DNA of 64,000 nucleotides, taken from contig BPHB01000002.1 of assembly GCA_026003335.1 (NCBI GenBank), positions 857,363-921,362 of the forward strand. Direction: 5' to 3'. A program made the position numbers and the translations under genes. Under the pieces are notes generated by a model, which saw nothing but the letters and a program-made list of their open reading frames with translations, ran no database searches and had not been told where the DNA came from. Numbering within the stretch: position 1 is the first letter of the stretch; every line of letters starts with the position of its first letter. Positions 1 through 64,000 of this stretch are shown here, one piece after another. This stretch comes from Chitinophagales bacterium. GTDB taxonomy: Bacteria > Bacteroidota > Bacteroidia > Chitinophagales > CAIOSU01.

Positions 1-872
1 TCGTAGCCGTTGTCAAGCTGAGTGGAAAGCCAGTTCCACCCTACATCCCTGCGTTTTTGTGGTTTGCCGTTACTGCCGGCTTTATTTTCTTCATCCGGGG
101 GCTTTCCAAATTCGTGGTCATACCAGCCACTTCCGCTGACCTCAAATTTTTCTCCACGCACATATATATCGCCCTGAACGGTACAGCGCGGGATGAAATA
201 ATAAAACATGTTTTCGGCTGAAACCCCCAGCACTACTCCGTTATCACCGTGTCGCACCGGTGGTTTTTCGGGTTTGAGGTTGATGGTGCAGCCTATTTGC
301 TGTTCTTCATCATAGAGATGCAGGTCATAAGAGTTGTCCGCTCGTTTGCTGTAGGTATTCCCGTCAATGTATAATTCCAGCTGATCCATGCTCACCCTGA
401 CATCTTCTTTTATCAGGCGGTCAGGATAAGGCACCTGTCCCTTCTTCAGCATCTCAATGACAGCTCTGCGCAGGCGATGGTCTTTAACTATCTCTCCTTT
501 TTCTACTTTTTCCAGTCCAATCTTCGGGGTAACCTTATCCACCAATGAAACGGGGAAATATTTTTCCCTGCGTTCATCGCCTTTTTCATCATAAATAGCC
601 CATGTGATGGAGTGTCCGTAATTGAACCTTTTATTTTTTTCATCATATTCAATCAACCTGCGAAAAAAGGAAGCAAAGAAAGAAAACTGGCGACCCGAAG
701 GCGTGGATACATGGGCATTGATGTACCACCATTCTATGGTTGAGGACGCATGTGGCAGGTCATGCACTGTAAGATCAATAGGGCCGGGAGGTGGCCAGTC
801 GGTCGGATGTTTAAATCGCCCTGTCCTGTAGGTCTTGCTGGTTGCGGGTTTAGCCTTTACGCGTGTCTCCAT
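1..872 (-). CDS. CrtC/AttH-like lipocalin-fold hydratase family protein (N-terminal part; gene continues beyond window start)
   Basis: Absent from the ORF track because it has no stop inside the window. My minus-strand translation from the ATG at 872-870 stays open to position 1: METRVKAKPATSKTYRTGRFKHPTDWPPPGPIDLTVHDLPHASSTIEWWYINAHVSTPSGRQFSFFASFF...VSGSGWYDHEFGKP... The EWWY..H and WYDHEFG strings match what I recall of the hydroxyneurosporene synthase (carotenoid 1,2-hydratase)/AttH family. Family assignment is from memory. Confidence 0.55.
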   Translation of the reverse strand, partial: METRVKAKPATSKTYRTGRFKHPTDWPPPGPIDLTVHDLPHASSTIEWWYINAHVSTPSGRQFSFFASFFRRLIEYDEKNKRFNYGHSITWAIYDEKGDERREKYFPVSLVDKVTPKIGLEKVEKGEIVKDHRLRRAVIEMLKKGQVPYPDRLIKEDVRVSMDQLELYIDGNTYSKRADNSYDLHLYDEEQQIGCTINLKPEKPPVRHGDNGVVLGVSAENMFYYFIPRCTVQGDIYVRGEKFEVSGSGWYDHEFGKPPDEENKAGSNGKPQKRRDVGWNWLSTQLDNGY

Positions 873-922
873 TGGTTTTTAGGCGTACAAAGTTCTGTTT
901 TATTTCTTGAACTGAACAAAAA

Positions 923-1855
923 TTACGCCCGATGAAAAAACATTTTTTCAAAGGAGATGATGGTATTAAACCCTTTGTCCTTAAAATAGTGTATAACCTG
1001 ATTTACCGGCATGTCAGAACAGGCCATCACGAAGTCGCCACCCCATGCACCCAGTGACTTTACGGACCCCGGGAAATCCGGAAAAAGCAGCGTCTTAACC
1101 TTCTCCATGTGAAGCAGCTGAGCAAGGATATCTTCATGCTCTTCCATGAGCGATGCGAAGACGGCAGCTGAAGTGCAGCTAATCATGTTTTCGGTGATTG
1201 CAGAAATTTTAGTAACAAGGGAGGTATCTTTATACAGCCTGCGATAACTGCTCACGGCTTGCTGACTATTCTGTTTTTTCTCCAGATGGACGAAAAACAG
1301 CTGATGGGCGAAGGGTGGATTAAAATCAATCTCGTGCCAAAGTGGTTGCCCCTGACTTAACTGATAAACAACAGGGCGCGATGCACCGGCACAGGCTATG
1401 TCATATCCTGAACCGTCAGACACCGCAAAAAGCAGTTCAAACGGGTTGGTAGCTGACCAACACGCAATATTCCATATCAGAGAAGAGCTGCTGCCCAAGC
1501 CCCAGTTTAGGGGAAATTCCAGTTTTGCAGTTGCTTTAAGCGGATGAGGTGCTGCTAAAAATTGCGGATTCCTTTTGCGTGCTTCCCGTAAGAGTTCCTG
1601 CAGCAGGTAATGGGAGAGAGAGCCTTCTTTCTTCAGCACGCGAAAGTCAGTAGTCTCAAACGTGAGAGCCATCAACAGCTTATCGCGCTCATCACGGGTT
1701 TCCCAATACAAAAGATTCTCACGCCCCCCAGCAGGACGTATCTCCAGATGCTGTCCCATGCTGGTAGGAATGGCAAGTGCCCTGGCTCCTTCAAGGACTA
1801 AATATTCCCCGCTGAGCAGCAATTTGCCATGTGCATAAAAATGCCTTGGGGGCAT
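923..1855 (-). CDS. GHMP-family kinase (GYDIA subfamily), putative mevalonate-pathway kinase
   Basis: 310-aa ORF. It has the N-terminal HGKLLLSGEYLVLEGA, a GHMP motif-II-like PLNWGLGSSSSL and a GSGYDIACA string. It starts 4 nt downstream of the HMG-CoA reductase stop on the same strand. Confidence 0.75.
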   Translation of the reverse strand: MPPRHFYAHGKLLLSGEYLVLEGARALAIPTSMGQHLEIRPAGGRENLLYWETRDERDKLLMALTFETTDFRVLKKEGSLSHYLLQELLREARKRNPQFLAAPHPLKATAKLEFPLNWGLGSSSSLIWNIACWSATNPFELLFAVSDGSGYDIACAGASRPVVYQLSQGQPLWHEIDFNPPFAHQLFFVHLEKKQNSQQAVSSYRRLYKDTSLVTKISAITENMISCTSAAVFASLMEEHEDILAQLLHMEKVKTLLFPDFPGSVKSLGAWGGDFVMACSDMPVNQVIHYFKDKGFNTIISFEKMFFHRA

Positions 1856-1859
1856 CGGA

Positions 1860-3197
1860 TTATTTCTTTCCTACTCCGGTAAGCGGTGGGCGAATGGAAA
1901 TCAGAAAATTCCTCACTGCGGCATAAGATACCACGTGATGCTTGAAATATTCTTTAGCTTTTTCGGTTTCCTCTTCCGTTGCTTCAAACTGCTTGAGAAT
2001 ATTCAATAGGTGCATTTTCATGTGTCCTTTTTGAATTCCCACCGTTGTCATGGATTTCACTGCCGAAAAGTTATTGGCAAGGCCCACAGCAGAAGCAATC
2101 ATCATCAGTTCTCTGGCGGTGGGATTGCCCAGCATTTCAAGCGATAGTTTCACCAACGGATGCAGAGTGGTGAGACCCCCTACCACACCAAGCGCCATGG
2201 GCAGCTCTACTGCGAAGTGGAATTTTCCTCCATCCAGCTTGATATCCGAGAGGCTTTGATAGCGCCCCGAACGGGCAGCATACACGTGTGCACAGGCTTC
2301 TGTTGCGCGAAAGTCATTACCGGTAGCAATGACTACCGCGTCTGCGCCATTCATTATTCCCTTATTATGGGTGGCAGCACGAAAAACATCCACCTTGGCA
2401 ATCTTAATGGCCTTTGCAAATTTGGTTGCAAATTCTTCGGGTTGCATGCCCTCAATCACACCCAGCTCATGAATGGGGCATTCAACCCAGGTTCTGACAA
2501 TGCAATCGGGAGTGTAATTGGAAAGAATACTCATAATGACGCGGACATCCCGTTCCTCATCTGTAAAATCAGGATACACCAGTGCTTCCTGAGTCAGTGT
2601 GGCAGCAAAGTTTTCCAGCACGGAATTGATAAAGTTAGCCCCCATGGATTCGCATGTTTCAAAGGTAGCTTTTAGCTGATAGTAGTCCGGATCATACGAG
2701 GTCATATTTATCAGCTCAATATCCAGTATTCCGCCTCCGCGTTTTTCCATATTGCGGGTAATGGGATGCGCATTACGTATGAGGATTGGTTTGATATGAC
2801 GGATAAATTTTTTCAGTTTATGAAAATCTCCCCGCCAGGAAAAATGTACCTGCCCGATTTTTACGGTAGAAATGACTTCGGAGTGAAATCCGCCCCTCTC
2901 CAGCCAGAACTTGGCGCTACCTGCTGCAGCAGCTACTACCGAGCTTTCTTCAATTACCATAGGCACAGCATAGATCTTACCATTGATCATGAAGTTGGGA
3001 GCCACGTTGTATGGCATGTAAAAATTGGTAAGAGTATTTTCACTGAACTCATCAAAGAGCTTTTGCAGCTTTTCATCGTTATGCCAGTAGCTTTTGAATT
3101 CCTGTATAACCGCATCAGGGTTTTTAAAAAAATTGTGTGCCACCCATTCCAGCTTGGCCTGCTTGGAAAGTTTGGAGAAGCCTTCTACTCTTTTCAT
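1860..3197 (-). CDS. Hydroxymethylglutaryl-CoA reductase (class II-like)
   Basis: 445-aa ORF with VIEESSVVAAAAGSAKF, ESMGANFINS and ALGVVGGLT blocks typical of HMGR catalytic domains. The size fits bacterial class II enzymes. Confidence 0.88.
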   Translation of the reverse strand: MKRVEGFSKLSKQAKLEWVAHNFFKNPDAVIQEFKSYWHNDEKLQKLFDEFSENTLTNFYMPYNVAPNFMINGKIYAVPMVIEESSVVAAAAGSAKFWLERGGFHSEVISTVKIGQVHFSWRGDFHKLKKFIRHIKPILIRNAHPITRNMEKRGGGILDIELINMTSYDPDYYQLKATFETCESMGANFINSVLENFAATLTQEALVYPDFTDEERDVRVIMSILSNYTPDCIVRTWVECPIHELGVIEGMQPEEFATKFAKAIKIAKVDVFRAATHNKGIMNGADAVVIATGNDFRATEACAHVYAARSGRYQSLSDIKLDGGKFHFAVELPMALGVVGGLTTLHPLVKLSLEMLGNPTARELMMIASAVGLANNFSAVKSMTTVGIQKGHMKMHLLNILKQFEATEEETEKAKEYFKHHVVSYAAVRNFLISIRPPLTGVGKK

Positions 3198-3208
3198 ATT
3201 TTATGTTT

Positions 3209-4264
3209 TTATTGACGCACTTTTAAATAAGCATACGCCAGCTCCAGACCTTTGATTTGCCCGGCAATAAATTGTCGGAGCTGCTCATAGCTGTTGCGGG
3301 CATGCTCAAGGAGAGCCGAGCCCTGACCGTATACACTATTGGCCTGCAGCCTGTTTATCAGATAGTATCCATCCAAAAATGATTTGATGCCACCGGAGAT
3401 AATCACTTCGCGGCATAAAGCCTTTTTGCCCAGCTGTTGCAGGATTTGATTTGTAAAGTTTACCATTTCCGCGGCATCATGCCCCAGGTAGGCCACTTCA
3501 TCATACAGTGCACGCTGACTTGCCTTACTTCGCAGGAGTTCCACTTTGGAAAAGTTCGTGCCTCCGTGGGCTGCAAAATCCACGGCAGCCAAAGGCAAGC
3601 GGAACAATTCCCTGAGGCTCTGCGGGCCCATCCCCTGCCCTACCTCTTTTACGATGACTTTATAGCTGGCTTTTTCCAGCAGGGCTTTGATAGTATCCAG
3701 CGGTCTATGTTGTATTTTGTCGCCCTCTGGCTGCAGCCATTCCTGCAGGGGATTGATATGAATAATCAGACCATCGGCCTGCAGACGGACGACAAGGTTG
3801 TCTATGAGGTGTAACTTTTTGTCACGCACACAGGCCTCTACCTGTGCAATACCAAGGTTCGCATAAAAAGGACGGTCATCCCCCACAAGGGAGCGGAGGT
3901 TAAAATCATCAAAATAGCTATTGCCTTCCAGCAATATTCTGCAGGAGCCCAACCCCATGCCCAATCCAAACTCCCTGCAGGCCAGGGCAAGATTACGATT
4001 TATCTTATTTGCAAGCACGGTGCCCCCCGTCATACTGGAAATCCATAAAGGAGCCTTCATCGTTTTACCAAGAAAAGTAATGGGTTTGAGCGGCTCCGGA
4101 TGAGCTGACAAAACAGGCTCATAAAAAAACCTGGTATCCAACTGTCCATTCAACTGTGACTTAAAAGCCAGGGTGATATGATCTTTCTTGCGTGCAGAAG
4201 TTTTCTTCTCAGTTGTTTTTTCCTTTTGCACTCTGTTTTTTTGAACAGACATGATGGTTTCCAT
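3209..4264 (-). CDS. fni: Isopentenyl-diphosphate delta-isomerase, type 2 (FMN-dependent)
   Basis: Motifs WISSMTGG, LIIHINPLQE, VIVKEVGQGMG, AAHGGTNF and IISGGI. The track start at 4312 is a TTG that would overlap the HMGS gene. The ATG at 4264 (METIMSVQ...) leaves an 8-nt gap, so I prefer it. Confidence 0.9.
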   Translation of the reverse strand: METIMSVQKNRVQKEKTTEKKTSARKKDHITLAFKSQLNGQLDTRFFYEPVLSAHPEPLKPITFLGKTMKAPLWISSMTGGTVLANKINRNLALACREFGLGMGLGSCRILLEGNSYFDDFNLRSLVGDDRPFYANLGIAQVEACVRDKKLHLIDNLVVRLQADGLIIHINPLQEWLQPEGDKIQHRPLDTIKALLEKASYKVIVKEVGQGMGPQSLRELFRLPLAAVDFAAHGGTNFSKVELLRSKASQRALYDEVAYLGHDAAEMVNFTNQILQQLGKKALCREVIISGGIKSFLDGYYLINRLQANSVYGQGSALLEHARNSYEQLRQFIAGQIKGLELAYAYLKVRQ

Positions 4265-4272
4265 ATTCCGGT

Positions 4273-5763
4273 TTAATGATGTCTGGTTACACTTTGTCTG
4301 GTTATACCGCAATCTGAATTTGCCGCTTTACCGGATTCCGTCATCTGCGCACGGCCTTTAGTGGCTCCAGCTTTGGGGGCCGCAAAAGCATAGGTTCTTA
4401 CACCATAAAGTGGTTCTGCAGTGGCTACCGATTTGAGATAAAATTCATCTTCAGGAGGTAGTATGCTCTCCGTGATACTTCCGCTATGAAGGGCTTCATA
4501 CACATCAAAATCAATCGGTGTTCTTTGAAGCAAAGCATCAAACAAACCAAATTTATCCACGATGGGTTTCCACTCCTTTTGTACAACCCCTTCAAAAACC
4601 TTTGACTTTGATCCGCTGCCGTAAGTGCAAAAACCTACCCTCATGTTTTCCAGAGGCGTTCCATCTCTTAAATCTGATTCCAGTAAACTCATCAGTGATA
4701 AGAATACAGAACCGGTATAAAGGTTGCCTGTGAGGGATGAAGCCCTTTGTCCTTTTTCTATTTTTTCTCTAACAAATTGCTGATACAGAGGGGTTTTTGC
4801 AACTGTTTTTAAAGATTTGTTTTCCGGAAAAGAAGGGTCTTCTTCCAGTAATTGCTTACGCAACTCCGGATTGCGGATATATTCTTCCAGGAAGATTTCC
4901 GGAAACATTCTTTTTCCATGAAAGGCATAAGGCAGATGAAAAACGATACGCCCCCAGTCGCTGAGTTTATGCCGCGCTTTCAAACGGCTAAAATGCATAT
5001 AAGCCTGTTTTAACCTATTGGCGTAACATGTATTGGAATAAGGTCCATCAAAGACGGGAAATATTTTATGTATATCCAGGTAAGCTTCTTTGTCAGATAG
5101 AAACGGAAATGCGAACCCATCGGGAAGCTTGTCGCGGCTTATGCGTCTGAGGGGTTTAAAAAAATCGTGTTCACTGACTGCAGCAACGCCCACCGGTTCT
5201 TCTATTGCCAGCAGGCGGGGTTTCTGTCTGATCAGCAGGGCAACCGCTCCGGCACCCTGCGTATATTCCCCGGTGCTGCCCAGTTCATAGCGTGCATTAT
5301 CGGTACAAATCACAATGGCCGTGCGATTCTCACCCAGGCGTACCCAATCCAGTGTGTTATGCAGGGCATCCACCCCTCCGATGCAGGCAAAGGTCATGTC
5401 AACAACATCTGTATGCAGGAATGCGTGCGGGCCGTATTCGGGGTTGAAATAATCCGATAACATTGCCAGCACGTAGGATGCCAGCGGCTTTGCCCCGTCC
5501 ACAAGGCTTTCTGATCCAACATAAATTCTTCCGATTTCCTGAGGAGATAACTTATTTTTTTCTATAAGTTTTCTGGCCGCATTGGCCGCCATGGTTGCAG
5601 CATCTTCGTGTACGTCAGTAAGGCTCATGGCTTCAAGCCCCAGCCCGTCTTTGAGTTTTCCACAATCCAGATTACGGTGCCGGGCAAGTATCTCAATGGG
5701 CAGATATAACCTCGGAATATGAAAGGCCATATCATCAATACCGGTGAGAGGGGTTTGTTTCAT
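4273..5763 (-). CDS. Hydroxymethylglutaryl-CoA synthase
   Basis: 496-aa ORF with a thiolase-fold initiation-enzyme pattern: GIDDMAFHIPRLYL, an active-site-like DMTFACIGGVDAL, TQGAGAVALL and CTYGSGS. It sits immediately upstream of IDI2 and HMGR. Confidence 0.88.
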   Translation of the reverse strand: MKQTPLTGIDDMAFHIPRLYLPIEILARHRNLDCGKLKDGLGLEAMSLTDVHEDAATMAANAARKLIEKNKLSPQEIGRIYVGSESLVDGAKPLASYVLAMLSDYFNPEYGPHAFLHTDVVDMTFACIGGVDALHNTLDWVRLGENRTAIVICTDNARYELGSTGEYTQGAGAVALLIRQKPRLLAIEEPVGVAAVSEHDFFKPLRRISRDKLPDGFAFPFLSDKEAYLDIHKIFPVFDGPYSNTCYANRLKQAYMHFSRLKARHKLSDWGRIVFHLPYAFHGKRMFPEIFLEEYIRNPELRKQLLEEDPSFPENKSLKTVAKTPLYQQFVREKIEKGQRASSLTGNLYTGSVFLSLMSLLESDLRDGTPLENMRVGFCTYGSGSKSKVFEGVVQKEWKPIVDKFGLFDALLQRTPIDFDVYEALHSGSITESILPPEDEFYLKSVATAEPLYGVRTYAFAAPKAGATKGRAQMTESGKAANSDCGITRQSVTRHH

Positions 5764-5881
5764 AACTGGATTTTTTAAATACGCACCCTATTATGGGGCG
5801 TCAAAATTTATCAAAAAAGAAACCCCCATTATTGATGATTATCAAATTAAAAACCAGTGCAATTTGATGTAGAACCGGTTT

Positions 5882-7486
5882 CTACACTACAGCAGAATTC
5901 GTTTTTTTATTTTTTTTCATTTTGCGGTAAACCTCAGGAGAGGTTCGGCCTCTTACGGATACCTTTTCGTAAACCTCGTCAAAAGCCTGTTCGCATAAAG
6001 GAAGTTGTTCACGCATTTTATCATAGGCTGAGTGATCAAACATCTGCCTGAATTGGTCTCTTGTCAACATCGTACGGGCGTAAAGCGCCTGATAACCAGA
6101 ATGCTGCAGGACAAATTGCTCCAGACGGGGTAGCTCTACAGACGCATCAAACCCAGCTTTTCGCGGGGCGCCATATGCACCAATGTCTACGTATAGCTCA
6201 TCAATTTGCGCATCGGGTTTTTTAAACGGATGCAAAAAACCGATATGCTTTTCATTATCATAAATTGCCATCGGGCACAGCCACAGGGGATACAAATCAA
6301 AGTGCGATTGAAAATATTGCAAGGCGTCAGCCAGATAAAATATAGGGATGAGCATATCCTGCACGATATGATACCTATCGCGTAGTCGGGCTGTTGTTTC
6401 CGTCTGAGTATATTTCAACAGTGGTATCTTAGGAGGCACTGCCCATCCCAACAGAAAGCGAAAAACCGGATGATTGCCAAAAGGAATAATTTGTTCCATC
6501 TCCCAGAAAAAACTACGGGTGTGGCGATGATAGTAATGACGCAAAGGGATGTACTCCCCCATGCTGTCGGCATGATGCAGCATTTTTTCCACATGCTTAT
6601 AAAACCAGGGCTTATACCATCGTCCAATCGGATTGATGCGTTTTTTTTCGCCAGCAGGTACTTCATCGGTAAGCTGCCCACACAGAATAACGGCTTTATC
6701 CTGGCTGAAGACCAGCGCTTCTACAAAATCATTATCGGCCACATTTCTGCTTTCGGCCTCAAATATGCGCACTAACTCCTCTTGAGAATGAGCTTGCTTA
6801 TAGTGCATACGCACGTATTTTTTTGCTGGTATGATTTTTAATTCAGCTGCAACCAGAAAGCCCAGAGTGCCATGACTCCAGGGGATCAGATAAAACAATT
6901 CACTGTTTTGAGTTCTGCTGCACCGCAACAAAGTGCCGTCAGGCGTAAGCAGCTCAAAAGCTTCGCAGGAATATTGAAAGAGTCCGTATTTATGGCTGCT
7001 GGTTTCCACACCAAAACCCATAATCAGACCGCCCACGGTCAGATCATCAAGTTCGGGTACTACCGGTACCGTCCACCCTCTGGGAATGAGAGTCGCAGTA
7101 AGCTGACCCATCGTTACCATGGGTTCAACCCGCACAACACGCCTCTGCTCGTCTATTTCCAGTACATCTCTGAGATTTACCGGTATATTGCGATAAATTT
7201 TTTTGTATTTAGGTACCAGTTCGCTCATGGTGCTCCATCCCGAGCGTGCTGTGCAGAGCTTTTCTCTGGCGCCCTCATTACGCCATTGTTTGAGGTGCTG
7301 CTGAATTTTTCGTACACGTTCCTCGTGCAGGGCCGGAGCGCTACGCAGCAAAAGCGTTATCTTGTTTCGCAAAAAGAAGTACAAGTCATAGACGACAGAA
7401 AGCGGCAGCAGAAAGACGACCGCAAATACACCGCGATAATGCGTAAGCAGATATTCAAACAGACCCGAAGACTGATTGTTTTTCAT
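5882..7486 (-). CDS. Delta(24)-sterol reductase-like FAD-linked oxidoreductase (DHCR24/DWF1 family)
   Basis: Blocks [95 protein letters not shown] and YPLWLCP closely match animal DHCR24 and plant DWF1 as I recall them. There is an N-terminal hydrophobic helix. In-frame ATGs lie at 7555, 7519 and 7486; I chose 7486, which gives the smallest overlap with the upstream cyclase. Confidence 0.85.
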   Translation of the reverse strand: [534 protein letters not shown]

Positions 7487-9758
7487 TCGGATTAAGGTAA
7501 TGTTGACTTTCCAGCACATGTTTGCAACGAGATAAAGCCCACAAAGGGAAAACATTACGATAAGATGTATAAGTAATCATACAGTTATGGTTGAAAACCC
7601 CGCTTATGTTTTCCTGCGGCCAATCTCCATCGGTTTGTTGTCGCTGCAGCAGCAAAGTCATCCCTTTTTGAGCTCCGGCTCGGGCTTCCGGAAAATCACA
7701 GTTAAGCAGCGACATAACTGCCCAGGCGGTATGAATAATTTGGGAATGATCCGTCTCTGTATAGAGCTTTTTCACGCAAGACTGATAAGACTCGCCCCAT
7801 CCGCCATCGGACTTCTGCTTGGATAACAGAAACATCCCTGCCCGATAGAGTGCGTCAAGCATCTGTTTACGTAAGGCATTATCTACAGGCATGAACCCTT
7901 CCTGCATCGCGCGTAAATATGCGCGCAGTGCCTCGGTTGCAAACCATGTTCCATAGGTGAAGCAAACAGCCCACGAGCCATACCAGGAGCCATCGGGGCG
8001 TTGTTGTCGCAAAATAAAACCTATTCCGCGCCTTACGGCATCAGAGATCTGCGATGATTTATAATCAGGGTAGTGCCTGTTGAAAAGCAACAAAGCCTGT
8101 ACACATGCAGACGAGCACTCCGTGTAAGAATAGTCAATCATGATATTACCAAAAACCTCAGAAGGATTGAGCAACTCAAGCCATGCCGGACCCCGTGTGC
8201 ATTCGTAAGTTGCCCATCCCCCATCTTTGTTTTGCATGGATAATATCAGATTGACGGCCTGCTGCAATCTATTATCAGATATATTTTTTTTATCTACGAG
8301 ATCGTGCGTATGTATCAGCAAAACTGTTTTCAACCCCTCGGCCGTGCAATCGCTAATGGGCCATCCATGTTCAGAAGTGGAGAAGGGCCATCCGCCTACA
8401 GAATCGTGCCTGTAAAATTTTTTGTGCTCGCGGATTTCTTCCTTAATCTGTGCTACATCCAGATAATGGTATGCTTTTTCAATAAGGGGGTAAAAGTCGG
8501 AGGCTAGCCCTGATTCCATAATGGCCTGCGTGGCAAAGGCGGTATCCCATAGCTGCGAGCCGTTGTACCCCTGCATTTTCATACCATCTTCAGCCAGCCA
8601 AAGATAATCAAACCATCTTTCATAATGCTTTTTGAAAGCCTCCGAGTCTTTTCCGAACGCATGCCATACAACAATAGAGTTGATTACCTGATTGACGGGG
8701 CCTATGTTAATATACCCGGTATGATCATCTTCTGCACAGATGTAGCTGAGGATAAAATTTAATGCTCGTGACCTGAAAGCAGATATTTTTATTTTTTCAT
8801 ACACGTTGAGGAGCCGGTTTAAAAATTTCAGTACTCCTGACTGGGGGAAATATAAGTCGGTGGATGCACAGGCGTTCCTTGCCTGTATCCAGTCAATTTC
8901 CGCATAGGGCCGGGTGTAAATTTCCGTGCGCAATGCTTCGGTTAGCCTGGTGGTTCTTCCGGTGACACGATGACCGTAGCAATAAGACATAGGTAAATAC
9001 ACCATGCGTGCATGACACCAGAAGCGAGAGGGATGAAAGGGCAGACTTTCAGGCAGGAGCCACATTTCAGGGAACAATGAATTACATCCTTCCCATTCAT
9101 ACACTCCCAGCACGCTTAGATAAAATTTGCCCCAGGAAGGCACTCCAGTTGCTCCGCCATGAGCATGTATCCACGCACGTGCTTGAACCAACTCGGGTTC
9201 ATCGGGAGCATGCCCTAAAATCCTGAGAGCCACGTATTGCAGCACCGTTCCAAACATTGTGGAAGGACCTTCCAGATGCATACCCCAGCCTCCATCAGCA
9301 TTTTGATGGTTCAGAAAATAACGGGCAATAAGTGCACGGTGCGGGGCAGGCAAGGGCGATTCGGTTATATAAGAAGCAATAATCAGTCCCGGCAATAAAA
9401 ACATGGGCCCGCCATAATCTCCGGGCCAATAGCCTCCGGAGGTTTGCAAACGGGCATAAAATTCAATAGCTTTTCGTAGGGCTCCATTTAAACCAGTTTG
9501 CTGAGAAGGCTGATGTCTTTGGCCATTGGGGTGTTGGGCGGCTGCATGCCAGCGGTAAACTTTGTCTGAGCTGTTGACATTGCTGGTTTTGCTCCTGACA
9601 AAGGAAGCCGCCATTTCTTTCAGAAAAACACGCCCCCGCGGACCTTGCCAGTCTTCTTCAGTAAAATGATCAAAAGGCTCCGGAGGGCAAAATTGCCAGC
9701 GCTGTCTTCCATCCGGATCAAACAGTGGTTTCCAATATTTCCAATACGTTGTATTCAT
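7455..9758 (-). CDS. Oxidosqualene cyclase (cycloartenol-synthase-like)
   Basis: It has the DCTAEG catalytic motif (WPISDCTAEGLK) rather than the DxDDTA of squalene-hopene cyclases. It carries multiple QW repeats (QNADGGWG, QNKDGGWA, QRPDGSWYGSW, QKSDGGWGES, QQTDGDWPQ), plus MQGYNGSQLWDTAFA and an N-terminal GRQRWQF. An alternative ATG lies at 9791. Confidence 0.92.
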   Translation of the reverse strand: MNTTYWKYWKPLFDPDGRQRWQFCPPEPFDHFTEEDWQGPRGRVFLKEMAASFVRSKTSNVNSSDKVYRWHAAAQHPNGQRHQPSQQTGLNGALRKAIEFYARLQTSGGYWPGDYGGPMFLLPGLIIASYITESPLPAPHRALIARYFLNHQNADGGWGMHLEGPSTMFGTVLQYVALRILGHAPDEPELVQARAWIHAHGGATGVPSWGKFYLSVLGVYEWEGCNSLFPEMWLLPESLPFHPSRFWCHARMVYLPMSYCYGHRVTGRTTRLTEALRTEIYTRPYAEIDWIQARNACASTDLYFPQSGVLKFLNRLLNVYEKIKISAFRSRALNFILSYICAEDDHTGYINIGPVNQVINSIVVWHAFGKDSEAFKKHYERWFDYLWLAEDGMKMQGYNGSQLWDTAFATQAIMESGLASDFYPLIEKAYHYLDVAQIKEEIREHKKFYRHDSVGGWPFSTSEHGWPISDCTAEGLKTVLLIHTHDLVDKKNISDNRLQQAVNLILSMQNKDGGWATYECTRGPAWLELLNPSEVFGNIMIDYSYTECSSACVQALLLFNRHYPDYKSSQISDAVRRGIGFILRQQRPDGSWYGSWAVCFTYGTWFATEALRAYLRAMQEGFMPVDNALRKQMLDALYRAGMFLLSKQKSDGGWGESYQSCVKKLYTETDHSQIIHTAWAVMSLLNCDFPEARAGAQKGMTLLLQRQQTDGDWPQENISGVFNHNCMITYTSYRNVFPLWALSRCKHVLESQHYLNPNEKQSVFGSV

Positions 9759-9797
9759 TAAGTAAGTTGTACAATGCAACCAAATACGCATGCAATC

Positions 9798-9813
9798 TCA
9801 TCATTAATGATGA
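9798..9813. promoter_or_regulatory. 16-bp perfect palindrome TCATCATTAATGATGA in the divergent spacer between the cyclase arm and the squalene synthase arm (candidate operator)
   Basis: Read directly; every one of the 8 base pairs around the 9805/9806 centre is complementary. Any function is inferred from position only. Confidence 0.3.
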
Positions 9814-9885
9814 ATGCAGGATTGATAAATGTTAAAATTCCTGTTTCGGACGGTTTCTAATTTTCACTAGTAATTATTCAGCACC

Positions 9886-11094
9886 ATGATACGGGAACTT
9901 ATACAATCCATGGAGCACCCATCGGAAATTATTGCCATGTTGCGGCTGAAGCTGGGTGGCTTTGACCTGGCTCACAACAAAGAGCCCCTTGACGTGGTTG
10001 CGGAGAAGTCCAGTGATAAATATTTCTGCTATGCTGCACTGAATGCGGTATCCCGATCTTTTGCCGTTGTGATTCAACAACTACCAGAAGAGCTCAAAGA
10101 TCCGGTATGTGTGTTTTATCTGGTTTTGCGAGGATTAGACTCCATTGAAGATGACATGACCTACCCCAGGGAGAAAAGGCTTCCTCTGCTCAGAAATTTT
10201 CACGCCAAGCTCTACCAGGAAGGATGGAACATTTCAGGAGTAGGAGACCAGAAAGACTATCGTCTGCTTCTGGAAAATTTTGACAAGGTTATCCGGGTAT
10301 TCAAAAAGTTAGATCCTGCATATAAAAATGTCATTGCAGATATCTGCGAGCGCATGGGTAACGGTATGGCTGACTATGCAGAGCGTTCAGTGACCACACT
10401 GGAAGACTATAACGAATATTGTTTTTATGTAGCCGGATTGGTGGGTATAGGTTTGTCCAATCTTTTTTCCGCATCCGGGCTGGAATCTCCAGAACTGCAA
10501 AAGCGAGAAGACCTTTCCCGGTCAATGGGCCTGCTGCTGCAGAAAACAAATATTTCGCGCGACTATTATGAAGACCTTAGCCTCGGACGTGCTTTCTGGC
10601 CTAAGGAGGTGTGGGGGAAATATTCAGATAATCTGGAATTGCTGCACAATGAGCCTGAGTCCAAAGCTGCGCTGGCTTGTCTGAATGAGTTAGTAACTGA
10701 TGCCCTGCAGCATGTTTCCAACTGTGTGATTTATCTGAATATGATTCGCCATCCGCAGGTATTTCGCTTTTGCGCCATTCCGCAGGTTATGGCACTGGCT
10801 ACTTTGGCAAAAATTTATAACAATCCGAATGTGTTTACGGAAGTCGTTAAAATCCGAAAGGGGATAGCCGCGAAAATGATGCTTTACATGAAAGACATGA
10901 ACTCAGTGAGGAAAGCGATGCTGGAATTTGTAGGTGATATTCATTTGAAACTGGACCCTGAAGATCCGAATTTCCTGAACACCAAAAAGGCGCTCAACAG
11001 AATTACAGAAGCGCTGGATGAAGTGAAATGGCGTGACCTAAGTATTCTTCCGCCCCGCTTAAAGGAATCAGGTGTAACCAAAAGCCTTACATGA
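9886..11094 (+). CDS. Squalene synthase (eukaryote-type farnesyl-diphosphate farnesyltransferase)
   Basis: 402 aa. It has the N-terminal HPSEIIAMLRLKLGG, YLVLRGLDSIEDD (first Asp-rich motif), YCFYVAGLVGIGLS, LQKTNISRDYYEDL and AIPQVMALATL. The C-terminus (KESGVTKSLT) has no hydrophobic tail. Confidence 0.9.
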   Translation: MIRELIQSMEHPSEIIAMLRLKLGGFDLAHNKEPLDVVAEKSSDKYFCYAALNAVSRSFAVVIQQLPEELKDPVCVFYLVLRGLDSIEDDMTYPREKRLPLLRNFHAKLYQEGWNISGVGDQKDYRLLLENFDKVIRVFKKLDPAYKNVIADICERMGNGMADYAERSVTTLEDYNEYCFYVAGLVGIGLSNLFSASGLESPELQKREDLSRSMGLLLQKTNISRDYYEDLSLGRAFWPKEVWGKYSDNLELLHNEPESKAALACLNELVTDALQHVSNCVIYLNMIRHPQVFRFCAIPQVMALATLAKIYNNPNVFTEVVKIRKGIAAKMMLYMKDMNSVRKAMLEFVGDIHLKLDPEDPNFLNTKKALNRITEALDEVKWRDLSILPPRLKESGVTKSLT

Positions 11095-12488
11095 ACGGCA
11101 TGCCCGCACAGATGCTCGCCCCGAAAACAGCGAGCGTATCCTCTGATAATGCCTATGTTTCCCAGGAATGGTATGATGTCTGCATCATCGGTGCCGGAGT
11201 GGCCGGTGGTGTGCTGGCAGCCTTTCTTGCCGATCATGGCAAGCGGGTAGCAGTCATTGAGCGCAATCTGGCGGAACCCGATCGCATCATCGGAGAGTTG
11301 CTGCAGCCCGGGGGGCTGCAGCAACTCTCCGCTATGGGCCTAAACCATCTGACCGAAGGTTTTGACGCACAGCCTATTGAAGGATATGCGCTGTTCATGG
11401 AGGGCAACAGCTTCAGTATCAAATATCCCGAAGGAAAAACCGGCAGAGGCTTCCGCAACGGCAAATTCATTAAAAAAATACGCGACTATCTTAGCTCCCA
11501 TCCTCACGTTACGCTTATAGAAGGGAGGGCGGATGACCTTGTTGAATCAAACGGAATCATTTGCGGAGTAAAATATCTTAGCAGCTCCGACCGACAGCAT
11601 CGCCAAGTTCATGCTTTCCTCACCGTAGCCAGTGATGGCATGTTTTCTTCTTTCAGAGAAAAACTTGCATACGGTGACAAGAAAGTTACCGGCTATTTTC
11701 TTGGTCTCATTCTCAAAGGATGTCTTCTTCCCCACCCCAATCATGGCCATGTAATCATCACCGACACCTCTCCCTGCCTGGTTTATCCTATTAGCTCGCA
11801 AGACATCCGGATATTGATTGATTTTCCCGGTGAACAACCTCCGCCAAAAGGAGTTGAGCTGATTTGTTTTCTGAAAGAAAAGATTGCTCCTCAACTTCCG
11901 CAATCTATACAACCTTCCTTTCTGGAAGCGATTGCAGAAAGTAAGTTCCGCTTTATGCCTAATCATCTCATTCCGGCCCGTCCGTGGTTCAAACAAGGGG
12001 CCGTGCTGTTGGGGGATTCGCTGAACATGCGCCATCCTCTTACCGGTGGAGGCATGACCGTTGCCCTTACGGATGTATATGTTTTAGGTTCACTTTTGCT
12101 TGAAAAGAAAAACACCTTTAACAGCCGTGCACTTGCCCTGGTAATACGAAGATTCTACCAACAACGCAGCAGCCACAATGCCACCATTAACATTCTGGCA
12201 GATGCTCTGTATAAAGTCATGAGGAGTCGCGAGCTCAAAATCGCCTGTTATAATTACCTGAAGCGCGGCAGCACCTACGCCTCCGAACCCGTGGCTATCC
12301 TCTCGGCCATCTCAAGAGACGTCCGTCTGCTGCTGAAGCATTTTTTTGCCGTAGCCTTTTTCGGAGCTTTTGACTTGCTTAAGCCTTATCCCACTTTATC
12401 AGGAGTCAAACGCGCTGTCCTTATGGTGCATGACGCAGTACGTATTATTTTTCCTCTTATACGAAACGAGCGCTTTAAGATCTTTTAA
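11091..12488 (+). CDS. Squalene monooxygenase (flavoprotein squalene epoxidase)
   Basis: It has VCIIGAGVAGG (GxGxxG), ERNLAEPDRIIGELLQPGG and GDSLNMRHPLTGGGMTVAL, as in eukaryotic SQLE/ERG1 as I recall them. Its start overlaps the squalene synthase stop (ATGA at 11091-11094). Confidence 0.9.
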   Translation: MNGMPAQMLAPKTASVSSDNAYVSQEWYDVCIIGAGVAGGVLAAFLADHGKRVAVIERNLAEPDRIIGELLQPGGLQQLSAMGLNHLTEGFDAQPIEGYALFMEGNSFSIKYPEGKTGRGFRNGKFIKKIRDYLSSHPHVTLIEGRADDLVESNGIICGVKYLSSSDRQHRQVHAFLTVASDGMFSSFREKLAYGDKKVTGYFLGLILKGCLLPHPNHGHVIITDTSPCLVYPISSQDIRILIDFPGEQPPPKGVELICFLKEKIAPQLPQSIQPSFLEAIAESKFRFMPNHLIPARPWFKQGAVLLGDSLNMRHPLTGGGMTVALTDVYVLGSLLLEKKNTFNSRALALVIRRFYQQRSSHNATINILADALYKVMRSRELKIACYNYLKRGSTYASEPVAILSAISRDVRLLLKHFFAVAFFGAFDLLKPYPTLSGVKRAVLMVHDAVRIIFPLIRNERFKIF

Positions 12489-13718
12489 CTAATACACCGC
12501 AATTTTTTGTTTAAACACTAAAGCGCCATCGTCCGTAATTACAGAAATTATGAACATGCCTCTTCCCATAAGCGGTATTTCGCTTATGGATGTATATCCT
12601 TCTGTATCCAACAGGATTCGCCCGGTGAGGTCCATTATGCGGATGTGATAAGTATATTCGGAATCGCCCTGTACACGTATATAAAGCACTTTGTTTTTAA
12701 CTTCTGTCATCACGCTTGTGCAATACCGCGGCCGCTGTTCAGGTAATGTAGTTGCCAATTTCCCGCTGAAAAGTAACTCTGCATAGACCGGAAGGTGATC
12801 GCTCATATAGTAAAGCGCTTGGCTGATATTTTCCGGCACGCAGACTCCCACTGGCGGATCAATAACCGCCTTATTAAAGTGCAGCCCGCAGTTGCCTATT
12901 GCCCTGCAGGATCCGGGAATCAGCTGCAGCCTATTTGCTCCGCTGGTTATATCTGCTGAATGAAAAATAAAATCAAACCGGTCATCCAGTCCACCAGTAG
13001 CACCACCGCCAAATGCCGCCAGTCGCGTGCTTTGCGTATGCAAGGCGGCAAAGTCAGGGTTGTTGCTCCATATGCCGGCCTGCAGCGGATCAAAGAGTGG
13101 CACCTCAGCCAATGAATCTACCAGAAGCTGGTAGCCTGCTTCCGAATAGGAATAGAAATTAAAGTCCCCACCAGCAAGAATGTTGACCGGTTCATCTAAG
13201 GCTTCATAAAACGCTTTAAGCCTAAGCAATTCATCATATCTCAGGTTTTCATTCTGGATGCCCTTACTGGAACGCAGATGCACTACAAACAGATTCAAAA
13301 AAACGGTATCCGTATAATTTAAGTAGTCGCCCTTTAAAAATATTTTGTAATAACTATGATCCCGTAAAGCAGTGGGAATATTTTCCTGGTGTACGATGCC
13401 TGTTTTTAATGCATTATAGAAAAGCATGTTGTCACTATCCGGTCCATTGATGAATGCAGCACGGGAATATGCGCCCGGAAAAACAGAATCTATTGCCTGA
13501 AGCAACATATCTGCTCCTGTATCATTAGTCAACTCACCAACCAAAAGCACATCAGGTTTTACAAAAGAGCAAATTTCTTTAAAATAAGTAGCCCGCTGCG
13601 GAGTACTGCCCGGATAATTCAACACATTATAATACATAACGCGCAGTGTATCCTGTGCATGCAGGATAATCTGCCCAAAGAGCAACAAAATTCCCAAAAG
13701 AGCCAAACGCAAATACAT
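12489..13718 (-). CDS. Secreted endonuclease/exonuclease/phosphatase (EEP) family protein with T9SS type A-like C-terminal sorting domain
   Basis: Signal peptide MYLRLALLGILLLFGQIILHAQ. EEP-like strings are RVMYYNVLNYPG, GGDFNFY and DRFDFIF..SDHLPVY. The C-terminal beta-rich ~80 aa ends in FKQKIAVY. Confidence 0.7.
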   Translation of the reverse strand: MYLRLALLGILLLFGQIILHAQDTLRVMYYNVLNYPGSTPQRATYFKEICSFVKPDVLLVGELTNDTGADMLLQAIDSVFPGAYSRAAFINGPDSDNMLFYNALKTGIVHQENIPTALRDHSYYKIFLKGDYLNYTDTVFLNLFVVHLRSSKGIQNENLRYDELLRLKAFYEALDEPVNILAGGDFNFYSYSEAGYQLLVDSLAEVPLFDPLQAGIWSNNPDFAALHTQSTRLAAFGGGATGGLDDRFDFIFHSADITSGANRLQLIPGSCRAIGNCGLHFNKAVIDPPVGVCVPENISQALYYMSDHLPVYAELLFSGKLATTLPEQRPRYCTSVMTEVKNKVLYIRVQGDSEYTYHIRIMDLTGRILLDTEGYTSISEIPLMGRGMFIISVITDDGALVFKQKIAVY

Positions 13719-13768
13719 CCGAAATCCCTGGCAAGATTAAGCCTTTGGAAGCCTGTAAAATGGATTAT

Positions 13769-16543
13769 TCAGCGGATAAGCGTGACATTTCCAGCTTCGC
13801 GCACTATCTGTCCGTTAAACAACTGTAAAATGAAAAGATAGGTATAAACGCCTACCGGCTGCGGCTCATCTTTGAAAATGCCATTCCAGGGCGTCACAGC
13901 ATCGTGTACTATTTGCCCCCAACGGTTAAAAATCTTAAACTCTTTCACGGTAACACCACTGGCTTTCAATATAAAAAACGCATCATTCATGCCATCCTGG
14001 TTGGGAGAAAAGGCACTGGGGATGGCATAGGCATCCGGTAATATTACCCGGATGAACACGCTTTCAGAGGCCGCACATCCTTCAGGTGAACGAACTACTA
14101 AAGTATATTCCTGATTAGAAGAAGGCGTTACAACAGGAGCAGGACAATCTGTACAGCTAATATCAAGATCAGGAATCCAATAAAAGCTATCTACAGATGG
14201 TCCGGATAAGTCTATATCTGTTCCCAACGTAACGCTGCTGCCTGATTCCACAGAAGTGTCAGCCGGAAATACGGTAAATGCAGGAGGAGCAATAATCGTA
14301 GCCTGAAAGGCATTTACCGAAGCTCCCGCGCAGCCTGCTGAATCGGTGACCGTCACCGAATAAACCCCATCATCATAAATTCTTATGGTGGGAGCAGTGC
14401 TGCCATTTGACCACTGATAGCTTCTGAAATCCCCTATTACGGAAAGAAGAATACTTTCACCGGCACATATACGATTGGTATCTGCCTGAAGAACGGGAGC
14501 CGGCAGGGGATTGACTACTACTGTAACGGAATCAAAACGGGAGCAACGGGTCCCCTGCACTTCAACAGTAAACGTGTACGATCCGATGGCACCTTGGGGG
14601 AAAAGCACCTGGGGATTCGGAGCAGTTGCACTGGATAGGTATCCCAGCGCTGCGGGAGGATTGGCTGTCCAGCGATAAGCCGTACCTGGAGGGCCTGTGG
14701 GACTGCCGCCTAATATTATCATCGGGCTGCCATCACACACCACCGTGTCCCGTCCAGCATCAGCCGGAGGGGCAGGAATCACATTAACCCAAACAGTATC
14801 TGCAGCGGAATTATCACAGGTGTCATAGGCAGTTCCTACATACATGGTTGTGGTTTCCGGATAAACAGTTGCCACAGAATCTGTCAGGCCGCTGGGTGTC
14901 CATAAATAGTGCGGATAAGGAGGCACTCCATAATCAGGAACAGAAACCAGATGCACGGGGGTACCTGCACACACCGTATCCCAAATGGTAAGCACTCTGC
15001 CATTCACTTCAGCATGTACTACATTTTCAATAGTCCGGCCTTCCACCGTAACGGCAAAGAAACTCCCGATGGCGCAATTATAAGCGCAACTCTCCGGGCA
15101 CTGAAAGGTGCGGTTTTTCAGAGTAAAGGGCAGCAGATAGTCCGGGCACTGAGGTTTCACGCAGGCCGCGAAATTGGCAAAACGCAAGGCCCCGGCACCG
15201 GGCACTTTACGGGGATCTGTTGTACAGGTTCCCAGATAGGGGCTTACATTGGTTGTGTCGCACCTAAGCTGACCCGTTGAGCCGCACGGACCCACTACTT
15301 CCATGGACACATCCGTGAAAATGCAAAAGGGTTGTGGATGACCGGGAGTAACGGTAGCGCAGGTAATCGTATCAGAATTTTTGTATTCCACGTCTATATA
15401 CACATCAAAAAGCTCAGTCTTGCCCGGCACGTTTACTATCAGCGTATAATCACAACTCTGAGGGCTGCGGGTAAAGGCCATATCCGCTCCTGCAAAGACG
15501 GTATCCGGCAAATAGTAGTGCAGAAATTTTCCTAAGCTGTCGCGTCCAGCAAGCACCACGGGATCAATTGTTACCGGATAACTGGTATGCGGGCTCGCAA
15601 GCCAGTCCACAGGTATCAGGGTCATCAACCGGTAATCATTTCCGTTTTGCTGAATGCGGTAGAATCCATACAGCCCTACTCCTTGTTTGTCATAACATAC
15701 CGGACGGCTGAAGCGAAAGGCAAAGCTGGTGTTTTCACTGTGTATTTCCAGGTCACCCATCCAGAGATCTTCTTCGTAGGAACGGCCATTGGTTTTATGC
15801 AGAGTCATTGCGGGCGGTAGAGTAATAATGTCTTCAAAAACCATCCATTGCAGGCCTGCCCATCCTTGCAGCGGCTCTTTGATAATGTAGTTGGTTTTTA
15901 CCTGGCCCGCTTCAAATATCTGCTGTATATCAATGTTTTCCCATGCCTCTTTGGTAAGAACCCCGCTTTCCCCCACGGAACTATGGGTAAAATCAACTCC
16001 GGATGGCAAATGGATATGGCCGTTTTTATCCAAAAAATATAAAGCAAGCCGGCTGTTGAATGCCAATCGCAACGGACCACTTTCAAGGGTCACTTCATTT
16101 CGGCTCTGATCATAATAAGCCGGAAAAGGTTGATTAAGAGCGGCAAAAAGATTAGGCTTCCCGGACACCGGCTTCAGCCTGGGATCAATGGTTCTGAGCC
16201 ATCCACTGGCATCACGGTAGTGTAAAGGAAAATAAGATTTCTGAATATAAAAGTGCTGGATGTTATTCGGATCAATAAAATAGCGTGTAAAGAAATCTCG
16301 TTTATGCAACAACTCCACGCAATCATGGCAACCTGCCTTGTACGGCAGCACTCCGAATTCGGGATGTTTCCGGAATTCCGGAGGAGTATGCTGAAGAACA
16401 GTAGCAGTAATGTGTATCTTGTCTTCAGTAAAGCCGGTGAAATTATGCTGGCGCACCTGCATTCCATTATCTGCGCCCTGCGCCAGTGAACAGAGCATAC
16501 AGAACACACTTAGTGCCAGCAAACGCAGGATTATGATTATCAT
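13769..16543 (-). CDS. Large secreted protein with gliding-motility-associated / T9SS type B C-terminal domain
   Basis: 924 aa with signal peptide MIIIILRLLALSVFCMLCSLAQG. The C-terminus reads AFSPNQDGMNDAFFIL...FKIFNRWGQIVHD...GNVTLIR. Confidence 0.8.
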   Translation of the reverse strand: MIIIILRLLALSVFCMLCSLAQGADNGMQVRQHNFTGFTEDKIHITATVLQHTPPEFRKHPEFGVLPYKAGCHDCVELLHKRDFFTRYFIDPNNIQHFYIQKSYFPLHYRDASGWLRTIDPRLKPVSGKPNLFAALNQPFPAYYDQSRNEVTLESGPLRLAFNSRLALYFLDKNGHIHLPSGVDFTHSSVGESGVLTKEAWENIDIQQIFEAGQVKTNYIIKEPLQGWAGLQWMVFEDIITLPPAMTLHKTNGRSYEEDLWMGDLEIHSENTSFAFRFSRPVCYDKQGVGLYGFYRIQQNGNDYRLMTLIPVDWLASPHTSYPVTIDPVVLAGRDSLGKFLHYYLPDTVFAGADMAFTRSPQSCDYTLIVNVPGKTELFDVYIDVEYKNSDTITCATVTPGHPQPFCIFTDVSMEVVGPCGSTGQLRCDTTNVSPYLGTCTTDPRKVPGAGALRFANFAACVKPQCPDYLLPFTLKNRTFQCPESCAYNCAIGSFFAVTVEGRTIENVVHAEVNGRVLTIWDTVCAGTPVHLVSVPDYGVPPYPHYLWTPSGLTDSVATVYPETTTMYVGTAYDTCDNSAADTVWVNVIPAPPADAGRDTVVCDGSPMIILGGSPTGPPGTAYRWTANPPAALGYLSSATAPNPQVLFPQGAIGSYTFTVEVQGTRCSRFDSVTVVVNPLPAPVLQADTNRICAGESILLSVIGDFRSYQWSNGSTAPTIRIYDDGVYSVTVTDSAGCAGASVNAFQATIIAPPAFTVFPADTSVESGSSVTLGTDIDLSGPSVDSFYWIPDLDISCTDCPAPVVTPSSNQEYTLVVRSPEGCAASESVFIRVILPDAYAIPSAFSPNQDGMNDAFFILKASGVTVKEFKIFNRWGQIVHDAVTPWNGIFKDEPQPVGVYTYLFILQLFNGQIVREAGNVTLIR

Positions 16544-16558
16544 GAAATCAGATTCAGG

Positions 16559-19500
16559 CTACCTTATCAAAGTTAAGTTTCCTTTCTTTTCCAATGTGGC
16601 AGAGCCCTTTCCGGCCTGGATAAAATAGACGTATGTGCCGGTATCCTGTGGTTTTCCGCGATGGGTGCCATCCCACCCCAGATTTGTTGCTCCCTGACTT
16701 ACTTCCTGTATGTTATTGGAATAATATACCTGCTCACCCCATCGGTTGAAAATACGTATTTCGTAAAATTCAATGTTGTCCCCGAACACAGTAAAGAAAT
16801 CATTCACGCCATCACCATTGGGTGTAAATGCCTGTGGAATACGAATAAATAGTTCACAACTTTCAACACTAACTTTCAGGGTATCGTAATGCATACAGCC
16901 TGTAAGTGTATCCCGCCCTTCAACAATAAATACGGTACTGGATGAGCCGCTGAACACCGGGTCGGGAGCCTCCGGATTATCCAGACCGGTGGCTGGGGTC
17001 CAGCGATACACATGTGCTCCGGAAGCCGTGAGCTGCATCCTTTCTCCTGAACATAATAATGAATCTTCAGGTAAAGCGGTAATGGCGGGCAAGGGATTTA
17101 CTCTTATATGCACACTGTCGGTCTGTCCGCATCCATTGTCATCAAACACACGAATAGCATACGTTGCATCCGCATCTGGTTTTACAGTAATTGCTGGCAC
17201 AGTATCGCCCGTACTCCAGAGATAATTCACCCCATACTCTGTGAAATAATGTACTACTCCGTTCCATATCCGGGGTGTTTGCGGGGAACTGAACGGATAC
17301 GTGATGCCTGTGCCTTCATAATAGTTCAAATACCCATCTGATGCATGGATGTTGAGTGTGGATGTGCCATTGGTGTATTTCATTTGCGTGCCATTGGTAG
17401 TAGTGATATAGAAGCCATATGTACTGCCGGCAGGCATAGTAATATTCAGGTTGATAGGAATGCCCGTAGGATTGTTGCCGGCAGCCGTAGCAATACCGGT
17501 TGCCGTGCCAAGTAGTGTCCATGAGGTGGGGTCGGTTTCAGCTCCGATAAAGGAAGCCGGACGGTAATAAATGGCTACATCTGCTATGGCGGATGCATCA
17601 AAAAAAGCACTAAATCCCTTAATCACTAAGGGCACATCGGCTTTGAGGTTGAACATATGTCCATCTTCGCGGTTGAATCCGAAATTATCTGTTATGAATT
17701 CTTTGTTGAATCCGGCACCTCTGGCCTTAAGTTCCACAGATGCACCGTCACAAACGGCTGTATCTGTACCGGCATCTACGGTAAGTACTTCCACTACCTC
17801 AATATTAAAGGTGCTGGAACGTTGCCCGCAGATATTGAGCGCTTCCAGACTGAGCTGTGCTGTTCCTACGGAGTCAAACGTCAGAATAACTTCATTGTTG
17901 GAGGTATCTACGATAGTCCCCCATGACAAACCCCACTGATAATACGTTTCCGGTAGAAATGAAACATCATACAGGAAGGTATCACCCTGACAAACAACTG
18001 ATGGTCCGTTTATCGCAACGTTGGGAATAGTAGTAATAAAAATAGTGGCCAAAGGAGAATAATTGCCGGTACATCCATAATTGGTTTCACGCACCCGGAA
18101 AGTGTAAGGGCCCGGAGGAGCTCCGCTGAAATCTATCAGCAGCGGATTGAAAGGCCACTTCAGAGGGATGCCATTATTCAGGGAAGCGCTCAGCCACTCG
18201 TATTCTGATTCCGGATTATATGGACTTATGTACAAGGCCGCTATCTCGGTGTTGCAATAAACAGTTCGCTCGGGTATTACAGCCAGGTTATCTGCCGGTG
18301 CACCAATAGTAAGACGAATAATTGTTCCGTTGGAATTCCATGGATGGGTAGAGCTGTCTGCGATAATGCGCATATAATACACTCCTGGGAGTATACCCAG
18401 GGCTAGCAAGTCATTCAGTGGCGGTACCGTCAGAATAAAAGACGTAGATGACGTATCATATACAATACCTAAACCTCCCTCGTTGACCACGGTGAAAAAC
18501 ATCATATCCAGCAGTTGCACAATAAAGCGATTGCCCTGCAGGTAGCTTGCAAGAGTATCCCATTCGTGAATATCAATGTCCACGGTATCGGAAGCTCCGG
18601 AAGTACCGGAGATGCAAAAATGCAGATCAACCGTATTGTTTGTGGTTATGTCACAGTGTTTGATACAGAAAGGGCCGTATAATGACCCCACTGCAACTGG
18701 GCTGGTAGATACCACACGTATGTAGTAGTTACAACCCTCAGGTACGCGCGGAATCAATCCCGAAACAGTGCCAGGCATAGCGCCAATAGCCGGATCAAAC
18801 GTTTCGGAACTGGGAAGCGTTCCAAGCACCGAGTAAGCAGGAATGATGTTGTAAATAGTATCATAAATAATCGTTGTGTCCAAAACAACAATCGTATCCG
18901 GAGGGTTAATAATAGTGTCCAGGGTCACCAAAGTATCGGCAGTAATGAGCGTGTCGCGATATTCAAAGTTGCCTGCCGAGTCTGACAATTGCGCCACATA
19001 CACATTATTGTTATTATACACTCTGGTTGAAGTAAAAGGCACATCTATGGCACTGAGCGCACAAACCGTATCCTGATCAATCGTTACAATGGGCGTCATG
19101 GTTGTGATTACATTCGCACAGGAGTTTACCTGAACACAAACACTTGCCTGCCCGGTAATAAAGGGCTGAGGCGATACCCGCACCAGCCGCACTTTGTAGC
19201 AGCTTCCGGGTGCAACATTCCCGCTGATAATGACAGCCACGGCACCACTGGTTTGCTGATTGAGGATGTTAAACACACCCAGATTCGTGCGATTGGCAAA
19301 GCTGCCATTGGCTCCGGATAATTCAATGCGATAAGTTCCGTCACATAAGGGTGCATCCATGCTCCATTGTATAATCAGCGCACTCTGACGGCATATCGGA
19401 TTGGGAGAAACAAAATCAATATGCAGATTAGTACCAAACTGAGCATCATAAGTGCCCACCACGATAATATCATCAATAGCGAAGGAAGCCGATGGAGGAC

Positions 19501-20089
19501 CGCTACCGGCCGCATTGACCCAACGAAATCCAAAGCGCAGATCAGACACATTACTGAATGCGGGGTCACTTATGGTTGTATATTTCCATCTGGATTGATT
19601 GCTATACTGCGCGGCACCGGTCTTAATCCAGGGGCCTCCGTCTATACTATAATACACTTCTCCGTAAGCAGTGGCCGAACCCTCGCAGAGATAAAAAAAT
19701 GCGAGTGTGACATCGGTTAGTCCGAGAGTGCAAAAACCTTTGTCAATATAAGCGAACCGGTCAGAAGCTGAGGCCGGGTTGAAATTGGCATTGGCAACCG
19801 CGGGTGCAGCTGTGGCATCATGAATATGCAGATACGTGCTGTAAGGAGCATTGCCTATTGTACCGGTGACCGTACTATCCTGGCTGATGGTATTCGGATA
19901 AATACCTCCGCCACTGTATTCCGTATTGATAATCCAGCGATTGTCCCCTGCCGGAACACCCACGCCTCCTGTATCAAATGCAAATAGTGCGGATGGCGAC
20001 TCAAAATCTTCTGTAAGCAAGAGTATCTGCTGAGCCTGTGCATGAGCCACACAACCCAGAGAAGCGAGGAAAAACAGCAGCCGTTTCAT
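16559..20089 (-). CDS. Very large secreted protein with T9SS type B C-terminal domain
   Basis: The track ORF starts at a TTG (20185). The ATG at 20089 gives MKRLLFFLASLGCVAHAQAQQ, a good signal peptide. The C-terminus reads AFTPNGDGVNDFFTVF...IRIFNRWGEQVYY...GNLTLIR. Confidence 0.8.
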   Translation of the reverse strand: MKRLLFFLASLGCVAHAQAQQILLLTEDFESPSALFAFDTGGVGVPAGDNRWIINTEYSGGGIYPNTISQDSTVTGTIGNAPYSTYLHIHDATAAPAVANANFNPASASDRFAYIDKGFCTLGLTDVTLAFFYLCEGSATAYGEVYYSIDGGPWIKTGAAQYSNQSRWKYTTISDPAFSNVSDLRFGFRWVNAAGSGPPSASFAIDDIIVVGTYDAQFGTNLHIDFVSPNPICRQSALIIQWSMDAPLCDGTYRIELSGANGSFANRTNLGVFNILNQQTSGAVAVIISGNVAPGSCYKVRLVRVSPQPFITGQASVCVQVNSCANVITTMTPIVTIDQDTVCALSAIDVPFTSTRVYNNNNVYVAQLSDSAGNFEYRDTLITADTLVTLDTIINPPDTIVVLDTTIIYDTIYNIIPAYSVLGTLPSSETFDPAIGAMPGTVSGLIPRVPEGCNYYIRVVSTSPVAVGSLYGPFCIKHCDITTNNTVDLHFCISGTSGASDTVDIDIHEWDTLASYLQGNRFIVQLLDMMFFTVVNEGGLGIVYDTSSTSFILTVPPLNDLLALGILPGVYYMRIIADSSTHPWNSNGTIIRLTIGAPADNLAVIPERTVYCNTEIAALYISPYNPESEYEWLSASLNNGIPLKWPFNPLLIDFSGAPPGPYTFRVRETNYGCTGNYSPLATIFITTIPNVAINGPSVVCQGDTFLYDVSFLPETYYQWGLSWGTIVDTSNNEVILTFDSVGTAQLSLEALNICGQRSSTFNIEVVEVLTVDAGTDTAVCDGASVELKARGAGFNKEFITDNFGFNREDGHMFNLKADVPLVIKGFSAFFDASAIADVAIYYRPASFIGAETDPTSWTLLGTATGIATAAGNNPTGIPINLNITMPAGSTYGFYITTTNGTQMKYTNGTSTLNIHASDGYLNYYEGTGITYPFSSPQTPRIWNGVVHYFTEYGVNYLWSTGDTVPAITVKPDADATYAIRVFDDNGCGQTDSVHIRVNPLPAITALPEDSLLCSGERMQLTASGAHVYRWTPATGLDNPEAPDPVFSGSSSTVFIVEGRDTLTGCMHYDTLKVSVESCELFIRIPQAFTPNGDGVNDFFTVFGDNIEFYEIRIFNRWGEQVYYSNNIQEVSQGATNLGWDGTHRGKPQDTGTYVYFIQAGKGSATLEKKGNLTLIR

Positions 20090-20211
20090 CCTTTTCACGA
20101 TTAAGGCTAAAGGTAATAAATGTGGAGGAATTATATGACTCAGAGAGGGCTGCTCGTATATGATCTGCAGCTTATGACAAAGCAATCGCCGGATCAGGGC
20201 CTCTGTTCGTT

Positions 20212-20454
20212 TTAATCTATTTGAATCTGACGTATTTTTTCCCGGATACTTACTATCAGGTCAGGGTTGACTTCCTTGCGCTGAATTTTTTGGCACAAAA
20301 ACTCCTTAAAAGCTTTTTCAATATTAAAGTGGTTCAGGCAACAAGAACATCGTTGCAGTTCCAGGTAAAACTCTTTTTCTTCAGCTTCGGTGAGTTCGCC
20401 ATCCAGCGCCAGAAAAACCTTTGAAAGAACCTGCACACAATCATGTTGGGCCAT
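20212..20454 (-). CDS. Small soluble Cys/His-rich putative anti-sigma factor (zf-HC2-like)
   Basis: 80 aa, starting 6 nt after the ECF sigma gene. It contains HDC...RCSCCLNHF and has no hydrophobic segment. Confidence 0.55.
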   Translation of the reverse strand: MAQHDCVQVLSKVFLALDGELTEAEEKEFYLELQRCSCCLNHFNIEKAFKEFLCQKIQRKEVNPDLIVSIREKIRQIQID

Positions 20455-20460
20455 AATCAG

Positions 20461-21045
20461 TTATTTATCCGTTGTTTTGTAGCCCATGGATTGGGCATAA
20501 TTTTTTAATGTTTCCTTCAGCATTTCTCTCGCCCGATGAAGTCTTGAACGAACCGTTCCGATTGGGATATCCACAATTTTGGCTATTTCTTCGTAGGTAA
20601 ATCCTTCTATGTCGCACAATAAAATTACCGTTCTGAAATCAACCGGCAAAGCATTAATAGCGCGGGTAACCTCATCCCCTATCATGCCCTGAAACACTTC
20701 CTGTCTTAAATCCAATGAGCCGGCCAGCTTCGCATCATCCAAATCCTGATAAGCGGCTACTTCTTCATAGTCAACCTTGGCAGGCTCTCTGGATTTTCTC
20801 CGGTATTCATTGATAAAAGCATTTTTCAGGATTTTAAACAACCACGCTTTGGCGTTTGTTCCTTCCTCATAGGAATTGAGAAAACGGTAGGCCTTAAGAA
20901 AAGTCTCCTGCACCAGATCCCTTGCGTCTTCTTCATTGTAGGTTAAATGAAAAGCAAAATTGTACAGAGCATTAATATGCGGAAGCATTTCACGCTCAAA
21001 TAATTCATCTTTCTTCTTTTTAGTTATGTCAATAGAATCAGACAT
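20461..21045 (-). CDS. RNA polymerase ECF-type sigma-70 factor
   Basis: 194 aa. Region 2 is DLVQETFLKAYRFLNSYEEGTNAKAWLFKILKNAFINEYRR. Region 4 is FTYEEIAKIVDIPIGTVRSRLHRAREMLK. Confidence 0.9.
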   Translation of the reverse strand: MSDSIDITKKKKDELFEREMLPHINALYNFAFHLTYNEEDARDLVQETFLKAYRFLNSYEEGTNAKAWLFKILKNAFINEYRRKSREPAKVDYEEVAAYQDLDDAKLAGSLDLRQEVFQGMIGDEVTRAINALPVDFRTVILLCDIEGFTYEEIAKIVDIPIGTVRSRLHRAREMLKETLKNYAQSMGYKTTDK

Positions 21046-21129
21046 GAGGGCAAATTTATCATTTTAATAACCACTTGCTATGTCCCTGGCTGTGTTATAG
21101 TATTAACTTTACATTTCTCTGATTATTTC

Positions 21130-21873
21130 ATGGGCAGGCTTAGCGCGGTTATTATTGCGTACAATGAAGAGCATGCCATTGTGCGCTGCCTGAAATCTCT
21201 GCAACCGGTTGTAGATGAAATTATTGTTGTGGACTCAGGAAGTAGTGACTGCACTGCTGACATAAGCCGCTCGCTGGGAGCAAAGGTCATCACCTGTACG
21301 TGGCATGGCTATGCCCAAAACAAAAATCTGGGCAATGCACACGCTTCTTCTGACTTCATACTTTGGCTGGATGCCGATGAAATGCTTTCTGATGAACTGG
21401 CTGACAGTATCGCTGCGGTAAAGAATCACTTATCGGGAGCCTATTCCGTTAACCGCATGAATAATTATTGCGGCAAGTGGATACGACACGGGGGTTTTTA
21501 TCCGGATAAAAAAATCCGCATATTCAACAGAAAGCAGGCTTTTTGGTCAGGCGGCAGTGTGCATGAAACTCTGCAGTTCACTGAGCCGGTTCGAGTAACA
21601 CAGCTAAAGGGCGACATTCTGCATTTCTCCTACACTACCGTGCAAGAGCATTGGAAGCGGATGCAGCTCTATTCCTCGCTTGCAGCCCGCGATATAGCCG
21701 GACGAAGTGTGGGTTTCAAAATAGGTAAAATGCTTTTTAGCCCGGTATTTCGCTTTACAAGAAGCTTCTTCTTTCAAGCCGGCTTTTTGGATGGCTCACA
21801 TGGATTCCTGCTTGCTGCCATTACATCCATAGAAGTATTTGAAAAATATCGTAAATCCCTGCTGCATTTTTAA
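21130..21873 (+). CDS. Glycosyltransferase family 2 protein
   Basis: LSAVIIAYNEEHAIVRCLKSL...IIVVDSGSSDCT...WLDADE, the typical GT2 DxD architecture. Confidence 0.85.
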   Translation: MGRLSAVIIAYNEEHAIVRCLKSLQPVVDEIIVVDSGSSDCTADISRSLGAKVITCTWHGYAQNKNLGNAHASSDFILWLDADEMLSDELADSIAAVKNHLSGAYSVNRMNNYCGKWIRHGGFYPDKKIRIFNRKQAFWSGGSVHETLQFTEPVRVTQLKGDILHFSYTTVQEHWKRMQLYSSLAARDIAGRSVGFKIGKMLFSPVFRFTRSFFFQAGFLDGSHGFLLAAITSIEVFEKYRKSLLHF

Positions 21874-21894
21874 TAAATGCAATACACGGCAGTT

Positions 21895-23862
21895 TTAGTT
21901 GCCCAGATAACGGATACCTCTAAGCAGTATTTCCAAATCATTGTAAATGGAATATTCCCGGGCATAAAAAAAATTCAATGAGTGAAGTACTTTTTCTTTT
22001 ACCTCCAAATCTTCTGTCAGCACAGCAGGAGATAGTACGCCCGGCTTTTGAGGAGGAAGAATATAGTTGGGTTCTGTTGGAGAAACAGAAGCATATCCCA
22101 CCCAGCTTTTTGTCCCCTTAAGAACCTGTAGCCAGTTGCGCATAAATCCTCTGCGATCGTTTACTACAAACAGCATTAAGGGGAAAACTGCTGCGCATGC
22201 AAAACAAAATATTAAATCCAGCAGGCGTTTGTTTCTACGGCTAGCCGAAGAAGTAATGGCCAGATTCATGTCAATAGCATACAGATCGCCAGCAGTATCT
22301 TTTGAATTGCTACCAATGATACTGGCGCTTCCCTCCGGTATGATTTTGTAACTGAGTTCGCTCCCGTTTTCAGTCATGTACCGGATAATACGGTTTACCG
22401 ATACATCCCGGCTACAGAAAATCACTTCATCGGCTTTATAAATTCTTCGTATCACAGGCAATTCGTCCAGTGTGCCCAGATAATGCAGCGACTCGTTATT
22501 CACTTCCGGTTGCGGGGTGACATAGCCCAGATAGCTGTAGTGGGTATTTATCTGGGGGAGGAGGGTTAAGGCACGCTCCGCTTCTTCTTTACTGCCTGCT
22601 ATAATCAAGCGGTTTGATTTGGGGCTTTGTATCCCCAGCCATCCGCCCATGATTTTTGTAAACACCAGGCGCAAAGAAACCAGTGCTATTACAGCCCATA
22701 TTGCACCCAGGATAATCATTGCACGGGAAAAGCGCAGGGTTTCCGGCAGAAAGGCATACAGCACAGTAATAGCCAGTGTGCCCAAAGCAACGCCCCGGAT
22801 CACCCGGAAGTTTTTTACCGGCTTATCATACCCTCCGCTCAGATATACAAACACCAGCCACAAGAAAATATAGGCGGGTATTACAAACAGCGTATATTCG
22901 GGCGGATAATATTCCGGAGCATTTTTAATACTGGAAGCCCAGAATATTTTTATAGCATACAATCCGCCATACAGTAAGGCCGCATCCGCAACCGGCAGCA
23001 GCAATTTTTGCAGCAGGCGTTTCAGAGAAGAAGCAGTTGCAGTGAGGTATACCGCAATATGCACCAACAGGGAATAGCCTGCCACCATCTGAGAGGCAAA
23101 GTGTTTCCTTTCAAAAATGAGCATTGCTTCATAGAACGTGCGCACATAACGCAGGCTGTTTTTTTTCGTGCTTTCCCCTTTGTAATGGACGATGGTTGTC
23201 AGCGGAAAATAATAGTTCTTATAGCCTGCTTTCAGAATACGATATGAAAGATCTATGTCTTCTCCATACATAAAAAAAGTTTCATCCAGCAGTCCTATTT
23301 CATCCAGCACTTTCTTGCGGATAAGCATGAACGCCCCGGAAAGCACTTCTACGGGGTGAATGGCATTTTCATCCAGGTAACCGAGATGATATCTGGAAAA
23401 CGTTTTGGAACGGGGAAACAAAGTGCTCAGGCCCGTCATCTTAAAAAAAGCCACCTTCGGTGTAGGAAGAGCGCGCTTGGATTCGGGGAGAAAACAACCG
23501 CGTCCATCCACCATCTTAACGCCCAAAGCGCCCGCTTCAGGATGGGCATCCATAAACTGGAGTGTTTTCTCCAGCGTGTCTTCCTGCAAGAGGGTATCCG
23601 GATTCAAAAGCAACACATACTTGCCCCGGGCAATTGTGATGGCCTGATTATTGGCTGCCGAAAAGCCTCTGTTCACCGTATTTTCAATGACTTTCACTTC
23701 CGGGAAGCGCCTTTTGACCATTTCGGGCGATCCATCCGCAGAAGCATTATCCACCACAATAACCTCTACCTCTGCATCCCTGGCAGCCCGTCTCACTGAA
23801 AGCAGACATTGCTCCAGGAAATATCGTACATTGTAACTTACAATAATTACCGACAGCTTCAT
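21895..23862 (-). CDS. Fusion protein: N-terminal GT2 glycosyltransferase, polytopic membrane region, and a C-terminal WbaP-like module lacking the catalytic core
   Basis: The N-terminus is KLSVIIVSYNVRYFLEQCL...VVDNASADGS...LLNPDT. A run of hydrophobic helices spans roughly aa 255-400. Then comes a CoA-binding-like NRLIIAGSKEEAERAL...DEVIFC, followed by KRLLDLIFCFACAAVFPLMLFVV and then directly WLQVLKGTKSWVGY. Compare the in-window sugar transferase at 30076-31503. Confidence 0.7.
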   Translation of the reverse strand: MKLSVIIVSYNVRYFLEQCLLSVRRAARDAEVEVIVVDNASADGSPEMVKRRFPEVKVIENTVNRGFSAANNQAITIARGKYVLLLNPDTLLQEDTLEKTLQFMDAHPEAGALGVKMVDGRGCFLPESKRALPTPKVAFFKMTGLSTLFPRSKTFSRYHLGYLDENAIHPVEVLSGAFMLIRKKVLDEIGLLDETFFMYGEDIDLSYRILKAGYKNYYFPLTTIVHYKGESTKKNSLRYVRTFYEAMLIFERKHFASQMVAGYSLLVHIAVYLTATASSLKRLLQKLLLPVADAALLYGGLYAIKIFWASSIKNAPEYYPPEYTLFVIPAYIFLWLVFVYLSGGYDKPVKNFRVIRGVALGTLAITVLYAFLPETLRFSRAMIILGAIWAVIALVSLRLVFTKIMGGWLGIQSPKSNRLIIAGSKEEAERALTLLPQINTHYSYLGYVTPQPEVNNESLHYLGTLDELPVIRRIYKADEVIFCSRDVSVNRIIRYMTENGSELSYKIIPEGSASIIGSNSKDTAGDLYAIDMNLAITSSASRRNKRLLDLIFCFACAAVFPLMLFVVNDRRGFMRNWLQVLKGTKSWVGYASVSPTEPNYILPPQKPGVLSPAVLTEDLEVKEKVLHSLNFFYAREYSIYNDLEILLRGIRYLGN

Positions 23863-23919
23863 GATTTATGCTGCCAAAGGTAAGCAGCAGGAGGGTTTAA
23901 ATCTCTCGGAAGAGAGACG

Positions 23920-24543
23920 CTATTCTTCCCTGACAAGAAAACTTTCATAGGGCTGCCGGTTCATCAGAGCGCGTGCAAGAGTAAGCTCATCGGTATATTC
24001 CAGCTCCCCACCCACAGATATACCCCGGGATATTGCCGTAATCCGGACCTGATATGGAGCCAGCTTCCGGGACAAATAAAATATTGTAGTATCCCCCTCA
24101 AGGGTAGGGCTGATAGCCATAATCACTTCCCGCACTGTATGGCTCTCCACGCGTTTTATCAATGAGGCCACCTGCAAATCCTCCGGACCCACGCCATCCA
24201 TTGGAGAAATAACGCCCCCCAGCACATGATACACCCCATTATAATGATTGGTATTTTCCAGTGCCATCACGTCACGCAGATTTTCCACCACACAGATCAG
24301 CCCATGGTCCCGCGAGGGGTTTGCACAAATATTGCAAATCTCCGCATCGGCTACATTATGGCATTGTTTGCAGTACCGTATTTCTTCGCGCATGCGCTGA
24401 ATTGTCCGTGCAAAGTGACTGACCTGCTCCGGGGGCTGGCGAAGCAAATGCAACACCAGGCGCAGGGCAGTTTTTTTTCCAATGCCCGGCAGACGGGAAA
24501 ACTCATTGATGGCTTCTTCTATCAGTTTGGATGAAAAATGCAT
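23920..24543 (-). CDS. recR: Recombination protein RecR
   Basis: 207 aa with LPGIGKKTALRLVLHLL (HhH), a C4 zinc finger CKQCHNVADAEICNIC, and a Toprim region. Confidence 0.93.
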   Translation of the reverse strand: MHFSSKLIEEAINEFSRLPGIGKKTALRLVLHLLRQPPEQVSHFARTIQRMREEIRYCKQCHNVADAEICNICANPSRDHGLICVVENLRDVMALENTNHYNGVYHVLGGVISPMDGVGPEDLQVASLIKRVESHTVREVIMAISPTLEGDTTIFYLSRKLAPYQVRITAISRGISVGGELEYTDELTLARALMNRQPYESFLVREE

Positions 24544-24611
24544 AAAGCTAAATGCCTGCTAAGCGAATTTAATGCTTTCAGGACCTTTTGAGGAGATCTC
24601 CCCCGTTAACA

Positions 24612-26582
24612 CTAAGGCTGTACTGAGCTTTTTACTTTCAATCCATCAGGTTGCTGGGTTACCACAAATTCGGTGCGCCTGTTCATCTGATGTTCTTCCT
24701 CGCTGCAGGGCACTCCGTTCACGCAATGATTCACCGGCAACGATTCACCGTATCCGCGTGCAGTGATGCGGTGCGGCTCTACACCGCGTGATATCACGTA
24801 TTGCACCGCAGATTCAGCTCGTTTCTGAGAAAGCCACTTATTGTAATTATCTGAGCCCCGGCTGTCAGTATGTGAGCGCAGCTCTACTTCCAGCCCCGGA
24901 TAACGCTTCATAAACGCTACAAACTTATCCAGTTCTTCTGCTGCATCCGGACGGATGTCATACTTATCATAGTCATAGTAGATATTCTCCAGTTTAATCA
25001 CCTCTCCTACCTCCAGCCTTTGCATTTCCAGCACAACACGGATGGTATCTTCGGTTGCCTGTATGGTAGACACTTCCACTGTATTCACAAGAAACCATCC
25101 GTATTTCTCTGCGATTACACTATACTCTTTGCCTGGCAGCAGGGTAAAGGTAAACGCCCCATTTTTATCCGAAGGCATTACATCTGTGCTGCCTGCGGGC
25201 TTTTCCTGCAGTTTAACCATAGCATCTCCAATAGGGTCACGGGTTTTTTTATCCACCACCTTGCCTAAAAGGATGACCTGTTGTTTGCGGGTGAATAAAT
25301 AAATATCATCACTGCCTGCCCCCCCTTGCCTGTTGGAAGAAAAAAGTCCGCTTTCCAGGTTATCATTGTATATCAGGCCAAAATCATCCATACGGCTGTT
25401 GATGGGATATCCAAGATGCTTCACATTGCCCCAAACACCATCTTTTTGTGTGGCCGAATAGATATCCAGCCCTCCCAGGCCTTCGTAGGAGTCTGAAGCG
25501 AAATATAGAGTTCCATTTTTATGTATAAAGGGGAAAACTTCGTCTCCTCGGGTATTCACGCCGGATCCGAGATTGATGGGCTTTGAGAAGCCGCTGTCTG
25601 TAATTTCCACCACATAGAGGTCCTGTCCTCCCTGAGCATTTTCATGGGGCATGTCTGAAGCGAAAAAAAGATACCTGCCGTCAGCCGAAAGCGTAGGATG
25701 GCCTACAGAGTATTCATCACTGTTAAACGGCAGGTCCAGTATTTCCTTCCATTTGCCATCCACCAACTGAGCTTTAAACACTTTCAGTTTCATGATGCCT
25801 TCCTGACTTTTCCGTTTTCGCTTCAGATAATTATTCCGCGTAAAATACATCACCGTCCAGGAGCTGTCAAAGGTCACCGGTCCCTCATGATACTGTTTGT
25901 TCACATTTCCGGGCAATGGTGCAGGAGAGAGAAAACCTGTGTCTGTTTTCACGGATATATACAGGTCAAGAAAGGGTGCATTGGACCACACATCTGTTTT
26001 TCCGGTGCCCCGTGCTGACGGAAAAACTATGGCGCTATCACCATAATAATAAGATGGACTAAATTCTGAAACCGGTGTATTAAAAGAATACGGTTTCAAT
26101 CGCACAAGCATGGAGTCTTTCATCCAGTCTGGAATGAGGTCAATCCCATCGGCAAGCCTTTTTCCACGCGGATCATCCGGAGCCAGGCGGGCATACTCCT
26201 CATAAAATTTTTTTGCCTCCTCGTATCTGCCTGCCGTACGCAGCATCTGAGCATAATAAAATTTTTGCAGAGGAGTGCACTCCGGATGCTGTACCAGCTG
26301 TTCATAATATTGCAAGGCATTTTCGTAATCACCAATAATGCGATAGGTGTTTGCCAACTGACCTAAAGCCTGATAGCGGTAGCTGGCCGCTTTCTTCTTT
26401 TTGCTCTTTTTATCAAGCGCTTTTTTGTAGGACTCAATGGCTTTATTAAAACTGAAAACCGACAGGGCTTTGTCGCCTTTCCGGATTTGTCGGACTTGCG
26501 CTGAGGCAGGCATACAGGTATACGCAATCACCAGGCAAAGGGTAAAGACGTGTAATAAAGGCCTGAATAGCTTTATGCTCAT
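24612..26582 (-). CDS. OmpA-family outer-membrane/peptidoglycan-associated protein with TPR, beta-propeller-like and carboxypeptidase-regulatory-like regions
   Basis: The ATG at 26582 gives MSIKLFRPLLHVFTLCLVIAYTCMPASAQ. The C-terminus reads VELRSHTDSRGSDNYNKWLSQKRAESAVQYVISRGV...RRTEF (OmpA-like). Confidence 0.85.
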   Translation of the reverse strand: MSIKLFRPLLHVFTLCLVIAYTCMPASAQVRQIRKGDKALSVFSFNKAIESYKKALDKKSKKKKAASYRYQALGQLANTYRIIGDYENALQYYEQLVQHPECTPLQKFYYAQMLRTAGRYEEAKKFYEEYARLAPDDPRGKRLADGIDLIPDWMKDSMLVRLKPYSFNTPVSEFSPSYYYGDSAIVFPSARGTGKTDVWSNAPFLDLYISVKTDTGFLSPAPLPGNVNKQYHEGPVTFDSSWTVMYFTRNNYLKRKRKSQEGIMKLKVFKAQLVDGKWKEILDLPFNSDEYSVGHPTLSADGRYLFFASDMPHENAQGGQDLYVVEITDSGFSKPINLGSGVNTRGDEVFPFIHKNGTLYFASDSYEGLGGLDIYSATQKDGVWGNVKHLGYPINSRMDDFGLIYNDNLESGLFSSNRQGGAGSDDIYLFTRKQQVILLGKVVDKKTRDPIGDAMVKLQEKPAGSTDVMPSDKNGAFTFTLLPGKEYSVIAEKYGWFLVNTVEVSTIQATEDTIRVVLEMQRLEVGEVIKLENIYYDYDKYDIRPDAAEELDKFVAFMKRYPGLEVELRSHTDSRGSDNYNKWLSQKRAESAVQYVISRGVEPHRITARGYGESLPVNHCVNGVPCSEEEHQMNRRTEFVVTQQPDGLKVKSSVQP

Positions 26583-26677
26583 ATATTTTTTATCGCATGA
26601 TAGGAAATAAACCCTTCTGTAGGAATCCGAATTTACTGACATCCCGGGGTTAATATCTATTTTGAGGTTATTTTTTA

Positions 26678-28060
26678 TCACTTGGATGTTTTTATGTGCA
26701 CCAGGCTTCCAGCCAGCATTGCAGCTATGGAAAGCAGAAAAGCAGGTATCAGGGCGGGCATGCCGGGATTGATAAAAAATTCAAACACCACCCAGCTCAG
26801 CAGCCCCATAATCATGGACAACATGGCTCCGGCAGGTTTTGCTTTTGACCAGTAAACCGCTGCCACCAATGGTACCAATAAAGACACCAGCCCAAGAATA
26901 TACGACTCGCCCACCAGTTGGTAGATGTTTCTTCTTCCAACAGCCATTCCCGCACTGATAGCTGCTATGAGGACAACCGAAAACCTTAAAAACAGAAGAA
27001 AGTGACGCTCATCCAGCCGTTTTCTGGCCAGCGGACGGATAACATTTTCAGTCAGGATAGTAGCCGGGGCCAGTAATGCTCCGCTGGCTGTGCTCAATAT
27101 AGCCGAAAGCAGAGCTCCGAAAAATAAAATCTGCACAGGCAGCGAGGTATGCTTCATCACCATAAGAGGCAATATTTGCTGGTTGTCGTCCGTAAGGATT
27201 TCTGGATAGAGCTTTCGTGCAGCGAGGGCAATAAACAAAGGTATCATGGACACACCCAGATAAAGCAAAGCGCCCAGGTACGCTGAGCGCACAGCATTCG
27301 TTACAGATGAGGCTGCATTAGCCCGCTGGAAGATATCCTGAGAAGCAAGCGACCCAAGGCCCAATGTAACCCACGCTGCCAGATATTCTGAAAGGCCGGC
27401 CGGGGTCATCTCCGGAATGATGTTAAAAAAACCTTCCGGGGCCGAACGGATGACCGGCATTACTCCTCCGGCTTGTGCAGTGATGGCTGCCGCAGCAGCA
27501 ATCAGCCCTGTAACAATCAGAATACTTTGAAAAAAATCCGTCACCGAAATGGCCCACATGCCCCCCACTACAGTGTAAAGCGTAACAACTCCCGCGCTGA
27601 GCAGAATGCCATAGTACAGCGGGATTTCTACAATAAGATTGAGTAAAATTCCCATGGCTACCAGCTGTGCTGCGATGTATCCGAAAAAAGTGGTAATCAT
27701 GCACAAAGCAGCAGTCAGTTCCACTGTTTTGCCGTAGCGGTTACGATAAAGGTCACCTAAGGTGAGCAGATTCATCCGGTAGAGGGGACGAGCCAGAAAA
27801 ACAGCATACAGCATGAGGCATAAAGCTCCTCCGAAAGGATCTTCAATTATTCCCATGAATCCATGCTGTATAAACTCCGATGTTGCACCGAACACGGTTT
27901 CGGAACCAAACCACAAGGCAAATAGCGCGGCTGCATTTACAAGTAAAGGCAGTTTGCGTCCGGCCAGAATAAAATCACCCGAGCCGCGGATAAACCGTGC
28001 TGCGGCAATGCCGATAAGCACCGTAACTGCCAGATAAAGAATGACAAACGTGATAAGCAT
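26678..28060 (-). CDS. Sodium:solute symporter family transporter
   Basis: 460 aa and polytopic. The N-terminus GSGDFILAGRKLPLLVNAAALFALWFGSETVFG is typical of SSF proteins. Confidence 0.8.
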   Translation of the reverse strand: MLITFVILYLAVTVLIGIAAARFIRGSGDFILAGRKLPLLVNAAALFALWFGSETVFGATSEFIQHGFMGIIEDPFGGALCLMLYAVFLARPLYRMNLLTLGDLYRNRYGKTVELTAALCMITTFFGYIAAQLVAMGILLNLIVEIPLYYGILLSAGVVTLYTVVGGMWAISVTDFFQSILIVTGLIAAAAAITAQAGGVMPVIRSAPEGFFNIIPEMTPAGLSEYLAAWVTLGLGSLASQDIFQRANAASSVTNAVRSAYLGALLYLGVSMIPLFIALAARKLYPEILTDDNQQILPLMVMKHTSLPVQILFFGALLSAILSTASGALLAPATILTENVIRPLARKRLDERHFLLFLRFSVVLIAAISAGMAVGRRNIYQLVGESYILGLVSLLVPLVAAVYWSKAKPAGAMLSMIMGLLSWVVFEFFINPGMPALIPAFLLSIAAMLAGSLVHIKTSK

Positions 28061-28181
28061 CGCCTACCTTTTGTATTTTGACACCTCCGTGCATTGCTTT
28101 GTTCTTCCGGCTATGTCTGCTGCATCCCATCAGCAACCGGGTGTGTCTGACTCACATGCTGTCTTCCGGCAAAAGATAGGG

Positions 28182-29354
28182 TTACTTTGCAGACAGACGA
28201 AGCGCTAAACTGTTGGCCAGCAACACAGCAACTGCAAAGCCGGCCCCGATTAACAGGGCATAAGAAATATCCTGCTGAAAGGAAAACCCATATTGCAGGA
28301 AGAAGGCATGTATTCTCCGCACGGCAATCATATGCATGGTTGCTGCAGCTCCCGTAACCACCAGCAGGATGGCAGCCAGTTGCACTGTGAGCACCCTACT
28401 GACGGAGCTCCAGGTATATCCCAGGTTGAGCAAAATATTTATTTCCTCACGAGCCCTGGACAGCACAAGCTGAAAGTTTATCAGAAATATTACGGCTGAC
28501 AACACAACAAAGAGCAACCCTACTCCCCCGGCCACCGTGATGAGCATCTTTACAATAGCCCCGGCTTTGCGGCTTTTCATTTGTTCGGAATTGGCGAGAT
28601 ATTTCTTTTCCTTCAGAAATTTTTTCAATGCTTCATCTCCCGGGTCAGTAACTTCAAGAATGAGCCGGGAAGGCCTTCCGGAGCCATCTGCAAATTCGTT
28701 ATTAGCCCACTCCATAAATTCCCACGGCACAACAACTGAAGGAATTCTTTCACTAAATGCTACTACCCGAGCAGAAAACTGCTCTTTTTTCCCCTTTCCG
28801 GAAATGATAACCGTAAAGGGAAACATCTGCACCGCTGCAGGAGGCAACTGTGGCAGCCCTTGAGTCATGGCAAAACCGAAATTGTACAGGTTGAGAAATT
28901 CGGTGGGCAGAATAGCAGGGATAAACTTTTTCTCAGGATCCCATTTGAACTCTTCCGGCTTGTTATCAATGAATCTGTCCGGTACGGCTTCGAAAAAAAG
29001 GTCCGTGCTGAATCCAAGCTGTGCGGTAAGGTCAGCAGATATGACAAATTGATTTGTATGAAATTCGCCCACCGACACCACAAAAGGCTGCTGCCGGATG
29101 GTATCTATTTCTTCCGCCTTAAATGCGGAAGCCTTCTTATCAAATGTATTCAGCAGTGTGACTTCTTTATTGATAATCAGAAAAGACGGTTCATTTTCCT
29201 GCGCTTGCTGGGTTTTCAGCACCTGATTGATGTCGCGATACAGCTGGCCGGAGAGCATCATGATGAACAGGCCAATGCAAAAACCTGCCCCCGCTATTAC
29301 AGCCTGCCAGCGACTTTGCCTGCCAAGCAAAACTTTCCAGAGCAGCGCATTCAT
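28182..29354 (-). CDS. ABC transporter permease (FtsX-like)
   Basis: 390 aa with an N-terminal TM helix, a large periplasmic loop, then three C-terminal TM helices. It directly abuts the ATPase gene. Confidence 0.7.
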   Translation of the reverse strand: MNALLWKVLLGRQSRWQAVIAGAGFCIGLFIMMLSGQLYRDINQVLKTQQAQENEPSFLIINKEVTLLNTFDKKASAFKAEEIDTIRQQPFVVSVGEFHTNQFVISADLTAQLGFSTDLFFEAVPDRFIDNKPEEFKWDPEKKFIPAILPTEFLNLYNFGFAMTQGLPQLPPAAVQMFPFTVIISGKGKKEQFSARVVAFSERIPSVVVPWEFMEWANNEFADGSGRPSRLILEVTDPGDEALKKFLKEKKYLANSEQMKSRKAGAIVKMLITVAGGVGLLFVVLSAVIFLINFQLVLSRAREEINILLNLGYTWSSVSRVLTVQLAAILLVVTGAAATMHMIAVRRIHAFFLQYGFSFQQDISYALLIGAGFAVAVLLANSLALRLSAK

Positions 29355-29996
29355 TTATACAAGATACGTTTCATCATATTGAAAAAAATCATCTTCTCCC
29401 AAGGTGGTAATGAGAATCCCCGCCTGCTGTTTGCCACATTCTTCCTGAATGAGCTGACTGGCGGCCCGGGCATGAGCCTCATCCAGGTGGCTGAACGGCT
29501 CATCCAGCAGCAGCCAGTCAAACGGCTGCACCAGAGCGCGTAGAATGGCTATGCGCTGCCGTTCGCCAAACGACATAGTGCCACACTTTTTATCCAGCAA
29601 ATGTGCGGCATGTATGCGCTCGGCAAATGCATCTATGGTTTGATTATCGTAATAGCCGGTCAGGATACTTTTCAGATGGATATTTTCACGACCAGTGAGC
29701 TGGCTGAAAAGAAGCATTTCCTGAAATACAATGGCCAGATGACGCTGCCGCAGCATTGCCCAGCCGTTGCCCTTCAGCATGTGGAGTTGACGGCCATTTA
29801 GGAACACTTTTCCGGAGTAATCGGTGCGTCTGCCATATAAAATGTGTATCAGGGTGGTTTTCCCCTTACCTGAAGCCGCCTGCAGGCGAATACACCGGCC
29901 GGGGGCAAACTCCACCACTTTGTTCCAAATCTGCGAAGCCGAAAGGTCCTGGTCAGCTAAGGGCTCCGGTAAAATCTGCTCTAAACGGAAGGTCAA
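29355..29996 (-). CDS. ABC transporter ATP-binding protein
   Basis: Walker A ASGKGKTTL, signature-like MSFGERQRIAILRAL, Walker B LLLDEPFSHLD. Confidence 0.85.
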   Translation of the reverse strand: MTFRLEQILPEPLADQDLSASQIWNKVVEFAPGRCIRLQAASGKGKTTLIHILYGRRTDYSGKVFLNGRQLHMLKGNGWAMLRQRHLAIVFQEMLLFSQLTGRENIHLKSILTGYYDNQTIDAFAERIHAAHLLDKKCGTMSFGERQRIAILRALVQPFDWLLLDEPFSHLDEAHARAASQLIQEECGKQQAGILITTLGEDDFFQYDETYLV

Positions 29997-30075
29997 CGTA
30001 CAGGATAAATTTTAAAGATTCCAAAAATATGCGTTTGTCTTTAGCCAAAGGAGCATGATACCAGGCATTTTTTAT

Positions 30076-31503
30076 TCACTTTCCTCTGCCCTGCAATATG
30101 ACCAGCACCGTATAAATCATGATTTTGAAATCAATGGACAAGGACATGTTTTCTATGTAGAGCAAATCCCATTTTAATCTTTCCACCATCTGATTCAAGT
30201 TTTCCGCATAACCATATTTCACCATGCCCCACGAGGTAATGCCTGGCTTTACTTTCTGCAAATGCTTGTAGGCGGGTGCAATTTTCACGAGCTGATCTAT
30301 GTAATATTTCCTTTCCGGACGTGGACCTACCAGCGACATGTCGCCCTTCAAAATGTTGTAAAATTGAGGAAGCTCATCAATACGCCATTTGCGCATAACC
30401 CGTCCCCATGACGTAATGCGGGGGTCGTTTTTACTGGATAACTGGGGACCATTTTCCTCTGCATTCACATACATGGAGCGGAACTTGTATATCGTAAAAG
30501 GCTTGCCATGCTGGCCTATGCGCTCCTGGCGAAAAAGTATCGGGCCCGGAGAAGAGTACTTTACCCGCAACGCAATAAAAGCCATTAAAGGGGATAGAGC
30601 CACCAAGGCAATCACCGAAAACAAGATATCAATAAGCCGTTTAACCAGCTTTTGCCAGAAAGGCATGATATCCGGGTAGATCTCTATGAGTGGGGCTCCT
30701 ATTACGTTTTCCATTTTTACTGACCCGGATAAAATATCATACATATCCGGAATGATTTTGATGATTACATTTTTATCGGCCAGGCTGTTAATAATACTGT
30801 TTAACCTGTGATGCTCCGATGATTCAATGGCTATAATGACTTCTTCAATGTTATCCTGTGCGGCAATTTTTTCCAGGTCGCTCAGCTTACCCAATTCGGG
30901 CATATACGCCTTTAGTTGATTGGTGCTTTCTCCGTTGGTATCAATAAAACCCACCAGCCGGTAACCCAACGCCTTCCGCGGGTCACTGATTTCGTGATAA
31001 AGTTGAACAGCATTTTCATTTCCCCCGATAACGACGGTATTGTACCCTATTATTCCTCTGCGTACCAGAGATTTTATGCGATTGAGGATAAGCAGGCGCC
31101 CCAAAAACGTCAAGGTAAAATGCAGGGAAAACAAAACCAGCAGGGTACGGTAATAGTTTTTGTAGTCATTGTCAATCTGGTCGTCCAAAATGAAAACAAA
31201 AAACAAAATCAACACTCCGAAAAAGCTTATCAGAAAGGTGCGGAAGAGCTCCGTAAGGCGTGATTTGCGGAAATACTCCCGGTAGGTGCCGGTAATAAAA
31301 TAGACCATAATCCAGAACAGTGGAATGAAGAAAATACCGAAGTAAAAATTCCTGTCAAAAACAATTTCCGGATTGTGGACAAGGGAGTAGCCCCCGATAT
31401 AGGTCTTTCGAAAAATAAACATCAGCCCCCAGGCCAGCATGGCAGCAAGGTAGTCGCTTAGCACATAAAAAAATCCGGCTGTTTTACGATTCATCAGTAT
31501 CAC
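30076..31503 (-). CDS. Polyprenyl-phosphate glycosyl-phosphotransferase (WbaP/WcaJ-type sugar transferase)
   Basis: 475 aa with N-terminal TM helices and a CoA-binding-like middle. The catalytic C-terminus reads KRLIDILFS...SPGPILFRQERIGQHGKPFTIYKFRSM...IDELPQFYNILKGDMSLVGPRP. Confidence 0.9.
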   Translation of the reverse strand: MILMNRKTAGFFYVLSDYLAAMLAWGLMFIFRKTYIGGYSLVHNPEIVFDRNFYFGIFFIPLFWIMVYFITGTYREYFRKSRLTELFRTFLISFFGVLILFFVFILDDQIDNDYKNYYRTLLVLFSLHFTLTFLGRLLILNRIKSLVRRGIIGYNTVVIGGNENAVQLYHEISDPRKALGYRLVGFIDTNGESTNQLKAYMPELGKLSDLEKIAAQDNIEEVIIAIESSEHHRLNSIINSLADKNVIIKIIPDMYDILSGSVKMENVIGAPLIEIYPDIMPFWQKLVKRLIDILFSVIALVALSPLMAFIALRVKYSSPGPILFRQERIGQHGKPFTIYKFRSMYVNAEENGPQLSSKNDPRITSWGRVMRKWRIDELPQFYNILKGDMSLVGPRPERKYYIDQLVKIAPAYKHLQKVKPGITSWGMVKYGYAENLNQMVERLKWDLLYIENMSLSIDFKIMIYTVLVILQGRGK

Positions 31504-32324
31504 GGCACCTTGGCATAGATGAGTTTGAGATTGTCAAGAAGAATTTTTACTGCTGTAGGATCGCTTTCAGCCGGTACCTTGAAATAAATGCGATAGCTAT
31601 CGGCATTCAGCTGATTCACTTCAGGGGTAAAGTTGATGTATAGTTTATTCCACTGGCTACGGGCAGGTATCTTTAGCTTGGAAACCTGATAGGTTTCTGA
31701 TCCATAGCGCACTTCCAGGCCGGCTTCAAACAGATGAGTATTGCGATAGTCCATTTCAAGGAAAACAGCTGTAGATTGATAAGGTATAGGCACATCTGCA
31801 TTGCTTTTGGCAACTACATCCTGCACGGGAGCCGATAGGAGACCGGAATACTGTCCTTCAAATACGTCTGCCGACTCGTTGGTGCGTGTGACATTGGAAA
31901 AACCGGCTGTGCTTTCAAAATCTTCAATGAATGCAAAAATGGCATCTGCAGTGTAGCTTACTAAGGGATATAGCGTGTCCACCCGCGCGGGTTCCATCAA
32001 TATTTCAAAAGTGTCTGCAGTGTAAAACGGATATTCGGCCCGTGTGGAAGCAATGCCATTGAGTTGTATGCCGGCATATACGAGAATGTGCGTTTGCCCG
32101 GTGCGCAGAATGGGAAATAAAGCCGGCAATTCATACACACCCTGCAGCCTGCCCTCGGCATAAATCCACACATCGGTTATCTTTTGCGACAGGGAGCCCT
32201 GGCCGCTCGTAGCGGTAATGCTTGCCGAAGGGATAAACAGGTAAGCCGGCACGGGTTCTTCCCGACAGCCTGCTAAGGCACATGCAAACACAAACAGGCA
32301 ACTATATCTTCTCAGAGCGACCAT
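31500..32324 (-). CDS. Hypothetical lipoprotein
   Basis: 274 aa with lipobox FACALAGC. I recognise no motifs. It overlaps both neighbours by 1-4 nt, so it is likely co-transcribed with the sugar transferase. Confidence 0.6.
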   Translation of the reverse strand: MVALRRYSCLFVFACALAGCREEPVPAYLFIPSASITATSGQGSLSQKITDVWIYAEGRLQGVYELPALFPILRTGQTHILVYAGIQLNGIASTRAEYPFYTADTFEILMEPARVDTLYPLVSYTADAIFAFIEDFESTAGFSNVTRTNESADVFEGQYSGLLSAPVQDVVAKSNADVPIPYQSTAVFLEMDYRNTHLFEAGLEVRYGSETYQVSKLKIPARSQWNKLYINFTPEVNQLNADSYRIYFKVPAESDPTAVKILLDNLKLIYAKVP

Positions 32325-33328
32325 TAATGCGCAGGGTTGGCAGGATATTGTACTGCTGCCTGATTTTTTTCAATTGTTTCAAGCACCCGATAAGCTACCT
32401 CCAACGCTCTGTAGCCATCCAGCAGGGACACGGGAGGGGGTTGGTCGGTGAGGATGCTTCGGGCAAAAAGCTCCAGTTCAGTCTGTATCGCATTCATCTC
32501 CGGCATGGTGATTTTTTCGTAACTGATTTTCTTCGCTTCCCCGTCACGTGTTTCAATAACAATAGCGTTTTCTGCATCGTTGTGGGCATTCAGTCTGAAT
32601 ACCTCGGTGCTTTTATCCAGCAGGTCCATGCTGATGTATGTGTCCTTCTGGAACAGCCGTATCCTTCGCATTTTCTTCATGGAAATCCGGCTGCAGGTGA
32701 TATTGGCCACACATCCGTTGGTAAATTCAATGCGTGCATTGGCAACGTCAGGGGTGGAGCTGATAACAGCCACACCACTGGCGCTGATGTCCCTGATATC
32801 GCTATGCACCATGCTGAGGATAAGGTCAATATCATGCACCATAAGGTCAAGCACCACAGGCACATCGGTGCCACGCGGGTGGAATGCAGCAAGGCGGTGG
32901 GTTTCAATGAACATAGGCTGTAGCTGCATTCCCTGTATAGCTAAAAAAGCCGGATTAAAACGCTCTACATGCCCTACCATTGCCTTAATGCCTGCCTGCT
33001 CAGCCATTTGCATAAGCTGTCTGGCCTCCTGCAGGTGCTCGGCCAGAGGCTTTTCAATAAACACATGTTTGCCTTTTTGGATTGCTGCGGCAGCACTTTC
33101 GTAATGTGATGAGGTGGGTGTCACCACGTCCACTACATCTACGGCATCCAACAGGGCCTCCCTGTCATAAAAGCGGGGAATGCCGGTCTCCTGTTCAGCT
33201 AAAAGGGCATTTGCATCATGGGGATCATAAAAACCCATTGGTGTATAACAGGATAACTTGCTGATAAGGCGCAGATGAATTTTACCCAAATACCCGGCTC
33301 CTAAAACACCAATTCTTAGTGCATCCAT
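32324..33328 (-). CDS. Gfo/Idh/MocA family NAD(P)-dependent oxidoreductase (probable nucleotide-sugar dehydrogenase)
   Basis: N-terminal LRIGVLGAGYLGKIH Rossmann motif and the EKPLA motif (HVFIEKPLAEHL). Confidence 0.8.
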   Translation of the reverse strand: MDALRIGVLGAGYLGKIHLRLISKLSCYTPMGFYDPHDANALLAEQETGIPRFYDREALLDAVDVVDVVTPTSSHYESAAAAIQKGKHVFIEKPLAEHLQEARQLMQMAEQAGIKAMVGHVERFNPAFLAIQGMQLQPMFIETHRLAAFHPRGTDVPVVLDLMVHDIDLILSMVHSDIRDISASGVAVISSTPDVANARIEFTNGCVANITCSRISMKKMRRIRLFQKDTYISMDLLDKSTEVFRLNAHNDAENAIVIETRDGEAKKISYEKITMPEMNAIQTELELFARSILTDQPPPVSLLDGYRALEVAYRVLETIEKNQAAVQYPANPAH

Positions 33329-33412
33329 AGCTTGTGCGAAATTACAAACCTCAATCGGTCCATTTTATGGCATCTGCTGTGCAACAGACAACAGGAAAAA
33401 TAACGGGCATAA

Positions 33413-33652
33413 TCAGGGCACGGGGTCATACCCATGCCCTCCCCAAGGGTGACAAGATAAAATTCTTTTCAGCGCCAGCCATCCGCCTTTGATAAGGCCG
33501 TATTTACGAATTGCCTGCAAGCTATACTCTGAACAGGTGGGGGTATACCGGCAAGTGGGCAGAAACCACGGAGAAATGACTTTCTGATAAAAACGGATCA
33601 TCAGAACAGCCAGGCACGCGGGAAGCCCGATAAGTTTTTTCATGCAAGCCAA
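33413..33652 (-). CDS. yidD: Membrane protein insertion efficiency factor YidD
   Basis: 79 aa with [31 protein letters not shown] and [13 protein letters not shown]. Confidence 0.92.
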
Positions 33653-33661
33653 TGTTAACCT

Positions 33662-34072
33662 TTATTGGCGAGGTAACGAGTCCAATATACGTTGCAGCAA
33701 GATGCCCGTTTGTTTAAAAACCTCCTCAAAAGCAGGCACATCCCTGCCGGTATAAATCAGCAATAAAATAACCCTTACGTTTTTTTCATCAAGACTTTTG
33801 TAGAATACAGCTTTCCTGAGGCGATAGGCTTCCCGCATCAGCCGTTTGGTTCGATTGCGTTCAACAGCTTTTTTAATATTTTTTTTTGACACGCCAAAGG
33901 CTACCTGCGCAAGGGCGGGCAAATCTTCATGTAGGGGCAGCCATACTACTCTGAGGGTTCTTGTCTGCAGAGAATGCCCTTCAGCAAAGAGGCGCGCAAG
34001 TAGCTTTCTGCTTTTCAACCTTTCGTGCCGGCTGAAAGTGTTTCTGACGGAAAAATGAGCGCCTTGTAGCAT
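33662..34072 (-). CDS. rnpA: Ribonuclease P protein component
   Basis: A basic 136-aa protein with VSKKNIKKAVERNRTKRLMREAYR. It lies between rpmH and yidD, the canonical order. Confidence 0.85.
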   Translation of the reverse strand: MLQGAHFSVRNTFSRHERLKSRKLLARLFAEGHSLQTRTLRVVWLPLHEDLPALAQVAFGVSKKNIKKAVERNRTKRLMREAYRLRKAVFYKSLDEKNVRVILLLIYTGRDVPAFEEVFKQTGILLQRILDSLPRQ

Positions 34073-34106
34073 GCACTGCGGAACAACGAACCCCGGTCTG
34101 GTAGCT

Positions 34107-34262
34107 TTATTTCAGGCGTTTTTCATCCGATACGGTGAGCTTTTTTCTTTTTTTTGCTCTGCGTCTGGAGAGGGTCGCCCGTCCGGACTTTGTTTGCATC
34201 TTTTTGCGGAATCCGTGCTTGTTTTTTCTTTTCCTTCTGGAGGGCTGATAAGTTCTTTTCAT
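34107..34262 (-). CDS. rpmH: 50S ribosomal protein L34
   Basis: Too short for the ORF track. My translation is [51 protein letters not shown], with a TAA stop at 34107-34109. Confidence 0.93.
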
Positions 34263-34320
34263 TGCTGGGCTGTGATTTAGGAAGTTGCAAAGTTAACTAT
34301 ACGCATTTTTATGGCTCGGC

Positions 34321-35832
34321 TTATCCTTTCATGGAGATGAGAAACTCTTCGTTAGATTTGGTACCCTTCATATTATCCAGCATAAATTTCATGGCTTCTT
34401 CGGCTGTCATGTCTGCAAGATGATTCCGTAATATCCACATGCGCTGAAGGGTCTCGCGGTCAAGCAGGAGGTCTTCCCGTCTGGTGCTGGAAGCCACTAC
34501 GTCAATTGCCGGATAAATGCGCTTGTTGGCCAGTTTGCGGTCAAGTTGCAACTCCATGTTGCCGGTGCCTTTAAATTCTTCAAAAATTACTTCATCCATC
34601 TTTGAACCGGTCTCTATCAAGGCGGTGGCAAGGATGGTAAGGGAGCCTCCGTTTTCAATTTTACGTGCTGCTCCGAAAAATTGCTTGGGTTTATGCAGTG
34701 CATTGGCTTCAACACCTCCGGAGAGCACCTTTCCGGATGCCGGAGCTACAGTGTTGTGAGCTCGGGCAAGCCTGGTAATGGAGTCAAGCAGGATTACCAC
34801 ATCATGCCCACATTCTACCAGCCTCTTGGCTTTTTGTAAAACAATGGAAGATACTTTTACATGCTTTTCGGCCGGCTCATCAAAGGTAGAGGCTACTACT
34901 TCGGCTTTCACGCTCCGCTCCATGTCGGTGACTTCTTCGGGGCGCTCATCTACCAGCAGAATGATCAGATAGACTTCGGGATGATTTTTTGCAATGGCAT
35001 TGGCTACATTTTTCAGCAATACCGTTTTTCCGGTTTTGGGCTGTGCTACAATCAGGCCTCTTTGCCCTTTGCCAATGGGGGTAAAGAGGTCAATCAGGCG
35101 GGTGGAATAGTTTTCCGGATCTGTGAAAAGGTTAAACTTTTCGAAGGGAAACATCGGGGTCAGATAATCAAACGGCACACGGTCACGCACTTCATCCGGA
35201 GGGCGGTTGTTGATGGTTTCCACCTTCAGCAGGGCAAAATATTTCTCACCCTCCTTTGGTGGCCGTATGGCTCCTCTGACGGTATCTCCGGTTTTCAAAC
35301 CGAATAGTTTGATCTGAGAGGGGGAGACATAAATATCATCCGGTGAGCTCAGGTAGTTGTAATCTGAGGAGCGCAGAAAGCCATATCCGTCAGGCATCAT
35401 TTCCAGCACACCCTCACCGATGATTACTCCGTCAAACTCTACGTTGAATACACTTTCCCGTTTGCGGCTGTCTTTTTTCTCCTCGGCTGTATCCTCTTTC
35501 GGCAATGCCTCTTCCTCTTCGGTGATTACTGGCACTTCTTCCCTTTCTGCAAAAGCCTCGTCATCGGTGCGGAGTGCTTCTGTATTTGTGTCCTTCAGTT
35601 CAGAAGCACCATTGGTGTCTGCCTGCCGGGAAGCCGATTTTTTACTTCTGGACCGTTTGGCCCTGGACTGTGTTTCGGAGGACGTAGCCTGTGGAGCCAA
35701 TGCCTGGTGATCCAGGATTTTGTAGATCAGCTCCTGCTTGTCCATGTTTTTGTAGTTTTCAATTTTGAGCTGCTCGGCTATCTCTTTCAGTTCCGGAACG
35801 AGCATCTCATTCAATTGCAGAATGTCATACAT
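34321..35832 (-). CDS. rho: Transcription termination factor Rho (with ~85-aa low-complexity insertion after the N-terminal helix bundle)
   Basis: [15 protein letters not shown] (RNA-binding domain), Walker [17 protein letters not shown], and a conserved C-terminus [13 protein letters not shown]. Confidence 0.95.
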
Positions 35833-36134
35833 GGTAAATCAGATTTGATTGTGTATTACTAAGGAATAACTCTACTAAACTTTGCTTTAATGCAAAAAGC
35901 CGTTTATGTTAAAATGAAGTAAGGAATTAACGCTAAGTATTGTTTTCCTTGCTCAGGAAATCACGAAGGATTCGGGCACAATGTTAATCATTCTTTTTCT
36001 AAATTCAAATTTTTATACGGGTGCTGTTTTTGCAAGGATACATTATTCTGTCAGCATCTCTTTTCACTGCTGATATCCGTAAGTTTGCAGGCTATGCTGA
36101 AGTTGTTTGTCATCTTTTATTTTAAAGCACCTTT

Positions 36135-38816
36135 ATGAGAACCCCCGGTTTGCTGCGTCTTGCGGGTTTGGAACCTCTGATTGTTACCCCGCAAAGCAAC
36201 TTTATTAATGTGGGGGAACGCACCAATGTTACCGGTTCCAGAAAATTCCTGCGCCTTATCAGGGAGGAAAAATACGAAGAAGCCCTCAGTATCGCATTGG
36301 ATCAGGTAAGAGGCGGGGCACAAATTCTGGATGTAAATATGGATGAAGCCATGATTGACGGCAAAGCCGCCATGGTGAAATTCCTTAATCTCATAGCTGC
36401 TGAGCCGGAAATTGCCCGCATCCCCATTATGATTGACTCCTCCAACTGGGATATTATTGAAGCCGGCTTAAAATGCGTACAGGGCAAAAGCATCGTGAAT
36501 TCCATCAGCCTTAAAGCGGGTGAAGCGGAGTTTATCCGTCAGGCGCGTCTGGTCAGGAGATATGGTGCGGCAGCCATTGTTATGGCCTTCGATGAAAAAG
36601 GCCAGGCCGACACCTTTGAGCGCAGAATTGAAATATGCAAGCGCAGCTATGATATTTTAACCGAAAAAGTAGGCTTCCCTGCCGAAGATATCATTTTTGA
36701 CCCCAATATTTTTCCTGTTGCCACCGGCATTGAGGAACATAACAATTATGCTTTAGATTTTTTCCGTGCCACCAAGTGGATTAAGGAAAATCTTCCCGGA
36801 GTTCACGTAAGCGGAGGCATTAGCAACGTGTCATTTTCATTCAGGGGCAACGATGTCATCCGGGAGGCTATGCACTCTGCCTTTCTATACCATGCTATAC
36901 GCCATGGATTAGACATGGGCATCGTCAATCCGAACCAGTTAGAGGTTTATGACAATATTCCTAAAGAATTATTGGAAAGGGTAGAAGATGTTTTGCTCAA
37001 CAGGCGTAAAGATGCCACCGAACGTCTGCTGGAGTTTGCTGCCACCGTAAAAAGCAGCGGAAAAAAAAAGGAAGAACAGCTGCAATGGCGCAACAAGCCC
37101 GTTAAAGACAGGCTCATTTATGCGCTGGTGGAGGGCATAGCAGATTTTATTGAAGAAGACACTGAGGAAGCAAGAAAACAGTTTGACCACCCCCTGCAGG
37201 TTATTGAAGGTCCTCTGATGGAAGGAATGAACATCGTAGGCGACCTGTTTGGCTCAGGTAAAATGTTTCTTCCGCAGGTAGTGAAAAGCGCCCGTGTGAT
37301 GAAAAAATCCGTTGCCTACCTGACCCCTTTCATTGAAGCCGAAAAATCCGGCAACAGGCAGTCTGCCGGCAAGGTCTTGCTTGCTACCGTAAAAGGGGAT
37401 GTGCATGACATCGGTAAAAATATTGTGGCCGTAGTGCTGGGTTGCAATAACTACGAAGTCATTGATTTGGGAGTAATGGTGCCCTGTGAAAAAATTCTTC
37501 AGACTGCCCGTGAACAGAAAGCCGACATTATAGGGCTGAGCGGGCTAATCACTCCCTCGCTGGACGAGATGGTGCATGTTGCCCGGGAAATGGAGCGTGA
37601 AGGGTTCAACATCCCCCTGCTGATTGGCGGTGCCACCACCTCCAAAGTACATACGGCTGTAAAAATTGAACCGCATTACAAAAGAGCCGCTACTGTACAC
37701 GTGCTGGATGCCTCGCGATCGGTTACCGTTGTGGAAAATCTACTCAGCAACAGAAAAGATGAATTTGTCAAGGCTATCCGGGACGAATACCGGATGATCA
37801 GAGAACGCTATCATAATAAAGAACAAACGCGGGACCTTATCCCTATTGAAGAAGCAAGACGAAACAAATTGCAGATAGACTGGCATGCCGCATCCATCTG
37901 CACTCCATCTTTTCTTGGCATACGCGTATTTGATGATTATCCGCTGGAAGAGCTCATAGATTATATCGACTGGACTCCTTTTTTTGCCACTTGGGAAATG
38001 CGTGGTAAGTATCCGGCTATTTTACAGGATGCCGCCCTGGGCAGGGAAGCCAAAAAACTGTTTGACGATGCCCAACAGATGCTGCGGAAGATTATACACG
38101 ACAAGATGCTCACGGCACGGGCTGTAGTCGGCTTTTTTCCTGCCAATGCACGGGGAGATGATATTGTTTTATATAAGAACGAGCAGCGCACCGACACACT
38201 CACGATACTGTATCATTTGCGTCAGCAGCAGAAAAAAACAGCCGGGCAACCTAACCTTTGCCTCAGTGACTTTATCGCTCCGGAAGAAACAAAAGTGCCA
38301 GATTATCTGGGTGCCTTTGCCGTTACGGCCGGCATAGGAGCCGAAGCATGGATTTCCCGGTTTGAATCCCACCATGATGATTATCGCAGCATTCTCTTCA
38401 AAGCGCTGGCCGATCGTTTAACTGAAGCGCTGGCCGAAAGAATGCATGAACGGGTGCGCAAAGAGCTGTGGGGCTATGTGCCGCATGAGCAGCTTACCAA
38501 CGAAGCGCTGATTGCTGAAAAGTATCAAGGTATCAGGCCGGCTCCCGGCTATCCGGCATGCCCCGATCATACCGAAAAGATTACTCTTTTTGAGCTATTG
38601 CATGTCACCGAACAAACCGGCATCCGGCTGACTGAAAGTCTGGCCATGCATCCGCCCGCATCGGTATGCGGATGGTATTTTTCTCATCCGCAGTCAAAAT
38701 ACTTCGGTGTAGGTAAAATACTCAAAGACCAGGTGCAGGATTATGCCCTACGTAAAAACATGTCCGTAAAGGAAGTGGAAAAGTGGCTCAGCGCCTGGCT
38801 TGCTTACGAGCCCTGA
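36135..38816 (+). CDS. metH: Cobalamin-dependent methionine synthase lacking the N-terminal homocysteine-binding domain (pterin-binding, B12 cap/binding and AdoMet-activation domains)
   Basis: It starts at [17 protein letters not shown], the start of the pterin domain in E. coli MetH. It carries the B12 motif [11 protein letters not shown] and the activation domain [15 protein letters not shown]. Stop codons lie upstream of the ATG. Confidence 0.9.
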
Positions 38817-39844
38817 AGCCTTCTCACAAATCTTCCCTTGCGATATACATTACGTCCTTTGGTCAAGCCCTTCCGCAGTTCCTTCTGCTTCTCAACAGGC
38901 AGTTGAATAAAATCACGGCAGGCCGCTGAGCAGCAGCCGTCATATTGGCGGGCGCATTCCTCGCACTGAATAAACAGCAGATGGCACCCTTCGTTTTTGC
39001 AGTTCACATGCCGGTCACTGGGGCTACCACATTGATGACAGCTGCTGATCACCTCATCGGTGATTCTTTCTCCCAGCCGCTCGTCAAAAACGAAGTTCTT
39101 TCCATGAAACTTATTTCGCAAGCCCAGTGCCTTAACCTGCCTTGCATAATGAATGATACCTCCTTCAAGCTGATGCACCTTTTTAAATCCTTTGTGCTTG
39201 AGCCATGCGCTGGCTTTTTCACAGCGTATGCCGCCGGTACAATACATCACGATGTTTTTGTCTTCCTTACCTTTCAGCATTTCTTCCACCATTTTCAATT
39301 CCTCGCGAAAGGTGTCCGCATCCGGCAGAATGGCATTTTCAAAATGGCCTACCTCCGATTCATAATGATTGCGCATGTCAATAAGTATGGTCTCCGGATC
39401 ATCGGTGAGTCGGTTGAATTCTTCGGCATTCAGATAGCGCCCTACATTGGTGACGTCAAAAGTCTTATCATCCAGGCCGTCAGCCAGAATTTTTGATCTT
39501 ACTTTTATTTTCAGCTTAAAAAAGGATTTGCCGTTGTCGTCCACGGCAAAGTTCAGGCGGATGGTTTGCAGAAAGGAGACAGAGTCCAGAAGTTGCTTAA
39601 ACTGTTCTTTGTTTTTTTCCGGTATGCTGATCTGTGCATTGATGCCCTCGGTGGCTACATATACTCGTCCAAGCACTCCCAGCGCGGACCATTGCAGAAA
39701 CAACCAATCCCGAAATGCCTGCGGATCAGGGATGCGGGCATATTTATAAAAAGATACCGTCAGCCGCGGTTCTGAGCTTTCCATAAGCTTCTGTTTCAAA
39801 AGCCGGCTATCCTCTGTGTTATATAAAGGAACTGACTTTTGCAT
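38804..39844 (-). CDS. trhO: Rhodanese-domain tRNA uridine(34) hydroxylase TrhO (YceA/UPF0176)
   Basis: 346 aa with [17 protein letters not shown] and a C-terminal Cys-rich tail. It converges on metH with a 13-nt overlap. Confidence 0.8.
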
Positions 39845-39901
39845 GTGGCAAAAATAAACGCACAGCGGGAGTTATGCTAAATTTACCAACCCTGCTTTTA
39901 C

Positions 39902-40582
39902 GTGAACACCTCATTTGCTTATGGTTCAACATTTATTCTGGGTGCGATTCACGCCCTGGAGCCCGGCCATGGCAGTTCATTTATAGCATCCTACCTGCTG
40001 GGTGAAAAACTCACACTGCGACACATCTTTACCCTTGCGTTCAGCTTGCTGGTTACCCACTTTCTACTGCTGATAATCATTGCCCTCCTCATGCGGATCG
40101 TGTTTTCCCATGCGGTGTTTGAACGGGCTGAGATCCTACTGTCATGGGCAGGTCCGTTAATCATTATTGCATTTGGCATTTTTTTGGTTCTCAGGCACCG
40201 ACACAGCCACGAAGAGCATAATCTGTTTCACTCTCCTTCTGCCTGCAAACCGGCTGAAGGGAACAATCTGCGCAAACCCGCTATGGTAGGTATTATCAGT
40301 GGCCTGCTGCCATGCCCTACGGTGATTGCACCTATCCTCATGTCGGGGGCAGCTAATAATTTTCACAACGCAATATTTTACATTTTGACTTATGTGCTGG
40401 GCATGGGTGCGGTAATGCTGATGTTGATGATGCTGTTTTTTTTGATGCAGAAGGCTCTGCTCCGCAAACTGGAAACTGTCTTTGTGCGCATAAAGCCGCA
40501 TCTGATAAGCGCACTGCTCATCATTGCGGTTGGCGTTGCTTACCTTGGGCTAGCAATCTACTCTGCTTTAACCGGGTCGTAA
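39902..40582 (+). CDS. NicO/RcnA-like nickel/cobalt transporter family membrane protein
   Basis: GTG start. It has an HALEPGHG motif in TM1, a His-rich loop RHRHSHEEHNLFH, and about 6 TM helices. Confidence 0.6.
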   Translation: MNTSFAYGSTFILGAIHALEPGHGSSFIASYLLGEKLTLRHIFTLAFSLLVTHFLLLIIIALLMRIVFSHAVFERAEILLSWAGPLIIIAFGIFLVLRHRHSHEEHNLFHSPSACKPAEGNNLRKPAMVGIISGLLPCPTVIAPILMSGAANNFHNAIFYILTYVLGMGAVMLMLMMLFFLMQKALLRKLETVFVRIKPHLISALLIIAVGVAYLGLAIYSALTGS

Positions 40583-40622
40583 ATCTGCTTACTCAATTTT
40601 TTTCTTAATTTTCATGCGATTC

Positions 40623-40784
40623 ATGAAAATCCGTAATCTCCTTATCCTAACGGTGTTAGCTGTGCTGTTATCCGCGTGCAGCCACTATACGTGTCCCACT
40701 TATGATAACAGTTCTGGGGAGCAAAAATACCATGGGAAAAACCGCAGCACCAGCAAGGGTTTGTTCCCGAAAAACATGCAATAG
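40623..40784 (+). CDS. Small putative lipoprotein (53 aa)
   Basis: Not in the track. Translation is MKIRNLLILTVLAVLLSACSHYTCPTYDNSSGEQKYHGKNRSTSKGLFPKNMQ, with a signal peptide and lipobox LSAC. An in-frame ATG also lies at 40614. Confidence 0.4.
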   Translation: MKIRNLLILTVLAVLLSACSHYTCPTYDNSSGEQKYHGKNRSTSKGLFPKNMQ

Positions 40785-40841
40785 CCATTCAGAGCCTGTC
40801 CTCTAGCTGCTTTAACGTAAACTATGGTTACAGGTATAGCT

Positions 40842-41372
40842 TCATTGCCCAAGATGAAGTCTGTCAGAAAAGGGTTTGAGCCGCTGAGAAATGGCAGCGG
40901 TATCCGCTGACGGATTGTTGCGGTCCATGAGAAGAATGGCCTGAGTAGTGAACCCTCCGCGAATTGTACCATCGGGTAGTTCTATGAGCCAGTCTTCTGC
41001 CTTGAGAAGATGTAAGGCCACATATGGCGGATAAAATACCTCATCTGCCTCGCCTTTATGCAGGAGCTCTGCTGTTACCATAAGGGAATCCACCTTTAGC
41101 ACTTTCGCCCAGAGATGCTCCACATGTCCGGGAACAGGCTCAAAAGAAAAGCGCACGAAAGCCTGGTTTGGATATTGGGCATAGAGAGCAACAAACGTGT
41201 CCAGGGTTTGCCGTGCCTGTTGACGGGCATGAATCATCAAAGGGTGCTGCTCCTCTATGCGGGGAAGCCTGTTTTCCTGCGGAGCAGAAAAAATCATCAA
41301 GACTATAATAATGCCAGCCAGAAGGACAAATACTCCGGTTACTATAAAAAAGAATTTCAATGGCCTATCCAT
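40842..41372 (-). CDS. Membrane-anchored hypothetical protein (possibly DUF2314-like)
   Basis: The ATG at 41372 gives MDRPLKFFFIVTGVFVLLAGIIIVLMIF. The soluble domain has HLWAKVLKVD and PDGTIRGGFT strings that resemble DUF2314 from memory. The track start at 41396 is a TTG. Confidence 0.5.
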   Translation of the reverse strand: MDRPLKFFFIVTGVFVLLAGIIIVLMIFSAPQENRLPRIEEQHPLMIHARQQARQTLDTFVALYAQYPNQAFVRFSFEPVPGHVEHLWAKVLKVDSLMVTAELLHKGEADEVFYPPYVALHLLKAEDWLIELPDGTIRGGFTTQAILLMDRNNPSADTAAISQRLKPFSDRLHLGQ

Positions 41373-41420
41373 AATGCAGCGCCTCTTTAAGACCAAGGTA
41401 AATTTGTATTTTTAACACTG

Positions 41421-42200
41421 ATGGCCTCCCGCGGAATTTACAACAGCCTTCTGCAAAGAAAGCAAAACAATATCCGATCGCTGGCAGTGCTGATTGATCC
41501 GGATAAGTGTGCATTAGAGAGGCTGCCCCATTTTGTTGTGCAGGCGCAACAGGCCGGAGCAGACTACTTTTTTGTGGGTAGCAGTCTGTTGGTACAGAAT
41601 ACCTTTTCAGAATGCCTGGTAGCTATTCGCAAATACGCGCATGTGCCGGTAGTCATTTTTCCGGGCAGTTGTTACCAGGTGAGTCCGCTTGCCGATGCGA
41701 TCCTGCTGTTATCGCTGATTTCGGGGAGAAATGCCGAATTTCTTATCGGCCAGCAGGTTGCCGCAGCTACGGCTCTCAAAAAAAGTAATCTTGAAATCAT
41801 ATCTACCGGCTATGTATTAATTGATGGCGGACGCCTCACTTCCGTGCATTACATCAGCCAGACTCTGCCTGTTCCGGCGGATAAGCCCGACATTGCAGTA
41901 GCCACAGCCCTGGCAGGTGAGATGCTCGGGCTGAAAACTATCTATCTGGAAGCCGGTAGTGGCGCTGCAAAGTCCGTAAGCCCTGCCATGATCAGTGCAG
42001 TGCGCGAAAACATCAGCATACCCCTGCTGACAGGAGGAGGCATACGGGATGCTGAGAAAGCTTTTGCCATTGCCCGTGCCGGAGCAGATGTTGTTGTAAT
42101 CGGCAACAGCTTTGAACAAGACCCCTCTCTGCTTTTTGAAATGGCTTGTGCTGTGCATGAAGCCGGTCATTCTTCCCAAACACAAATACATTCCCCTTGA
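41421..42200 (+). CDS. Geranylgeranylglyceryl/heptaprenylglyceryl phosphate synthase family protein (PcrB/GGGPS)
   Basis: 259 aa, TIM-barrel-like, with AVLIDPDK, ADYFFVGSS, IYLEAGSGA and LLTGGGIRDAEKAFAIARAGADVVVIGNSFE. Confidence 0.8.
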   Translation: MASRGIYNSLLQRKQNNIRSLAVLIDPDKCALERLPHFVVQAQQAGADYFFVGSSLLVQNTFSECLVAIRKYAHVPVVIFPGSCYQVSPLADAILLLSLISGRNAEFLIGQQVAAATALKKSNLEIISTGYVLIDGGRLTSVHYISQTLPVPADKPDIAVATALAGEMLGLKTIYLEAGSGAAKSVSPAMISAVRENISIPLLTGGGIRDAEKAFAIARAGADVVVIGNSFEQDPSLLFEMACAVHEAGHSSQTQIHSP

Positions 42201-43132
42201 AAGGCAGAGTCATTAAATCCACCGGCAGCTGGTATCTGGTGCGGCTGGAAGACGGTACTCTTCTGAACTGCCGGATTAAAGGAAAATTTCGCCTGGAGGA
42301 TGAAAAATTAACCAACCCCGTTGCTGTGGGAGATGAAGTGTGGACAGAAAGAGAGCCCTCTGACGGAACGGCAATGATTACTGAACTCCTGCCCCGAAGA
42401 AACTATATTTCCCGGCAATCGCCCCGACACAAACAGGCTCGCCATATCATTGCAGCCAATATTGACCAGGCTTTCCTGATTGCCACCATCGCATACCCCC
42501 GCACCTCAACCGGATTCATTGACCGCTTTCTGCTGACCACCGAGGCCTATCATATTCCCGCTCATATTTTGTTCAACAAACTTGACCTGATAGAGGGCAA
42601 CACTCTCCGGAAACTGGAAGCCATAGAGCACATCTACAGAAGTATTGGCTATCCGGTTCACCGGCTGAGCGCTTTAAACCAACAACACCTGGAAAAGCTG
42701 GTAGATTTGATGACAGGCAAGACCACCCTTCTGGCCGGACACTCCGGAGTAGGCAAATCCACCTTTATTAATGCTGTGATTCCAGGTGTACAGCAAAAAA
42801 CAGCAGAAGTATCCCGTGTACACCACAAAGGCACTCATGCCACCACGTTTGCTGAAATGTTTCAACTTCCTGGCGGAGGTTTTGTTATTGATACCCCCGG
42901 AGTGAAAGAATTCGGCCTGTTGGATATAGAACCCTCCGAAGTGAGTCATTATTTCAAAGAGATGCGGGAAGTACTGGATAAGTGCCGGTTTAACAATTGT
43001 CTGCATGTAAATGAGCCGCACTGTGCAGTGAAGGCCCTGGTGGAAGAAGGCAAAATACATGAGGAACGTTACAGAAACTATTTGAAAATACTGGAAGATT
43101 GCAAAGCAACCCGGCAGGAACAGTATGATTAG
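42197..43132 (+). CDS. rsgA: Ribosome small-subunit-dependent GTPase A
   Basis: The TTG start overlaps the GGGPS stop (TTGA). It has KGRVIKSTGSWYLV (OB fold), NKLDL, GHSGVGKST and the zinc knuckle CRFNNCLHVNEPHCAV. Confidence 0.9.
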   Translation: MKGRVIKSTGSWYLVRLEDGTLLNCRIKGKFRLEDEKLTNPVAVGDEVWTEREPSDGTAMITELLPRRNYISRQSPRHKQARHIIAANIDQAFLIATIAYPRTSTGFIDRFLLTTEAYHIPAHILFNKLDLIEGNTLRKLEAIEHIYRSIGYPVHRLSALNQQHLEKLVDLMTGKTTLLAGHSGVGKSTFINAVIPGVQQKTAEVSRVHHKGTHATTFAEMFQLPGGGFVIDTPGVKEFGLLDIEPSEVSHYFKEMREVLDKCRFNNCLHVNEPHCAVKALVEEGKIHEERYRNYLKILEDCKATRQEQYD

Positions 43133-43189
43133 ATTTTCCAAACGCCCTCCCGTGTAACCTGTATAAACACATTCTAAACATTAAAAACT

Positions 43190-43642
43190 ATGCGCACAGT
43201 CATTCAGCGTGTAAAATCAGCTCACGTTGAAATTAATGGCATCATTACCTCCAGCATTAGCCATGGCTTGCTGGTATTGGCTGGTTTTGAAGATACCGAT
43301 ACGCTTGAAGACCTTCAGTGGATGGCGAAGAAAATCGTCCAGCTCCGCATTTTTAATGATGCCCACCGAATCATGAATCTGAATATACAGGACGTCCGGG
43401 GCAATTTGCTTATTGTAAGCCAGTTTACTCTCTTGGCCAGTACAAAAAAGGGCAACCGCCCTTCCTACATCCGGGCGGCTAAGCCTGCCGTTGCAATACC
43501 TTTATATGAAGCATTTATAGAAATCGTTCAGCAGGAGGCCGGAAAGCCCGTTTTTACCGGTAAATTCGGAGCTGATATGCAGGTGGCGCTGGTGAATGAT
43601 GGGCCCGTTACTATTATCATAGATAGCAAACAAAGAGAATGA
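43190..43642 (+). CDS. dtd: D-aminoacyl-tRNA deacylase
   Basis: 150 aa with MRTVIQRVKSAHVEING, SQFTLLA and NDGPVTIIIDS. Confidence 0.92.
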   Translation: MRTVIQRVKSAHVEINGIITSSISHGLLVLAGFEDTDTLEDLQWMAKKIVQLRIFNDAHRIMNLNIQDVRGNLLIVSQFTLLASTKKGNRPSYIRAAKPAVAIPLYEAFIEIVQQEAGKPVFTGKFGADMQVALVNDGPVTIIIDSKQRE

Positions 43643-44136
43643 AAGCATTCCGTGAATACGTTGTGAGCCATAAAGAAAAAGGCGAGAAACTGCTTTCCCG
43701 TCTGGAGATGGCCGGCCTCCTGTTTACCATGCTTGCCCTGGTGCTGATGCTGAAAAAAATCCCTTTCAGCGGGTATTTTTTTATACTGGGTCTTTCTGCT
43801 CTGACGGCAGTGTATCTCTCATTGGGGATATTCTGCAAGGAATTTTTCGGCCTTTCAGAAACCGATTTCTTTTCCAAAGCTCTTACAGGTGCTTACCTGG
43901 CCCTTTCCTTCACCACTCTGGGTATCCTGTTTCTCATTATGCGCTGGCCTGCTGCCCGGTTGCTGACCGAAGGCGGTTTTGCGGCTACCCTGCTTTTTTT
44001 TCTGTTTTTTACTTATCGTTTGTACCTAGTAAAAACAGACGAAAAATATAAAATCATTATGCATAATCTCATTGTAAGAATGCTGCCGGTGCTTATTACC
44101 ATAGGCATTTTAATTATTATCCAACTTAAAAGCTGA
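43639..44136 (+). CDS. Hypothetical membrane protein
   Basis: 165 aa with about 5 hydrophobic helices. It overlaps dtd by ATGA and abuts the next gene. Confidence 0.6.
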   Translation: MKAFREYVVSHKEKGEKLLSRLEMAGLLFTMLALVLMLKKIPFSGYFFILGLSALTAVYLSLGIFCKEFFGLSETDFFSKALTGAYLALSFTTLGILFLIMRWPAARLLTEGGFAATLLFFLFFTYRLYLVKTDEKYKIIMHNLIVRMLPVLITIGILIIIQLKS

Positions 44137-44472
44137 ATGAATATGACCCTTCGGGAAGCCCAGCACACCGTAGACAACTGGATAAAAACCACAGGGGTAA
44201 AATACTTTAGTGAATTAACCAACATGGCTATCCTGGCGGAGGAAGTAGGCGAGGTGGCTCGCATCATCAGCCGTACATATGGAGACCAGTCTTTCAAAAA
44301 AAGCGACAAAAAAGTCCATCTTGCTGATGAACTAGCCGATGTGTTATGGGTAGTTATTTGTCTGGCAAATCAAACCGGTGTAGATCTGACAGATGCTTTT
44401 AAGAAAAACCTGGAGAAAAAAACAAAACGGGACAGCAAACGCCATGAGAGGAATAAAAAGCTGAAATCTTAG
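44137..44472 (+). CDS. MazG-like nucleotide pyrophosphohydrolase
   Basis: 111 aa with LAEEVGEVARII and LADELADVLWVVICLAN (EExxE/ExxD-type motifs). Confidence 0.85.
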   Translation: MNMTLREAQHTVDNWIKTTGVKYFSELTNMAILAEEVGEVARIISRTYGDQSFKKSDKKVHLADELADVLWVVICLANQTGVDLTDAFKKNLEKKTKRDSKRHERNKKLKS

Positions 44473-45449
44473 GCAGCTGTATGCTGCGATGCGGCTCTTC
44501 TCAGGCGATCATTAATGGCTCGTCCCAGTCCGATATCCGGAACGGGTTCTGCCAGGATAACGGTAATGTCTGCCTGATCCAGCTGTCTTAAATAGCTAAA
44601 CAGATTTTTAGCTGCTTCTTTCAGGTCACCTGCTGGTGACAACACACATTGCGCGGCTACACCTGCTGCTTCAACGGGAGAGCGGAATGCGAGAATACCG
44701 GTTTGCTGCGGTAAAAAATTCTTCAGATTTTCTTTTATGTCTCCCAGAATGAGTTTTTTAACAGGAGCGTAATGTGTGCTCATCATCCCGGGTGCTTCTA
44801 CCGGGGCTGCTGATGCTACTGTTTGCACCGGACCGGCCAGTTGCTCAATTTTTTCCAGCTCCAGACCTCCGGGGCGCAGAAGTATAGTCGCTTCGGGAGT
44901 TACTTTAATGATGGTGGACTCAATTCCGATTTCGCAGGGTCCGCCATCCAACACATAATCTACCTTACTGCCCAACTGCTGCAACACATGTCCGGCACTT
45001 GTAGGGCTCACATATCCTGACGGGTTGGCACTGGGCGCTGCGAGCGGAAAATTCAGCATCCGCAAAAGTTGCAATGTAAGGGGATGGTGAGGCATCCGTA
45101 TTGCCACAGTATCCATGCCAGCGGTAACCACATCAGGAACAGATTCTTTTTTTTTGAGCACCAGCGTCAGGGGTCCCGGCCAAAAAGCCTCGGCAAGCCG
45201 TCTTGCCGTTGCGGGAAATCCGTCAACCAGTTTTTCGGCACCCTCCAGGCTTCCCACATGCAGTATGAGCGGATTAAAAGAGGGCCTGTTTTTCGCCTCA
45301 TAGATTTTCAATACCGCATCGGCATCCAGCCCGTTGGCTGCCAGGCCGTAAACGGTTTCCGTAGGAATAGCTACCAGCCGCCCTGCCCGCAGCAGAGCAG
45401 CCGCGTAGGCCACGTCTGTTCCGATATTATTTACAACATGCTGAGGCAT
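44469..45449 (-). CDS. tsaC: L-threonylcarbamoyladenylate synthase (Sua5/TsaC, long form)
   Basis: 326 aa with LRAGRLVAIPTETVYGLAANGLD, KNRPSFNPLILHV and SANPSG, plus a C-terminal Sua5 domain. Confidence 0.9.
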   Translation of the reverse strand: MPQHVVNNIGTDVAYAAALLRAGRLVAIPTETVYGLAANGLDADAVLKIYEAKNRPSFNPLILHVGSLEGAEKLVDGFPATARRLAEAFWPGPLTLVLKKKESVPDVVTAGMDTVAIRMPHHPLTLQLLRMLNFPLAAPSANPSGYVSPTSAGHVLQQLGSKVDYVLDGGPCEIGIESTIIKVTPEATILLRPGGLELEKIEQLAGPVQTVASAAPVEAPGMMSTHYAPVKKLILGDIKENLKNFLPQQTGILAFRSPVEAAGVAAQCVLSPAGDLKEAAKNLFSYLRQLDQADITVILAEPVPDIGLGRAINDRLRRAASQHTAA

Positions 45450-45844
45450 TCGTTTTCTTTTTTACGCATCCGCCTGCGGGTGGCCGGCTGTTTATCCGTA
45501 TAGCCCAAAAGGTGTAAAACACCATGAATCATTACTCGGTGCAACTCTTCTTCAAAAGGCAAATGGCGTTTTTCTGCATTATCCGCCACTCTCTCAACAC
45601 TGATATAAATATCACCCTCCACTGTTTGTGAGTCTTGCGAATAATCAAAAGTTATCACATCTGTGTACGTATGATGATGAAGATAACGGCTATTCATTTC
45701 CGCCAGAAATTCATCTGCGCAGAAAATAAAGTTGATGTTGCCGGCCACCTTCCCTTCAGTCTGAATAACGTTTTTAATCCAGGTGCGGATTTTTCGGGAA
45801 CGCTGTACACGGAAGCGAATGCCTTCGGTATGAAAATAAATCAT
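45431..45844 (-). CDS. ybeY: rRNA maturation RNase YbeY
   Basis: 137 aa with the HRVMIHGVLHLLGYTD metal-binding motif. Confidence 0.92.
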   Translation of the reverse strand: MIYFHTEGIRFRVQRSRKIRTWIKNVIQTEGKVAGNINFIFCADEFLAEMNSRYLHHHTYTDVITFDYSQDSQTVEGDIYISVERVADNAEKRHLPFEEELHRVMIHGVLHLLGYTDKQPATRRRMRKKENECLSML

Positions 45845-45880
45845 AGCGAAAATCCTACTGCACCAGGCAACTGATGACGG

Positions 45881-46297
45881 TCAGGACAGAATTTTAAAGC
45901 GCATTTCCACGGTTGCCCCGCCATTAGAATATTTCAGATAATCGGAGAGCTGCTTCATCAGAAAGACACCCCTTCCTGTAGATTTATGGAGATTTTCGGG
46001 TGCGGTGGGATCGGGCAGGTTTTCATAGTCAAAACCTTCACCTTCGTCAGCTGCAGTAATAATGATTACTGCACCATCTTTAGTGCCGCTTACCTTCACC
46101 GTTTTGGAGGGATCGTATTTGTTGCCATGCATAATGCAGTTGTTGACGGCTTCTGTCAGGCAAATCAGGATGTTGCCATAGAGTTCATCGGGTATTTCAA
46201 ATTCCCCGCGAAGCTGGTCAACGAAGGATTCTACCTCTGCGATACTGTTGGCATCCGAAGGGATACTTAGCTGAAACTCTTTGCCGATAAGGCTCAT
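45881..46297 (-). CDS. HATPase_c-type anti-sigma regulatory factor-like Ser/Thr kinase
   Basis: N-box LTEAVNNCIMHGN, G1 DEGEGFD, G2 GRGVFLMKQL. I prefer the ATG at 46297 over the track TTG at 46336. Confidence 0.7.
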   Translation of the reverse strand: MSLIGKEFQLSIPSDANSIAEVESFVDQLRGEFEIPDELYGNILICLTEAVNNCIMHGNKYDPSKTVKVSGTKDGAVIIITAADEGEGFDYENLPDPTAPENLHKSTGRGVFLMKQLSDYLKYSNGGATVEMRFKILS

Positions 46298-46372
46298 ATG
46301 TAACCAAAGATAGCTATGATTTGGGTGATTTGACAACGCATGGCATAAACTTTAGCGGAAATTTCCCACAAT

Positions 46373-49300
46373 TCAGAAGGTAATATTTTTAAAATACGAC
46401 TCTATGAGTTGGCGGTAGTAGGGCTTCAGTTTAGGAGGAACGGTTTTATAAAGCTGTATTTCTGCTTCCCGCTGCCGCAGGTATTCTTCCAGGGAAGGGG
46501 GCATCTGACGGGCTATTTCATCCGCAGTTTCTGCCTGACGTTTTTCATCCTGTTCTCTCTCTCGCATGGATTTTTCTACTTCAAGCAGGCGAGTTAAAAT
46601 TTCCTGCTGGCGCATGAGCATCTGTTCGGTAAGTTGCTTATTGTAGAGTTCGGTTTCCGTTTTGTTCATTTCGTCCATAAGCTTATCCAGATTACCCAGG
46701 CTGCCATCGGTGTTTTCTTCCTGGTTGAGTTTACGCAAGGCTTCGCGTATGGCAGCTTGTTTGGCAGCCATTTCAGCAATTTCTTTGCTCATGCCGCCTT
46801 TGCCTCCGGGTTGTTTGCCTTTTTTGAGTTCTTCTTGGAGCTTGCTCATCTGTTCATTGAGCTGCTGCTGCATCTGGCCCAGCTTGGGGGTGGGGGTACC
46901 CTGACCTTTTTTCTGACACATCTGCGTTCCGGACATTCCAGCCGCCATTTGCTGCTGCATCTGTTGCAGACTTTCATCCAGCATGAGTGCCAGATTATTA
47001 AAGCCGGTCATCACATACTGCTGATGCAGGGCTGCATCGCTTTTCTTGCGGTCGGCAAGGTGTACGATGCTTTTTTCAATGTTTTTATAAACATCGGTCA
47101 TCTCCCTGTTAATGAAAGTCTGCAGTTGAAATACCCTTTTGCTGAGGGCATAGAGACTGTCTCTTACAAGGGCAGTTTCGTCCTTTATCTTTTGCTGCAT
47201 TTTTGCCAGATCTACATATTTGGGGTCGTTGATACTGGTTTCGTTGACCAGACGTATAAGCTCTTCCTGGTCAAAGGAAAGCGTGAGGAGGTTGTCCAGC
47301 AGCTGGCGTATGGCGCGCATGTCCATTTCCAATTGTTCCATTTGCATGTTGCCCATCATCTGCGCCAGGGTTTCTGACATCTGGCGCATTTTCTGGGCAG
47401 CATTTTTCTGATTTTCGGATGCCTTTTTGTTTTTATTCTGTTTAATATTTTCGGAGCCTTTCTGCATTTCTTGTCGTGTCTGATCGGCCTGTTGCCGGGT
47501 TTCGTTGAAGTCTTCATTCTGACCCAGCTCCTGGCTCATTTTTTGCAATTCTCCGAGTGTTTGTTGCAGGTTATCAAACTCGGAGTTAAGTTTTTGCTGT
47601 TCCTCTAAAAGCTGGTCATTGGGACGTGATGCATTTTTTGTTTCTTCACTGAGTTGCTCTTGTTTATCTGCAAGTTGCTGCAGTTTGTCGGTTGTTTCGG
47701 CCAGTTTTTGTTCAAATTCAAGTTTTTTGAAAAGCTCCAGCATGCGGTCAAGTTCCTGGCTGAGTTGTTCCTGTGAGAGTTCAAACTCTTTCAGGTTTTC
47801 CATCATCTGGCCAAGGTCCAGTTGTTCCATAAGCGACTGCAGCTTTTCAAACATCTCTTTCATTTCGGGAGAGAGCACTTCATTAAACAGTTCCTGAAGC
47901 TTTTGTTGTTTGAGACGTATTTCCTCGCTTATTTGCTTATATTCCTGCTGTCGGCTCAGGTTATTGCTGAATTTTTCCTGGAGCTGGCGAATGGTTTCTT
48001 CCAGTGTTTGTTGTTGCTTGATCAATTCGGATATTTCCTTTTTATCTTCCCAAGTAAGATTTTTTTTCTGCAACAGCTTTTCCTGGGCTTTTTGAATTTC
48101 ACTGCGTATCTGCCCGGCTTTTGATACAGATTTGTCCAGGTCGCTTTTTATGTTTTCATTGGTCAGTCGTGTTTCTTCTTCCAGTTGCTCCAAGGTAGGC
48201 ATTTTAAATTGCAGGATACTGGACCGGGTTGATTTGCTGCCGTGGATGCCATCGTTGTCCCATACTTCGAAGAAGTAGGTAATGGCTTCACCGGGTTTTA
48301 ATCCGAGCGGCTGCAGGTCCCAAAAGTGTGTAAATTGTGAGATCAGTCCTTTTTTGAATGGCACAGGCACGGCATGATAGACTGCGGTGTCGATGTCGTT
48401 GTCACGAATGATTTTGTATTTCAATTCCAGGCGAGTAAGCCCATAGTCATCGGATGCTTCACCGGTGAAATAAAGATAGCGAAGGGTGGCGGAGTCCTGA
48501 ACCGGCTGCACCGAAAGCGCGGGATACTGATCCGGAATAACTGTAAGCGTGTAGCTGATAGAGTCTGCTCTTTCAATATAGCTGTTGGAAATGGTTATGG
48601 TATAATATCCGCTCTGCTGAAGGGTGCGATTAAGGATAAATAAGTCCTTTCCGGAGCGTTCGGCAAGCTCTTCGTCAGTGAAGCGAAAGGTAAGCTTGTC
48701 CGTATTATTGGTATGTAACTCCCAGCGTGCTTTTGTTCCCAGAGGTACATTTAAATCGCCAATATTTTTCAATACCTCATCCCGCCTGCCGGTATAAGCC
48801 GGATAATCCAGATATACTTCAAAATTCACCACCATGGGTTTAGGGAGGACTTCAATCGTATGGATTTTGGAATCATAGCCTGCAGCGGAAAGCACAAAAT
48901 CCTGGCTTTGCTGCAGATTAACGAACTTGTAGCGATAGGTGCCGGCTGCAAGCTTTTCCATTTTGTAGGCATGTCCTTCTACTTTTATAAAAAGATTATC
49001 CGGCAATACCTCTCCGGTGACTTCAGCCTCCAGGGTAAAGTCTTCAAATTGAATAACGCGCAGTGACGGATTTTTGACCACAAAACGAAAAGGAGCGGGC
49101 TTTTCATAATGGCGGTTCACATGGATGAGGCGGGTAGTACCCTCCTTCAGGATATTGGGTGCACTGAAAAAGATTAAAATAAGTGCCAGCAGGGGAACCA
49201 CCAGATAGCGCAGATATTTCCTGTTGCTCTTCAGGTCAATGGCGGCTGTAAATGGTACCAGTTTAATGCTTTCAATTTTTTGATTTATGCTGGCTTCAAT

Positions 49301-49681
49301 CAAGGTTTTATCCTGAGCCGATTCGGATTGACGCTTAAGCTGCAAAATGTTGAGTAGTCGGTCCTGCACATTCTGAAAATGTGTGCCAATAATGCGGGCT
49401 GCCTGTTCGTGGCTGATGATTTTTCCTAAACGGTAATAATGTAGAAGGGGTAGCCCTACCCACCAGAACAGCACTCCCAGACCACCTGCAATGAAGCCAA
49501 AGAATAAGACCTTTCTGCCCCATACGGGCAAATAAAAGTAGTATTCAATAACATTAAGCAGAAGAAACGCACCCAGAATCAATGCCGATGAGTATATCAG
49601 TCCGCGGAGCAGTTGATTGATGTAGTGCTTGCGGATAAACTCATCCAGCTTCTTTATCAGAAGACTATAATTGTCGGTCAT
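46373..49681 (-). CDS. Large membrane-anchored coiled-coil protein of unknown function (DUF4175-like from memory)
   Basis: 1102 aa with two N-terminal TM helices (LIYSSALILGAFLLLNVIEYYF and VLFFGFIAGGLGVLFWWVGLPLL). The middle is beta-rich. The C-terminal ~600 aa are Q/E/K/L-rich heptad-like sequence. Confidence 0.7.
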   Translation of the reverse strand: MTDNYSLLIKKLDEFIRKHYINQLLRGLIYSSALILGAFLLLNVIEYYFYLPVWGRKVLFFGFIAGGLGVLFWWVGLPLLHYYRLGKIISHEQAARIIGTHFQNVQDRLLNILQLKRQSESAQDKTLIEASINQKIESIKLVPFTAAIDLKSNRKYLRYLVVPLLALILIFFSAPNILKEGTTRLIHVNRHYEKPAPFRFVVKNPSLRVIQFEDFTLEAEVTGEVLPDNLFIKVEGHAYKMEKLAAGTYRYKFVNLQQSQDFVLSAAGYDSKIHTIEVLPKPMVVNFEVYLDYPAYTGRRDEVLKNIGDLNVPLGTKARWELHTNNTDKLTFRFTDEELAERSGKDLFILNRTLQQSGYYTITISNSYIERADSISYTLTVIPDQYPALSVQPVQDSATLRYLYFTGEASDDYGLTRLELKYKIIRDNDIDTAVYHAVPVPFKKGLISQFTHFWDLQPLGLKPGEAITYFFEVWDNDGIHGSKSTRSSILQFKMPTLEQLEEETRLTNENIKSDLDKSVSKAGQIRSEIQKAQEKLLQKKNLTWEDKKEISELIKQQQTLEETIRQLQEKFSNNLSRQQEYKQISEEIRLKQQKLQELFNEVLSPEMKEMFEKLQSLMEQLDLGQMMENLKEFELSQEQLSQELDRMLELFKKLEFEQKLAETTDKLQQLADKQEQLSEETKNASRPNDQLLEEQQKLNSEFDNLQQTLGELQKMSQELGQNEDFNETRQQADQTRQEMQKGSENIKQNKNKKASENQKNAAQKMRQMSETLAQMMGNMQMEQLEMDMRAIRQLLDNLLTLSFDQEELIRLVNETSINDPKYVDLAKMQQKIKDETALVRDSLYALSKRVFQLQTFINREMTDVYKNIEKSIVHLADRKKSDAALHQQYVMTGFNNLALMLDESLQQMQQQMAAGMSGTQMCQKKGQGTPTPKLGQMQQQLNEQMSKLQEELKKGKQPGGKGGMSKEIAEMAAKQAAIREALRKLNQEENTDGSLGNLDKLMDEMNKTETELYNKQLTEQMLMRQQEILTRLLEVEKSMREREQDEKRQAETADEIARQMPPSLEEYLRQREAEIQLYKTVPPKLKPYYRQLIESYFKNITF

Positions 49682-49817
49682 GCCGGTGTTTAATCACTAA
49701 TGAGGTAATAATTCCCCCGGAGTAAAGTTCGCATCAAAAACGTTAAACTGGGCCTATCCATTGTTTTTCTGAAGTTAACCCCTACGGTGCAGAAATTCCA
49801 AGAAAGGGTAAATGCGT

Positions 49818-51668
49818 TCAGTTTGCATCTTGCGGTACAAAATATACCTCCCTGTAGGAGCGGTATTCCATAGCGTTCTGCGGAAAGTTTTTCAGATTGG
49901 GCTGAAGCAGCCGATGATCTTTATAATAGTAAACCGGCATGATGGGGGCATCCTGAATCATTACCTGATCTGCCTGGGCATACAGCTCAAACCGTTTTTT
50001 CTCGTCCACGGTACGGATAGCCAACGTAAAAAGGGAATCATACACAGCGCTGCGATAGCGTACCGAATTGAGGTAAGCTTTGTCATTGGGTTTGGGCGGG
50101 ATATGTGCGCTATAAAAAAGGTTTAAGAAATTTTCAGGGTCAGGATAATCAGCTATCCAGCCCAGGCGCCAGAAACGCGCTTTCCCGGTTTCCAGATTTT
50201 CCAGATGCTGGGCAAAGGGCAGTTTTAAAATGTTGACCCGAATATTCAGATTTTCCATTAACATTTTCTGTATGGCTTCAGCCACCTGTTCGTTGGTGCC
50301 TCCTCCGGAGTTGATTTGTAGCGTCAATTCGGGAAATCCTTTGCCATTAGGGTAACCGGCCCGGGCAAGGTGTTCTCTGGCTTTGACCGGATCATAGGTA
50401 TAACCCTTAACCGCCCCAGCTTGAAATCCCTTTATTGCCGGTGGCACAATACCATGATAAGCCGGAATAGCACACCCTTTCACGGTGTAGTCCACTATCT
50501 TTTGCCGGTCAATGGCATAGTTAAAGGCAATGCGAACATCCCGCCTGGCAAACACCGAATCGGTATTCAGGAAGCCATAATAGAGGGTGGCAAGTGTGGG
50601 GTTTACCTGCAGTTGAAATTTGCGGTATTCGCCCAGCAGATTGCCATTCTGATCAATAATTTCGTCTACCATTTCCAAAGGCAAGCGATACACAAAATCC
50701 AGATCGCCCTTTTTCAGTGCAAGCAGTTCTGATTTTTGCTCTTTAATAAATGTGATTTTTACCCCGTCCAGAAAGGGAAGGCGATTGCCATATTCATCCT
50801 TGCCCCAGTAGTCAGGATTTTTTTCCAGCACAACCACTTCATCATCACGCAATGCTTTAATTCTGAAGGGGCCGGTGCCTACAGCTTTTACGCGCATTTC
50901 CGATCCATACGTCTCCAGGGCTTCCCGGGGAAACACTGCTGTAAAAGGTAAAGCCAAAAGCTGCAGGAACCCCGGGAAAAATTGCTCCAGTTCAATGCTC
51001 AGGGTATAATCATCTATAACCTTAATGCCGGCAACCCGATCCGGCACTGTAGCGATATCTTCAGGATGCTTTGCTTCCAATTCCTTCATACGTGCTACTG
51101 CAGACAAGTAGCTTTCATCCCTGGCATTAGATGGAAAGCGTTCAGCTGTAGCCTTCAGGGATTGATATTCGCGCGACAGATAGTAATGATCCGCTCCTTT
51201 GACCTTATCTTTAAATACCCAGAAACCCTGGTTGTTTACATCGGGGGTGCATAGCATGGTGAAACAATACTCAAAGTCACGGGCGGTTACTTCGCGCCCC
51301 TTGCCTCCGGGGAAACAGGGGTCATCCTGAAATTTCACTCCCCGCATAAGGTGAAAGGTAAACAGCAAGCCGGTACTGTCCATTTCCCATCGTTCAGCCA
51401 GGCAAGGTTTTACAGAGAGGTCGGCCTGGTCAAAACGCACCAGGCCTTCATAAATCTGATTGGTGATGCGATGCCCGCCCACTTCTGTAACATTGAGCGG
51501 GTAAAGACTGCGAAAATATTCTACCTCGTTGCACCGTAATACACCACCATAATATCGCCCTCCTTCAGCAGGAGTTAGGGCAGCATTTTTATTTGCCGAA
51601 GGTGAACAGGCAATGCATAAAAAACAGAAAACAGCCGGTAGAATAATTGTGCAGCGCATGAAAAACAT
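49818..51668 (-). CDS. ABC transporter substrate-binding protein, family 5 (peptide/nickel type), lipoprotein
   Basis: The ATG at 51668 gives MFFMRCTIILPAVFCFLCIACSP (lipobox). The SBP_bac_5-like string is NQIYEGLVRFDQADLSVKPCLAERWE. No cognate permease or ATPase is adjacent. Confidence 0.8.
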   Translation of the reverse strand: MFFMRCTIILPAVFCFLCIACSPSANKNAALTPAEGGRYYGGVLRCNEVEYFRSLYPLNVTEVGGHRITNQIYEGLVRFDQADLSVKPCLAERWEMDSTGLLFTFHLMRGVKFQDDPCFPGGKGREVTARDFEYCFTMLCTPDVNNQGFWVFKDKVKGADHYYLSREYQSLKATAERFPSNARDESYLSAVARMKELEAKHPEDIATVPDRVAGIKVIDDYTLSIELEQFFPGFLQLLALPFTAVFPREALETYGSEMRVKAVGTGPFRIKALRDDEVVVLEKNPDYWGKDEYGNRLPFLDGVKITFIKEQKSELLALKKGDLDFVYRLPLEMVDEIIDQNGNLLGEYRKFQLQVNPTLATLYYGFLNTDSVFARRDVRIAFNYAIDRQKIVDYTVKGCAIPAYHGIVPPAIKGFQAGAVKGYTYDPVKAREHLARAGYPNGKGFPELTLQINSGGGTNEQVAEAIQKMLMENLNIRVNILKLPFAQHLENLETGKARFWRLGWIADYPDPENFLNLFYSAHIPPKPNDKAYLNSVRYRSAVYDSLFTLAIRTVDEKKRFELYAQADQVMIQDAPIMPVYYYKDHRLLQPNLKNFPQNAMEYRSYREVYFVPQDAN

Positions 51669-51809
51669 TTTTTCAAATATACATGAAACTGCACGCAAAC
51701 CTTTACGTCTATAAAGAAGGAAGCCTCATACCGATTAGTTAAATTTATCCGCACATACACGCTATATAAAAAGCCCCGCAGGGATGAAGCCCCGCAATAT
51801 CTATCAGGT

Positions 51810-54299
51810 ATGCTCAAACCAGTAAGCGCTCTTTACTTTATGCTGATATGCATTCCCCTGGTCGGGAAGGCGCAGTTTTATACTATTACCGGGCGCGTTA
51901 CGGACGCTGTATCCCGTGAGCCGGTTCCTTTTGTAAACATCTATCTGAAAGGAAAAAACATAGGTACCGTGTCCGACTTTCAAGGCAACTTTATACTTCA
52001 GACTGCCACATGGGGTGATACTCTGATTGCCTCCAGTATCGGCTACCAGACCGCAAAAAAACCCTTAAGCAGAGCACCTGAACAGGTCATCAACTTCGTT
52101 TTGGAGCGGGCTGATATCAGCCTGCAGGAAATTGAGATTCGCCCGGGAGAGAACCCTGCTCATGTCCTGCTGCGCAAAGTCATTCAGAACAAAGGGAAAA
52201 ACAGCAACAGTGTTTTGGACAACTACAGCTATGAAGCGTATAACAAGGTAGAACTGGACCTGTATGACTGGAATCCGAAGTTTCAGGACAGGCGGGTTAT
52301 GCGTCCGTTTCAGTTCATCTTTGAGAAGGTAGACAGCACTTCCGAAGACAAACCCTTCCTCCCGATTTTCATTACTGAAACCTTGTCAGATTATTACTAC
52401 CGCAGCCGCCCCAAAAAAGAAGAACGGGAAATTATTAAAGCCAGCAAGCAATCAGGGGTAACCAGTGAGAGCCTTTCACAATTCATGGGGTCTATGTATC
52501 AGGAAGTGAGTGTGTATGACAACTGGCCTATTTTGTTTTCTAAAAGCTTTGTCAGCCCCATTAACGATGCAGGCTTGCTTTTTTACAACTATTACCTGGT
52601 GGACAGTGGCTTTATTGACGGCAAATGGTGCTACAAGCTGACGTTCAAACCCAAGGGTAAGGGGTCGTTCACCTTTGTGGGCGACCTCTGGATAGCAGAC
52701 TCTACGTTTGCGGTCAAGCAGGTAAGCATGGAGGCGGCCGAGCATGTGAATGTCAATTTTGTTGACCGCATCAGCATTTTCCAGTCTTATCAACCCGTCA
52801 ACAATACAACGTGGATGATTTCCAAGGACAAAATTGTGGTTCGTTTTAAAGTAACTGACAAAATGCTTGGCATCATCGGACGTAAAACCACATCCTACAG
52901 GAACTATCAAATAAATCGTCCCGACATCGATCAGTTTTTTTACAGTCGTATGGACATTGTAGTGGATGAACAGGCGCTTATAAAAACCGACTCTTTCTGG
53001 GCAGCAGCAAGGCATGAACAATTAAGCGAAAAGGAGCTGGGAGTTTATGCCATGGTAGATTCCATAAAAAACGTAAAAGCTTTTAAGACGTGGGTAGATG
53101 TGTTTCACATGGTATTAACCGGCTATTACCCTATAAAACATATTGAGTTGGGACCTATCCTTTCGGCCTACAGTATGAATGATTTTGACAGGCATCGTTT
53201 TCGCCTGGGCATACGCACAACCAGCAAGCTGACCGATCGATTCCGCATTGGAGCTTATGTTGGCTATGGTTTGGGAGAAGACTGTAGTCTGCGCTGGAAA
53301 TATGGTGGCGAGGTGCTGGGCATCATTCGGAAAGAGCCCCGTCAAATCATCGGAGCTGAGTATATGCATGACATTGACCTGCGTGCGGCAAATCCTGCCC
53401 AGCTTAATGAAGACAATCTTCTTGCCGGCTTGGTCAGAAGAAAAGTGCCGCAAAAACTCGTTTTCACAGATGAAGCCTCTCTGTTTTATGAGAAGGAATG
53501 GCCGGTAGGGTATTCCAACCGCCTTACGTTACGTTACCGTGATCTTCGGCCTCAATTCAATGCTTATTTCCTGGAATCAAAAGGAAATGGTGATGCAGAT
53601 ACGATACAGGACGTTGTTACTCTGGAAGCCACCGTAAAGCTCAGGTTTGCTTACCGCGAAAAATTTCTTGTCGGTGATTTTAACCGCATCAGCCTGGGCA
53701 GCCGCTATCCTCAGCTGTCAATATGGTATACAGCCGCTATCAAAGGCATATTGAACAGCGCCTTCACCTACCACAAGCTAGAGTTTTCTCTGAGCGATGA
53801 CTTTCCGGTTAATCCCATAGGTACCTTTTATTTTACCTTGGTGGGGGGCAAGATTTTCGGCCAGCTACCCCTTCTGCTTCTTCATGCGGCCCCCGGCAAT
53901 GAAACCCACTTTTACAAGCGTCTGGCCTTTAACCTCATGAATGAATACGAATTTGTTTCGGATACGTATGCCTCGCTATTCCTGCGCCATCATTTTGAAG
54001 GTTTTTTTCTGAATAAAATACCCGGAATACGAAAGCTGAAATGGCGGGAACTGATTCTGGTGAATATACACTGGGGATACATGACCGGTGAAAACAAATT
54101 GTCCAATGATCAAAAAGATGGCAGCACAACCTCCCTTCAATTTATTGTTCCTTTCCACAAGCCTTACATAGAAGCAGGGTTTGGCATTGAAAACATCTTT
54201 CAGGTTTTTGAAGTGAATTTTGTATGGCGCGCCACCTATCATAACCATCCTGAGGTAGCCCGCTGGGGTATTTTACTCGGAATGAAGCTGGATTTCTGA
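51810..54299 (+). CDS. Carboxypeptidase-regulatory-like domain plus DUF5686-like outer-membrane-associated protein
   Basis: 829 aa with a signal peptide, then YTITGRVTDAVSREPVPFVNIYLKGKNIGTVSDFQGNF. The remainder is long and beta-rich. The DUF assignment is from memory. Confidence 0.65.
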   Translation: MLKPVSALYFMLICIPLVGKAQFYTITGRVTDAVSREPVPFVNIYLKGKNIGTVSDFQGNFILQTATWGDTLIASSIGYQTAKKPLSRAPEQVINFVLERADISLQEIEIRPGENPAHVLLRKVIQNKGKNSNSVLDNYSYEAYNKVELDLYDWNPKFQDRRVMRPFQFIFEKVDSTSEDKPFLPIFITETLSDYYYRSRPKKEEREIIKASKQSGVTSESLSQFMGSMYQEVSVYDNWPILFSKSFVSPINDAGLLFYNYYLVDSGFIDGKWCYKLTFKPKGKGSFTFVGDLWIADSTFAVKQVSMEAAEHVNVNFVDRISIFQSYQPVNNTTWMISKDKIVVRFKVTDKMLGIIGRKTTSYRNYQINRPDIDQFFYSRMDIVVDEQALIKTDSFWAAARHEQLSEKELGVYAMVDSIKNVKAFKTWVDVFHMVLTGYYPIKHIELGPILSAYSMNDFDRHRFRLGIRTTSKLTDRFRIGAYVGYGLGEDCSLRWKYGGEVLGIIRKEPRQIIGAEYMHDIDLRAANPAQLNEDNLLAGLVRRKVPQKLVFTDEASLFYEKEWPVGYSNRLTLRYRDLRPQFNAYFLESKGNGDADTIQDVVTLEATVKLRFAYREKFLVGDFNRISLGSRYPQLSIWYTAAIKGILNSAFTYHKLEFSLSDDFPVNPIGTFYFTLVGGKIFGQLPLLLLHAAPGNETHFYKRLAFNLMNEYEFVSDTYASLFLRHHFEGFFLNKIPGIRKLKWRELILVNIHWGYMTGENKLSNDQKDGSTTSLQFIVPFHKPYIEAGFGIENIFQVFEVNFVWRATYHNHPEVARWGILLGMKLDF

Positions 54300-54326
54300 C
54301 AGGAGTAATTAATTAATTTTAGCCTT

Positions 54327-54986
54327 ATGAAAAAACCTATCTGTACCATAGTGGGCATGGGGCCGGGTGTCAGCTATGCAGTAGCCAAGCGTTTTGCACG
54401 GGAAGGCTTTGCCATCGCTATGATTGCCCGCAACGCTGCCAAACTGGATAACTACCGGCAACAAATGCAAGCAGCCGGTTTTGAAGCTTATGGTTTTCCT
54501 GCTGATGCCGCGGATTTTACCCAACTGGCCAGCGCTTTCAGACATTTAAAAAGCCAGCTTGGCAACATTGAAGTGTTGGTGTATAATGTTTCAATATTCC
54601 GCGAAGCTGCTCCTACACAGCTAAATCCCGATGTTCTGGTAGAAGATTTTAAAGCGGATGCGGCCGGCCTGCTGGTTGCAGTGCAGCAGGTAGTGGATAC
54701 CATGCGCTCAAGAAAGCAGGGTACCATTTTGATAACCGGAGGGGGGCAGGCCCTGCAGCCTTATTATCTGCTTTCCTCTCTGGCTGCCGGCAAGGCAGCC
54801 CTGCGCGCCCTGAGCTACTGCCTCCATGACGAGCTGAGGTCTTACGGAATTAGAGTAGCCACCATCACCATCAACGGGCAGGTGAGCCCGGGCGGCCGTT
54901 TTGATCCTGATCGTATAAGTGAAACCTACTGGGAGTTGTATACTGCCGGAAGTGAAAGTTTTAAAAAGGAAATTATCTACCAATAA
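54327..54986 (+). CDS. Short-chain dehydrogenase/reductase (SDR) family protein
   Basis: 219 aa with ICTIVGMGPGVSYAVAKRFAREGFAIAMIARN (Rossmann) and a catalytic-region string AAGKAALRAL. Confidence 0.8.
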   Translation: MKKPICTIVGMGPGVSYAVAKRFAREGFAIAMIARNAAKLDNYRQQMQAAGFEAYGFPADAADFTQLASAFRHLKSQLGNIEVLVYNVSIFREAAPTQLNPDVLVEDFKADAAGLLVAVQQVVDTMRSRKQGTILITGGGQALQPYYLLSSLAAGKAALRALSYCLHDELRSYGIRVATITINGQVSPGGRFDPDRISETYWELYTAGSESFKKEIIYQ

Positions 54987-55152
54987 GCCGCAAACCTTAA
55001 CCTGCAGGAGAAAGCAGGATATCCCTGAATCGGTAAAAATCATAATTGCATAGTGACCTAAGTCATTGTATTGCCCGGTATGCTGAATGCATCTTTGTAA
55101 TTGCAGGTTGCAGGACATTTGAATAGTCAGAAGGGGCTATTCAAAGCAGAAA

Positions 55153-55189
55153 GGGCGAATCTCCAGGAGGTTCGCCTTTTTTGTTTTTT
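55153..55189 (+). terminator. Intrinsic terminator (possibly bidirectional)
   Basis: The GGGCGAA (55153-55159) / TTCGCC (55171-55176) stem can extend inward via CT/AG. It is followed by TTTTTTGTTTTTT. The complement gives the same hairpin followed by TTTCTGCTTTG. Confidence 0.6.
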
Positions 55190-55479
55190 ACATCCGGCCA
55201 GATTTCCCTTTTACCAATGGGGTATTACGGTAGCATCCAAATACTTTACTCTCTTGTCCGGGAAGGAAAGAAGATGAGAAACAGCAGAAATGCAACAGAC
55301 AGGACAGAACTGATGACGGTAAGCAGAATGGAATAAACTTTTTTCATGGAGGTAATTTTAAGCTATACGTAAAATAATGACAGGAAAACCGAGAGCAGCG
55401 TTGCATGCAAATTTAGGTTGATTATTTTTTTACTGAATGCATTAAAGAAATTTTAACCAACGCTCAGGGGTGCTTCGTC

Positions 55480-56961
55480 CTAAAGAAGCATCAGAATGTC
55501 TTGCAAAATGGCCTGACCGGAGCTGGGGCGCTTGGCGTTGGGGTCTACCACATTGCCTTGCTTGTCAATGAGCATGTAACGGGGGATGGAGCTTACACCG
55601 AAATGACGGGTGGCGCTGGACCCCCATCCACCCGGAGAGCGGGTATGAAAGCCTTCAATTTGATATTGTTCAATAGCCTTTTTCCACTTCTCATCGGTAT
55701 CGTCAATGGAGATATACAGAAACACAACCTGTTTGCGCTGTTCGGGGGTCAACATTTCCTTGAGGGCTTTGGCATAAGGGAACTGCTGACGACACGGCCC
55801 ACACCAGCTGGCCCAAAAATCTACGTACACCACTTTGCCTTTAAAATCTTCCAGATACACCTCACGTCCTTTCAGGTCAAGAAGAGTAAATGGTTGTTCT
55901 GATTTGCGGGTTTTTGCTTTTTTATCGTCTGCTTCCGAGTCTTCCTCCGGCTTTGCTTTTGTTTCCTTTGCCTGCAGCGCATTGCGGCATTTTACAGTGA
56001 CCTTTTGCACATAACGTTTTCCCTGGTCTGCCTGCTCAAGAGCCTTGTATAGTTTCTTTACTGTTGAAGGAGCAGCCCGGTCGCAATATGCATCCAGCGT
56101 AGCAGCAAGCCAATAAACAAAAGGCTCCCCGGAAAGGTATCGTAAGGCATAATTATAGGTTCTGTCCACCAGGTCGGTGTAATCGCTGAAGGCCGCGAAA
56201 TTGAATTGACCGGCAGTATAATAGAGAACATATTCCCGCAGAAAGCCCCTGTAGGCAGGACTATTCATGGCGCTTTCATGCCTGACGGCCACCCCGCCCA
56301 GTTCCTGAAGCATGATAGACGGCAGGGGGGATACCATAAGTCCATTAGACTGCCCCGCCCTTACGGAGGCAAACAGGAACAGGTTGCGGAAATAATTGTA
56401 TGTAATCTGATGCTCCATGAACTGGCGAAATGCAGGGGTAAGATGTTCTCTGGTGCCGGCTTCTTTCAGAAATTTCATTTGCCTGAGCCGGCTGTTGAAA
56501 AGGTCTGACTCATATTTATCTACCGATTCGGTACTTGTGGCTTTTTCCCGCATCAGGCGAATATCAAAGTCGGCTCCGAACTGCCGGGTAAAGGCGTTCA
56601 GCACACTGTTATCGGCAGCACCTCTTCCTTTAAATTCTTTTATAAGTATGGAATCCGTGTCAAGAACAAATTCCAACGTGTCATTGGGATGTACATATAA
56701 CTGCAGCGTAGTATCATCCATGAGCAGATATATCAACCCGGCAACCGGCTGTGAAAGGGACACGGTAAAACCATCTCCGGCAACGGTTATCGGCTTGGGG
56801 GAAGGGCTAAAATCTTCCTCCGGGGGCCCGGAAAGATACCGGAGGCTCTTGGGTAATGCTCCCTTTACGGTTCCCTTTATCGTGGCAGATGCAGACACCC
56901 AGGAAGGAGACATTAACCCAGTCCCCAACAAAAAGAAAACCGCCATGAAAGCTTTGCTCAT
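55480..56961 (-). CDS. TlpA/ResA-like thiol:disulfide oxidoreductase with large N-terminal domain
   Basis: 493 aa with a signal peptide. The C-terminal thioredoxin fold reads VVYVDFWASWCGPCRQQFP. Confidence 0.8.
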   Translation of the reverse strand: MSKAFMAVFFLLGTGLMSPSWVSASATIKGTVKGALPKSLRYLSGPPEEDFSPSPKPITVAGDGFTVSLSQPVAGLIYLLMDDTTLQLYVHPNDTLEFVLDTDSILIKEFKGRGAADNSVLNAFTRQFGADFDIRLMREKATSTESVDKYESDLFNSRLRQMKFLKEAGTREHLTPAFRQFMEHQITYNYFRNLFLFASVRAGQSNGLMVSPLPSIMLQELGGVAVRHESAMNSPAYRGFLREYVLYYTAGQFNFAAFSDYTDLVDRTYNYALRYLSGEPFVYWLAATLDAYCDRAAPSTVKKLYKALEQADQGKRYVQKVTVKCRNALQAKETKAKPEEDSEADDKKAKTRKSEQPFTLLDLKGREVYLEDFKGKVVYVDFWASWCGPCRQQFPYAKALKEMLTPEQRKQVVFLYISIDDTDEKWKKAIEQYQIEGFHTRSPGGWGSSATRHFGVSSIPRYMLIDKQGNVVDPNAKRPSSGQAILQDILMLL

Positions 56962-57016
56962 GGCGGTAAAATTACTATTTCACCTTCGGGAAATGTATCC
57001 CATTAAGAGAGGTAAT

Positions 57017-57205
57017 CTAACCTGCCTTGTTAAAAATGGAAAAATCAAAACCTTCAATATCCTGAAAGGTAAGTCCCAAGTCTTTACGTGTCTGTTCAGG
57101 AGAACGACCCTTTTTTACCAATTCATAATAGGCGCGAATTGCCTCCAGTTTTTTCAGATGTTCAGGCTTCTCCTCAGGGGTTTTGGTATTTGTTACCGGA
57201 TGCAT
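57017..57205 (-). CDS. Hypothetical small protein (62 aa)
   Basis: The ORF ends 55 nt upstream of, and is co-oriented with, the TlpA-like gene. It is a hydrophilic, helical-looking sequence with no recognised motif. Confidence 0.35.
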   Translation of the reverse strand: MHPVTNTKTPEEKPEHLKKLEAIRAYYELVKKGRSPEQTRKDLGLTFQDIEGFDFSIFNKAG

Positions 57206-57627
57206 GGGCGCAAAAAATTTGCAATGATAAATTTATGCCCGATGCTACTGTGGTGCAATTTTTTTTTCGCACAATTAATTCACATTTCCACACTCCCTCT
57301 GCTGTTTATCTGAAGGCTGCATTTTCGTGAAATCTTTTATTACCAACGGATTCAAGCAGATGGATAGGGTTTGACAAGGTGTCTACTTTTTTGTATGATA
57401 AGGCCCGTTCACCCACATCATACATTCCCCTTTACAACGTGGATAACCTGTACCATAGTAAGCTTATAAAGCTTCTATCTTCACGAAAATTTTTACTCCA
57501 TGTATATCAGCTCTTTGATAAAGATCGTCCTGATGGTTTTTTCCATAAAAGAAACTACTGAAAAAGGTAAACAATGGAAAAGGGTAGAATCAGGAACTAA
57601 AATAAAATGGATATTGGATTATGCTGC

Positions 57628-57945
57628 CTAAGGAGCAACCTGCCTCATCAAAGCAATGGAAAAGGGGAAGAGCTGAGCAATCATCACCCCCTCCCTGACG
57701 GCAGGATCCTGATCCATGAAATTTCTCGCTGCTTCAATTGAAGGTAATTCCAGCATTACTATGCCCTGATTGAAAATATCATCGCTACCAAGAGATGTGC
57801 GCCCTGCAAGTATTACAGTTCCCTCTCCGCAATAGTTTTTCAAATATTCAAAATGCAGGGCAACGATATGCCGGGTTTCTTCATTCCAGTTTTTCTGGCA
57901 AGCGAAGCGGGGTGCGAGCCTTAGCAGATAAATAAAATGTAGCAT
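57628..57945 (-). CDS. YciI-like family protein
   Basis: 105 aa. The pattern HFEYLKNYCGEGTVILAGR...DPAVREGV resembles YCII-related domain proteins. Confidence 0.55.
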   Translation of the reverse strand: MLHFIYLLRLAPRFACQKNWNEETRHIVALHFEYLKNYCGEGTVILAGRTSLGSDDIFNQGIVMLELPSIEAARNFMDQDPAVREGVMIAQLFPFSIALMRQVAP

Positions 57946-58361
57946 TTCCCGGACGTTTGGTGCACAAATTTAGCTTGAAGTTTTGCAATTATTAAGTTAA
58001 CTTGATACAACCCTGCATGTAAACGACACGTTAAATGTTCATTAAAATATTGCCGATGGAAAGAAATTTTACCATTAATGTTGTTTTTATCGCACTTTGC
58101 CTGCTGTTGATGGGATTTGTGTATCTGAACAATAAGATAGCGGAAGCGGCCGTAAAGGAAAAAATGAGCCATGAGGGGCAGCGCGTTGAAGTTTTGAACC
58201 ATTAAGAGTACTCTGTACTTTTCCAACGGTCATCTTCCTTACTGCCAAGAGCGCGCAATCAACAAAAGCAGGGAACTACGTATTTATCTGCCCGCACGGA
58301 TGCTTTAACCATTCAGATTGCTTATACTTGCCTCTTTCAAGTGCATTTCACGGTAATCGTC

Positions 58362-59762
58362 ATGTCTGTGCGTTCGCTTGCTTTTGCTTTCATATGGATG
58401 TTTATCGCCTGTCAGAGCAACAGTGCCTCCAGCGCTTTACACAATAATGATGGAAACAAGACGCCAGCCGCCCAACCAGTCAGGGATTTAAATACCGCCA
58501 AGCAGGACACGATATGGATAGAGGGCCGGTACCTTTCCGGGTGCACGTTTCCGGCAACCATCCGGATAGCGGAACATAATGAACTTTACGCTCCCTGGCA
58601 ACAGGTGCCCGTGAAGAATGGCGAATTTAAATACGCTCTTCCTCTGTCAGAGCCTCGCAGAATTGCCCTGCGTACAGAAAACCGCGGCAATTTTGACTTT
58701 CTGGCAACCCCTGCTGAAAAGACATACAGGATTGAAATCAACTGCTCGGGTCAATATGAAAAAATTGACCTTAAAGGCTCTGCCGAAGAAGCTGCTTACC
58801 GAAGATTCAGCAATGCCAACAAAAAGCTGCGCAGCGAGATAGAAAAGATTACAAAAAATGACCTGAGTAAGCCCGAAGTATTTCAGCAACTGCGGAATAC
58901 CTTTCTGGAATATCAAAAAACACTGGATGGCATCATAGCTGCCTACCCCCAATCCTTCACAGCGACCTTTTTCTGCGCAGCCGAGAAACTTCCCGAAGAA
59001 TCATATACCTCCCTGGAACTGCTGCGTAAGAATTATCTGAACCGTGATGTCTTCGCCAATCCTTACCTGTATAATGATTTTATCGGTCAACGTATCATTA
59101 CCAATTATGTGAGTTTGCGCGATAAAACAGCTGATCCTTATCCGGTAGTGGACCGTCTGCTGCAAACAGCTGCCCAAAATCCTGAAGCATCCAGGCGGTT
59201 GCAGCAGGTGCTATACAATATCTTTTATTACCGCCATGAAGAAGACCTTATTACTGCCTATGTCAAATGGGCAGATGCTTATCCCCGGTTGATGTATAAT
59301 GCCAGCGTAAAGATGCAGCTTCAGCGTTTGGAACAGGTCATAGCAGGTAAGCCTATAATTGATTTTCAGCTCAATGACCCCTCCGGCAGGTCCCGCAGGC
59401 TAAGTGAGGTAGTGCAATCATCTCGCCTTACGTTGCTGATTTTTTACAGTCCCACGTGCTCACATTGCCAGGAAGAGTTGCCCCAGATTGTGCCCTTGTG
59501 GCAGGCAAACAAAAACAAAGGACTAAAGATTTTTTGCGTGGGTTTTGATGCCACCGATCCGGAGTGGAAATGGTTTATTGAAAATAAAGCCAGCCCTGAA
59601 TGGGTGCATGTATTTGAAACCGATCAAAACTATCCTCCCTCTGCAAGTTATGTGGTGAATTATACGCCTACGTTTATCCTTATCTCTCCGGACGGGAAAA
59701 TTATTTCCCGTTTTGCCGATATTGATTATGTGAAAAATACGCTGCCCAAACTTTTAAACTGA
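58362..59762 (+). CDS. Thioredoxin-fold (TlpA-like) lipoprotein with CSHC active-site motif
   Basis: The ATG at 58362 gives MSVRSLAFAFIWMFIACQS (lipobox); the track start is a GTG at 58341. The C-terminal thioredoxin fold reads LLIFYSPTCSHCQEELP. Confidence 0.75.
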   Translation: MSVRSLAFAFIWMFIACQSNSASSALHNNDGNKTPAAQPVRDLNTAKQDTIWIEGRYLSGCTFPATIRIAEHNELYAPWQQVPVKNGEFKYALPLSEPRRIALRTENRGNFDFLATPAEKTYRIEINCSGQYEKIDLKGSAEEAAYRRFSNANKKLRSEIEKITKNDLSKPEVFQQLRNTFLEYQKTLDGIIAAYPQSFTATFFCAAEKLPEESYTSLELLRKNYLNRDVFANPYLYNDFIGQRIITNYVSLRDKTADPYPVVDRLLQTAAQNPEASRRLQQVLYNIFYYRHEEDLITAYVKWADAYPRLMYNASVKMQLQRLEQVIAGKPIIDFQLNDPSGRSRRLSEVVQSSRLTLLIFYSPTCSHCQEELPQIVPLWQANKNKGLKIFCVGFDATDPEWKWFIENKASPEWVHVFETDQNYPPSASYVVNYTPTFILISPDGKIISRFADIDYVKNTLPKLLN

Positions 59763-59781
59763 GCGTTGCTCTTTGCACAAG

Positions 59782-60627
59782 TCAGGGCTTAGCGAGTCGT
59801 TCCCTGACCCATTTCTTTTTTATAAACTGCCGGAATTTACTGTTCAAAAAGATGCCCGGAAACCATCTGATCAAGCGGAATGCAATGCGCGCTTTCAGGG
59901 GGTGTAGTATGTAAAATGCTTCTTTACCCGTTTGATGAAGAATGTAAGCCGCCACTTCATCGGCAGTGATGGAGGCTTTTTCAATTTTCTTTCTTCCAAT
60001 AGTCGCGGCATTTTCATCACCACGGGCATGCTGCATGATGCCGCTTTTGAAAAACTCAGGAAGTGCTACTGCCACATGAATATTAAAAGGCCTTAGTTCA
60101 GCATAAATACTTTCCCCAAGGGCCAGAACGGCCGCCTTGGTCACATTATACATGGACATATTGGGCATGCAGGCCACTGCCGCCAGGCTGGAAATAATCA
60201 GGATACACCCCGAACGCTGTTTCTTCATCACCTCCACCGCATAGTGCGTACCATAAATGACGCCCATCTGGTTGATACCCGTTATCCAGTCCCATTTCTC
60301 CAGTTCATATTCTCCGAACAATCCTCCGTCACCCACTCCTGCGTTATTGATGAGCAAATCAATACCCTGGCATTCTTTGATAAAAGAATCAAAGGCCTGT
60401 TTATAAGCAACCTTATCACTCACGTCACATACATAAGTGAGGCATTTACCTCCTGCCTCGGTAATTTCCTTGCGGGCAACATCCAGATGGTTTGTGCTGA
60501 TATCAGTCAGACCAATGCTCCATCCGTCTCTTGCCAGCAGAAGAGCAAAAGCCCGTCCCAAGGCACCCCCGCCCCCTGTTATAAATGCGCGCTTCCCGTT
60601 GTATTTGTTGGTCAGATTTAACTGCAT
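59782..60627 (-). CDS. SDR family oxidoreductase
   Basis: The ATG at 60627 gives MQLNLTNKYNGKRAFITGGGGALGRAFALLLA (TGxxxGxG). It has NNAG, and YNVTKAA provides the catalytic YxxxK. The upstream extension in the track ORF looks non-coding. Confidence 0.85.
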   Translation of the reverse strand: MQLNLTNKYNGKRAFITGGGGALGRAFALLLARDGWSIGLTDISTNHLDVARKEITEAGGKCLTYVCDVSDKVAYKQAFDSFIKECQGIDLLINNAGVGDGGLFGEYELEKWDWITGINQMGVIYGTHYAVEVMKKQRSGCILIISSLAAVACMPNMSMYNVTKAAVLALGESIYAELRPFNIHVAVALPEFFKSGIMQHARGDENAATIGRKKIEKASITADEVAAYILHQTGKEAFYILHPLKARIAFRLIRWFPGIFLNSKFRQFIKKKWVRERLAKP

Positions 60628-60743
60628 GTCTCTCCCTCTGATTGTCCGAAAGCGGAAAAATAAGAACTCTTTATCTTTATGAAAAACGGTGTTGCTGAAC
60701 CCTTTTGTGAGCCGATTGGTTAAGGTGTAAAAACTCATTAAAA

Positions 60744-61043
60744 ATGTCATTTAAAGAATTGATCAACGGACCTACCCCGGTATTGGTAGATTTCTATGCA
60801 GAATGGTGCGGCCCATGTAAAATGATGGCTCCGGTTCTGGAAGAGTTAAAAGAAGAAATAGGCGATAAAGCCCGCATAGTCAAAGTAGATGTGGACAAAA
60901 ACACCCAGGCAGCCGTGCATTACGGAGTAAGAGGTGTGCCAACTTTGATATTGTTTAAGAACGGACAGATCCTGTGGCGCGAAGCCGGAGTAATATCCAA
61001 ACAGGAATTAAAAAACATCATCACTCAGCATTCCAACTCTTGA
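60744..61043 (+). CDS. trxA: Thioredoxin
   Basis: 99 aa with [18 protein letters not shown] and [14 protein letters not shown]. Confidence 0.93.
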
Positions 61044-61301
61044 CCAGGTGGGGATGTTTCTGTTTGCGGATATTCTTTTTGATCTCACTGCCGCAAGCGA
61101 TGCCGTAACTATACACAGCAACAAGCCCTGGTTCAGTAATGTGCTTGGTGGGTGAAGTTTTCCTCTTTTTTGAGAGGGTCCCCTTGACCCTTTAAGAATC
61201 TGTCTGTGGAAAATAAACACCGCATTGTAAACAAGTGATGTGTATTTTTATGCCTTGTAATAGTATTCTTACATATCGCCTAAATTCAAAATTGCACCAT
61301 C

Positions 61302-61490
61302 ATGAATGAGGATAAAAACTTCCTGAGCGTTTTAGAAAACAGAATTATTAAGCTGCAAACGCAGATCAATGACCTGCAGGAACTCATCAAGCATTACCGG
61401 GCCGTTTTGGCTGACTACAAGAAAAACGTCAAGGTGGATATGCAGGTAGAGGATCCCCTCCTCCACCAGGACGAAAATGTAAGCCTGTAG
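61302..61490 (+). CDS. Hypothetical small coiled-coil protein (62 aa)
   Basis: ORF only. It has heptad-like LENRIIKLQTQINDLQELIKHYRAVLADYKK and lies upstream of lhgO. Confidence 0.35.
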   Translation: MNEDKNFLSVLENRIIKLQTQINDLQELIKHYRAVLADYKKNVKVDMQVEDPLLHQDENVSL

Positions 61491-61573
61491 CGCCAGCCTG
61501 GAATGTTCTGATATAACCGGGGCCAGCTGCCTTGGGGGCAGCGGTGGGTATCCTCATACTATCAGTAGGAAGA

Positions 61574-62794
61574 ATGTACGATGTAATCATTGTCGGGGCC
61601 GGCATCGTAGGGCTGGCTACAGCCTTCCGGCTCAGCGAAAGGAATCCGGATGTGCGACTTGTCATTCTGGAAAAAGAGTCGGCTCCGGCCTGCCACCAAA
61701 CGGGGCATAACAGTGGGGTTATTCACTCGGGCATATACTACAAGCCCGGAAGCCTAAAGGCGCTCAATTGCGTTAAAGGATATCATCAGCTTCTGGCTTT
61801 TTGCCGTCTCTATAACATTCCGTTTGATATCTGTGGAAAAGTCATTGTAGCTACTCAACGGGACCAACTTCCGCTACTTGAGAGGATATTAGAACGGGGC
61901 CTGCAAAATGGCCTGAACGGGGTAAGAAAGATTTCCTCTGCCGAAATACAGGAAAAAGAGCCCTACGTCACACGGGCTGTTGCCGGAATATGGGTGCCTC
62001 AGGCGGGTATAATCAACTATCGGCAGGTGGCTCTTCAGCTTGCAGAGCTGATTGCTCAAAAAGGAGGTCGCTTGCAATATGGGGCCCATGTTTTACATAT
62101 CCGTCAGGACAGCAGCGAGATCATAGCGCAGACCACAGCAGGCGATTTTAGGAGCCGGTTGCTGATTAACTGCGCAGGTCTTTATTCCGACACCATTGCG
62201 CGCTTTACCGTTCCCCAACTGGACATGCGTATCATCCCATTCAGAGGAGAATACTATCGCCTCAAAAAAGAGAAGGAATACCTTGTGCGTAATCTTATTT
62301 ATCCGGTACCCGACCCTAACTTTCCCTTTTTGGGCGTCCATTTTACCCGGATGATTCAGGGTGGTATTGAGGCCGGACCCAATGCCGTGCTGGCTTTCCG
62401 CAAAGAAGGGTACAGGTTAAGCGACTTTCAATTACGGGAGTTTGCGGAAATCCTGGCCTGGCCGGGATTCCGAAAACTTGCTCTCAAGTATTGGAAAACG
62501 GAGCTCAAAGAGTTGCACCGTTCATTCAGTAAAGCAGCTTTTGTCAAGGCTTTAAAAAACCTGGTTCCATCCATAGAAGAACATGATCTGGAACCGGGGG
62601 GAGCAGGCGTAAGAGCACAGGCAGTAGACCGTTGGGGTAATCTGGTAGATGATTTCCTTATTCTTGAAGGCAATCGGGTGTTGAATGTATGCAACGCGCC
62701 ATCACCGGCTGCTACTTCCAGTCTGGCCATCGGAGAACATATTGCCGATGTCGCCCTGCCGAAACTACATCAACTTGGTGCTAATCCAGCCTGA
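61574..62794 (+). CDS. lhgO: L-2-hydroxyglutarate oxidase (FAD-dependent)
   Basis: The ATG at 61574 gives MYDVIIVGAGIVGLATAFRL. It has CHQTGHNSGVIHSGIYYKPGSLKA. The track start at 61532 is a TTG. Confidence 0.85.
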   Translation: MYDVIIVGAGIVGLATAFRLSERNPDVRLVILEKESAPACHQTGHNSGVIHSGIYYKPGSLKALNCVKGYHQLLAFCRLYNIPFDICGKVIVATQRDQLPLLERILERGLQNGLNGVRKISSAEIQEKEPYVTRAVAGIWVPQAGIINYRQVALQLAELIAQKGGRLQYGAHVLHIRQDSSEIIAQTTAGDFRSRLLINCAGLYSDTIARFTVPQLDMRIIPFRGEYYRLKKEKEYLVRNLIYPVPDPNFPFLGVHFTRMIQGGIEAGPNAVLAFRKEGYRLSDFQLREFAEILAWPGFRKLALKYWKTELKELHRSFSKAAFVKALKNLVPSIEEHDLEPGGAGVRAQAVDRWGNLVDDFLILEGNRVLNVCNAPSPAATSSLAIGEHIADVALPKLHQLGANPA

Positions 62795-63584
62795 ATTTGA
62801 TAGGCACAATAAACTGTACCCGCACCGGCTTTCCTCTCTGTTTGCCGGGAGTCCAGTTGGGCATTTTCTTTACGTGTTCGAGGGCAGCTTCATTCAGAAT
62901 TTTATCAGCACCCTTGGCTACTTCCACATTGGTCACCCTTCCGTCCTTATCTACTACGAAGCGGATATACACCGAACCTTCAATGTCGTTTTCTTTGGCA
63001 ATGACCGGATAAGGTATGCTGGATAAATACTTCAGCAGGGCTGCCTCACCTCCCGGGAAAACCGGCATTTCTTCTACAATGGTAAAAATTTCCTCTTCCT
63101 TTACTTCCTCTTCAGCAACTTCTACCTTGGGGGCTTCAATGACGGTTTCTTCCGTAATTTCTTCTTCAATGATTTCGGGAGGCTCTTCAATAATTTTTTC
63201 ATCCTCTACCACTTTTATCTCCGGCGGAGGCGGTGGCGGGGGAGGGGTCACCTTTCTTTCTGTGGCAGGAGGTTCCACTTCAAAATCATCTGGTAAAAGA
63301 AGCTCTCCGCTTAAAGTAGCTTGCTTCTCATAGGTAGTCCATGAAAAAGCTATAATTACCAGTGCCAGAGCAATGACCATACCCGTTCGATAAAACAGTC
63401 CGGTATATTGGGTAATATCTGCTTCCGGATATTTTTTTACGAATACCGAGCGGCTCTCCGGTCGTCCCTGATGCAGCTGAAGAATTTCCTGCGGCTTTTT
63501 CCGGTCAAAAATCCATTTTGTAATGAGAACAATGATACCTATGAATAGAAGTACACCGCCACAGACCAGTAAAAATGTAACCAT
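62781..63584 (-). CDS. TonB-family energy transducer
   Basis: N-terminal TM helix, a Pro/Glu-rich spacer (PPPPPPPPEIKVVEDE...), and a C-terminal TonB domain PVFPGGEAALLKYL...GSVYIRFVVDKDGRVTNVEV. Confidence 0.88.
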   Translation of the reverse strand: MVTFLLVCGGVLLFIGIIVLITKWIFDRKKPQEILQLHQGRPESRSVFVKKYPEADITQYTGLFYRTGMVIALALVIIAFSWTTYEKQATLSGELLLPDDFEVEPPATERKVTPPPPPPPPEIKVVEDEKIIEEPPEIIEEEITEETVIEAPKVEVAEEEVKEEEIFTIVEEMPVFPGGEAALLKYLSSIPYPVIAKENDIEGSVYIRFVVDKDGRVTNVEVAKGADKILNEAALEHVKKMPNWTPGKQRGKPVRVQFIVPIKFRLD

Positions 63585-63719
63585 TGTAAATTTAGGTTTT
63601 CAGCAAATCAAATTTAAAAACAAAAAGCTCCAAATTACAACTTTTTACCTGCCGTGCAACCGATTAACGGTGCCCTGCCTGCCTTTGTTGTCCGGTAGGC
63701 ATTGCCGGTGACCGAAGTG

Positions 63720-64000
63720 TCACCCTGCTACCATTGCCTGATAGTCTGCGCTGCTCAGTAAGCCATTTAACTCGGTGGGATCTTTTATTTTGATTTTCAC
63801 CATCCAGCCCTTGCCATAGGGATCCTGATTAACCAGCTCAGGAGAAGAGTCCAACTCAGGGTTTTTTTCCAGAACGGTTCCTGAAACAGGCATAAAAAGA
63901 TCAGAGACGGTTTTTACGGCTTCTATGGTCCCGAAAACAGATCCTTTTTCCAGTTCTTGGTTTACCGTATCAATTTCAACATACACAATATCACCCAGCT
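63720..64000 (-). CDS. gcvH: Glycine cleavage system protein H (C-terminal part; start lies beyond window end)
   Basis: The lipoyl-lysine motif is [18 protein letters not shown], with [12 protein letters not shown]. The frame stays open upstream of the track ATG to position 64000 ([10 protein letters not shown]). Confidence 0.9.

Follow-up and report, generated by a model that had tools for sequence, protein, structure and literature searches.

Among the Bacteroidota, Fluviicola taffensis and Eudoraea adriatica have the same core of squalene synthase (SQS), squalene epoxidase (SQE) and oxidosqualene cyclase (OSC) as the locus described here (Wei 2016; Banta 2017). In the passages of Wei 2016 on F. 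taffensis, the organism was a sterol producer when tested, with one sterol column marked; its gene stands in the cycloartenol-synthase column of a table (garbled in the text version), and these passages name no reductase homolog. The E. adriatica enzyme forms a pentacyclic arborane. Methylococcales loci carry OSC-SQE, CYP51, SdmAB and a DHCR24 homolog, with the reductase gene sometimes within 10 kb of OSC. The 'eukaryote-like' steroid pathway of Myxococcota and Dadabacteria, which are phyla other than that of the present host and have many tailoring genes, likewise combines the mevalonate pathway (MVA) with a single-enzyme SQS, SQMO and OSC (Hoshino & Gaucher 2021). Among steroid-producing bacteria, MVA plus SQS was found in that study only in myxobacteria and Dadabacteria, and its main text makes no mention of Bacteroidetes. 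The figure legend for the Sandaracinus amylolyticus sterol cluster marks isoprenoid-precursor genes inside it. Bacteroidetes mevalonate operons of the Flavobacterium johnsoniae type contain the same mevalonate enzyme set as the present cluster, including divergent mevalonate kinase (MVK) and phosphomevalonate kinase (PMK) (Hayakawa 2017, as cited in PMC6107057).

The window, a 64,000-nt stretch of DNA, comes from the genome of a member of the Bacteroidota from a hot spring. Gene families were assigned by ORF calling and profile models (Pfam, TIGR and NF040656). The Bacteroidota host proposed in an initial annotation was borne out by proteins 100% identical to those of the MAG 'Chitinophagales bacterium KatS3mg031'. 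The cluster is real and unusually complete, with an almost full gene set from HMG-CoA to a plant-type sterol. It comprises 12 genes in ~16 kb, of which ~3.5 kb lie beyond window position 1 (window plus L001/L002 contigs); L001/L002 are an independent assembly of the same DNA (99.96–99.98% identity over 19.8 kb). The named members are HMG-CoA synthase (HMGS), HMG-CoA reductase (HMGR), MVK, a GYDIA-family kinase, diphosphomevalonate decarboxylase (MVD), type-2 isopentenyl-diphosphate isomerase (IDI2), a prenyl synthase fusion, SQS, SQE, OSC and a DHCR24 homolog. The gene identities and two-armed layout were thus read correctly at the outset, and the proposed linkage of precursor-supply to sterol genes is present in a more complete form than the window allowed, MVD and MVK lying beyond its edge. 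What sets the locus apart from Fluviicola and Eudoraea is that its core directly adjoins a complete lower mevalonate pathway and the DHCR24 homolog. Our literature search brought up no report of this arrangement for the Bacteroidota, in line with the earlier impression that it was undescribed.

The minus-strand junctions, recomputed from coordinates in transcription order, were −32, +118, +8, +11, +4 and +50 nt, exactly as first given. The absence of introns and the presence of overlapping genes were also confirmed. OSC (7455..9791, minus strand) and SQS (9886..11094, plus strand) are divergent across 9792..9885, a spacer of 94 nt if the longest OSC ORF is assumed and of 127 nt if OSC starts at Met12, within the ~100–130 nt first estimated. 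SQE (11091..12488, plus strand) overlaps the SQS stop through an ATGA. SQS is of the single-enzyme, eukaryote type: it passed the squalene-synthase equivalog cut-off (TIGR01559, 466 bits against 287) and scored at most 47 bits with the HpnC, HpnD and CrtB models. SQE matched PF08491 (SE, 279 bits) and FAD_binding_3. A gap of 118 nt (5764..5881) separates the sterol sub-arm (OSC-DHCR24) from the mevalonate sub-arm. A sequence scan of this gap found no exact TAnnTTTG or terminator-like site; an internal promoter or a weak terminator may lie there, and the minus arm may be split into two transcripts. The flanks are ordinary bacterial genes, as first described: hisS borders one side, and the other carries genes for an Exo_endo_phos protein, an ECF sigma factor and two CHU_C (T9SS) proteins. 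Housekeeping genes, RecR, Rho and MetH among them, lie further along.

HMGS (4273..5763, minus strand) scored over the cut-offs of PF01154 and PF08540, with 238 bits to TIGR01835, and shares 69% identity with the HMGS located after DHCR24 in a second genome, L003. IDI2, the FMN type (3209..4264, minus strand), matched TIGR02151 as its sole family (188 bits against a cut-off of 281), and has orthologs of 51–68% identity in other Bacteroidota mevalonate or OSC loci. The class II HMGR (1860..3197, minus strand) scored 282 bits with PF00368 and 254.6 with TIGR00532 (cut-off 259.95). MVD (348 aa) and then MVK (316 aa) follow 3′ of the fusion gene on the L002 contig, outside the window. As IDI2, HMGR and MVK score below their equivalog cut-offs, they are considered divergent members of their families. 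The GYDIA-family GHMP kinase (923..1855, minus strand; NF040656, 343 bits against a cut-off of 225) scored only 30 bits with the mevalonate kinase model. Because the operon also holds MVK and MVD, this kinase is by elimination the probable PMK.

The gene at the window edge (3..872, minus strand) was initially annotated as a CrtC/AttH-like protein. That name fits its N-terminus (PF07143 CrtC, 82 bits), but the 290 codons in the window are the first of 773, the remainder being cut off by the edge. In the full 773-aa protein (L002), two lipocalin-like domains, the first of them AttH/CrtC-like, are fused to a GGPPS-like polyprenyl diphosphate synthase. Its PDB profile matches were GGPP synthases and AttH (2ICH), and in its AF2 model (pLDDT 86) the N-domain resembles AttH and kievitone hydratase. 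At least 120 Chitinophagales/Bacteroidota protein clusters share this fusion. In the prenyl-synthase domain, the small residues G and S occupy positions −5 and −4 before DDVED. Instead of the fusion, 16 other Bacteroidota OSC loci have a stand-alone prenyl synthase; the single example inspected has Phe at −5. The sole prenyl synthase of the cluster is this divergent GGPPS-like fusion, which is no clear FPP synthase. Supply of FPP from within the cluster is uncertain, since the best matches of the fusion are GGPP synthases and the residues before DDVED are small.

A close relative, L083, also carries this IDI2-HMGR-GYDIA-fusion-MVD-MVK operon, there without adjoining sterol genes (52–81% amino-acid identity; HMGR 80%, fusion 81%). 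This order is conserved in Chitinophagales relatives of the cluster genome. Most likely, then, the mevalonate arm represents the housekeeping pathway of the lineage, and the earlier view of a dedicated precursor supply is not supported. Relative to the F. johnsoniae-type operon, the cluster and its Chitinophagales relatives include the AttH-prenyl-synthase fusion, and the cluster adds upstream HMGS and the squalene/sterol genes (SQS, SQE, OSC and DHCR24).

OSC, of the cycloartenol-synthase type, scored 745 bits with TIGR03463 (below the curated cut-off of 851), 706 bits with TIGR01787 (above cut-off), 734 bits with human lanosterol synthase (1W6K) and 275 bits with the hopene-cyclase model (below cut-off), as expected of a cyclase that does not belong to the hopene type. 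It has the D481-C-T-A-E motif and, by comparison with 1W6K, the cycloartenol-synthase triad Y409, H475 and I479; a lanosterol-versus-cycloartenol residue rule is cited in a passage of Wei 2016. It shares a clade with the Methylococcales enzymes (52–55% identity), and in an NJ tree it nests among Bacteroidota, with other Chitinophagales sequences. From these sequence features its predicted product is cycloartenol. The DHCR24 homolog (5882..7486, minus strand; sterol delta24-reductase family, FAD_binding_4, PF01565 55.7 bits) overlaps the OSC end by 32 nt. It is 61–63% identical to Methylococcales proteins named delta24-sterol reductase (IMG, UniRef and NCBI), its closest named relatives, and ~52% identical over 505 aa to human DHCR24. 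The Methylococcus capsulatus homolog branches with metazoan DHCR24 (PMC2817430). Relatives of the protein adjoin SdmA/SdmB-type genes.

The locus is probably an isoprenoid/sterol supercluster native to the chromosome of an uncultured Chitinophagales bacterium. In it, a housekeeping mevalonate operon (IDI2, HMGR, GYDIA kinase, AttH-prenyl-synthase fusion, MVD and MVK) is joined upstream by HMGS and by a sterol cassette of the Bacteroidota type, in which SQE/SQS are divergent from OSC/DHCR24, and cycloartenol would be converted to cycloartanol. Acetoacetyl-CoA from elsewhere would enter the classical mevalonate route to IPP/DMAPP, and a short-chain prenyl synthase would provide FPP. SQS would then form squalene, SQE would convert it to 2,3-oxidosqualene and OSC would cyclize this to cycloartenol, of which the side-chain delta24 bond would be saturated by the DHCR24 homolog, with cycloartanol as the predicted product. 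Established here are the identities, order and junctions of the genes, their conservation in relatives and the diagnostic residues; we infer the enzyme activities, products and co-transcription of the cluster genes, and likewise that the cell obtains IPP from the mevalonate pathway alone. In plants, conversion of cycloartenol to cycloartanol (the SSR2/DWF1 branch) is the first step of cholesterol synthesis. The predicted chemistry is the same in both, with cyclization by a cycloartenol synthase and then delta24 reduction by a DHCR24-family enzyme. Unlike in the plant branch, no cyclopropyl isomerase, CYP51 or C-4 demethylase lies near the bacterial cluster, so that the bacterial pathway may end at cycloartanol. 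In Methylococcales, CYP51 and SdmAB serve to make 4-methyl sterols derived from lanosterol, whereas no P450 or Rieske domain was found in the window with Pfam; no other sterol-tailoring gene was found within 50 kb.

Arborane synthases are found among the OSC homologs of Bacteroidota (PMC12414744; PMC7306690), and the OSC score below the TIGR03463 cut-off would also fit an enzyme making a non-steroid triterpenol (pentacyclic arborinol/eudoraenol, as in E. adriatica), in which case the cluster would not be one for sterols. This is improbable: the substitutions W230S, H232Y and N697Y, reported to suffice for eudoraenol formation (human numbering; arborinol substitutions are listed in PMC12414744) are absent, W258, H260 and N734 being retained, with Y529 at human position 503, and a delta24 reductase gene overlapping OSC is sensible only if the product has an open isooctenyl side chain. 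It is likewise unlikely that the flavoprotein reduces something else, such as another isoprenoid double bond. We found no published assay of any bacterial DHCR24-family member, C-24 reduction in Myxococcota is carried out by an unrelated geranylgeranyl-reductase homolog (PMC12004948), and confidence in the AF2 model is just moderate (pLDDT 69). However, similarity to DHCR24 spans the full protein length, OSC is overlapped here and adjacent in L003, L026, L076 and Methylothermaceae, SdmA/SdmB-like genes lie beside one relative, and C-24 saturation in Methylococcales tracks the presence of the homolog in the passages of Wei 2016.

The initial annotation had also proposed a self-contained acetyl-CoA-to-sterol module, possibly horizontally mobile. 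All steps from HMGS to a reduced protosterol do lie inside 16 kb, the closest named relatives of the DHCR24 homolog belong to another phylum, and sterol genes are patchy in close relatives. A dedicated module moving as one unit is nevertheless unlikely. The cluster contains no thiolase, and its prenyl synthase is the GGPPS-like fusion only. Its composition is indistinguishable from that of the remaining window (GC 0.465 against 0.466; tetranucleotide z between −0.9 and +0.3). No tRNA was seen, no att-like or flanking repeats were found, and no integrase or transposase family was present among the Pfam-scanned ORFs. OSC groups with Chitinophagales and has no close plasmid homolog (best plasmid match, 36% identity), and L083 keeps the mevalonate operon without the sterol genes. 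Among the best 80 OSC loci in species-representative genomes, at least one mevalonate gene lay within 10 kb of OSC in 11 of the 49 Bacteroidota loci; this linkage is partial and takes five differing layouts, which points to repeated local rearrangement and not to one transferred cassette. The sterol genes are strongly eukaryote-like (OSC shares 43–46% identity with the cycloartenol synthases of plants, and the reductase resembles human DHCR24 as above), but an assembly chimera or eukaryotic contamination is hardly credible. A Logan contig (run DRR290133) spans window positions 1–19791 and all junctions at 99.975% identity, including the one at 12.5 kb where a chimera had been considered; L003, from a different study, retains the OSC-DHCR24-HMGS order (66–71% identity); and the genes are overlapping and intronless, on a 1.12-Mb contig near T9SS genes, with Bacteroidota-type promoter motifs in the window.

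The view that sterol genes occur in only a few Bacteroidota is outdated, this phylum accounting for 49 of those best 80 loci. Within these 80, 26 of the 49 Bacteroidota loci have both SQS and SQE no more than 10 kb from OSC, and neither mevalonate genes nor SQS were found near OSC in any of the 29 gammaproteobacterial loci (mostly Methylococcales). The divergent SQE-SQS/OSC layout is common to many Bacteroidota loci. The combination of the mevalonate pathway with SQS in the present cluster is from a member of the Bacteroidota, outside the groups credited with it by Hoshino & Gaucher 2021.

The left end of the window was occupied by a two-armed cluster of mevalonate-pathway and sterol genes. 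ORF listing and profile searches identified on the minus strand, in the direction of transcription, an oxidosqualene cyclase (OSC; 7455-9791), a 534-residue FAD_binding_4 protein (PF01565) homologous to DHCR24 (5882-7486), HMG-CoA synthase (HMGS; 4273-5763), a type-2 IDI (IDI2; 3209-4264), a class II HMG-CoA reductase (HMGR; 1860-3197), a GHMP kinase of the GYDIA family (923-1855) and the start of a CrtC/AttH-like protein (3-872), the N-terminus of a larger fusion. The divergent plus-strand arm consisted of squalene synthase (SQS; 9886-11094), recognized by profile search, and squalene epoxidase (SQE; 11091-12488). The gene list was the one claimed in the initial annotation, and its junctions (-32, +118, +8, +11, +4 and +50 nt, and the ATGA overlap of SQS with SQE) were identical when recomputed from the coordinates, the end of the OSC gene and the DHCR24-homolog gene overlapping by 32 nt. 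The flanks were likewise ordinary bacterial genes; besides the type IX secretion genes (two CHU_C proteins) and the ECF sigma factor described there, they include a gene for an Exo_endo_phos protein. The SQE gene and the convergent Exo_endo_phos gene meet stop codon to stop codon (12488/12489) with zero spacer, so there is no space for a terminator between the two. A perfect inverted repeat of 19 nt with a 3-nt loop (CGGAGAGTTGCTGCAGCCC GGG GGGCTGCAGCAACTCTCCG) was found at 11291-11331 (+); it lies within the coding region of SQE, some 200 nt from the start of the gene.

The proteins of the window were 100% identical to entries named 'MAG: Chitinophagales bacterium' (locus tags KatS3mg031_23xx) on a 1.12-Mb contig; judging from the naming, the genome probably comes from the Katase hot-spring sediment (52 °C), the paper on which (PMC9671151) mentions neither sterols nor mevalonate. 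A 25-kb contig from a separate assembly (L001/L002; run DRR290133) matched window positions 1-19791 at 99.975% identity. Beyond position 1, this contig carried the fusion gene, then diphosphomevalonate decarboxylase (MVD) and a GHMP kinase resembling mevalonate kinase (MVK), followed by a small PF1765-like gene and by hisS on the other strand. The cluster comprises 12 genes in about 16 kb. It covers the route that begins with HMG-CoA synthase and ends in a protosterol with a reduced side chain, complete save for thiolase, which was found neither in the cluster nor on L002, and an unambiguous FPP synthase; with these two missing, the self-contained acetyl-CoA-to-sterol module first proposed is not supported.

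The OSC was compared with lanosterol synthase and with hopene-cyclase models. In an alignment with human lanosterol synthase (1W6K; 734 bits), D481-C-T-A-E was placed at human D455-CTAE, DCTAE thus replacing DxDD. The protein scored 744.7 bits with TIGR03463 and passed TIGR01787 (706 bits, cut-off 323), and it failed the hopene-cyclase model TIGR01507 (275 bits, cut-off 431). Its assignment as an OSC and not a squalene-hopene cyclase was therefore borne out by the motif and by the difference between the OSC and SHC models (745 vs 275 bits). The score of 744.7 bits lies under the 851-bit NCBIfam curated osq_cycl cut-off (TIGR03463); the catalytic residues and the 734-bit match to 1W6K were taken to outweigh this, and the protein is regarded as a divergent bacterial member of the family. 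The public NCBI label of this protein is 'squalene-hopene cyclase', and that of the DHCR24 homolog is 'hypothetical protein'.

Residues Y409, H475 and I479, at human positions 381, 449 and 453, follow the cycloartenol-synthase pattern. Lanosterol synthases have Thr, Cys and Val at these positions, and Tyr at 381 and His at 449 are the cycloartenol-synthase residues of plant CAS1. Ile vs Val at position 453 is used as a discriminator of cycloartenol and lanosterol synthases in Wei 2016. Some Bacteroidota OSC homologs produce pentacyclic arboranes, and the substitutions W230S, H232Y and N697Y (human numbering), with or without changes at 503 and 521, were reported to be sufficient for eudoraenol synthesis (PMC12414744). 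An arborinol/eudoraenol synthase is unlikely here, given the retained W258, H260, N734 and Y529, with Phe at position 521 as in the human enzyme. Because the Y/H/I pattern is present and the eudoraenol substitutions are absent, cycloartenol is the predicted product. Fluviicola taffensis, also of the Bacteroidota, was tested and makes a sterol; its gene stands in the cycloartenol-synthase column of a table whose text is garbled (Wei 2016).

SQS scored 465.7 bits with TIGR01559, above the equivalog cut-off of 286.75, and 47, 34 and at most 36 bits with HpnD, HpnC and CrtB, respectively; it is thus of the single-enzyme, eukaryote type, HpnC, HpnD and CrtB not being matched. SQE matched PF08491 (SE) with 279 bits (cut-off 20.1) and FAD_binding_3 with 61 bits.

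The DHCR24 homolog is a VAO-type FAD_binding_4 protein with full-length homology to DHCR24 and an N-terminal hydrophobic helix, placed at residues 18-47 in an AF2 model of moderate confidence (pLDDT 69). BLASTP against human DHCR24 aligned residues 10-514 (505 residues) at 52% identity with a score of 551 bits, figures that serve as a lead rather than as a database result; a match of this size is nevertheless not attributable to chance. The PDB offered no DHCR24 structure, only generic VAO-family matches such as DprE1 and cytokinin oxidase. The nearest relative (71% identical) was on the contig of L003, a Chitinophagaceae MAG from another study, and the next nearest were 61-64% identical, many of them from Methylococcales and named delta24-sterol reductase by IMG, UniRef or NCBI; one adjoins Rieske/3β-HSD genes of the SdmA/SdmB type. 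The homolog of M. capsulatus branches with metazoan DHCR24 (Desmond and Gribaldo, PMC2817430), and side-chain saturation in Methylococcales goes with the presence of a DHCR24 homolog (Wei 2016). NADPH-dependent delta24 sterol reduction is the predicted activity of the window protein, with correlative support drawn from the Methylococcales lipid profiles. In a neighbour-joining (NJ) tree, nine DHCR24 sequences were too few to resolve whether transfer ran from Bacteroidota to Methylococcales or the reverse. A metagenome scan with the DHCR24 homolog returned only relatives of 43-58% identity in its long matches, together with what looked like eukaryotic exon fragments; none had mevalonate neighbours, and so the scan did not extend the lineage of the window. 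Two DHCR24-homolog loci were considered as Bacteroidota clusters and rejected: P0003 proved to be unclustered, and P0005 had an SdmAB context of the Methylococcales type.

In the mevalonate arm, HMGS, HMGR and MVD each reached family cut-offs (MVD on L002 with 176 bits for TIGR01240, above its cut-off), and MVK (69 bits, cut-off 163) and IDI2 (188 bits, cut-off 281) were under theirs yet were the best and only matches. The GYDIA kinase would be the phosphomevalonate kinase (PMK), a call that follows from its family, of NCBIfam type 'hypoth_equivalog'. A Bacteroidetes mevalonate pathway with divergent MVK and PMK has been described (Hoshino and Gaucher 2018, PMC6107057, citing Hayakawa 2017). 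The fusion protein (773 aa; window 3-872, L002 10984-13305) combines an AttH domain, a second lipocalin-like domain and a polyprenyl synthase, and its AF2 model was confident (pLDDT 86). Its N-domain matched AttH (2ICH) and kievitone hydratase, members with CrtC of a family that hydrates terminal prenyl double bonds; its synthase domain, with GGPP synthases as the closest solved structures, has DDVED with Gly and Ser at -5 and -4 and a second motif DDALN. The joining of a hydratase-type domain to a prenyl-chain synthase is unusual. The same three domains were found in all of at least 120 protein clusters, the named ones being from Chitinophagales or Bacteroidota, and in its Chitinophagales/Bacteroidota carriers the fusion lies inside mevalonate operons. 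As it also occurs in operons without nearby sterol genes, we do not link it to sterol chemistry.

One such operon was in L083 (GCA_034440455.1; fusion 81% identical), with the order IDI2-HMGR-GYDIA-x-fusion-(toxin/antitoxin)-MVD-MVK and 52-81% amino-acid identity to the window genes. Its neighbourhood contained no HMGS and no sterol gene, the upstream genes being unrelated (YqeY, colicin V production protein). A ParE-type toxin/antitoxin pair lies between the fusion gene and MVD in this operon (12357-13001). In a second relative, the fusion stood beside the GYDIA kinase only. The contig also carried, some 20 kb from the fusion, an OSC 56% identical to that of the window; its neighbours were an AraC-type regulator and a DUF2147 protein, and SQS, SQE and mevalonate genes did not flank it. 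The mevalonate arm is a native one with a probable housekeeping role, and on the simplest reading HMGS and the sterol genes would have come to sit upstream of an already existing housekeeping mevalonate operon.

The cluster had also been proposed to be horizontally mobile, and misassembly at about 12.5 kb was considered as another source of the arrangement. The GC content was 0.465 inside the cluster and 0.466 outside, and tetranucleotide distances across it (6-kb windows) had z values of -0.9 to +0.3, so that positions 1-12.5 kb and the rest were alike in composition. The only strong outlier of the 64 kb was the T9SS cargo region at 14001-20000 with its two large CHU_C genes (z = 4.3), which probably reflects repetitive adhesin-like coding sequence. 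No tRNA was found in the window, att-like repeats were limited to short chance matches, and no integrase or transposase family was detected, either in the main ORFs (120 aa or longer) scanned with Pfam/NCBIfam or among the Pfam tags of the L002 extension. Of the OSC homologs on plasmids, the best was only 36% identical. The second assembly bridges all junctions, including that at about 12.5 kb, leaving a chimeric contig without support. An NJ tree built from 78 OSC sequences, which carried no support values, paired the window enzyme with that of L003 inside a Chitinophagales/Bacteroidota group, and the order OSC-DHCR24-HMGS was kept in L003 (66, 71 and 69% identity). We favour a reading of the cluster as a native neighbourhood of the chromosome. 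The part of the earlier interpretation that stands is an unusually complete mevalonate-plus-sterol cluster, and mobility and self-sufficiency were set aside. The cluster is real, with cycloartenol and cycloartanol as predicted products.

The frequency of mevalonate-sterol linkage was assessed by an OSC-alignment scan with one genome per species, which gave 225 loci; the best 80 of these were analysed (49 Bacteroidota, 29 Gammaproteobacteria, mostly Methylococcales, 1 Chlorobiota and 1 Polaromonas). Among these best 80 of 225, the 49 Bacteroidota loci had, at up to 10 kb from the OSC, both SQS and SQE in 26, a stand-alone polyprenyl synthase in 16, at least one mevalonate gene in 11 (8/29 of those with full flanks) and a DHCR24 homolog in 3; SQS or a mevalonate gene near the OSC was found in none of the 29 gammaproteobacterial loci. 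The one stand-alone synthase that was read, in L004, has Phe at -5 before DDxxD, which by the usual chain-length rule suggests a short product. Mevalonate genes near Bacteroidota OSCs occurred in five layouts scattered across the OSC tree. Proximity of mevalonate and sterol genes is thus a recurrent Bacteroidota theme, of which the window is the fullest example among the best 80 of 225 loci. In a midpoint-rooted NJ tree of the OSCs (L003-L082; no support values, no eukaryotic outgroup), Methylococcales formed one derived clade nested among Bacteroidota lineages, a pattern hinting that much of the diversity in this OSC group lies within Bacteroidota. A membrane-anchored AraC-type regulator adjoins the OSC in eight Bacteroidota loci (L024, L025, L029, L037, L038, L049, L078 and L089), accompanied in six, all but L029 and L078, by a DUF2147 protein; these are candidate sterol-linked regulator and binding proteins, and both are absent from the window cluster.

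Most junctions of the cluster overlap or are at most 11 nt long, which fits co-transcription; the exceptions are the gaps in front of HMGS (118 nt) and in front of the fusion (50 nt), which could hold internal signals. The two intergenic regions of the cluster contained no exact match to TAnnTTTG, the Bacteroidota -7 motif, and no terminator match, and sigma-70/terminator scans gave nothing decisive there. The motif was rarer than expected in the whole window (26 found vs 51 expected), with several copies located some 5-55 nt ahead of ORF starts, including those of the ECF sigma factor, a glycosyltransferase and MetH; examples of copies are at 21051-21058, 23875-23882, 36080-36087, 39849-39856 and 41399-41406. 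The other 50 kb of the window is housekeeping in character (RecR, Rho, RNase P protein, MetH, RsgA, Dtd, Sua5, YbeY, glycosyltransferases). A PcrB-family gene (41421-42200, +), of the geranylgeranylglyceryl- or heptaprenylglyceryl-phosphate synthase type and about 30 kb from the cluster, is a further isoprenoid consumer. P450, Rieske, ERG24-like and methyltransferase families were not detected by Pfam in this 50 kb, and the pathway would end at cycloartanol unless the genome has tailoring genes elsewhere.

Bacteroidota sterol genes (Wei 2016), Bacteroidetes mevalonate operons (PMC6107057) and bacterial DHCR24 homologs (PMC2817430) were already known singly, and literature searches on Chitinophagales, Bacteroidota or Fluviicola with sterol or mevalonate gave no account of this arrangement. 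The sterol cluster of Sandaracinus amylolyticus includes isoprenoid-precursor genes (2025 paper, PMC12004948, legend of Fig. 2a), as does that of the window, so the clustering of precursor and sterol genes has precedent in another phylum. According to the main text of the widely cited survey of Hoshino and Gaucher 2021, in which Bacteroidetes are never mentioned, only myxobacteria and Dadabacteria among steroid-producing bacteria join the mevalonate and SQS routes. The window locus contradicts this generalisation; mevalonate/SQS and sterol genes are also joined in the 11/49 Bacteroidota OSC loci with partial linkage (among the best 80 of 225), and a very eukaryote-like DHCR24 is additionally found in a few Bacteroidota loci.

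Surveys of genomes by protein name will overlook such sterol loci, given labels such as 'squalene-hopene cyclase' and 'hypothetical protein'. For heterologous production of cycloartenol or cycloartanol, the 16-kb block could serve as a cassette almost as it stands, with only thiolase and possibly FPP synthase missing. Bacterial sterol synthesis bears on the reading of sterane biomarkers and on the origin of eukaryotic sterol genes, and the locus is relevant both to bacterial sterols and to eukaryogenesis. We consider it conceivable, if rather doubtful, that Chitinophagales and, beyond them, Bacteroidota in general form a third lineage of bacteria with a full eukaryote-type front end (mevalonate pathway, single-enzyme SQS, squalene epoxidase, cycloartenol-type OSC and canonical DHCR24), here in one locus making cycloartanol. 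If this were true, the case for myxobacteria and Dadabacteria alone as lineages with a eukaryote-like pathway, and for that reason as the likely sterol-gene exchange partners of early eukaryotes, would have to be reopened for Bacteroidota.

Follow-up and report, generated by a model that had tools for sequence, protein, structure and literature searches.

Bacterial sterols matter for the reading of sterane biomarkers and for the origin of the eukaryotic pathway. Here, a gene resembling animal DHCR24 adjoins a sterol cyclase gene in a hot-spring Bacteroidota (Chitinophagales), which raises the question whether it encodes a genuine sterol reductase, what this would produce and from where it was acquired. 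The window, i.e. the whole stretch of DNA analyzed, comprises 64 kb. We propose, with a probability of about 0.7, that the gene encodes a functional, membrane-anchored and FAD-dependent sterol delta24(25)-reductase which is coupled to the cyclase, would make cycloartanol and stems from the bacterial DHCR24 clade. That the enzyme family exists, occurs in bacteria and has a eukaryote-like phylogeny is already published. New are the host and the gene arrangement; the finding is incremental and not surprising.

The reductase gene is located at 5882..7486 on the minus strand and encodes 534 amino acids (assigned by ORF, translation and homology). The ORF reported at these positions by a first-pass annotation thus exists, though on the minus strand; a plus-strand reading of 5882-7486 was rejected because its translation is riddled with stops. 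From the first ATG the minus-strand ORF extends over 5882..7555 (557 aa), with the alternative upstream start at 7555. The start at 7486 (MKNNQ...) is used by the NCBI and Logan gene calls and is backed by the N-termini of homologues. The 534-aa translation is identical to the NCBI protein KatS3mg031_2363 from a Chitinophagales MAG, and the same protein is present on a 1.12-Mb NCBI contig and in an independent Logan assembly. GC (0.46), GC3 (0.47) and a codon-usage distance within 1 SD of the window genes gave no signal of recent transfer. The window has the Bacteroidota hallmarks of T9SS sorting domains and PorE. Because of the typical composition, these hallmarks and the two assemblies with the same protein, the reductase gene is native to this genome and no artefact. 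Since the reductase resembles animal proteins (51-55% identity) and metagenome collections do contain eukaryotic DHCR24 genes with introns, one might suspect that eukaryotic DNA contaminates the assembly, that the assembly is chimeric, or that the gene passed straight from a eukaryote into this bacterium very recently. This is effectively refuted. The uninterrupted ORF overlaps the gene for an oxidosqualene cyclase (OSC) of the Bacteroidota type, the arrangement recurs both in the independent assembly and in another MAG, composition and codon usage fit the host, and the proteins nearest to it, grouped with 100% bootstrap, are bacterial.

How closely is the protein related to DHCR24? BLASTP against the 516-aa DHCR24 from Zalophus, which we take to be 97% identical to the human protein, yielded 52.1% identity over 505 aa. 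In the corresponding alignment (A1) 261 of 503 aligned columns were identical; identity was 48% when terminal and gap columns were counted. The match was collinear, covered residues 23-515 of the 516-aa mammalian protein and included the C-terminal substrate domain. Invertebrate DHCR24 proteins (echinoderm, brachiopod, cnidarian, beetle) were 51-55% identical. The first-pass annotation had spoken of a near-full-length DHCR24 with an identity well above 50%. The family was correct, yet the protein is full length, and identity is about 50% (52% with the mammalian protein), so that 'well above' was overstated. All eleven peptide blocks which it quoted were found, at residues 20, 49, 118, 144, 202, 291, 312, 334, 373, 399 and 430, and the two blocks given as human occur verbatim in mammalian DHCR24 entries. 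Its statement that the blocks are almost verbatim those of plant DWF1 did not hold, as a fern (Pteridium) DWF1-type protein was just 37.5% identical. In a library of 1.8 billion proteins Phmmer matched representatives of the DHCR24 family with E-values down to 5e-150. The few top representatives with a source name were delta24-sterol reductases or eukaryote entries. Most representatives at 50% identity are metagenome proteins and source names are available for few; those named were from a fern, willow/poplar, Chara, the fungus Catenaria and, via an MMETSP tag, a red alga. Judged by these sequence comparisons, the similarity to DHCR24 is not due to chance.

The domain structure was examined by profile searches and an AlphaFold model (pLDDT 80.4, pTM 0.83), which displayed a two-domain VAO/PCMH fold. 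A single N-terminal hydrophobic helix, presumably a membrane anchor, is encoded at 7367..7429 on the minus strand (aa 20-40; Kyte-Doolittle and model). The Kyte-Doolittle scan had one N-terminal cluster with a peak of 2.14 at aa 20-38, the sole peak above 1.9 (aa 19-21); lower windows above 1.6, starting from aa 13-14, overlap this main peak. In the model the helix comprises aa 18-46; its counterpart in the alignment with animal DHCR24 is the N-terminal helix region. The one hydrophobic helix noticed earlier by eye was thus recovered. The only Pfam domain is the PCMH-type FAD-binding domain PF01565 (FAD_binding_4; 6917..7180, minus strand, aa about 103-190; E 5.7e-15, 55.7 bits with a cutoff of 26.4), the domain for which the first-pass annotation had proposed a check. 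A DHCR24 model was not found in NCBIfam; the reductase had only sub-threshold matches to oxidase models (about 50 bits versus cutoffs of 290-570), and these covered the FAD domain alone. DprE1, cytokinin dehydrogenase and galactonolactone dehydrogenase matched the FAD region by sequence and fold. The best Foldseek match was DprE1 (E 1e-17, target-normalized TM about 0.7). Searches by sequence and fold for a solved DHCR24 structure returned distant VAO-family enzymes only. We take the positions affected in desmosterolosis, in human numbering, to be R94, R103, E191, N294, K306, Y471 and E480. By this list and A1, five of the seven are kept (R94, E191, N294, K306 and Y471); R103 is replaced by L and E480 by Q, likewise in the other bacterial homologues in A1.

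In principle, the protein could be a generic FAD-linked oxidase, or a reductase of squalene or of a polyprenyl tail, which just resembles DHCR24. The Pfam and NCBIfam matches are to generic FAD-oxidase models only, DprE1 and lactone dehydrogenases come nearest among solved structures, and the locus also encodes prenyl-chain enzymes. Against this stand the scores for the generic families, far under cutoffs (50 bits where 400-500 are required) and limited to the FAD domain, the full-length similarity to DHCR24 of 52% including the C-terminal substrate domain, and the overlap with a sterol cyclase gene. We consider this explanation very improbable. In the pairwise and tree comparisons the reductase grouped with DHCR24, apart from generic bacterial FAD-linked oxidases. 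By its alignments, it is a genuine DHCR24-family protein.

The gene upstream encodes an oxidosqualene cyclase of the cycloartenol-synthase type (7455..9791, minus strand; Pfam SQHop_cyclase_N and SQHop_cyclase_C). The last 32 nt of the cyclase gene are also the first 32 nt of the reductase gene (7455..7486, minus strand). The TGA of the cyclase at 7457-7455 lies within the reductase ORF, of which the ATG is at 7486-7484. This bears out the position directly downstream of the cyclase that had been claimed. A scan uncovered no terminator-like sites between cyclase and reductase or in any other gap between genes of the operon. The two genes are probably co-transcribed and translationally coupled, as far as can be read from the DNA. 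Cyclase and reductase also overlap, as first-ATG ORFs, on contig L001 of a second Chitinophagaceae MAG, where the order cyclase, reductase, HMG-CoA synthase is kept with proteins that are 68-71% identical. Matches to sigma-70-type promoters were rarer in the window than in shuffled sequences. Bacteroidota promoters differ in type from sigma-70 promoters, and the scarcity fits this difference.

The product of the reductase would depend on the cyclase. This scored 745 bits with NCBIfam TIGR03463, below the curated cutoff of 851, and 706 bits with the broader squalene/oxidosqualene cyclase model TIGR01787, above the cutoff of 323. The human-equivalent residues Y381, H449 and I453 are contained in the motifs MQGYNGSQ and EHGWPISDCTAE; these positions were placed by motif, without a numbered human alignment. 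The combination Y/H/I is the criterion for a cycloartenol signature (PMC2817430, PMC4919349). H-G-W-P-I-x-D is present in 109 of the 120 best cyclase homologues. According to its motifs, the cyclase is of the cycloartenol type. Thus, of the two products which had been offered, cycloartanol or a dihydrolanosterol-type lipid, the former is expected and the latter is not. The predicted reaction is most likely that of cycloartenol to cycloartanol. Cycloartenol is made by the Bacteroidete Fluviicola taffensis (PMC4919349), and SSR2, a plant member of the DHCR24 family, converts cycloartenol into cycloartanol (PMC10267570).

Next to these genes the locus encodes the supply of substrate. Divergent from the cyclase are squalene synthase (9886..11094, plus strand; Pfam SQS_PSY, 1.9e-50) and squalene epoxidase (11091..12488, plus strand; Pfam SE, 3.4e-83). 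Downstream of the reductase follows, on the minus strand, HMG-CoA synthase (4273..5763; Pfam HMG_CoA_synt_N and HMG_CoA_synt_C). Then come a 351-aa protein like type 2 isopentenyl-diphosphate isomerase (3209..4264; NCBIfam TIGR02151, 2e-55, under the curated cutoff), HMG-CoA reductase (1860..3197; Pfam PF00368, 6.5e-84) and a GHMP kinase of the GYDIA family, a candidate kinase of the mevalonate pathway (923..1855; NCBIfam NF040656, 1.7e-102, above cutoff). At 1..872 (minus strand) lies the 5' part of a gene for a 773-aa fusion of CrtC-N lipocalin, Lipocalin_9 and polyprenyl synthase (Pfam, gene table of the Logan contig L017, of which the translations are identical to those of the window). It extends past the left end of the window; after it come genes for mevalonate diphosphate decarboxylase and a further GHMP kinase. 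The same ~19 kb as the reductase thus contain a full mevalonate pathway together with squalene synthase and squalene epoxidase. With the steps from mevalonate to a saturated sterol encoded in about 19 kb, such a gene set is handy for heterologous production and for finding out which substrates a bacterial DHCR24 accepts.

In this moderately thermophilic Chitinophagales bacterium the locus would accordingly supply the whole route, i.e. mevalonate pathway, prenyl synthase, squalene synthase, squalene epoxidase and cyclase. The reductase would then saturate C24=C25 of the cyclase product with reducing equivalents passed on via FAD. Animal DHCR24 takes these from NADPH. Cycloartanol, i.e. 24,25-dihydrocycloartenol, would be formed; with more enzymes encoded elsewhere, the product would be a saturated derivative. 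Catalytic activity, substrate, cofactor and end product are what we infer; probably the organism makes a side-chain-saturated sterol.

Is cycloartanol the end of the pathway? Genes for a P450/CYP51, a Rieske-type SdmA, an ERG24/ERG4-type reductase or a sterol methyltransferase were absent from the 64-kb window and ~4 kb of its left flank. The earlier statement that the cluster stops at the protosterol can be upheld in that no further tailoring gene was detected, with a scope of about 68 kb, window and left flank; the main contig of the MAG alone has 1.12 Mb. Tentatively, and with somewhat less than even odds, we suggest a self-contained minimal pathway ending at cycloartanol, with an epoxidase, a cycloartenol synthase, a DHCR24-type reductase and a mevalonate feed within the cluster. 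It is rather unlikely that the same enzyme serves a longer pathway. There, enzymes with genes in other parts of the genome would demethylate at C-14 or C-4 or open the cyclopropane ring, which would provide demethylated or ring-opened sterols to the reductase and lead to a more elaborate C-24-saturated end product. In methanotrophs a CYP51-ferredoxin gene is located next to the homologue or in its vicinity, and the homologue works on demethylated sterols, and bacterial sterol genes are often dispersed, as in M. capsulatus, where MCA1404 is unlinked to MCA2872/2873 (PMC4919349). The region inspected was about 68 kb of the genome. However, within it no sterol-type P450, Rieske oxygenase, ERG24-type reductase or methyltransferase is encoded, the packing of the genes from HMG-CoA synthase through cyclase in one locus argues for a self-contained module, and the characterized Bacteroidetes, Fluviicola and Eudoraea, have epoxidase and cyclase only (PMC4919349). 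If the minimal pathway is correct, side-chain saturation would be the sole tailoring step of a bacterial sterol pathway. A saturated 4,4,14-trimethyl cyclopropyl sterol would be made at about 50 °C, a potential source of sedimentary cycloartane or lanostane-type hydrocarbons.

Another reaction known in the family is that of plant DWF1/SSR1, which isomerizes and reduces delta24(28) (24-methylene) sterols instead of delta24(25) sterols; some plant members catalyze both reactions (PMC10267570). For the window enzyme this is hardly credible. The fern protein is only distantly similar, plants and Chara are placed outside the group of animal and bacterial proteins, the window lacks a gene for a sterol C-24 methyltransferase, and C-24 methylation was present in none of the bacteria surveyed (PMC4919349). 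Solanum SSR2 and Dioscorea SSR belong to the same superfamily and share the delta24(25) reaction predicted here (PMC10267570), yet the plant branch of the tree is separate, with the land-plant (fern) member about 37% identical. Plants pass cycloartanol on towards cholesterol, whereas in the window organism it is possibly an end product. Animal DHCR24 (seladin-1, the delta24-reductase of cholesterol synthesis) resembles the reductase in its conserved blocks, N-terminal anchor and FAD domain. The differences are the bacterial host and operon, the replaced equivalents of R103 and E480, and the probable substrate, a 4,4,14-trimethyl cyclopropyl protosterol in place of the desmosterol or lanosterol used by the animal enzyme.

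The closest known systems are bacterial. The first-pass annotation had presented bacterial DHCR24 homologues as discussed mainly for cholesterol-producing myxobacteria; actually, they were first and mainly described for methanotrophs (PMC2817430, PMC4919349). The Methylococcales homologues (M. capsulatus MCA1404, Methylocaldum P0019, Methylobacter P0098) share family, length, N-terminal helix and FAD domain with the reductase, and their presence tracks C-24-saturated sterols: Methylosarcina lacus has neither the homologue nor such sterols, whereas methanotrophs with the homologue make them (PMC4919349). This evidence for the function of a bacterial homologue is correlative (PMC4919349), and a direct biochemical assay of any bacterial DHCR24 homologue was not found in the literature examined. 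Cystobacter fuscus makes cycloartenol and encodes a C-24 reductase homologue, yet a saturated product was undetected (PMC4919349). Therefore, the presence of a homologue does not guarantee activity on cycloartenol. The hosts and settings also differ. Methylococcales are Gammaproteobacteria, and the methanotroph gene is beside or near CYP51-ferredoxin in a lanosterol-type demethylating pathway. In contrast, the gene in the Bacteroidota host overlaps a cycloartenol-type cyclase gene with no CYP51 nearby, in a cluster merged with mevalonate-pathway genes. Several cholesterol-making myxobacteria use Bsr, an enzyme of the geranylgeranyl-reductase (GGR) type (PMC12004948). Bsr, found in Myxococcota and Cyanobacteria and often near sterol genes, also carries out a bacterial sterol C-24 reduction (PMC12004948); with a GGR fold unrelated to VAO/PCMH it is an analogue of the window reductase, not a homologue. 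Assignment of the latter to the Bsr/GGR family, as defined in PMC12004948, was rejected since PF01565 is its only Pfam domain. The literature search yielded no report of sterol synthesis in Chitinophagales or of bacterial cycloartanol. If the minimal pathway ending at cycloartanol is real, this Chitinophagales lineage would be the first bacterial source of a cyclopropyl protosterol with a saturated side chain, and its DHCR24-type reductase the first in Bacteroidota.

Finally, we examined the origin of the gene. Its nearest relative is in the second Chitinophagaceae MAG (71% identity, same synteny). The Methylococcales homologues are 60-64% identical and form the sister clade of this Chitinophagales pair. 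In the trees, all computed by neighbour-joining only, the pair and Methylococcales clade 1 were joined with 100% bootstrap, and the pair was never grouped with animals alone. The reductase fell within a group of animal and methanotroph proteins that excluded plants and Chara; in this group the bacterial clades were joined to the animals with only 70-74% support. Five sequences (P0022, P0031, P0036, P0056 and P0103) branched below the Chitinophagales pair. Their contigs can be recognized as bacterial yet lack genes diagnostic of a taxon; we therefore do not claim that the pair is nested in Methylococcales specifically. A scan of a genome collection identified at least one other Chitinophagaceae MAG with a close relative of the reductase. 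In a scan of JGI metagenomes no full-length relative above about 53% was present, solely methanotroph-type and intron-containing eukaryotic genes. Both scans used peptide patterns taken from the query, and the counts are lower bounds.

The cyclase has a different affiliation. Its named relatives are all Bacteroidota except two rice (Oryza) cycloartenol synthases. The epoxidase-cyclase clusters of Bacteroidota (Fluviicola taffensis, Eudoraea adriatica and many MAGs) have the same core, with synthase/epoxidase divergent from the cyclase, and their cyclases are of the cycloartenol type and 54-66% identical to that of the window. The sampled clusters lack a reductase beside the cyclase (none in three sampled neighbourhoods) and adjoining mevalonate genes; the window locus has both. 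For Fluviicola and Eudoraea no C-24 reductase homologue is listed (PMC4919349). Since the nearest relatives of the reductase are bacterial and the Bacteroidota kin of the cyclase are without an adjacent reductase, the gene looks like a bacterium-to-bacterium addition to a native cluster, with the direction of transfer inferred from sequence. The core of cyclase, synthase and epoxidase would be native to Bacteroidota, and the reductase would have come later from the Methylococcales-type bacterial DHCR24 clade. The first-pass annotation had proposed an inter-domain transfer. A direct transfer from a eukaryote into Chitinophagales is not indicated by the trees because the relatives are bacterial and the clade has 100% bootstrap. 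The proposal can be retained for the origin of the bacterial clade as a whole, where it is already published: a eukaryotic origin was proposed for Methylococcus in 2009 (PMC2817430) and in 2021 (PMC8237579), and the literature derives the bacterial clade from a holozoan-like eukaryotic gene. If so, a methanotroph-type, ultimately holozoan-like gene would have been inserted into a native Bacteroidota cluster. This would mean that DHCR24-type genes move among bacteria and can join a pre-existing minimal cluster; the DHCR24-type side-chain reductase is now found in a third bacterial phylum.

The first-pass annotation had placed a sterol reductase at 5882-7486. This open reading frame exists but lies on the minus strand; a plus-strand reading was rejected because that frame is crowded with stop codons. 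From the first ATG the minus-strand frame spans 5882..7555. An internal ATG at 7486 gives a 534-aa form (5882-7486), which exactly matches the NCBI protein KatS3mg031_2363 from a Chitinophagales MAG (1.12-Mb contig) and agrees with the gene call in the independent Logan assembly of run DRR290133. Alignments with homologues start at residues 1-13 of this form. Therefore, judged by sequence, the 534-aa form and not the first-ATG form is the correct protein. All 11 peptide blocks quoted earlier were found in it, and the two blocks attributed to human DHCR24 are verbatim in mammalian entries. The single N-terminal hydrophobic helix was recovered by hydropathy as the sole strongly hydrophobic segment (aa 20-38). 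An inverted repeat with perfect 7-bp arms and a 5-nt loop (TGTAGAA-ACCGG-TTCTACA; 5868-5886, minus strand) lies over the stop codon of the reductase; no T-run follows, and the terminator scan did not call it.

Assignment to the DHCR24 family was upheld. The PCMH-type FAD-binding domain for which a check had been proposed was present (Pfam PF01565, E 5.7e-15). BLASTP against a mammalian DHCR24, from Zalophus, gave 52.1% identity over 505 aa; in our alignment of DHCR24 homologues 261 of 503 aligned columns were identical (52%; 48% over all 547 columns). The Zalophus protein was found by searching with a human DHCR24 sequence, to which it is 97% identical. Identity was 51-55% to DHCR24 of sea urchin, brachiopod, sea anemone and beetle, 44.6% to a red alga homologue and 37.5% to a DWF1-type protein of the fern Pteridium. 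By these comparisons the reductase is a full-length family member, nearer to the animal than to the plant type. Seven positions of human DHCR24, R94, R103, E191, N294, K306, Y471 and E480, are mutated in desmosterolosis. Five are kept (R94, E191, N294, K306, Y471); R103 is replaced by L and E480 by Q, and the other bacterial homologues in the alignment also deviate at both. In JGI metagenome contigs L045 and L047-L052 intron-split eukaryotic DHCR24 genes were seen, whose short exons have up to 86% identity to the reductase in one conserved block; therefore this block is strongly conserved across domains.

NCBIfam has no DHCR24 model, and matches there covered the FAD domain only, far below threshold (lactone oxidases, DprE1, GlcD). 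The PDB has no DHCR24 structure; the best sequence matches were DprE1 (2e-8). A confident AlphaFold model built from a 35-sequence alignment (pLDDT 80.4, pTM 0.83) displayed an N-terminal helix (18-46) and a two-domain fold. Compared with the PDB, DprE1 was closest (E 1e-17, 15-17% identity). The modelled fold is of the VAO/PCMH flavoenzyme architecture.

The reductase was said to be directly downstream of the cyclase. This was confirmed: both are on the same strand and overlap by 32 nt, the cyclase stop codon being located that far inside the reductase frame. The minus-strand run starts with the oxidosqualene cyclase (7455-9791) and the reductase (5882-7486), followed by HMG-CoA synthase (4273-5763), a type-2 IPP isomerase-like protein (3209-4264), HMG-CoA reductase (1860-3197), a GYDIA-family GHMP kinase (923-1855) and, seventh, a 773-aa fusion (1-872, running past the window; 16615-18936 of the overlapping Logan contig L017). 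Mevalonate-diphosphate decarboxylase and another GHMP kinase are encoded past the left end. No terminator-like hairpin was present in the gaps between the genes of this run. Squalene synthase (9886-11094) and squalene epoxidase (11091-12488) are divergent from the cyclase. The mevalonate pathway is complete and contiguous with the sterol genes (window 923-5763 plus L017 16615-20981), and together the genes from HMG-CoA to sterol form one locus of ~19 kb. In three sampled neighbourhoods of related Bacteroidota cyclases mevalonate genes were absent. The 773-aa fusion joins a CrtC-type N-terminal lipocalin domain and Lipocalin_9 to a polyprenyl (FPP-type) synthase; such a combination of lipid-binding module and prenyl synthase is unusual and might serve isoprenoid channelling or sensing.

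The cyclase carries the motifs MQGYNGSQ and EHGWPISDCTAE, with Y, H and I at the equivalents of human 381, 449 and 453. This is the cycloartenol synthase signature, 453 being the diagnostic position (PMC2817430; PMC4919349). Cycloartenol accumulates in Fluviicola taffensis, a characterised Bacteroidete (PMC4919349), the plant DHCR24-family enzymes SSR2 and Dioscorea SSR convert cycloartenol to cycloartanol (PMC10267570), and methanotrophs make or lack C-24-saturated sterols according to whether they have the homologue (PMC4919349). Because of these analogies the substrate from the adjoining cyclase should be cycloartenol, and cycloartanol is the predicted product. Thus, of the proposed saturation of cycloartenol or lanosterol side chains, cycloartanol remains reasonable in view of the Y/H/I residues, and the dihydrolanosterol alternative was dropped. 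In Cystobacter fuscus, a cycloartenol producer with a C-24 reductase homologue, the saturated product was not seen (PMC4919349); the papers searched gave no direct enzymology for any bacterial homologue of DHCR24. By homology, the N-terminal helix would anchor the reductase in the cytoplasmic membrane, the PCMH domain would bind FAD, and hydride would pass from a nicotinamide cofactor via the flavin to C24=C25 of the sterol side chain.

In a collection of 5.8 billion proteins the closest relative of the reductase was from an uncultured Chitinophagaceae MAG (71% identity). Its 5.7-kb contig has the same order of cyclase (68% identical to that of the window), reductase and HMG-CoA synthase, and there, too, the first-ATG frames of cyclase and reductase overlap. 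The remaining top matches were at 60-64%; those with names were all Methylococcales or unclassified Gammaproteobacteria (Methylocaldum, Methylobacter, Methylosarcina, Methylomicrobium). A second methanotroph group was at 47-51% (Methylothermaceae, Methyloprofundus, Methylomonas, mussel symbionts). In bootstrapped neighbour-joining trees the two Chitinophagales reductases grouped together (99%) and with the first methanotroph clade (100%). Animals joined these at 70% (labelled taxa only), or at 74% with the second methanotroph clade included; Chitinophagales with animals alone received 0%. The fungus Catenaria, the red alga, Chara and the fern formed outer branches. When the 120 best matches were put into one tree, five sequences branched below the two Chitinophagales reductases, as seen in 98% of replicates. 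DHCR24 was inferred in 2021 to have evolved within eukaryotes (PMC8237579), and the present trees agree. The proposed inter-domain transfer has to be restated: the reductase belongs to a known bacterial DHCR24 clade, for which a eukaryote-like ancestry was reported in 2009, and its immediate relatives are bacterial.

The best 120 matches of the cyclase (54-66% identity, 109 with the I453-type motif) included as named entries only Bacteroidota or Chitinophagales MAGs, except two rice cycloartenol synthases, and no methanotroph. In three sampled neighbourhoods the cyclase stood alone or had synthase and epoxidase diverging from it, and no reductase adjoined it. From these comparisons the cyclase has a history different from that of the reductase, which does not stand out from the window in GC, GC3 or codon usage. 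On the most economical reading, the cycloartenol cluster is native to Bacteroidota and picked up its methanotroph-type reductase gene some time ago, a direction of transfer we infer from the distribution; since then the two Chitinophagales lineages have drifted apart to ~70% identity.

The Methylococcales homologues form two well-separated clades (P0019/P0079/P0098/P0114 for the Methylocaldum, Methylobacter, Methylosarcina and Methylomicrobium type; contigs L002-L011 for Methylothermaceae, Methyloprofundus and Methylomonas MAGs). The two clades formed one group in just 1.5% of bootstraps, a hint that the gene was acquired more than once or that the clades separated long ago. In Methylobacter the reductase is ~3.6 kb from a cluster of CYP51-ferredoxin/cyclase/epoxidase type. 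In Methylocaldum (AP017928; L055 10001-18618) it is directly 3' of the CYP51-ferredoxin gene, a few kb from cyclase and epoxidase. IS200/IS605-type genes (OrfB/TnpB, Y1 transposase) and conjugative-element-like genes (Plasmid_RAQPRD, DUF3262) follow; the Methylocaldum reductase thus borders a mobile region, and this position bears on how the gene spreads. Another homologue, P0121, branches beside the Chitinophagales and methanotroph clade (81% bootstrap); its gene adjoins one for a 1897-aa DDX60-like helicase (region 52-7459 of the 7.5-kb contig L019).

Three features are new, with no prior report in the literature searched: the host phylum for a DHCR24-type reductase, its joining into an operon with cycloartenol synthase and the mevalonate pathway, and the possibility of a minimal pathway whose end product is a saturated protosterol. 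Within the window there is no P450, Rieske oxygenase, ERG24/ERG4-type reductase or sterol methyltransferase. Locus-tag prefix and run accession point to a published long-read metagenome from sediment of the Katase hot spring (52 °C), in which KatS3mg031 is presumably MAG mg031; the paper describing it does not mention sterols (PMC9671151). The other ~50 kb of the window encode type IX secretion cargo proteins, PorE, an ECF sigma factor, glycosyltransferases, RecR, Rho, MetH, RsgA and further housekeeping proteins. An endonuclease/exonuclease/phosphatase-family gene (12489-13718, minus strand; signal-peptide-like N-terminus) is convergent with squalene epoxidase, the ends abutting at 12488/12489, and has no evident sterol link. 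Among the housekeeping genes is one of the PcrB family (geranylgeranylglyceryl/heptaprenylglyceryl phosphate synthase-like; 41421-42200, plus strand), a further isoprenoid-lipid enzyme of the same genome.

Follow-up and report, generated by a model that had tools for sequence, protein, structure and literature searches.

Background

The locus described here raises the question of which protosterol is formed by an oxidosqualene cyclase encoded in a MAG of the Chitinophagales recovered from a hot spring in Japan. The sequence-only reading of this DNA had predicted cycloartenol, the plant-type protosterol, rather than lanosterol, on account of a Tyr/His/Ile triad. Bacterial sterol producers matter because steranes serve as biomarkers of eukaryotes and of oxygen, and because debate continues over how the routes to cycloartenol and lanosterol arose. 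Cyclases of cycloartenol type have been described before and are frequent among related bacteria, and cycloartenol from Bacteroidetes is documented. Production by Fluviicola taffensis, a member of that group, was shown in 2016 (PMC4919349), and two metagenomic bacterial cyclases, Ga0099828_100017293 and Ga0126314_100002927, gave cycloartenol upon heterologous expression (PMC12324236).

The cyclase gene and its family

The window, that is, the whole stretch of DNA analysed, is 64 kb long. The features of the cyclase gene are:

7455–9791, minus strand: oxidosqualene cyclase ORF of 778 aa (ORF list; GenBank GIV34829.1)
9756–9758, minus strand: alternative start codon ATG (M12), a better fit to homologue N-termini than the ATG at 9791
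8553–8579, minus strand: KMQGYNGSQ motif, residues 405–413, with Y409 (codon 8565–8567); equals Arabidopsis CAS1 406–414 (PMC7060231)
8346–8378, minus strand: TSEHGWPISDC motif, residues 472–482, with H475 (8367–8369), I479 (8355–8357), the catalytic D481 (8349–8351) and C482; CAS1 474–484 is TADHGWPISDC and the human counterpart TLDCGWIVSDC

The ORF is intact and uninterrupted. GenBank uses the 778-aa model for GIV34829.1. Alignments with homologues begin only at about residue 11–17, the equivalent of MNTTYWKYWK, and M12 matches the homologous N-termini, so the true cyclase may be 767 aa long, with its key residues at 398/464/468/470.

GIV34829.1 is named "squalene-hopene cyclase" in GenBank. 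Judged by its sequence, that label is wrong, and the public annotation is corrected here to oxidosqualene cyclase. The protein contains two squalene/oxidosqualene cyclase domains (PF13243 and PF13249) and is strongly similar to characterised oxidosqualene cyclases: human lanosterol synthase (1W6K) matches with E=2e-219 and 49% identity over 663 residues, whereas squalene-hopene cyclases match at about 30% identity (E=1e-44). It scores above the cut-off of TIGR01787 (705.7 bits; cut-off 322.7) and below that of the hopene cyclase profile TIGR01507 (274.9 bits; cut-off 431.1). The score for TIGR03463 (2,3-oxidosqualene cyclase), 744.7 bits, falls under the curated cut-off of 851; because this is still the top-scoring family, the low value is explained by a strict cut-off applied to a divergent clade, not by membership of another family. 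The acid motif has the oxidosqualene cyclase form, SDCTAE, with D481, C482 and C559 corresponding to human D455, C456 and C533. Also conserved, alongside these three in human numbering, are Y98, W230, H232, F444, Y503, W581, F696, N697 and Y704. In a neighbour-joining tree the cyclase fell into a group with 286 further bacterial sequences (bootstrap 84%), separate from the one plant and the one human reference, and on this placement it belongs to a bacterial clade, not a plant clade. The term "plant-type" suits the predicted product but not the enzyme.

Product-specificity residues

The residues on which the prediction rests were confirmed on the DNA. Counted from the ATG at 9791, the minus strand reads TAC at 8567–8565 (Y409), CAT at 8369–8367 (H475), ATT at 8357–8355 (I479) and GAT at 8351–8349 (D481). 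The peptides quoted for the cyclase, MKMQGYNGSQLWD and STSEHGWPISDCTAEG, both occur in the ORF, and the human strings given in the sequence-only reading, QGTNGSQ and LDCGWIVSDC, agree with the 1W6K sequence. Homology of the three sites to CAS1 410/477/481, the test set for the claim, was borne out by an alignment that is locally gap-free against human T381/C449/V453/D455, and by alignment to Y/H/I/D of an Oryza cycloartenol synthase domain. In addition, HGWPISDC of the cyclase is identical to CAS1 477–484 as printed in PMC7060231.

Mutagenesis of Arabidopsis CAS1 (AtCAS) provides the functional reference for these sites. H477N causes a full switch to lanosterol synthase, His477 being essential for cycloartenol; I481V makes the enzyme partly lanosterol-forming; and A469G and T531S are without effect. 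The cyclase has G/H/I/T at AtCAS positions 469/477/481/531. The Gly at the A469 equivalent is the state of plant lanosterol synthases, and that change is neutral in AtCAS. The residues expected of a cycloartenol synthase (EC 5.4.99.8), His at AtCAS 477, Ile at 481 and Tyr at 410, are all present, and the lanosterol synthase (EC 5.4.99.7) signature, Val453 combined with Cys449, Gln449 or Asn449 (human numbering), is replaced by I479 and H475. A 2026 preprint also gives Tyr410 a role in plant lanosterol synthases.

A residue census was then taken from MAFFT alignment columns for 287 bacterial homologues, mostly from Bacteroidota MAGs. The triad takes the forms YHI, YHV, YQV, YQI and YQT and is informative because it varies in this way. 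Tyr is present in all 287, even where the other two positions are Q/V, as in a sequence from a Methylococcaceae MAG, and is uninformative among bacterial cyclases for that reason. As a cycloartenol marker the triad thus holds for its His and Ile, which discriminate, and not for its Tyr. Y/H/I occurs in 115 of the 117 nearest homologues; it is the norm for the clade, and its presence here contributes little that is new. Within Fluviicola, Y/H/V is seen in a MAG labelled F. taffensis (L031) and Y/H/I in F. chungangensis (L054); the Y/H/V variant reads DHAWAVTDC at the motif and the Y/H/I variant DHGWAITDC. Among bacteria whose lipids have been analysed, Ile or Val at position 453 (human numbering) correlated completely with cycloartenol or lanosterol, respectively (PMC4919349), although the cyclase of Fluviicola, the genus of the nearest lipid-tested organism, is only about 50% identical to the present one. 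The specificity rules have their source in mutagenesis of plant enzymes and in work on a few bacteria.

Cycloartenol is the predicted product with the best support, which comes from the homology of H475 and I479, the CAS1 mutagenesis and the bacterial I453 correlation; on this point the sequence-only reading is upheld. We consider it probable, with good confidence, that this ORF codes for a bacterial oxidosqualene cyclase that is functional and of the cycloartenol synthase type.

Gene cluster

The cyclase belongs to a compact cluster together with mevalonate-pathway genes, squalene synthase and squalene epoxidase:

9886–11094, plus strand: squalene synthase, divergent from the cyclase (TIGR01559, 465.7 bits; cut-off 286.75)
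11091–12488, plus strand: squalene epoxidase, supplier of 2,3-oxidosqualene (PF08491, E=3.4e-83)
5882–7486, minus strand: homologue of DHCR24-type FAD-dependent delta-24 sterol reductases, 534 aa, GIV34828.1 (PF01565)
4273–5763, minus strand: HMG-CoA synthase (domain/profile match)
3209–4312, minus strand: homologue of type 2 isopentenyl-diphosphate isomerase (TIGR02151, E=2e-55; 188.1 bits, under the curated cut-off of 281.3)
1860–3197, minus strand: HMG-CoA reductase, class II type (PF00368, E=6.5e-84)
923–1855, minus strand: GYDIA-family GHMP kinase, a mevalonate-pathway kinase candidate (NF040656, 342.7 bits; cut-off 225)

Squalene synthase and squalene epoxidase adjoin the cyclase in 34 of 55 related loci, and the GYDIA kinase follows HMG-CoA reductase in 17. 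CYP51, the Rieske protein SdmA, the 3beta-HSD SdmB, ERG24/ERG4, SMT and CPI were sought in the rest of the 64-kb window and none was found.

The adjoining delta-24 reductase homologue

The unusual feature of this locus is the reductase gene beside the cyclase, and it is a more useful lead than the triad. The start of the reductase gene overlaps the 3' end of the cyclase gene by 32 nt, so the two may be translationally coupled. Assignment of GIV34828.1 to the DHCR24 type follows from a VAO-type FAD_binding_4 domain and from similarity, in a comparison with Methylococcales, to homologues linked to C-24 saturation. The predicted structure has a VAO/DprE1-type FAD fold (pTM 0.79), and a PDB structure search gave matches at 13–17% identity; for this predicted model the fold match confirms the superfamily, not the function. 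In methanotrophs, the presence or absence of a DHCR24 homologue tracks C-24 saturation of the sterols. Cystobacter fuscus has a C-24 reductase homologue, yet contains cycloartenol only; the presence of a homologue does not guarantee activity.

Among the 55 related loci, the reductase lies beside the cyclase only in that of the nearest relative (L001). Its other close relatives are Methylococcales proteins (60–64% identity), some of them named delta24-sterol reductase, and one homologue adjoins Rieske and 3beta-HSD genes, which we take to be sdmA/sdmB-like. The restriction to the nearest relative, together with the Methylococcales affinity, suggests that the reductase gene was acquired horizontally. 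GC content is uniform across 1–20 kb (0.42–0.53), with no compositional sign of a recent transfer.

Proposed route to cycloartanol

The mechanism proposed here is modelled on the human and Arabidopsis enzymes. The ORF, its residues and their homology, the gene context and the taxonomic distribution were observed directly; the product, what individual residues do in this cyclase and the substrate of the reductase are inferred. The neighbouring squalene synthase and squalene epoxidase would supply (3S)-2,3-oxidosqualene, whose epoxide would be protonated by D481 of the SDCTAE motif, backed by C482 and C559. Cyclisation would lead to the protosteryl cation, which would rearrange to a C-9 cation. 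H475, acting with Y529 and positioned by the bulkier I479, would then favour proton loss from the C-19 methyl, closing the 9beta,19-cyclopropane ring of cycloartenol instead of forming the delta-8 bond of lanosterol.

A delta-24 reductase homologue adjoining the cyclase suggests that the pathway does not stop at cycloartenol but passes through it. Since the DHCR24-type reductase probably saturates the delta-24(25) bond, the likely end product in the membrane would be cycloartanol, alone or together with cycloartenol. No report of bacterial cycloartanol turned up in the literature searched. It is tentatively proposed, at somewhat less than even chances, that a small thermophilic Chitinophagales lineage, comprising this MAG and its nearest relative, paired a cycloartenol-type cyclase of the Bacteroidota with a delta-24 reductase whose remaining close relatives are Methylococcales proteins, giving a two-enzyme module for cycloartanol, a side-chain-saturated cyclopropyl sterol.

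Discussion

Despite its triad, the enzyme might be a lanosterol and/or parkeol synthase or give a mixed product, if residues outside the triad set specificity in a divergent bacterial scaffold. Identity to plant cycloartenol synthase is only 46%, single AtCAS substitutions gave mixed products, and the Gly at the AtCAS 469 equivalent resembles plant lanosterol synthases. Moreover, Tyr381 occurs with Q449/V453 in bacterial cyclases, and the eukaryotic triad rule is therefore not transferable intact. We nonetheless regard this outcome as unlikely: A469G is neutral in AtCAS, the equivalents of H477 and I481, both with experimentally shown effects, are in the cycloartenol state, and the correlation of I453 with cycloartenol is complete among lipid-tested bacteria (PMC4919349).

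Far less probable is a squalene-hopene cyclase or another non-sterol triterpene cyclase, such as an arborinol/eudoraenol synthase. The GenBank product name points that way, the Pfam domains are common to squalene-hopene cyclases, and the cyclase of Eudoraea, another member of the Bacteroidetes, makes arborane triterpenols. The sequence contradicts this assignment through its profile scores and its acid motif, which is SDCTAE and not D-x-D-D; squalene-hopene cyclase loci have D at the columns of H475 and I479. The arborinol substitutions W230S, H232Y and N697Y (human numbering; PMC12324236) are absent, W258, H260 and N734 being retained, and a squalene epoxidase adjoins the gene. It is scarcely credible that the gene is inactive or a eukaryotic contaminant of the assembly, even though the source genome is a MAG and the cyclase, squalene synthase, squalene epoxidase and DHCR24 genes are all eukaryote-like. 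This reading is contradicted by an unbroken ORF with every catalytic residue intact, by the 1.12-Mb length of the contig, by a GC content that is even across 1–20 kb, by genes elsewhere in the window that are typical of Bacteroidota (Rho, RecR, an ECF sigma factor and CHU_C type IX secretion domains), and by dozens of Chitinophagales MAGs whose orthologues share its arrangement alongside squalene synthase and squalene epoxidase.

With this cyclase of cycloartenol type, the bacteria for which cyclopropyl sterols are predicted now include a lineage of Chitinophagales from a hot spring. Should the reductase act on cycloartenol, gene transfer would have put together a minimal pathway of sterol tailoring in a bacterium, and a cycloartanol module, if true, could bear on the reading of saturated 4,4-dimethyl steroid signals from hot-spring mats.

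Comparison with known systems

KMQGYNGSQ and HGWPISDC(TAEG) are identical in the cyclase and in Arabidopsis CAS1 and plant cycloartenol synthases; the equivalents of CAS1 Y118, H257, Y410, H477, I481, D483, T531, Y532 and Y734 are unchanged, and the predicted product is the same. Unlike the plant enzymes, the cyclase has Gly at A469, is 46% identical to the Oryza domain, and is encoded by a gene without introns in a bacterial operon-like cluster. Human lanosterol synthase (1W6K) shares the fold family, the catalytic Asp and the aromatic lining, but has T381/C449/V453 in place of Y/H/I and makes lanosterol.

Bacterial cycloartenol producers include Fluviicola taffensis, Stigmatella aurantiaca, Cystobacter fuscus and Methyloceanibacter caenitepidi (PMC4919349). 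The present locus resembles theirs in having I453 and a cyclase clustered with squalene epoxidase, squalene synthase and mevalonate-pathway genes. Loci of the Fluviicola type, from the same phylum, have squalene synthase, squalene epoxidase, IPP isomerase, HMG-CoA reductase and GYDIA kinase in common with it, whereas their gene order differs and their cyclases are about 50% identical. F. taffensis was reported to be without sterol genes downstream of its cyclase; here a DHCR24 homologue overlaps the cyclase gene. That homologue is 60–64% identical to its Methylococcales counterparts. In methanotrophs, however, the reductase is paired with a lanosterol-type pathway and with C-4/C-14 demethylation, whereas no demethylase genes were found in this window and the predicted substrate is cycloartenol. 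In plants, SSR2 of the DHCR24/DWF1 family reduces cycloartenol to cycloartanol.

Identity of the cyclase

The minus-strand ORF at 7455-9791, carried in GenBank as a 778-aa model (GIV34829.1), is by its sequence an oxidosqualene cyclase. In phmmer searches of PDB sequences it matched human lanosterol synthase 1W6K over residues 92-758 (E=2e-219), against ~1e-44 at best for squalene-hopene cyclases. In BLASTP it was 49% identical to human lanosterol synthase; the figure was 46% for an Oryza cycloartenol synthase domain and 30% for a bacterial squalene-hopene cyclase. The protein scored above the cut-off of NCBIfam TIGR01787 and below that of the hopene-cyclase model; the top-scoring model was TIGR03463 (2,3-oxidosqualene cyclase), at 744.7 bits under a strict cut-off of 851. 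The acid motif is SDCTAE, not DxDD. Since similarity scores, family models and motif all fit an oxidosqualene cyclase, the public name of GIV34829.1, squalene-hopene cyclase, is wrong. The annotated start, M1, probably lies 11 codons upstream of the real one and the true length may be 767 aa, because homologues align only from residue 11-17 and the second in-frame ATG (M12, 9758-9756) reproduces their N-terminus, 'M..YW.YWK'.

The exact protein is encoded on a contig of 1.12 Mb from a Chitinophagales MAG whose locus tags are of the KatS3mg series; another MAG in that series is described as originating in a Japanese hot spring, and one as long-read sequenced. By neighbour-joining (100 bootstraps), the cyclase pairs at 100% with that of an uncultured Chitinophagaceae MAG (locus L001, protein P0002; 66% identical), and the bacterial cyclases form one group of 287 with 84% support, apart from one plant and one human reference, a sampling that says nothing firm on deeper origins.

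Gene cluster around the cyclase

Genes from 923 to 12488 form one isoprenoid-to-sterol cluster.

Genes of the cluster (window coordinates, strand)
923-1855, minus: GYDIA-family GHMP kinase (NCBIfam NF040656, without a Pfam match)
1860-3197, minus: HMG-CoA reductase
3209-4312, minus: type 2 IPP isomerase homologue
4273-5763, minus: HMG-CoA synthase
5882-7486, minus: DHCR24-like FAD oxidoreductase
7455-9791, minus: oxidosqualene cyclase, 778 aa (ORF reading)
9886-11094, plus: squalene synthase, divergent from the cyclase
11091-12488, plus: squalene epoxidase, divergent from the cyclase

Of 55 related loci, 34 have the cyclase flanked by squalene synthase and squalene epoxidase, and 25 have a polyprenyl synthetase gene ahead of it; Fluviicola-type loci additionally carry mevalonate diphosphate decarboxylase and a further GHMP kinase. 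The GYDIA-family kinase always follows HMG-CoA reductase in Bacteroidota mevalonate/sterol clusters (the window and 17 related loci). A cyclase with a mevalonate/sterol cluster near-identical to that of Fluviicola (Bacteroidota) in sequence motifs and gene order also occurs in a record that bears a gammaproteobacterial name, 'Glaciecola amylolytica strain THG-3.7' (CP034120.1, locus L037). The genome may be mislabelled, or the whole cluster may have been transferred.

At the cluster edge, an endonuclease/exonuclease/phosphatase-family gene (409 aa, 12489-13718, minus) is convergent with squalene epoxidase; related loci do not share it. Directly adjoining the sterol cluster are genes for two very large proteins of 924 and 1208 aa (13769-20185, minus), with CHU_C domains, a type IX secretion signal, at their C-termini; these confirm the contig as Bacteroidota. 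The same region encodes PcrB (41421-42200, plus; NF003198, 274.8 bits), of the geranylgeranylglyceryl/heptaprenylglyceryl phosphate synthase family, a homologue of the archaeal-type ether-lipid prenyltransferase. Elsewhere the 64-kb window carries ordinary housekeeping genes of Bacteroidota and no further sterol-tailoring genes.

Active-site residues and predicted product

The sequence-only reading had assigned a cycloartenol-type triad, and its coordinates and peptides were all correct when the codons were re-read on the reverse complement: Tyr409 (TAC, 8567-8565), His475 (CAT, 8369-8367), Ile479 (ATT, 8357-8355) and the catalytic Asp481 (GAT, 8351-8349). HMMER alignment to 1W6K was gap-free across both motifs and paired Y409-T381, H475-C449, I479-V453 and D481-D455. 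MAFFT paired the same columns across 199 sequences, comprising this cyclase, 117 homologues from the database, 79 GTDB loci and two references, human lanosterol synthase and the Oryza cycloartenol synthase domain; the Oryza domain has Y/H/I/D. Arabidopsis CAS1 carries KMQGYNGSQ (406-414) and TADHGWPISDC (474-484), with Tyr410, His477 and Ile481 (PMC7060231); the cyclase has KMQGYNGSQ (405-413) and TSEHGWPISDC (472-482). Because the alignments agree and the motifs match, the claimed homology to CAS1 410/477/481 holds.

In AtCAS, H477N switches the product completely to lanosterol and I481V partially, A469G and T531S are without effect, and a His477-Tyr532 dyad, in which Ile481 positions His477, is proposed to take the C-19 proton (2026 preprint). 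Equivalents of AtCAS 469, 477, 481, 531 and 532 are G467, H475, I479, T528 and Y529, and Y126, H260 and Y741 correspond to Y118, H257 and Y734; among the positions compared, the sole departure from plant cycloartenol synthases is at 469, which was neutral by experiment. In bacteria, position 453 (human numbering) alone is reliably conserved, with I453/V453 correlating completely with cycloartenol/lanosterol in the strains analysed, and the Bacteroidetes species Fluviicola taffensis produces cycloartenol (Wei et al. 2016, PMC4919349). Our census agrees with that study.

Residues in 287 bacterial homologues (human numbering)
381: Tyr 287
449: His 267, Gln 20
453: Ile 209, Val 77, Thr 1

Tyr is uninformative in bacterial cyclases, since all 287 have it, and it is also there in a Methylococcaceae MAG sequence (L041) of the Y/Q/V form. 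His and Ile do discriminate: YHI, YHV, YQV, YQI and YQT all occur, mostly in Bacteroidota MAGs, so the YHI state of the cyclase is informative. Within its own clade YHI is the usual state, shared by 115 of the 117 database homologues nearest to it. The substitutions that give pentacyclic arborinols (W230S, H232Y, N697Y; human numbering; PMC12324236) are absent, W258, H260 and N734 being retained. With H475 and I479 in the cycloartenol state, cycloartenol would quite probably be the main product, and the earlier proposal of cycloartenol over lanosterol is supported as far as sequence analysis goes.

Most Fluviicola/Crocinitomicaceae cyclases read 'DHAWAVTDC', that is Y/H/V with Gly450 replaced by Ala (L029-L036, L039, L047, L050-L053; P0242-P0279), and a minority, including F. 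chungangensis (L054), read 'DHGWAITDC' (Y/H/I). Both forms occur within one 90%-identity cluster, that of P0241. The pattern suggests a recent switch in which G-to-A and I-to-V changes are coupled, and which may shift the proportions of cycloartenol, lanosterol and parkeol inside a single genus.

The adjoining DHCR24-type reductase homologue

GIV34828.1, a 534-aa FAD_binding_4 protein annotated as hypothetical, starts 32 nt within the cyclase 3' end. Its AlphaFold model (pLDDT 75.6, pTM 0.79) adopts a VAO/DprE1-type fold, as expected for a member of the superfamily. Among the 55 related Bacteroidota cyclase loci, a homologue adjoins the cyclase only in L001 (71% identity), where the order cyclase, reductase, HMG-CoA synthase is the same. 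The best other relatives are 60-64% identical and several are named delta-24 sterol reductase; those with organism names are all Methylococcales or Gammaproteobacteria (Methylocaldum, Methylobacter, Methylosarcina, Methylomicrobium). The family was likely acquired horizontally by a small Chitinophagales lineage; GC content gave no sign of recent transfer of the reductase. On a methanotroph-like metagenomic contig (L082, 5594-9611), a DHCR24 homologue (P0124) lies divergently beside Rieske oxygenase and 3beta-HSD-type dehydrogenase genes, an arrangement that we take to be that of sdmA/sdmB, the genes for C-4 demethylation in methanotrophs, and that suggests a sterol-tailoring mini-cluster.

Plant SSR2, of the DHCR24/DWF1 family, converts cycloartenol to cycloartanol, and GIV34828.1 is predicted to catalyze the same reduction. 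The family's function is tied to C-24 saturation because the M. capsulatus homologue branches with metazoan DHCR24, fitting its delta-24-saturated sterols (Desmond and Gribaldo), and because Methylosarcina lacus has no homologue and its C-24 is not saturated (Wei et al., PMC4919349). Cystobacter fuscus urges caution on the predicted activity: it has a C-24 reductase homologue, yet makes cycloartenol only (Wei et al., PMC4919349).

Comparison with known systems

This work corrects the annotation of GIV34829.1, identifies Tyr as uninformative in bacterial cyclases and points to the pairing of cyclase and reductase as a lead that can be tested. A bacterial cycloartenol-type cyclase is not novel in kind, since cycloartenol was reported from Stigmatella in 2003 (Bode et al., as cited in PMC4919349) and from Bacteroidetes in 2016 (PMC4919349), and Y/H/I is the default among Chitinophagales-type homologues.
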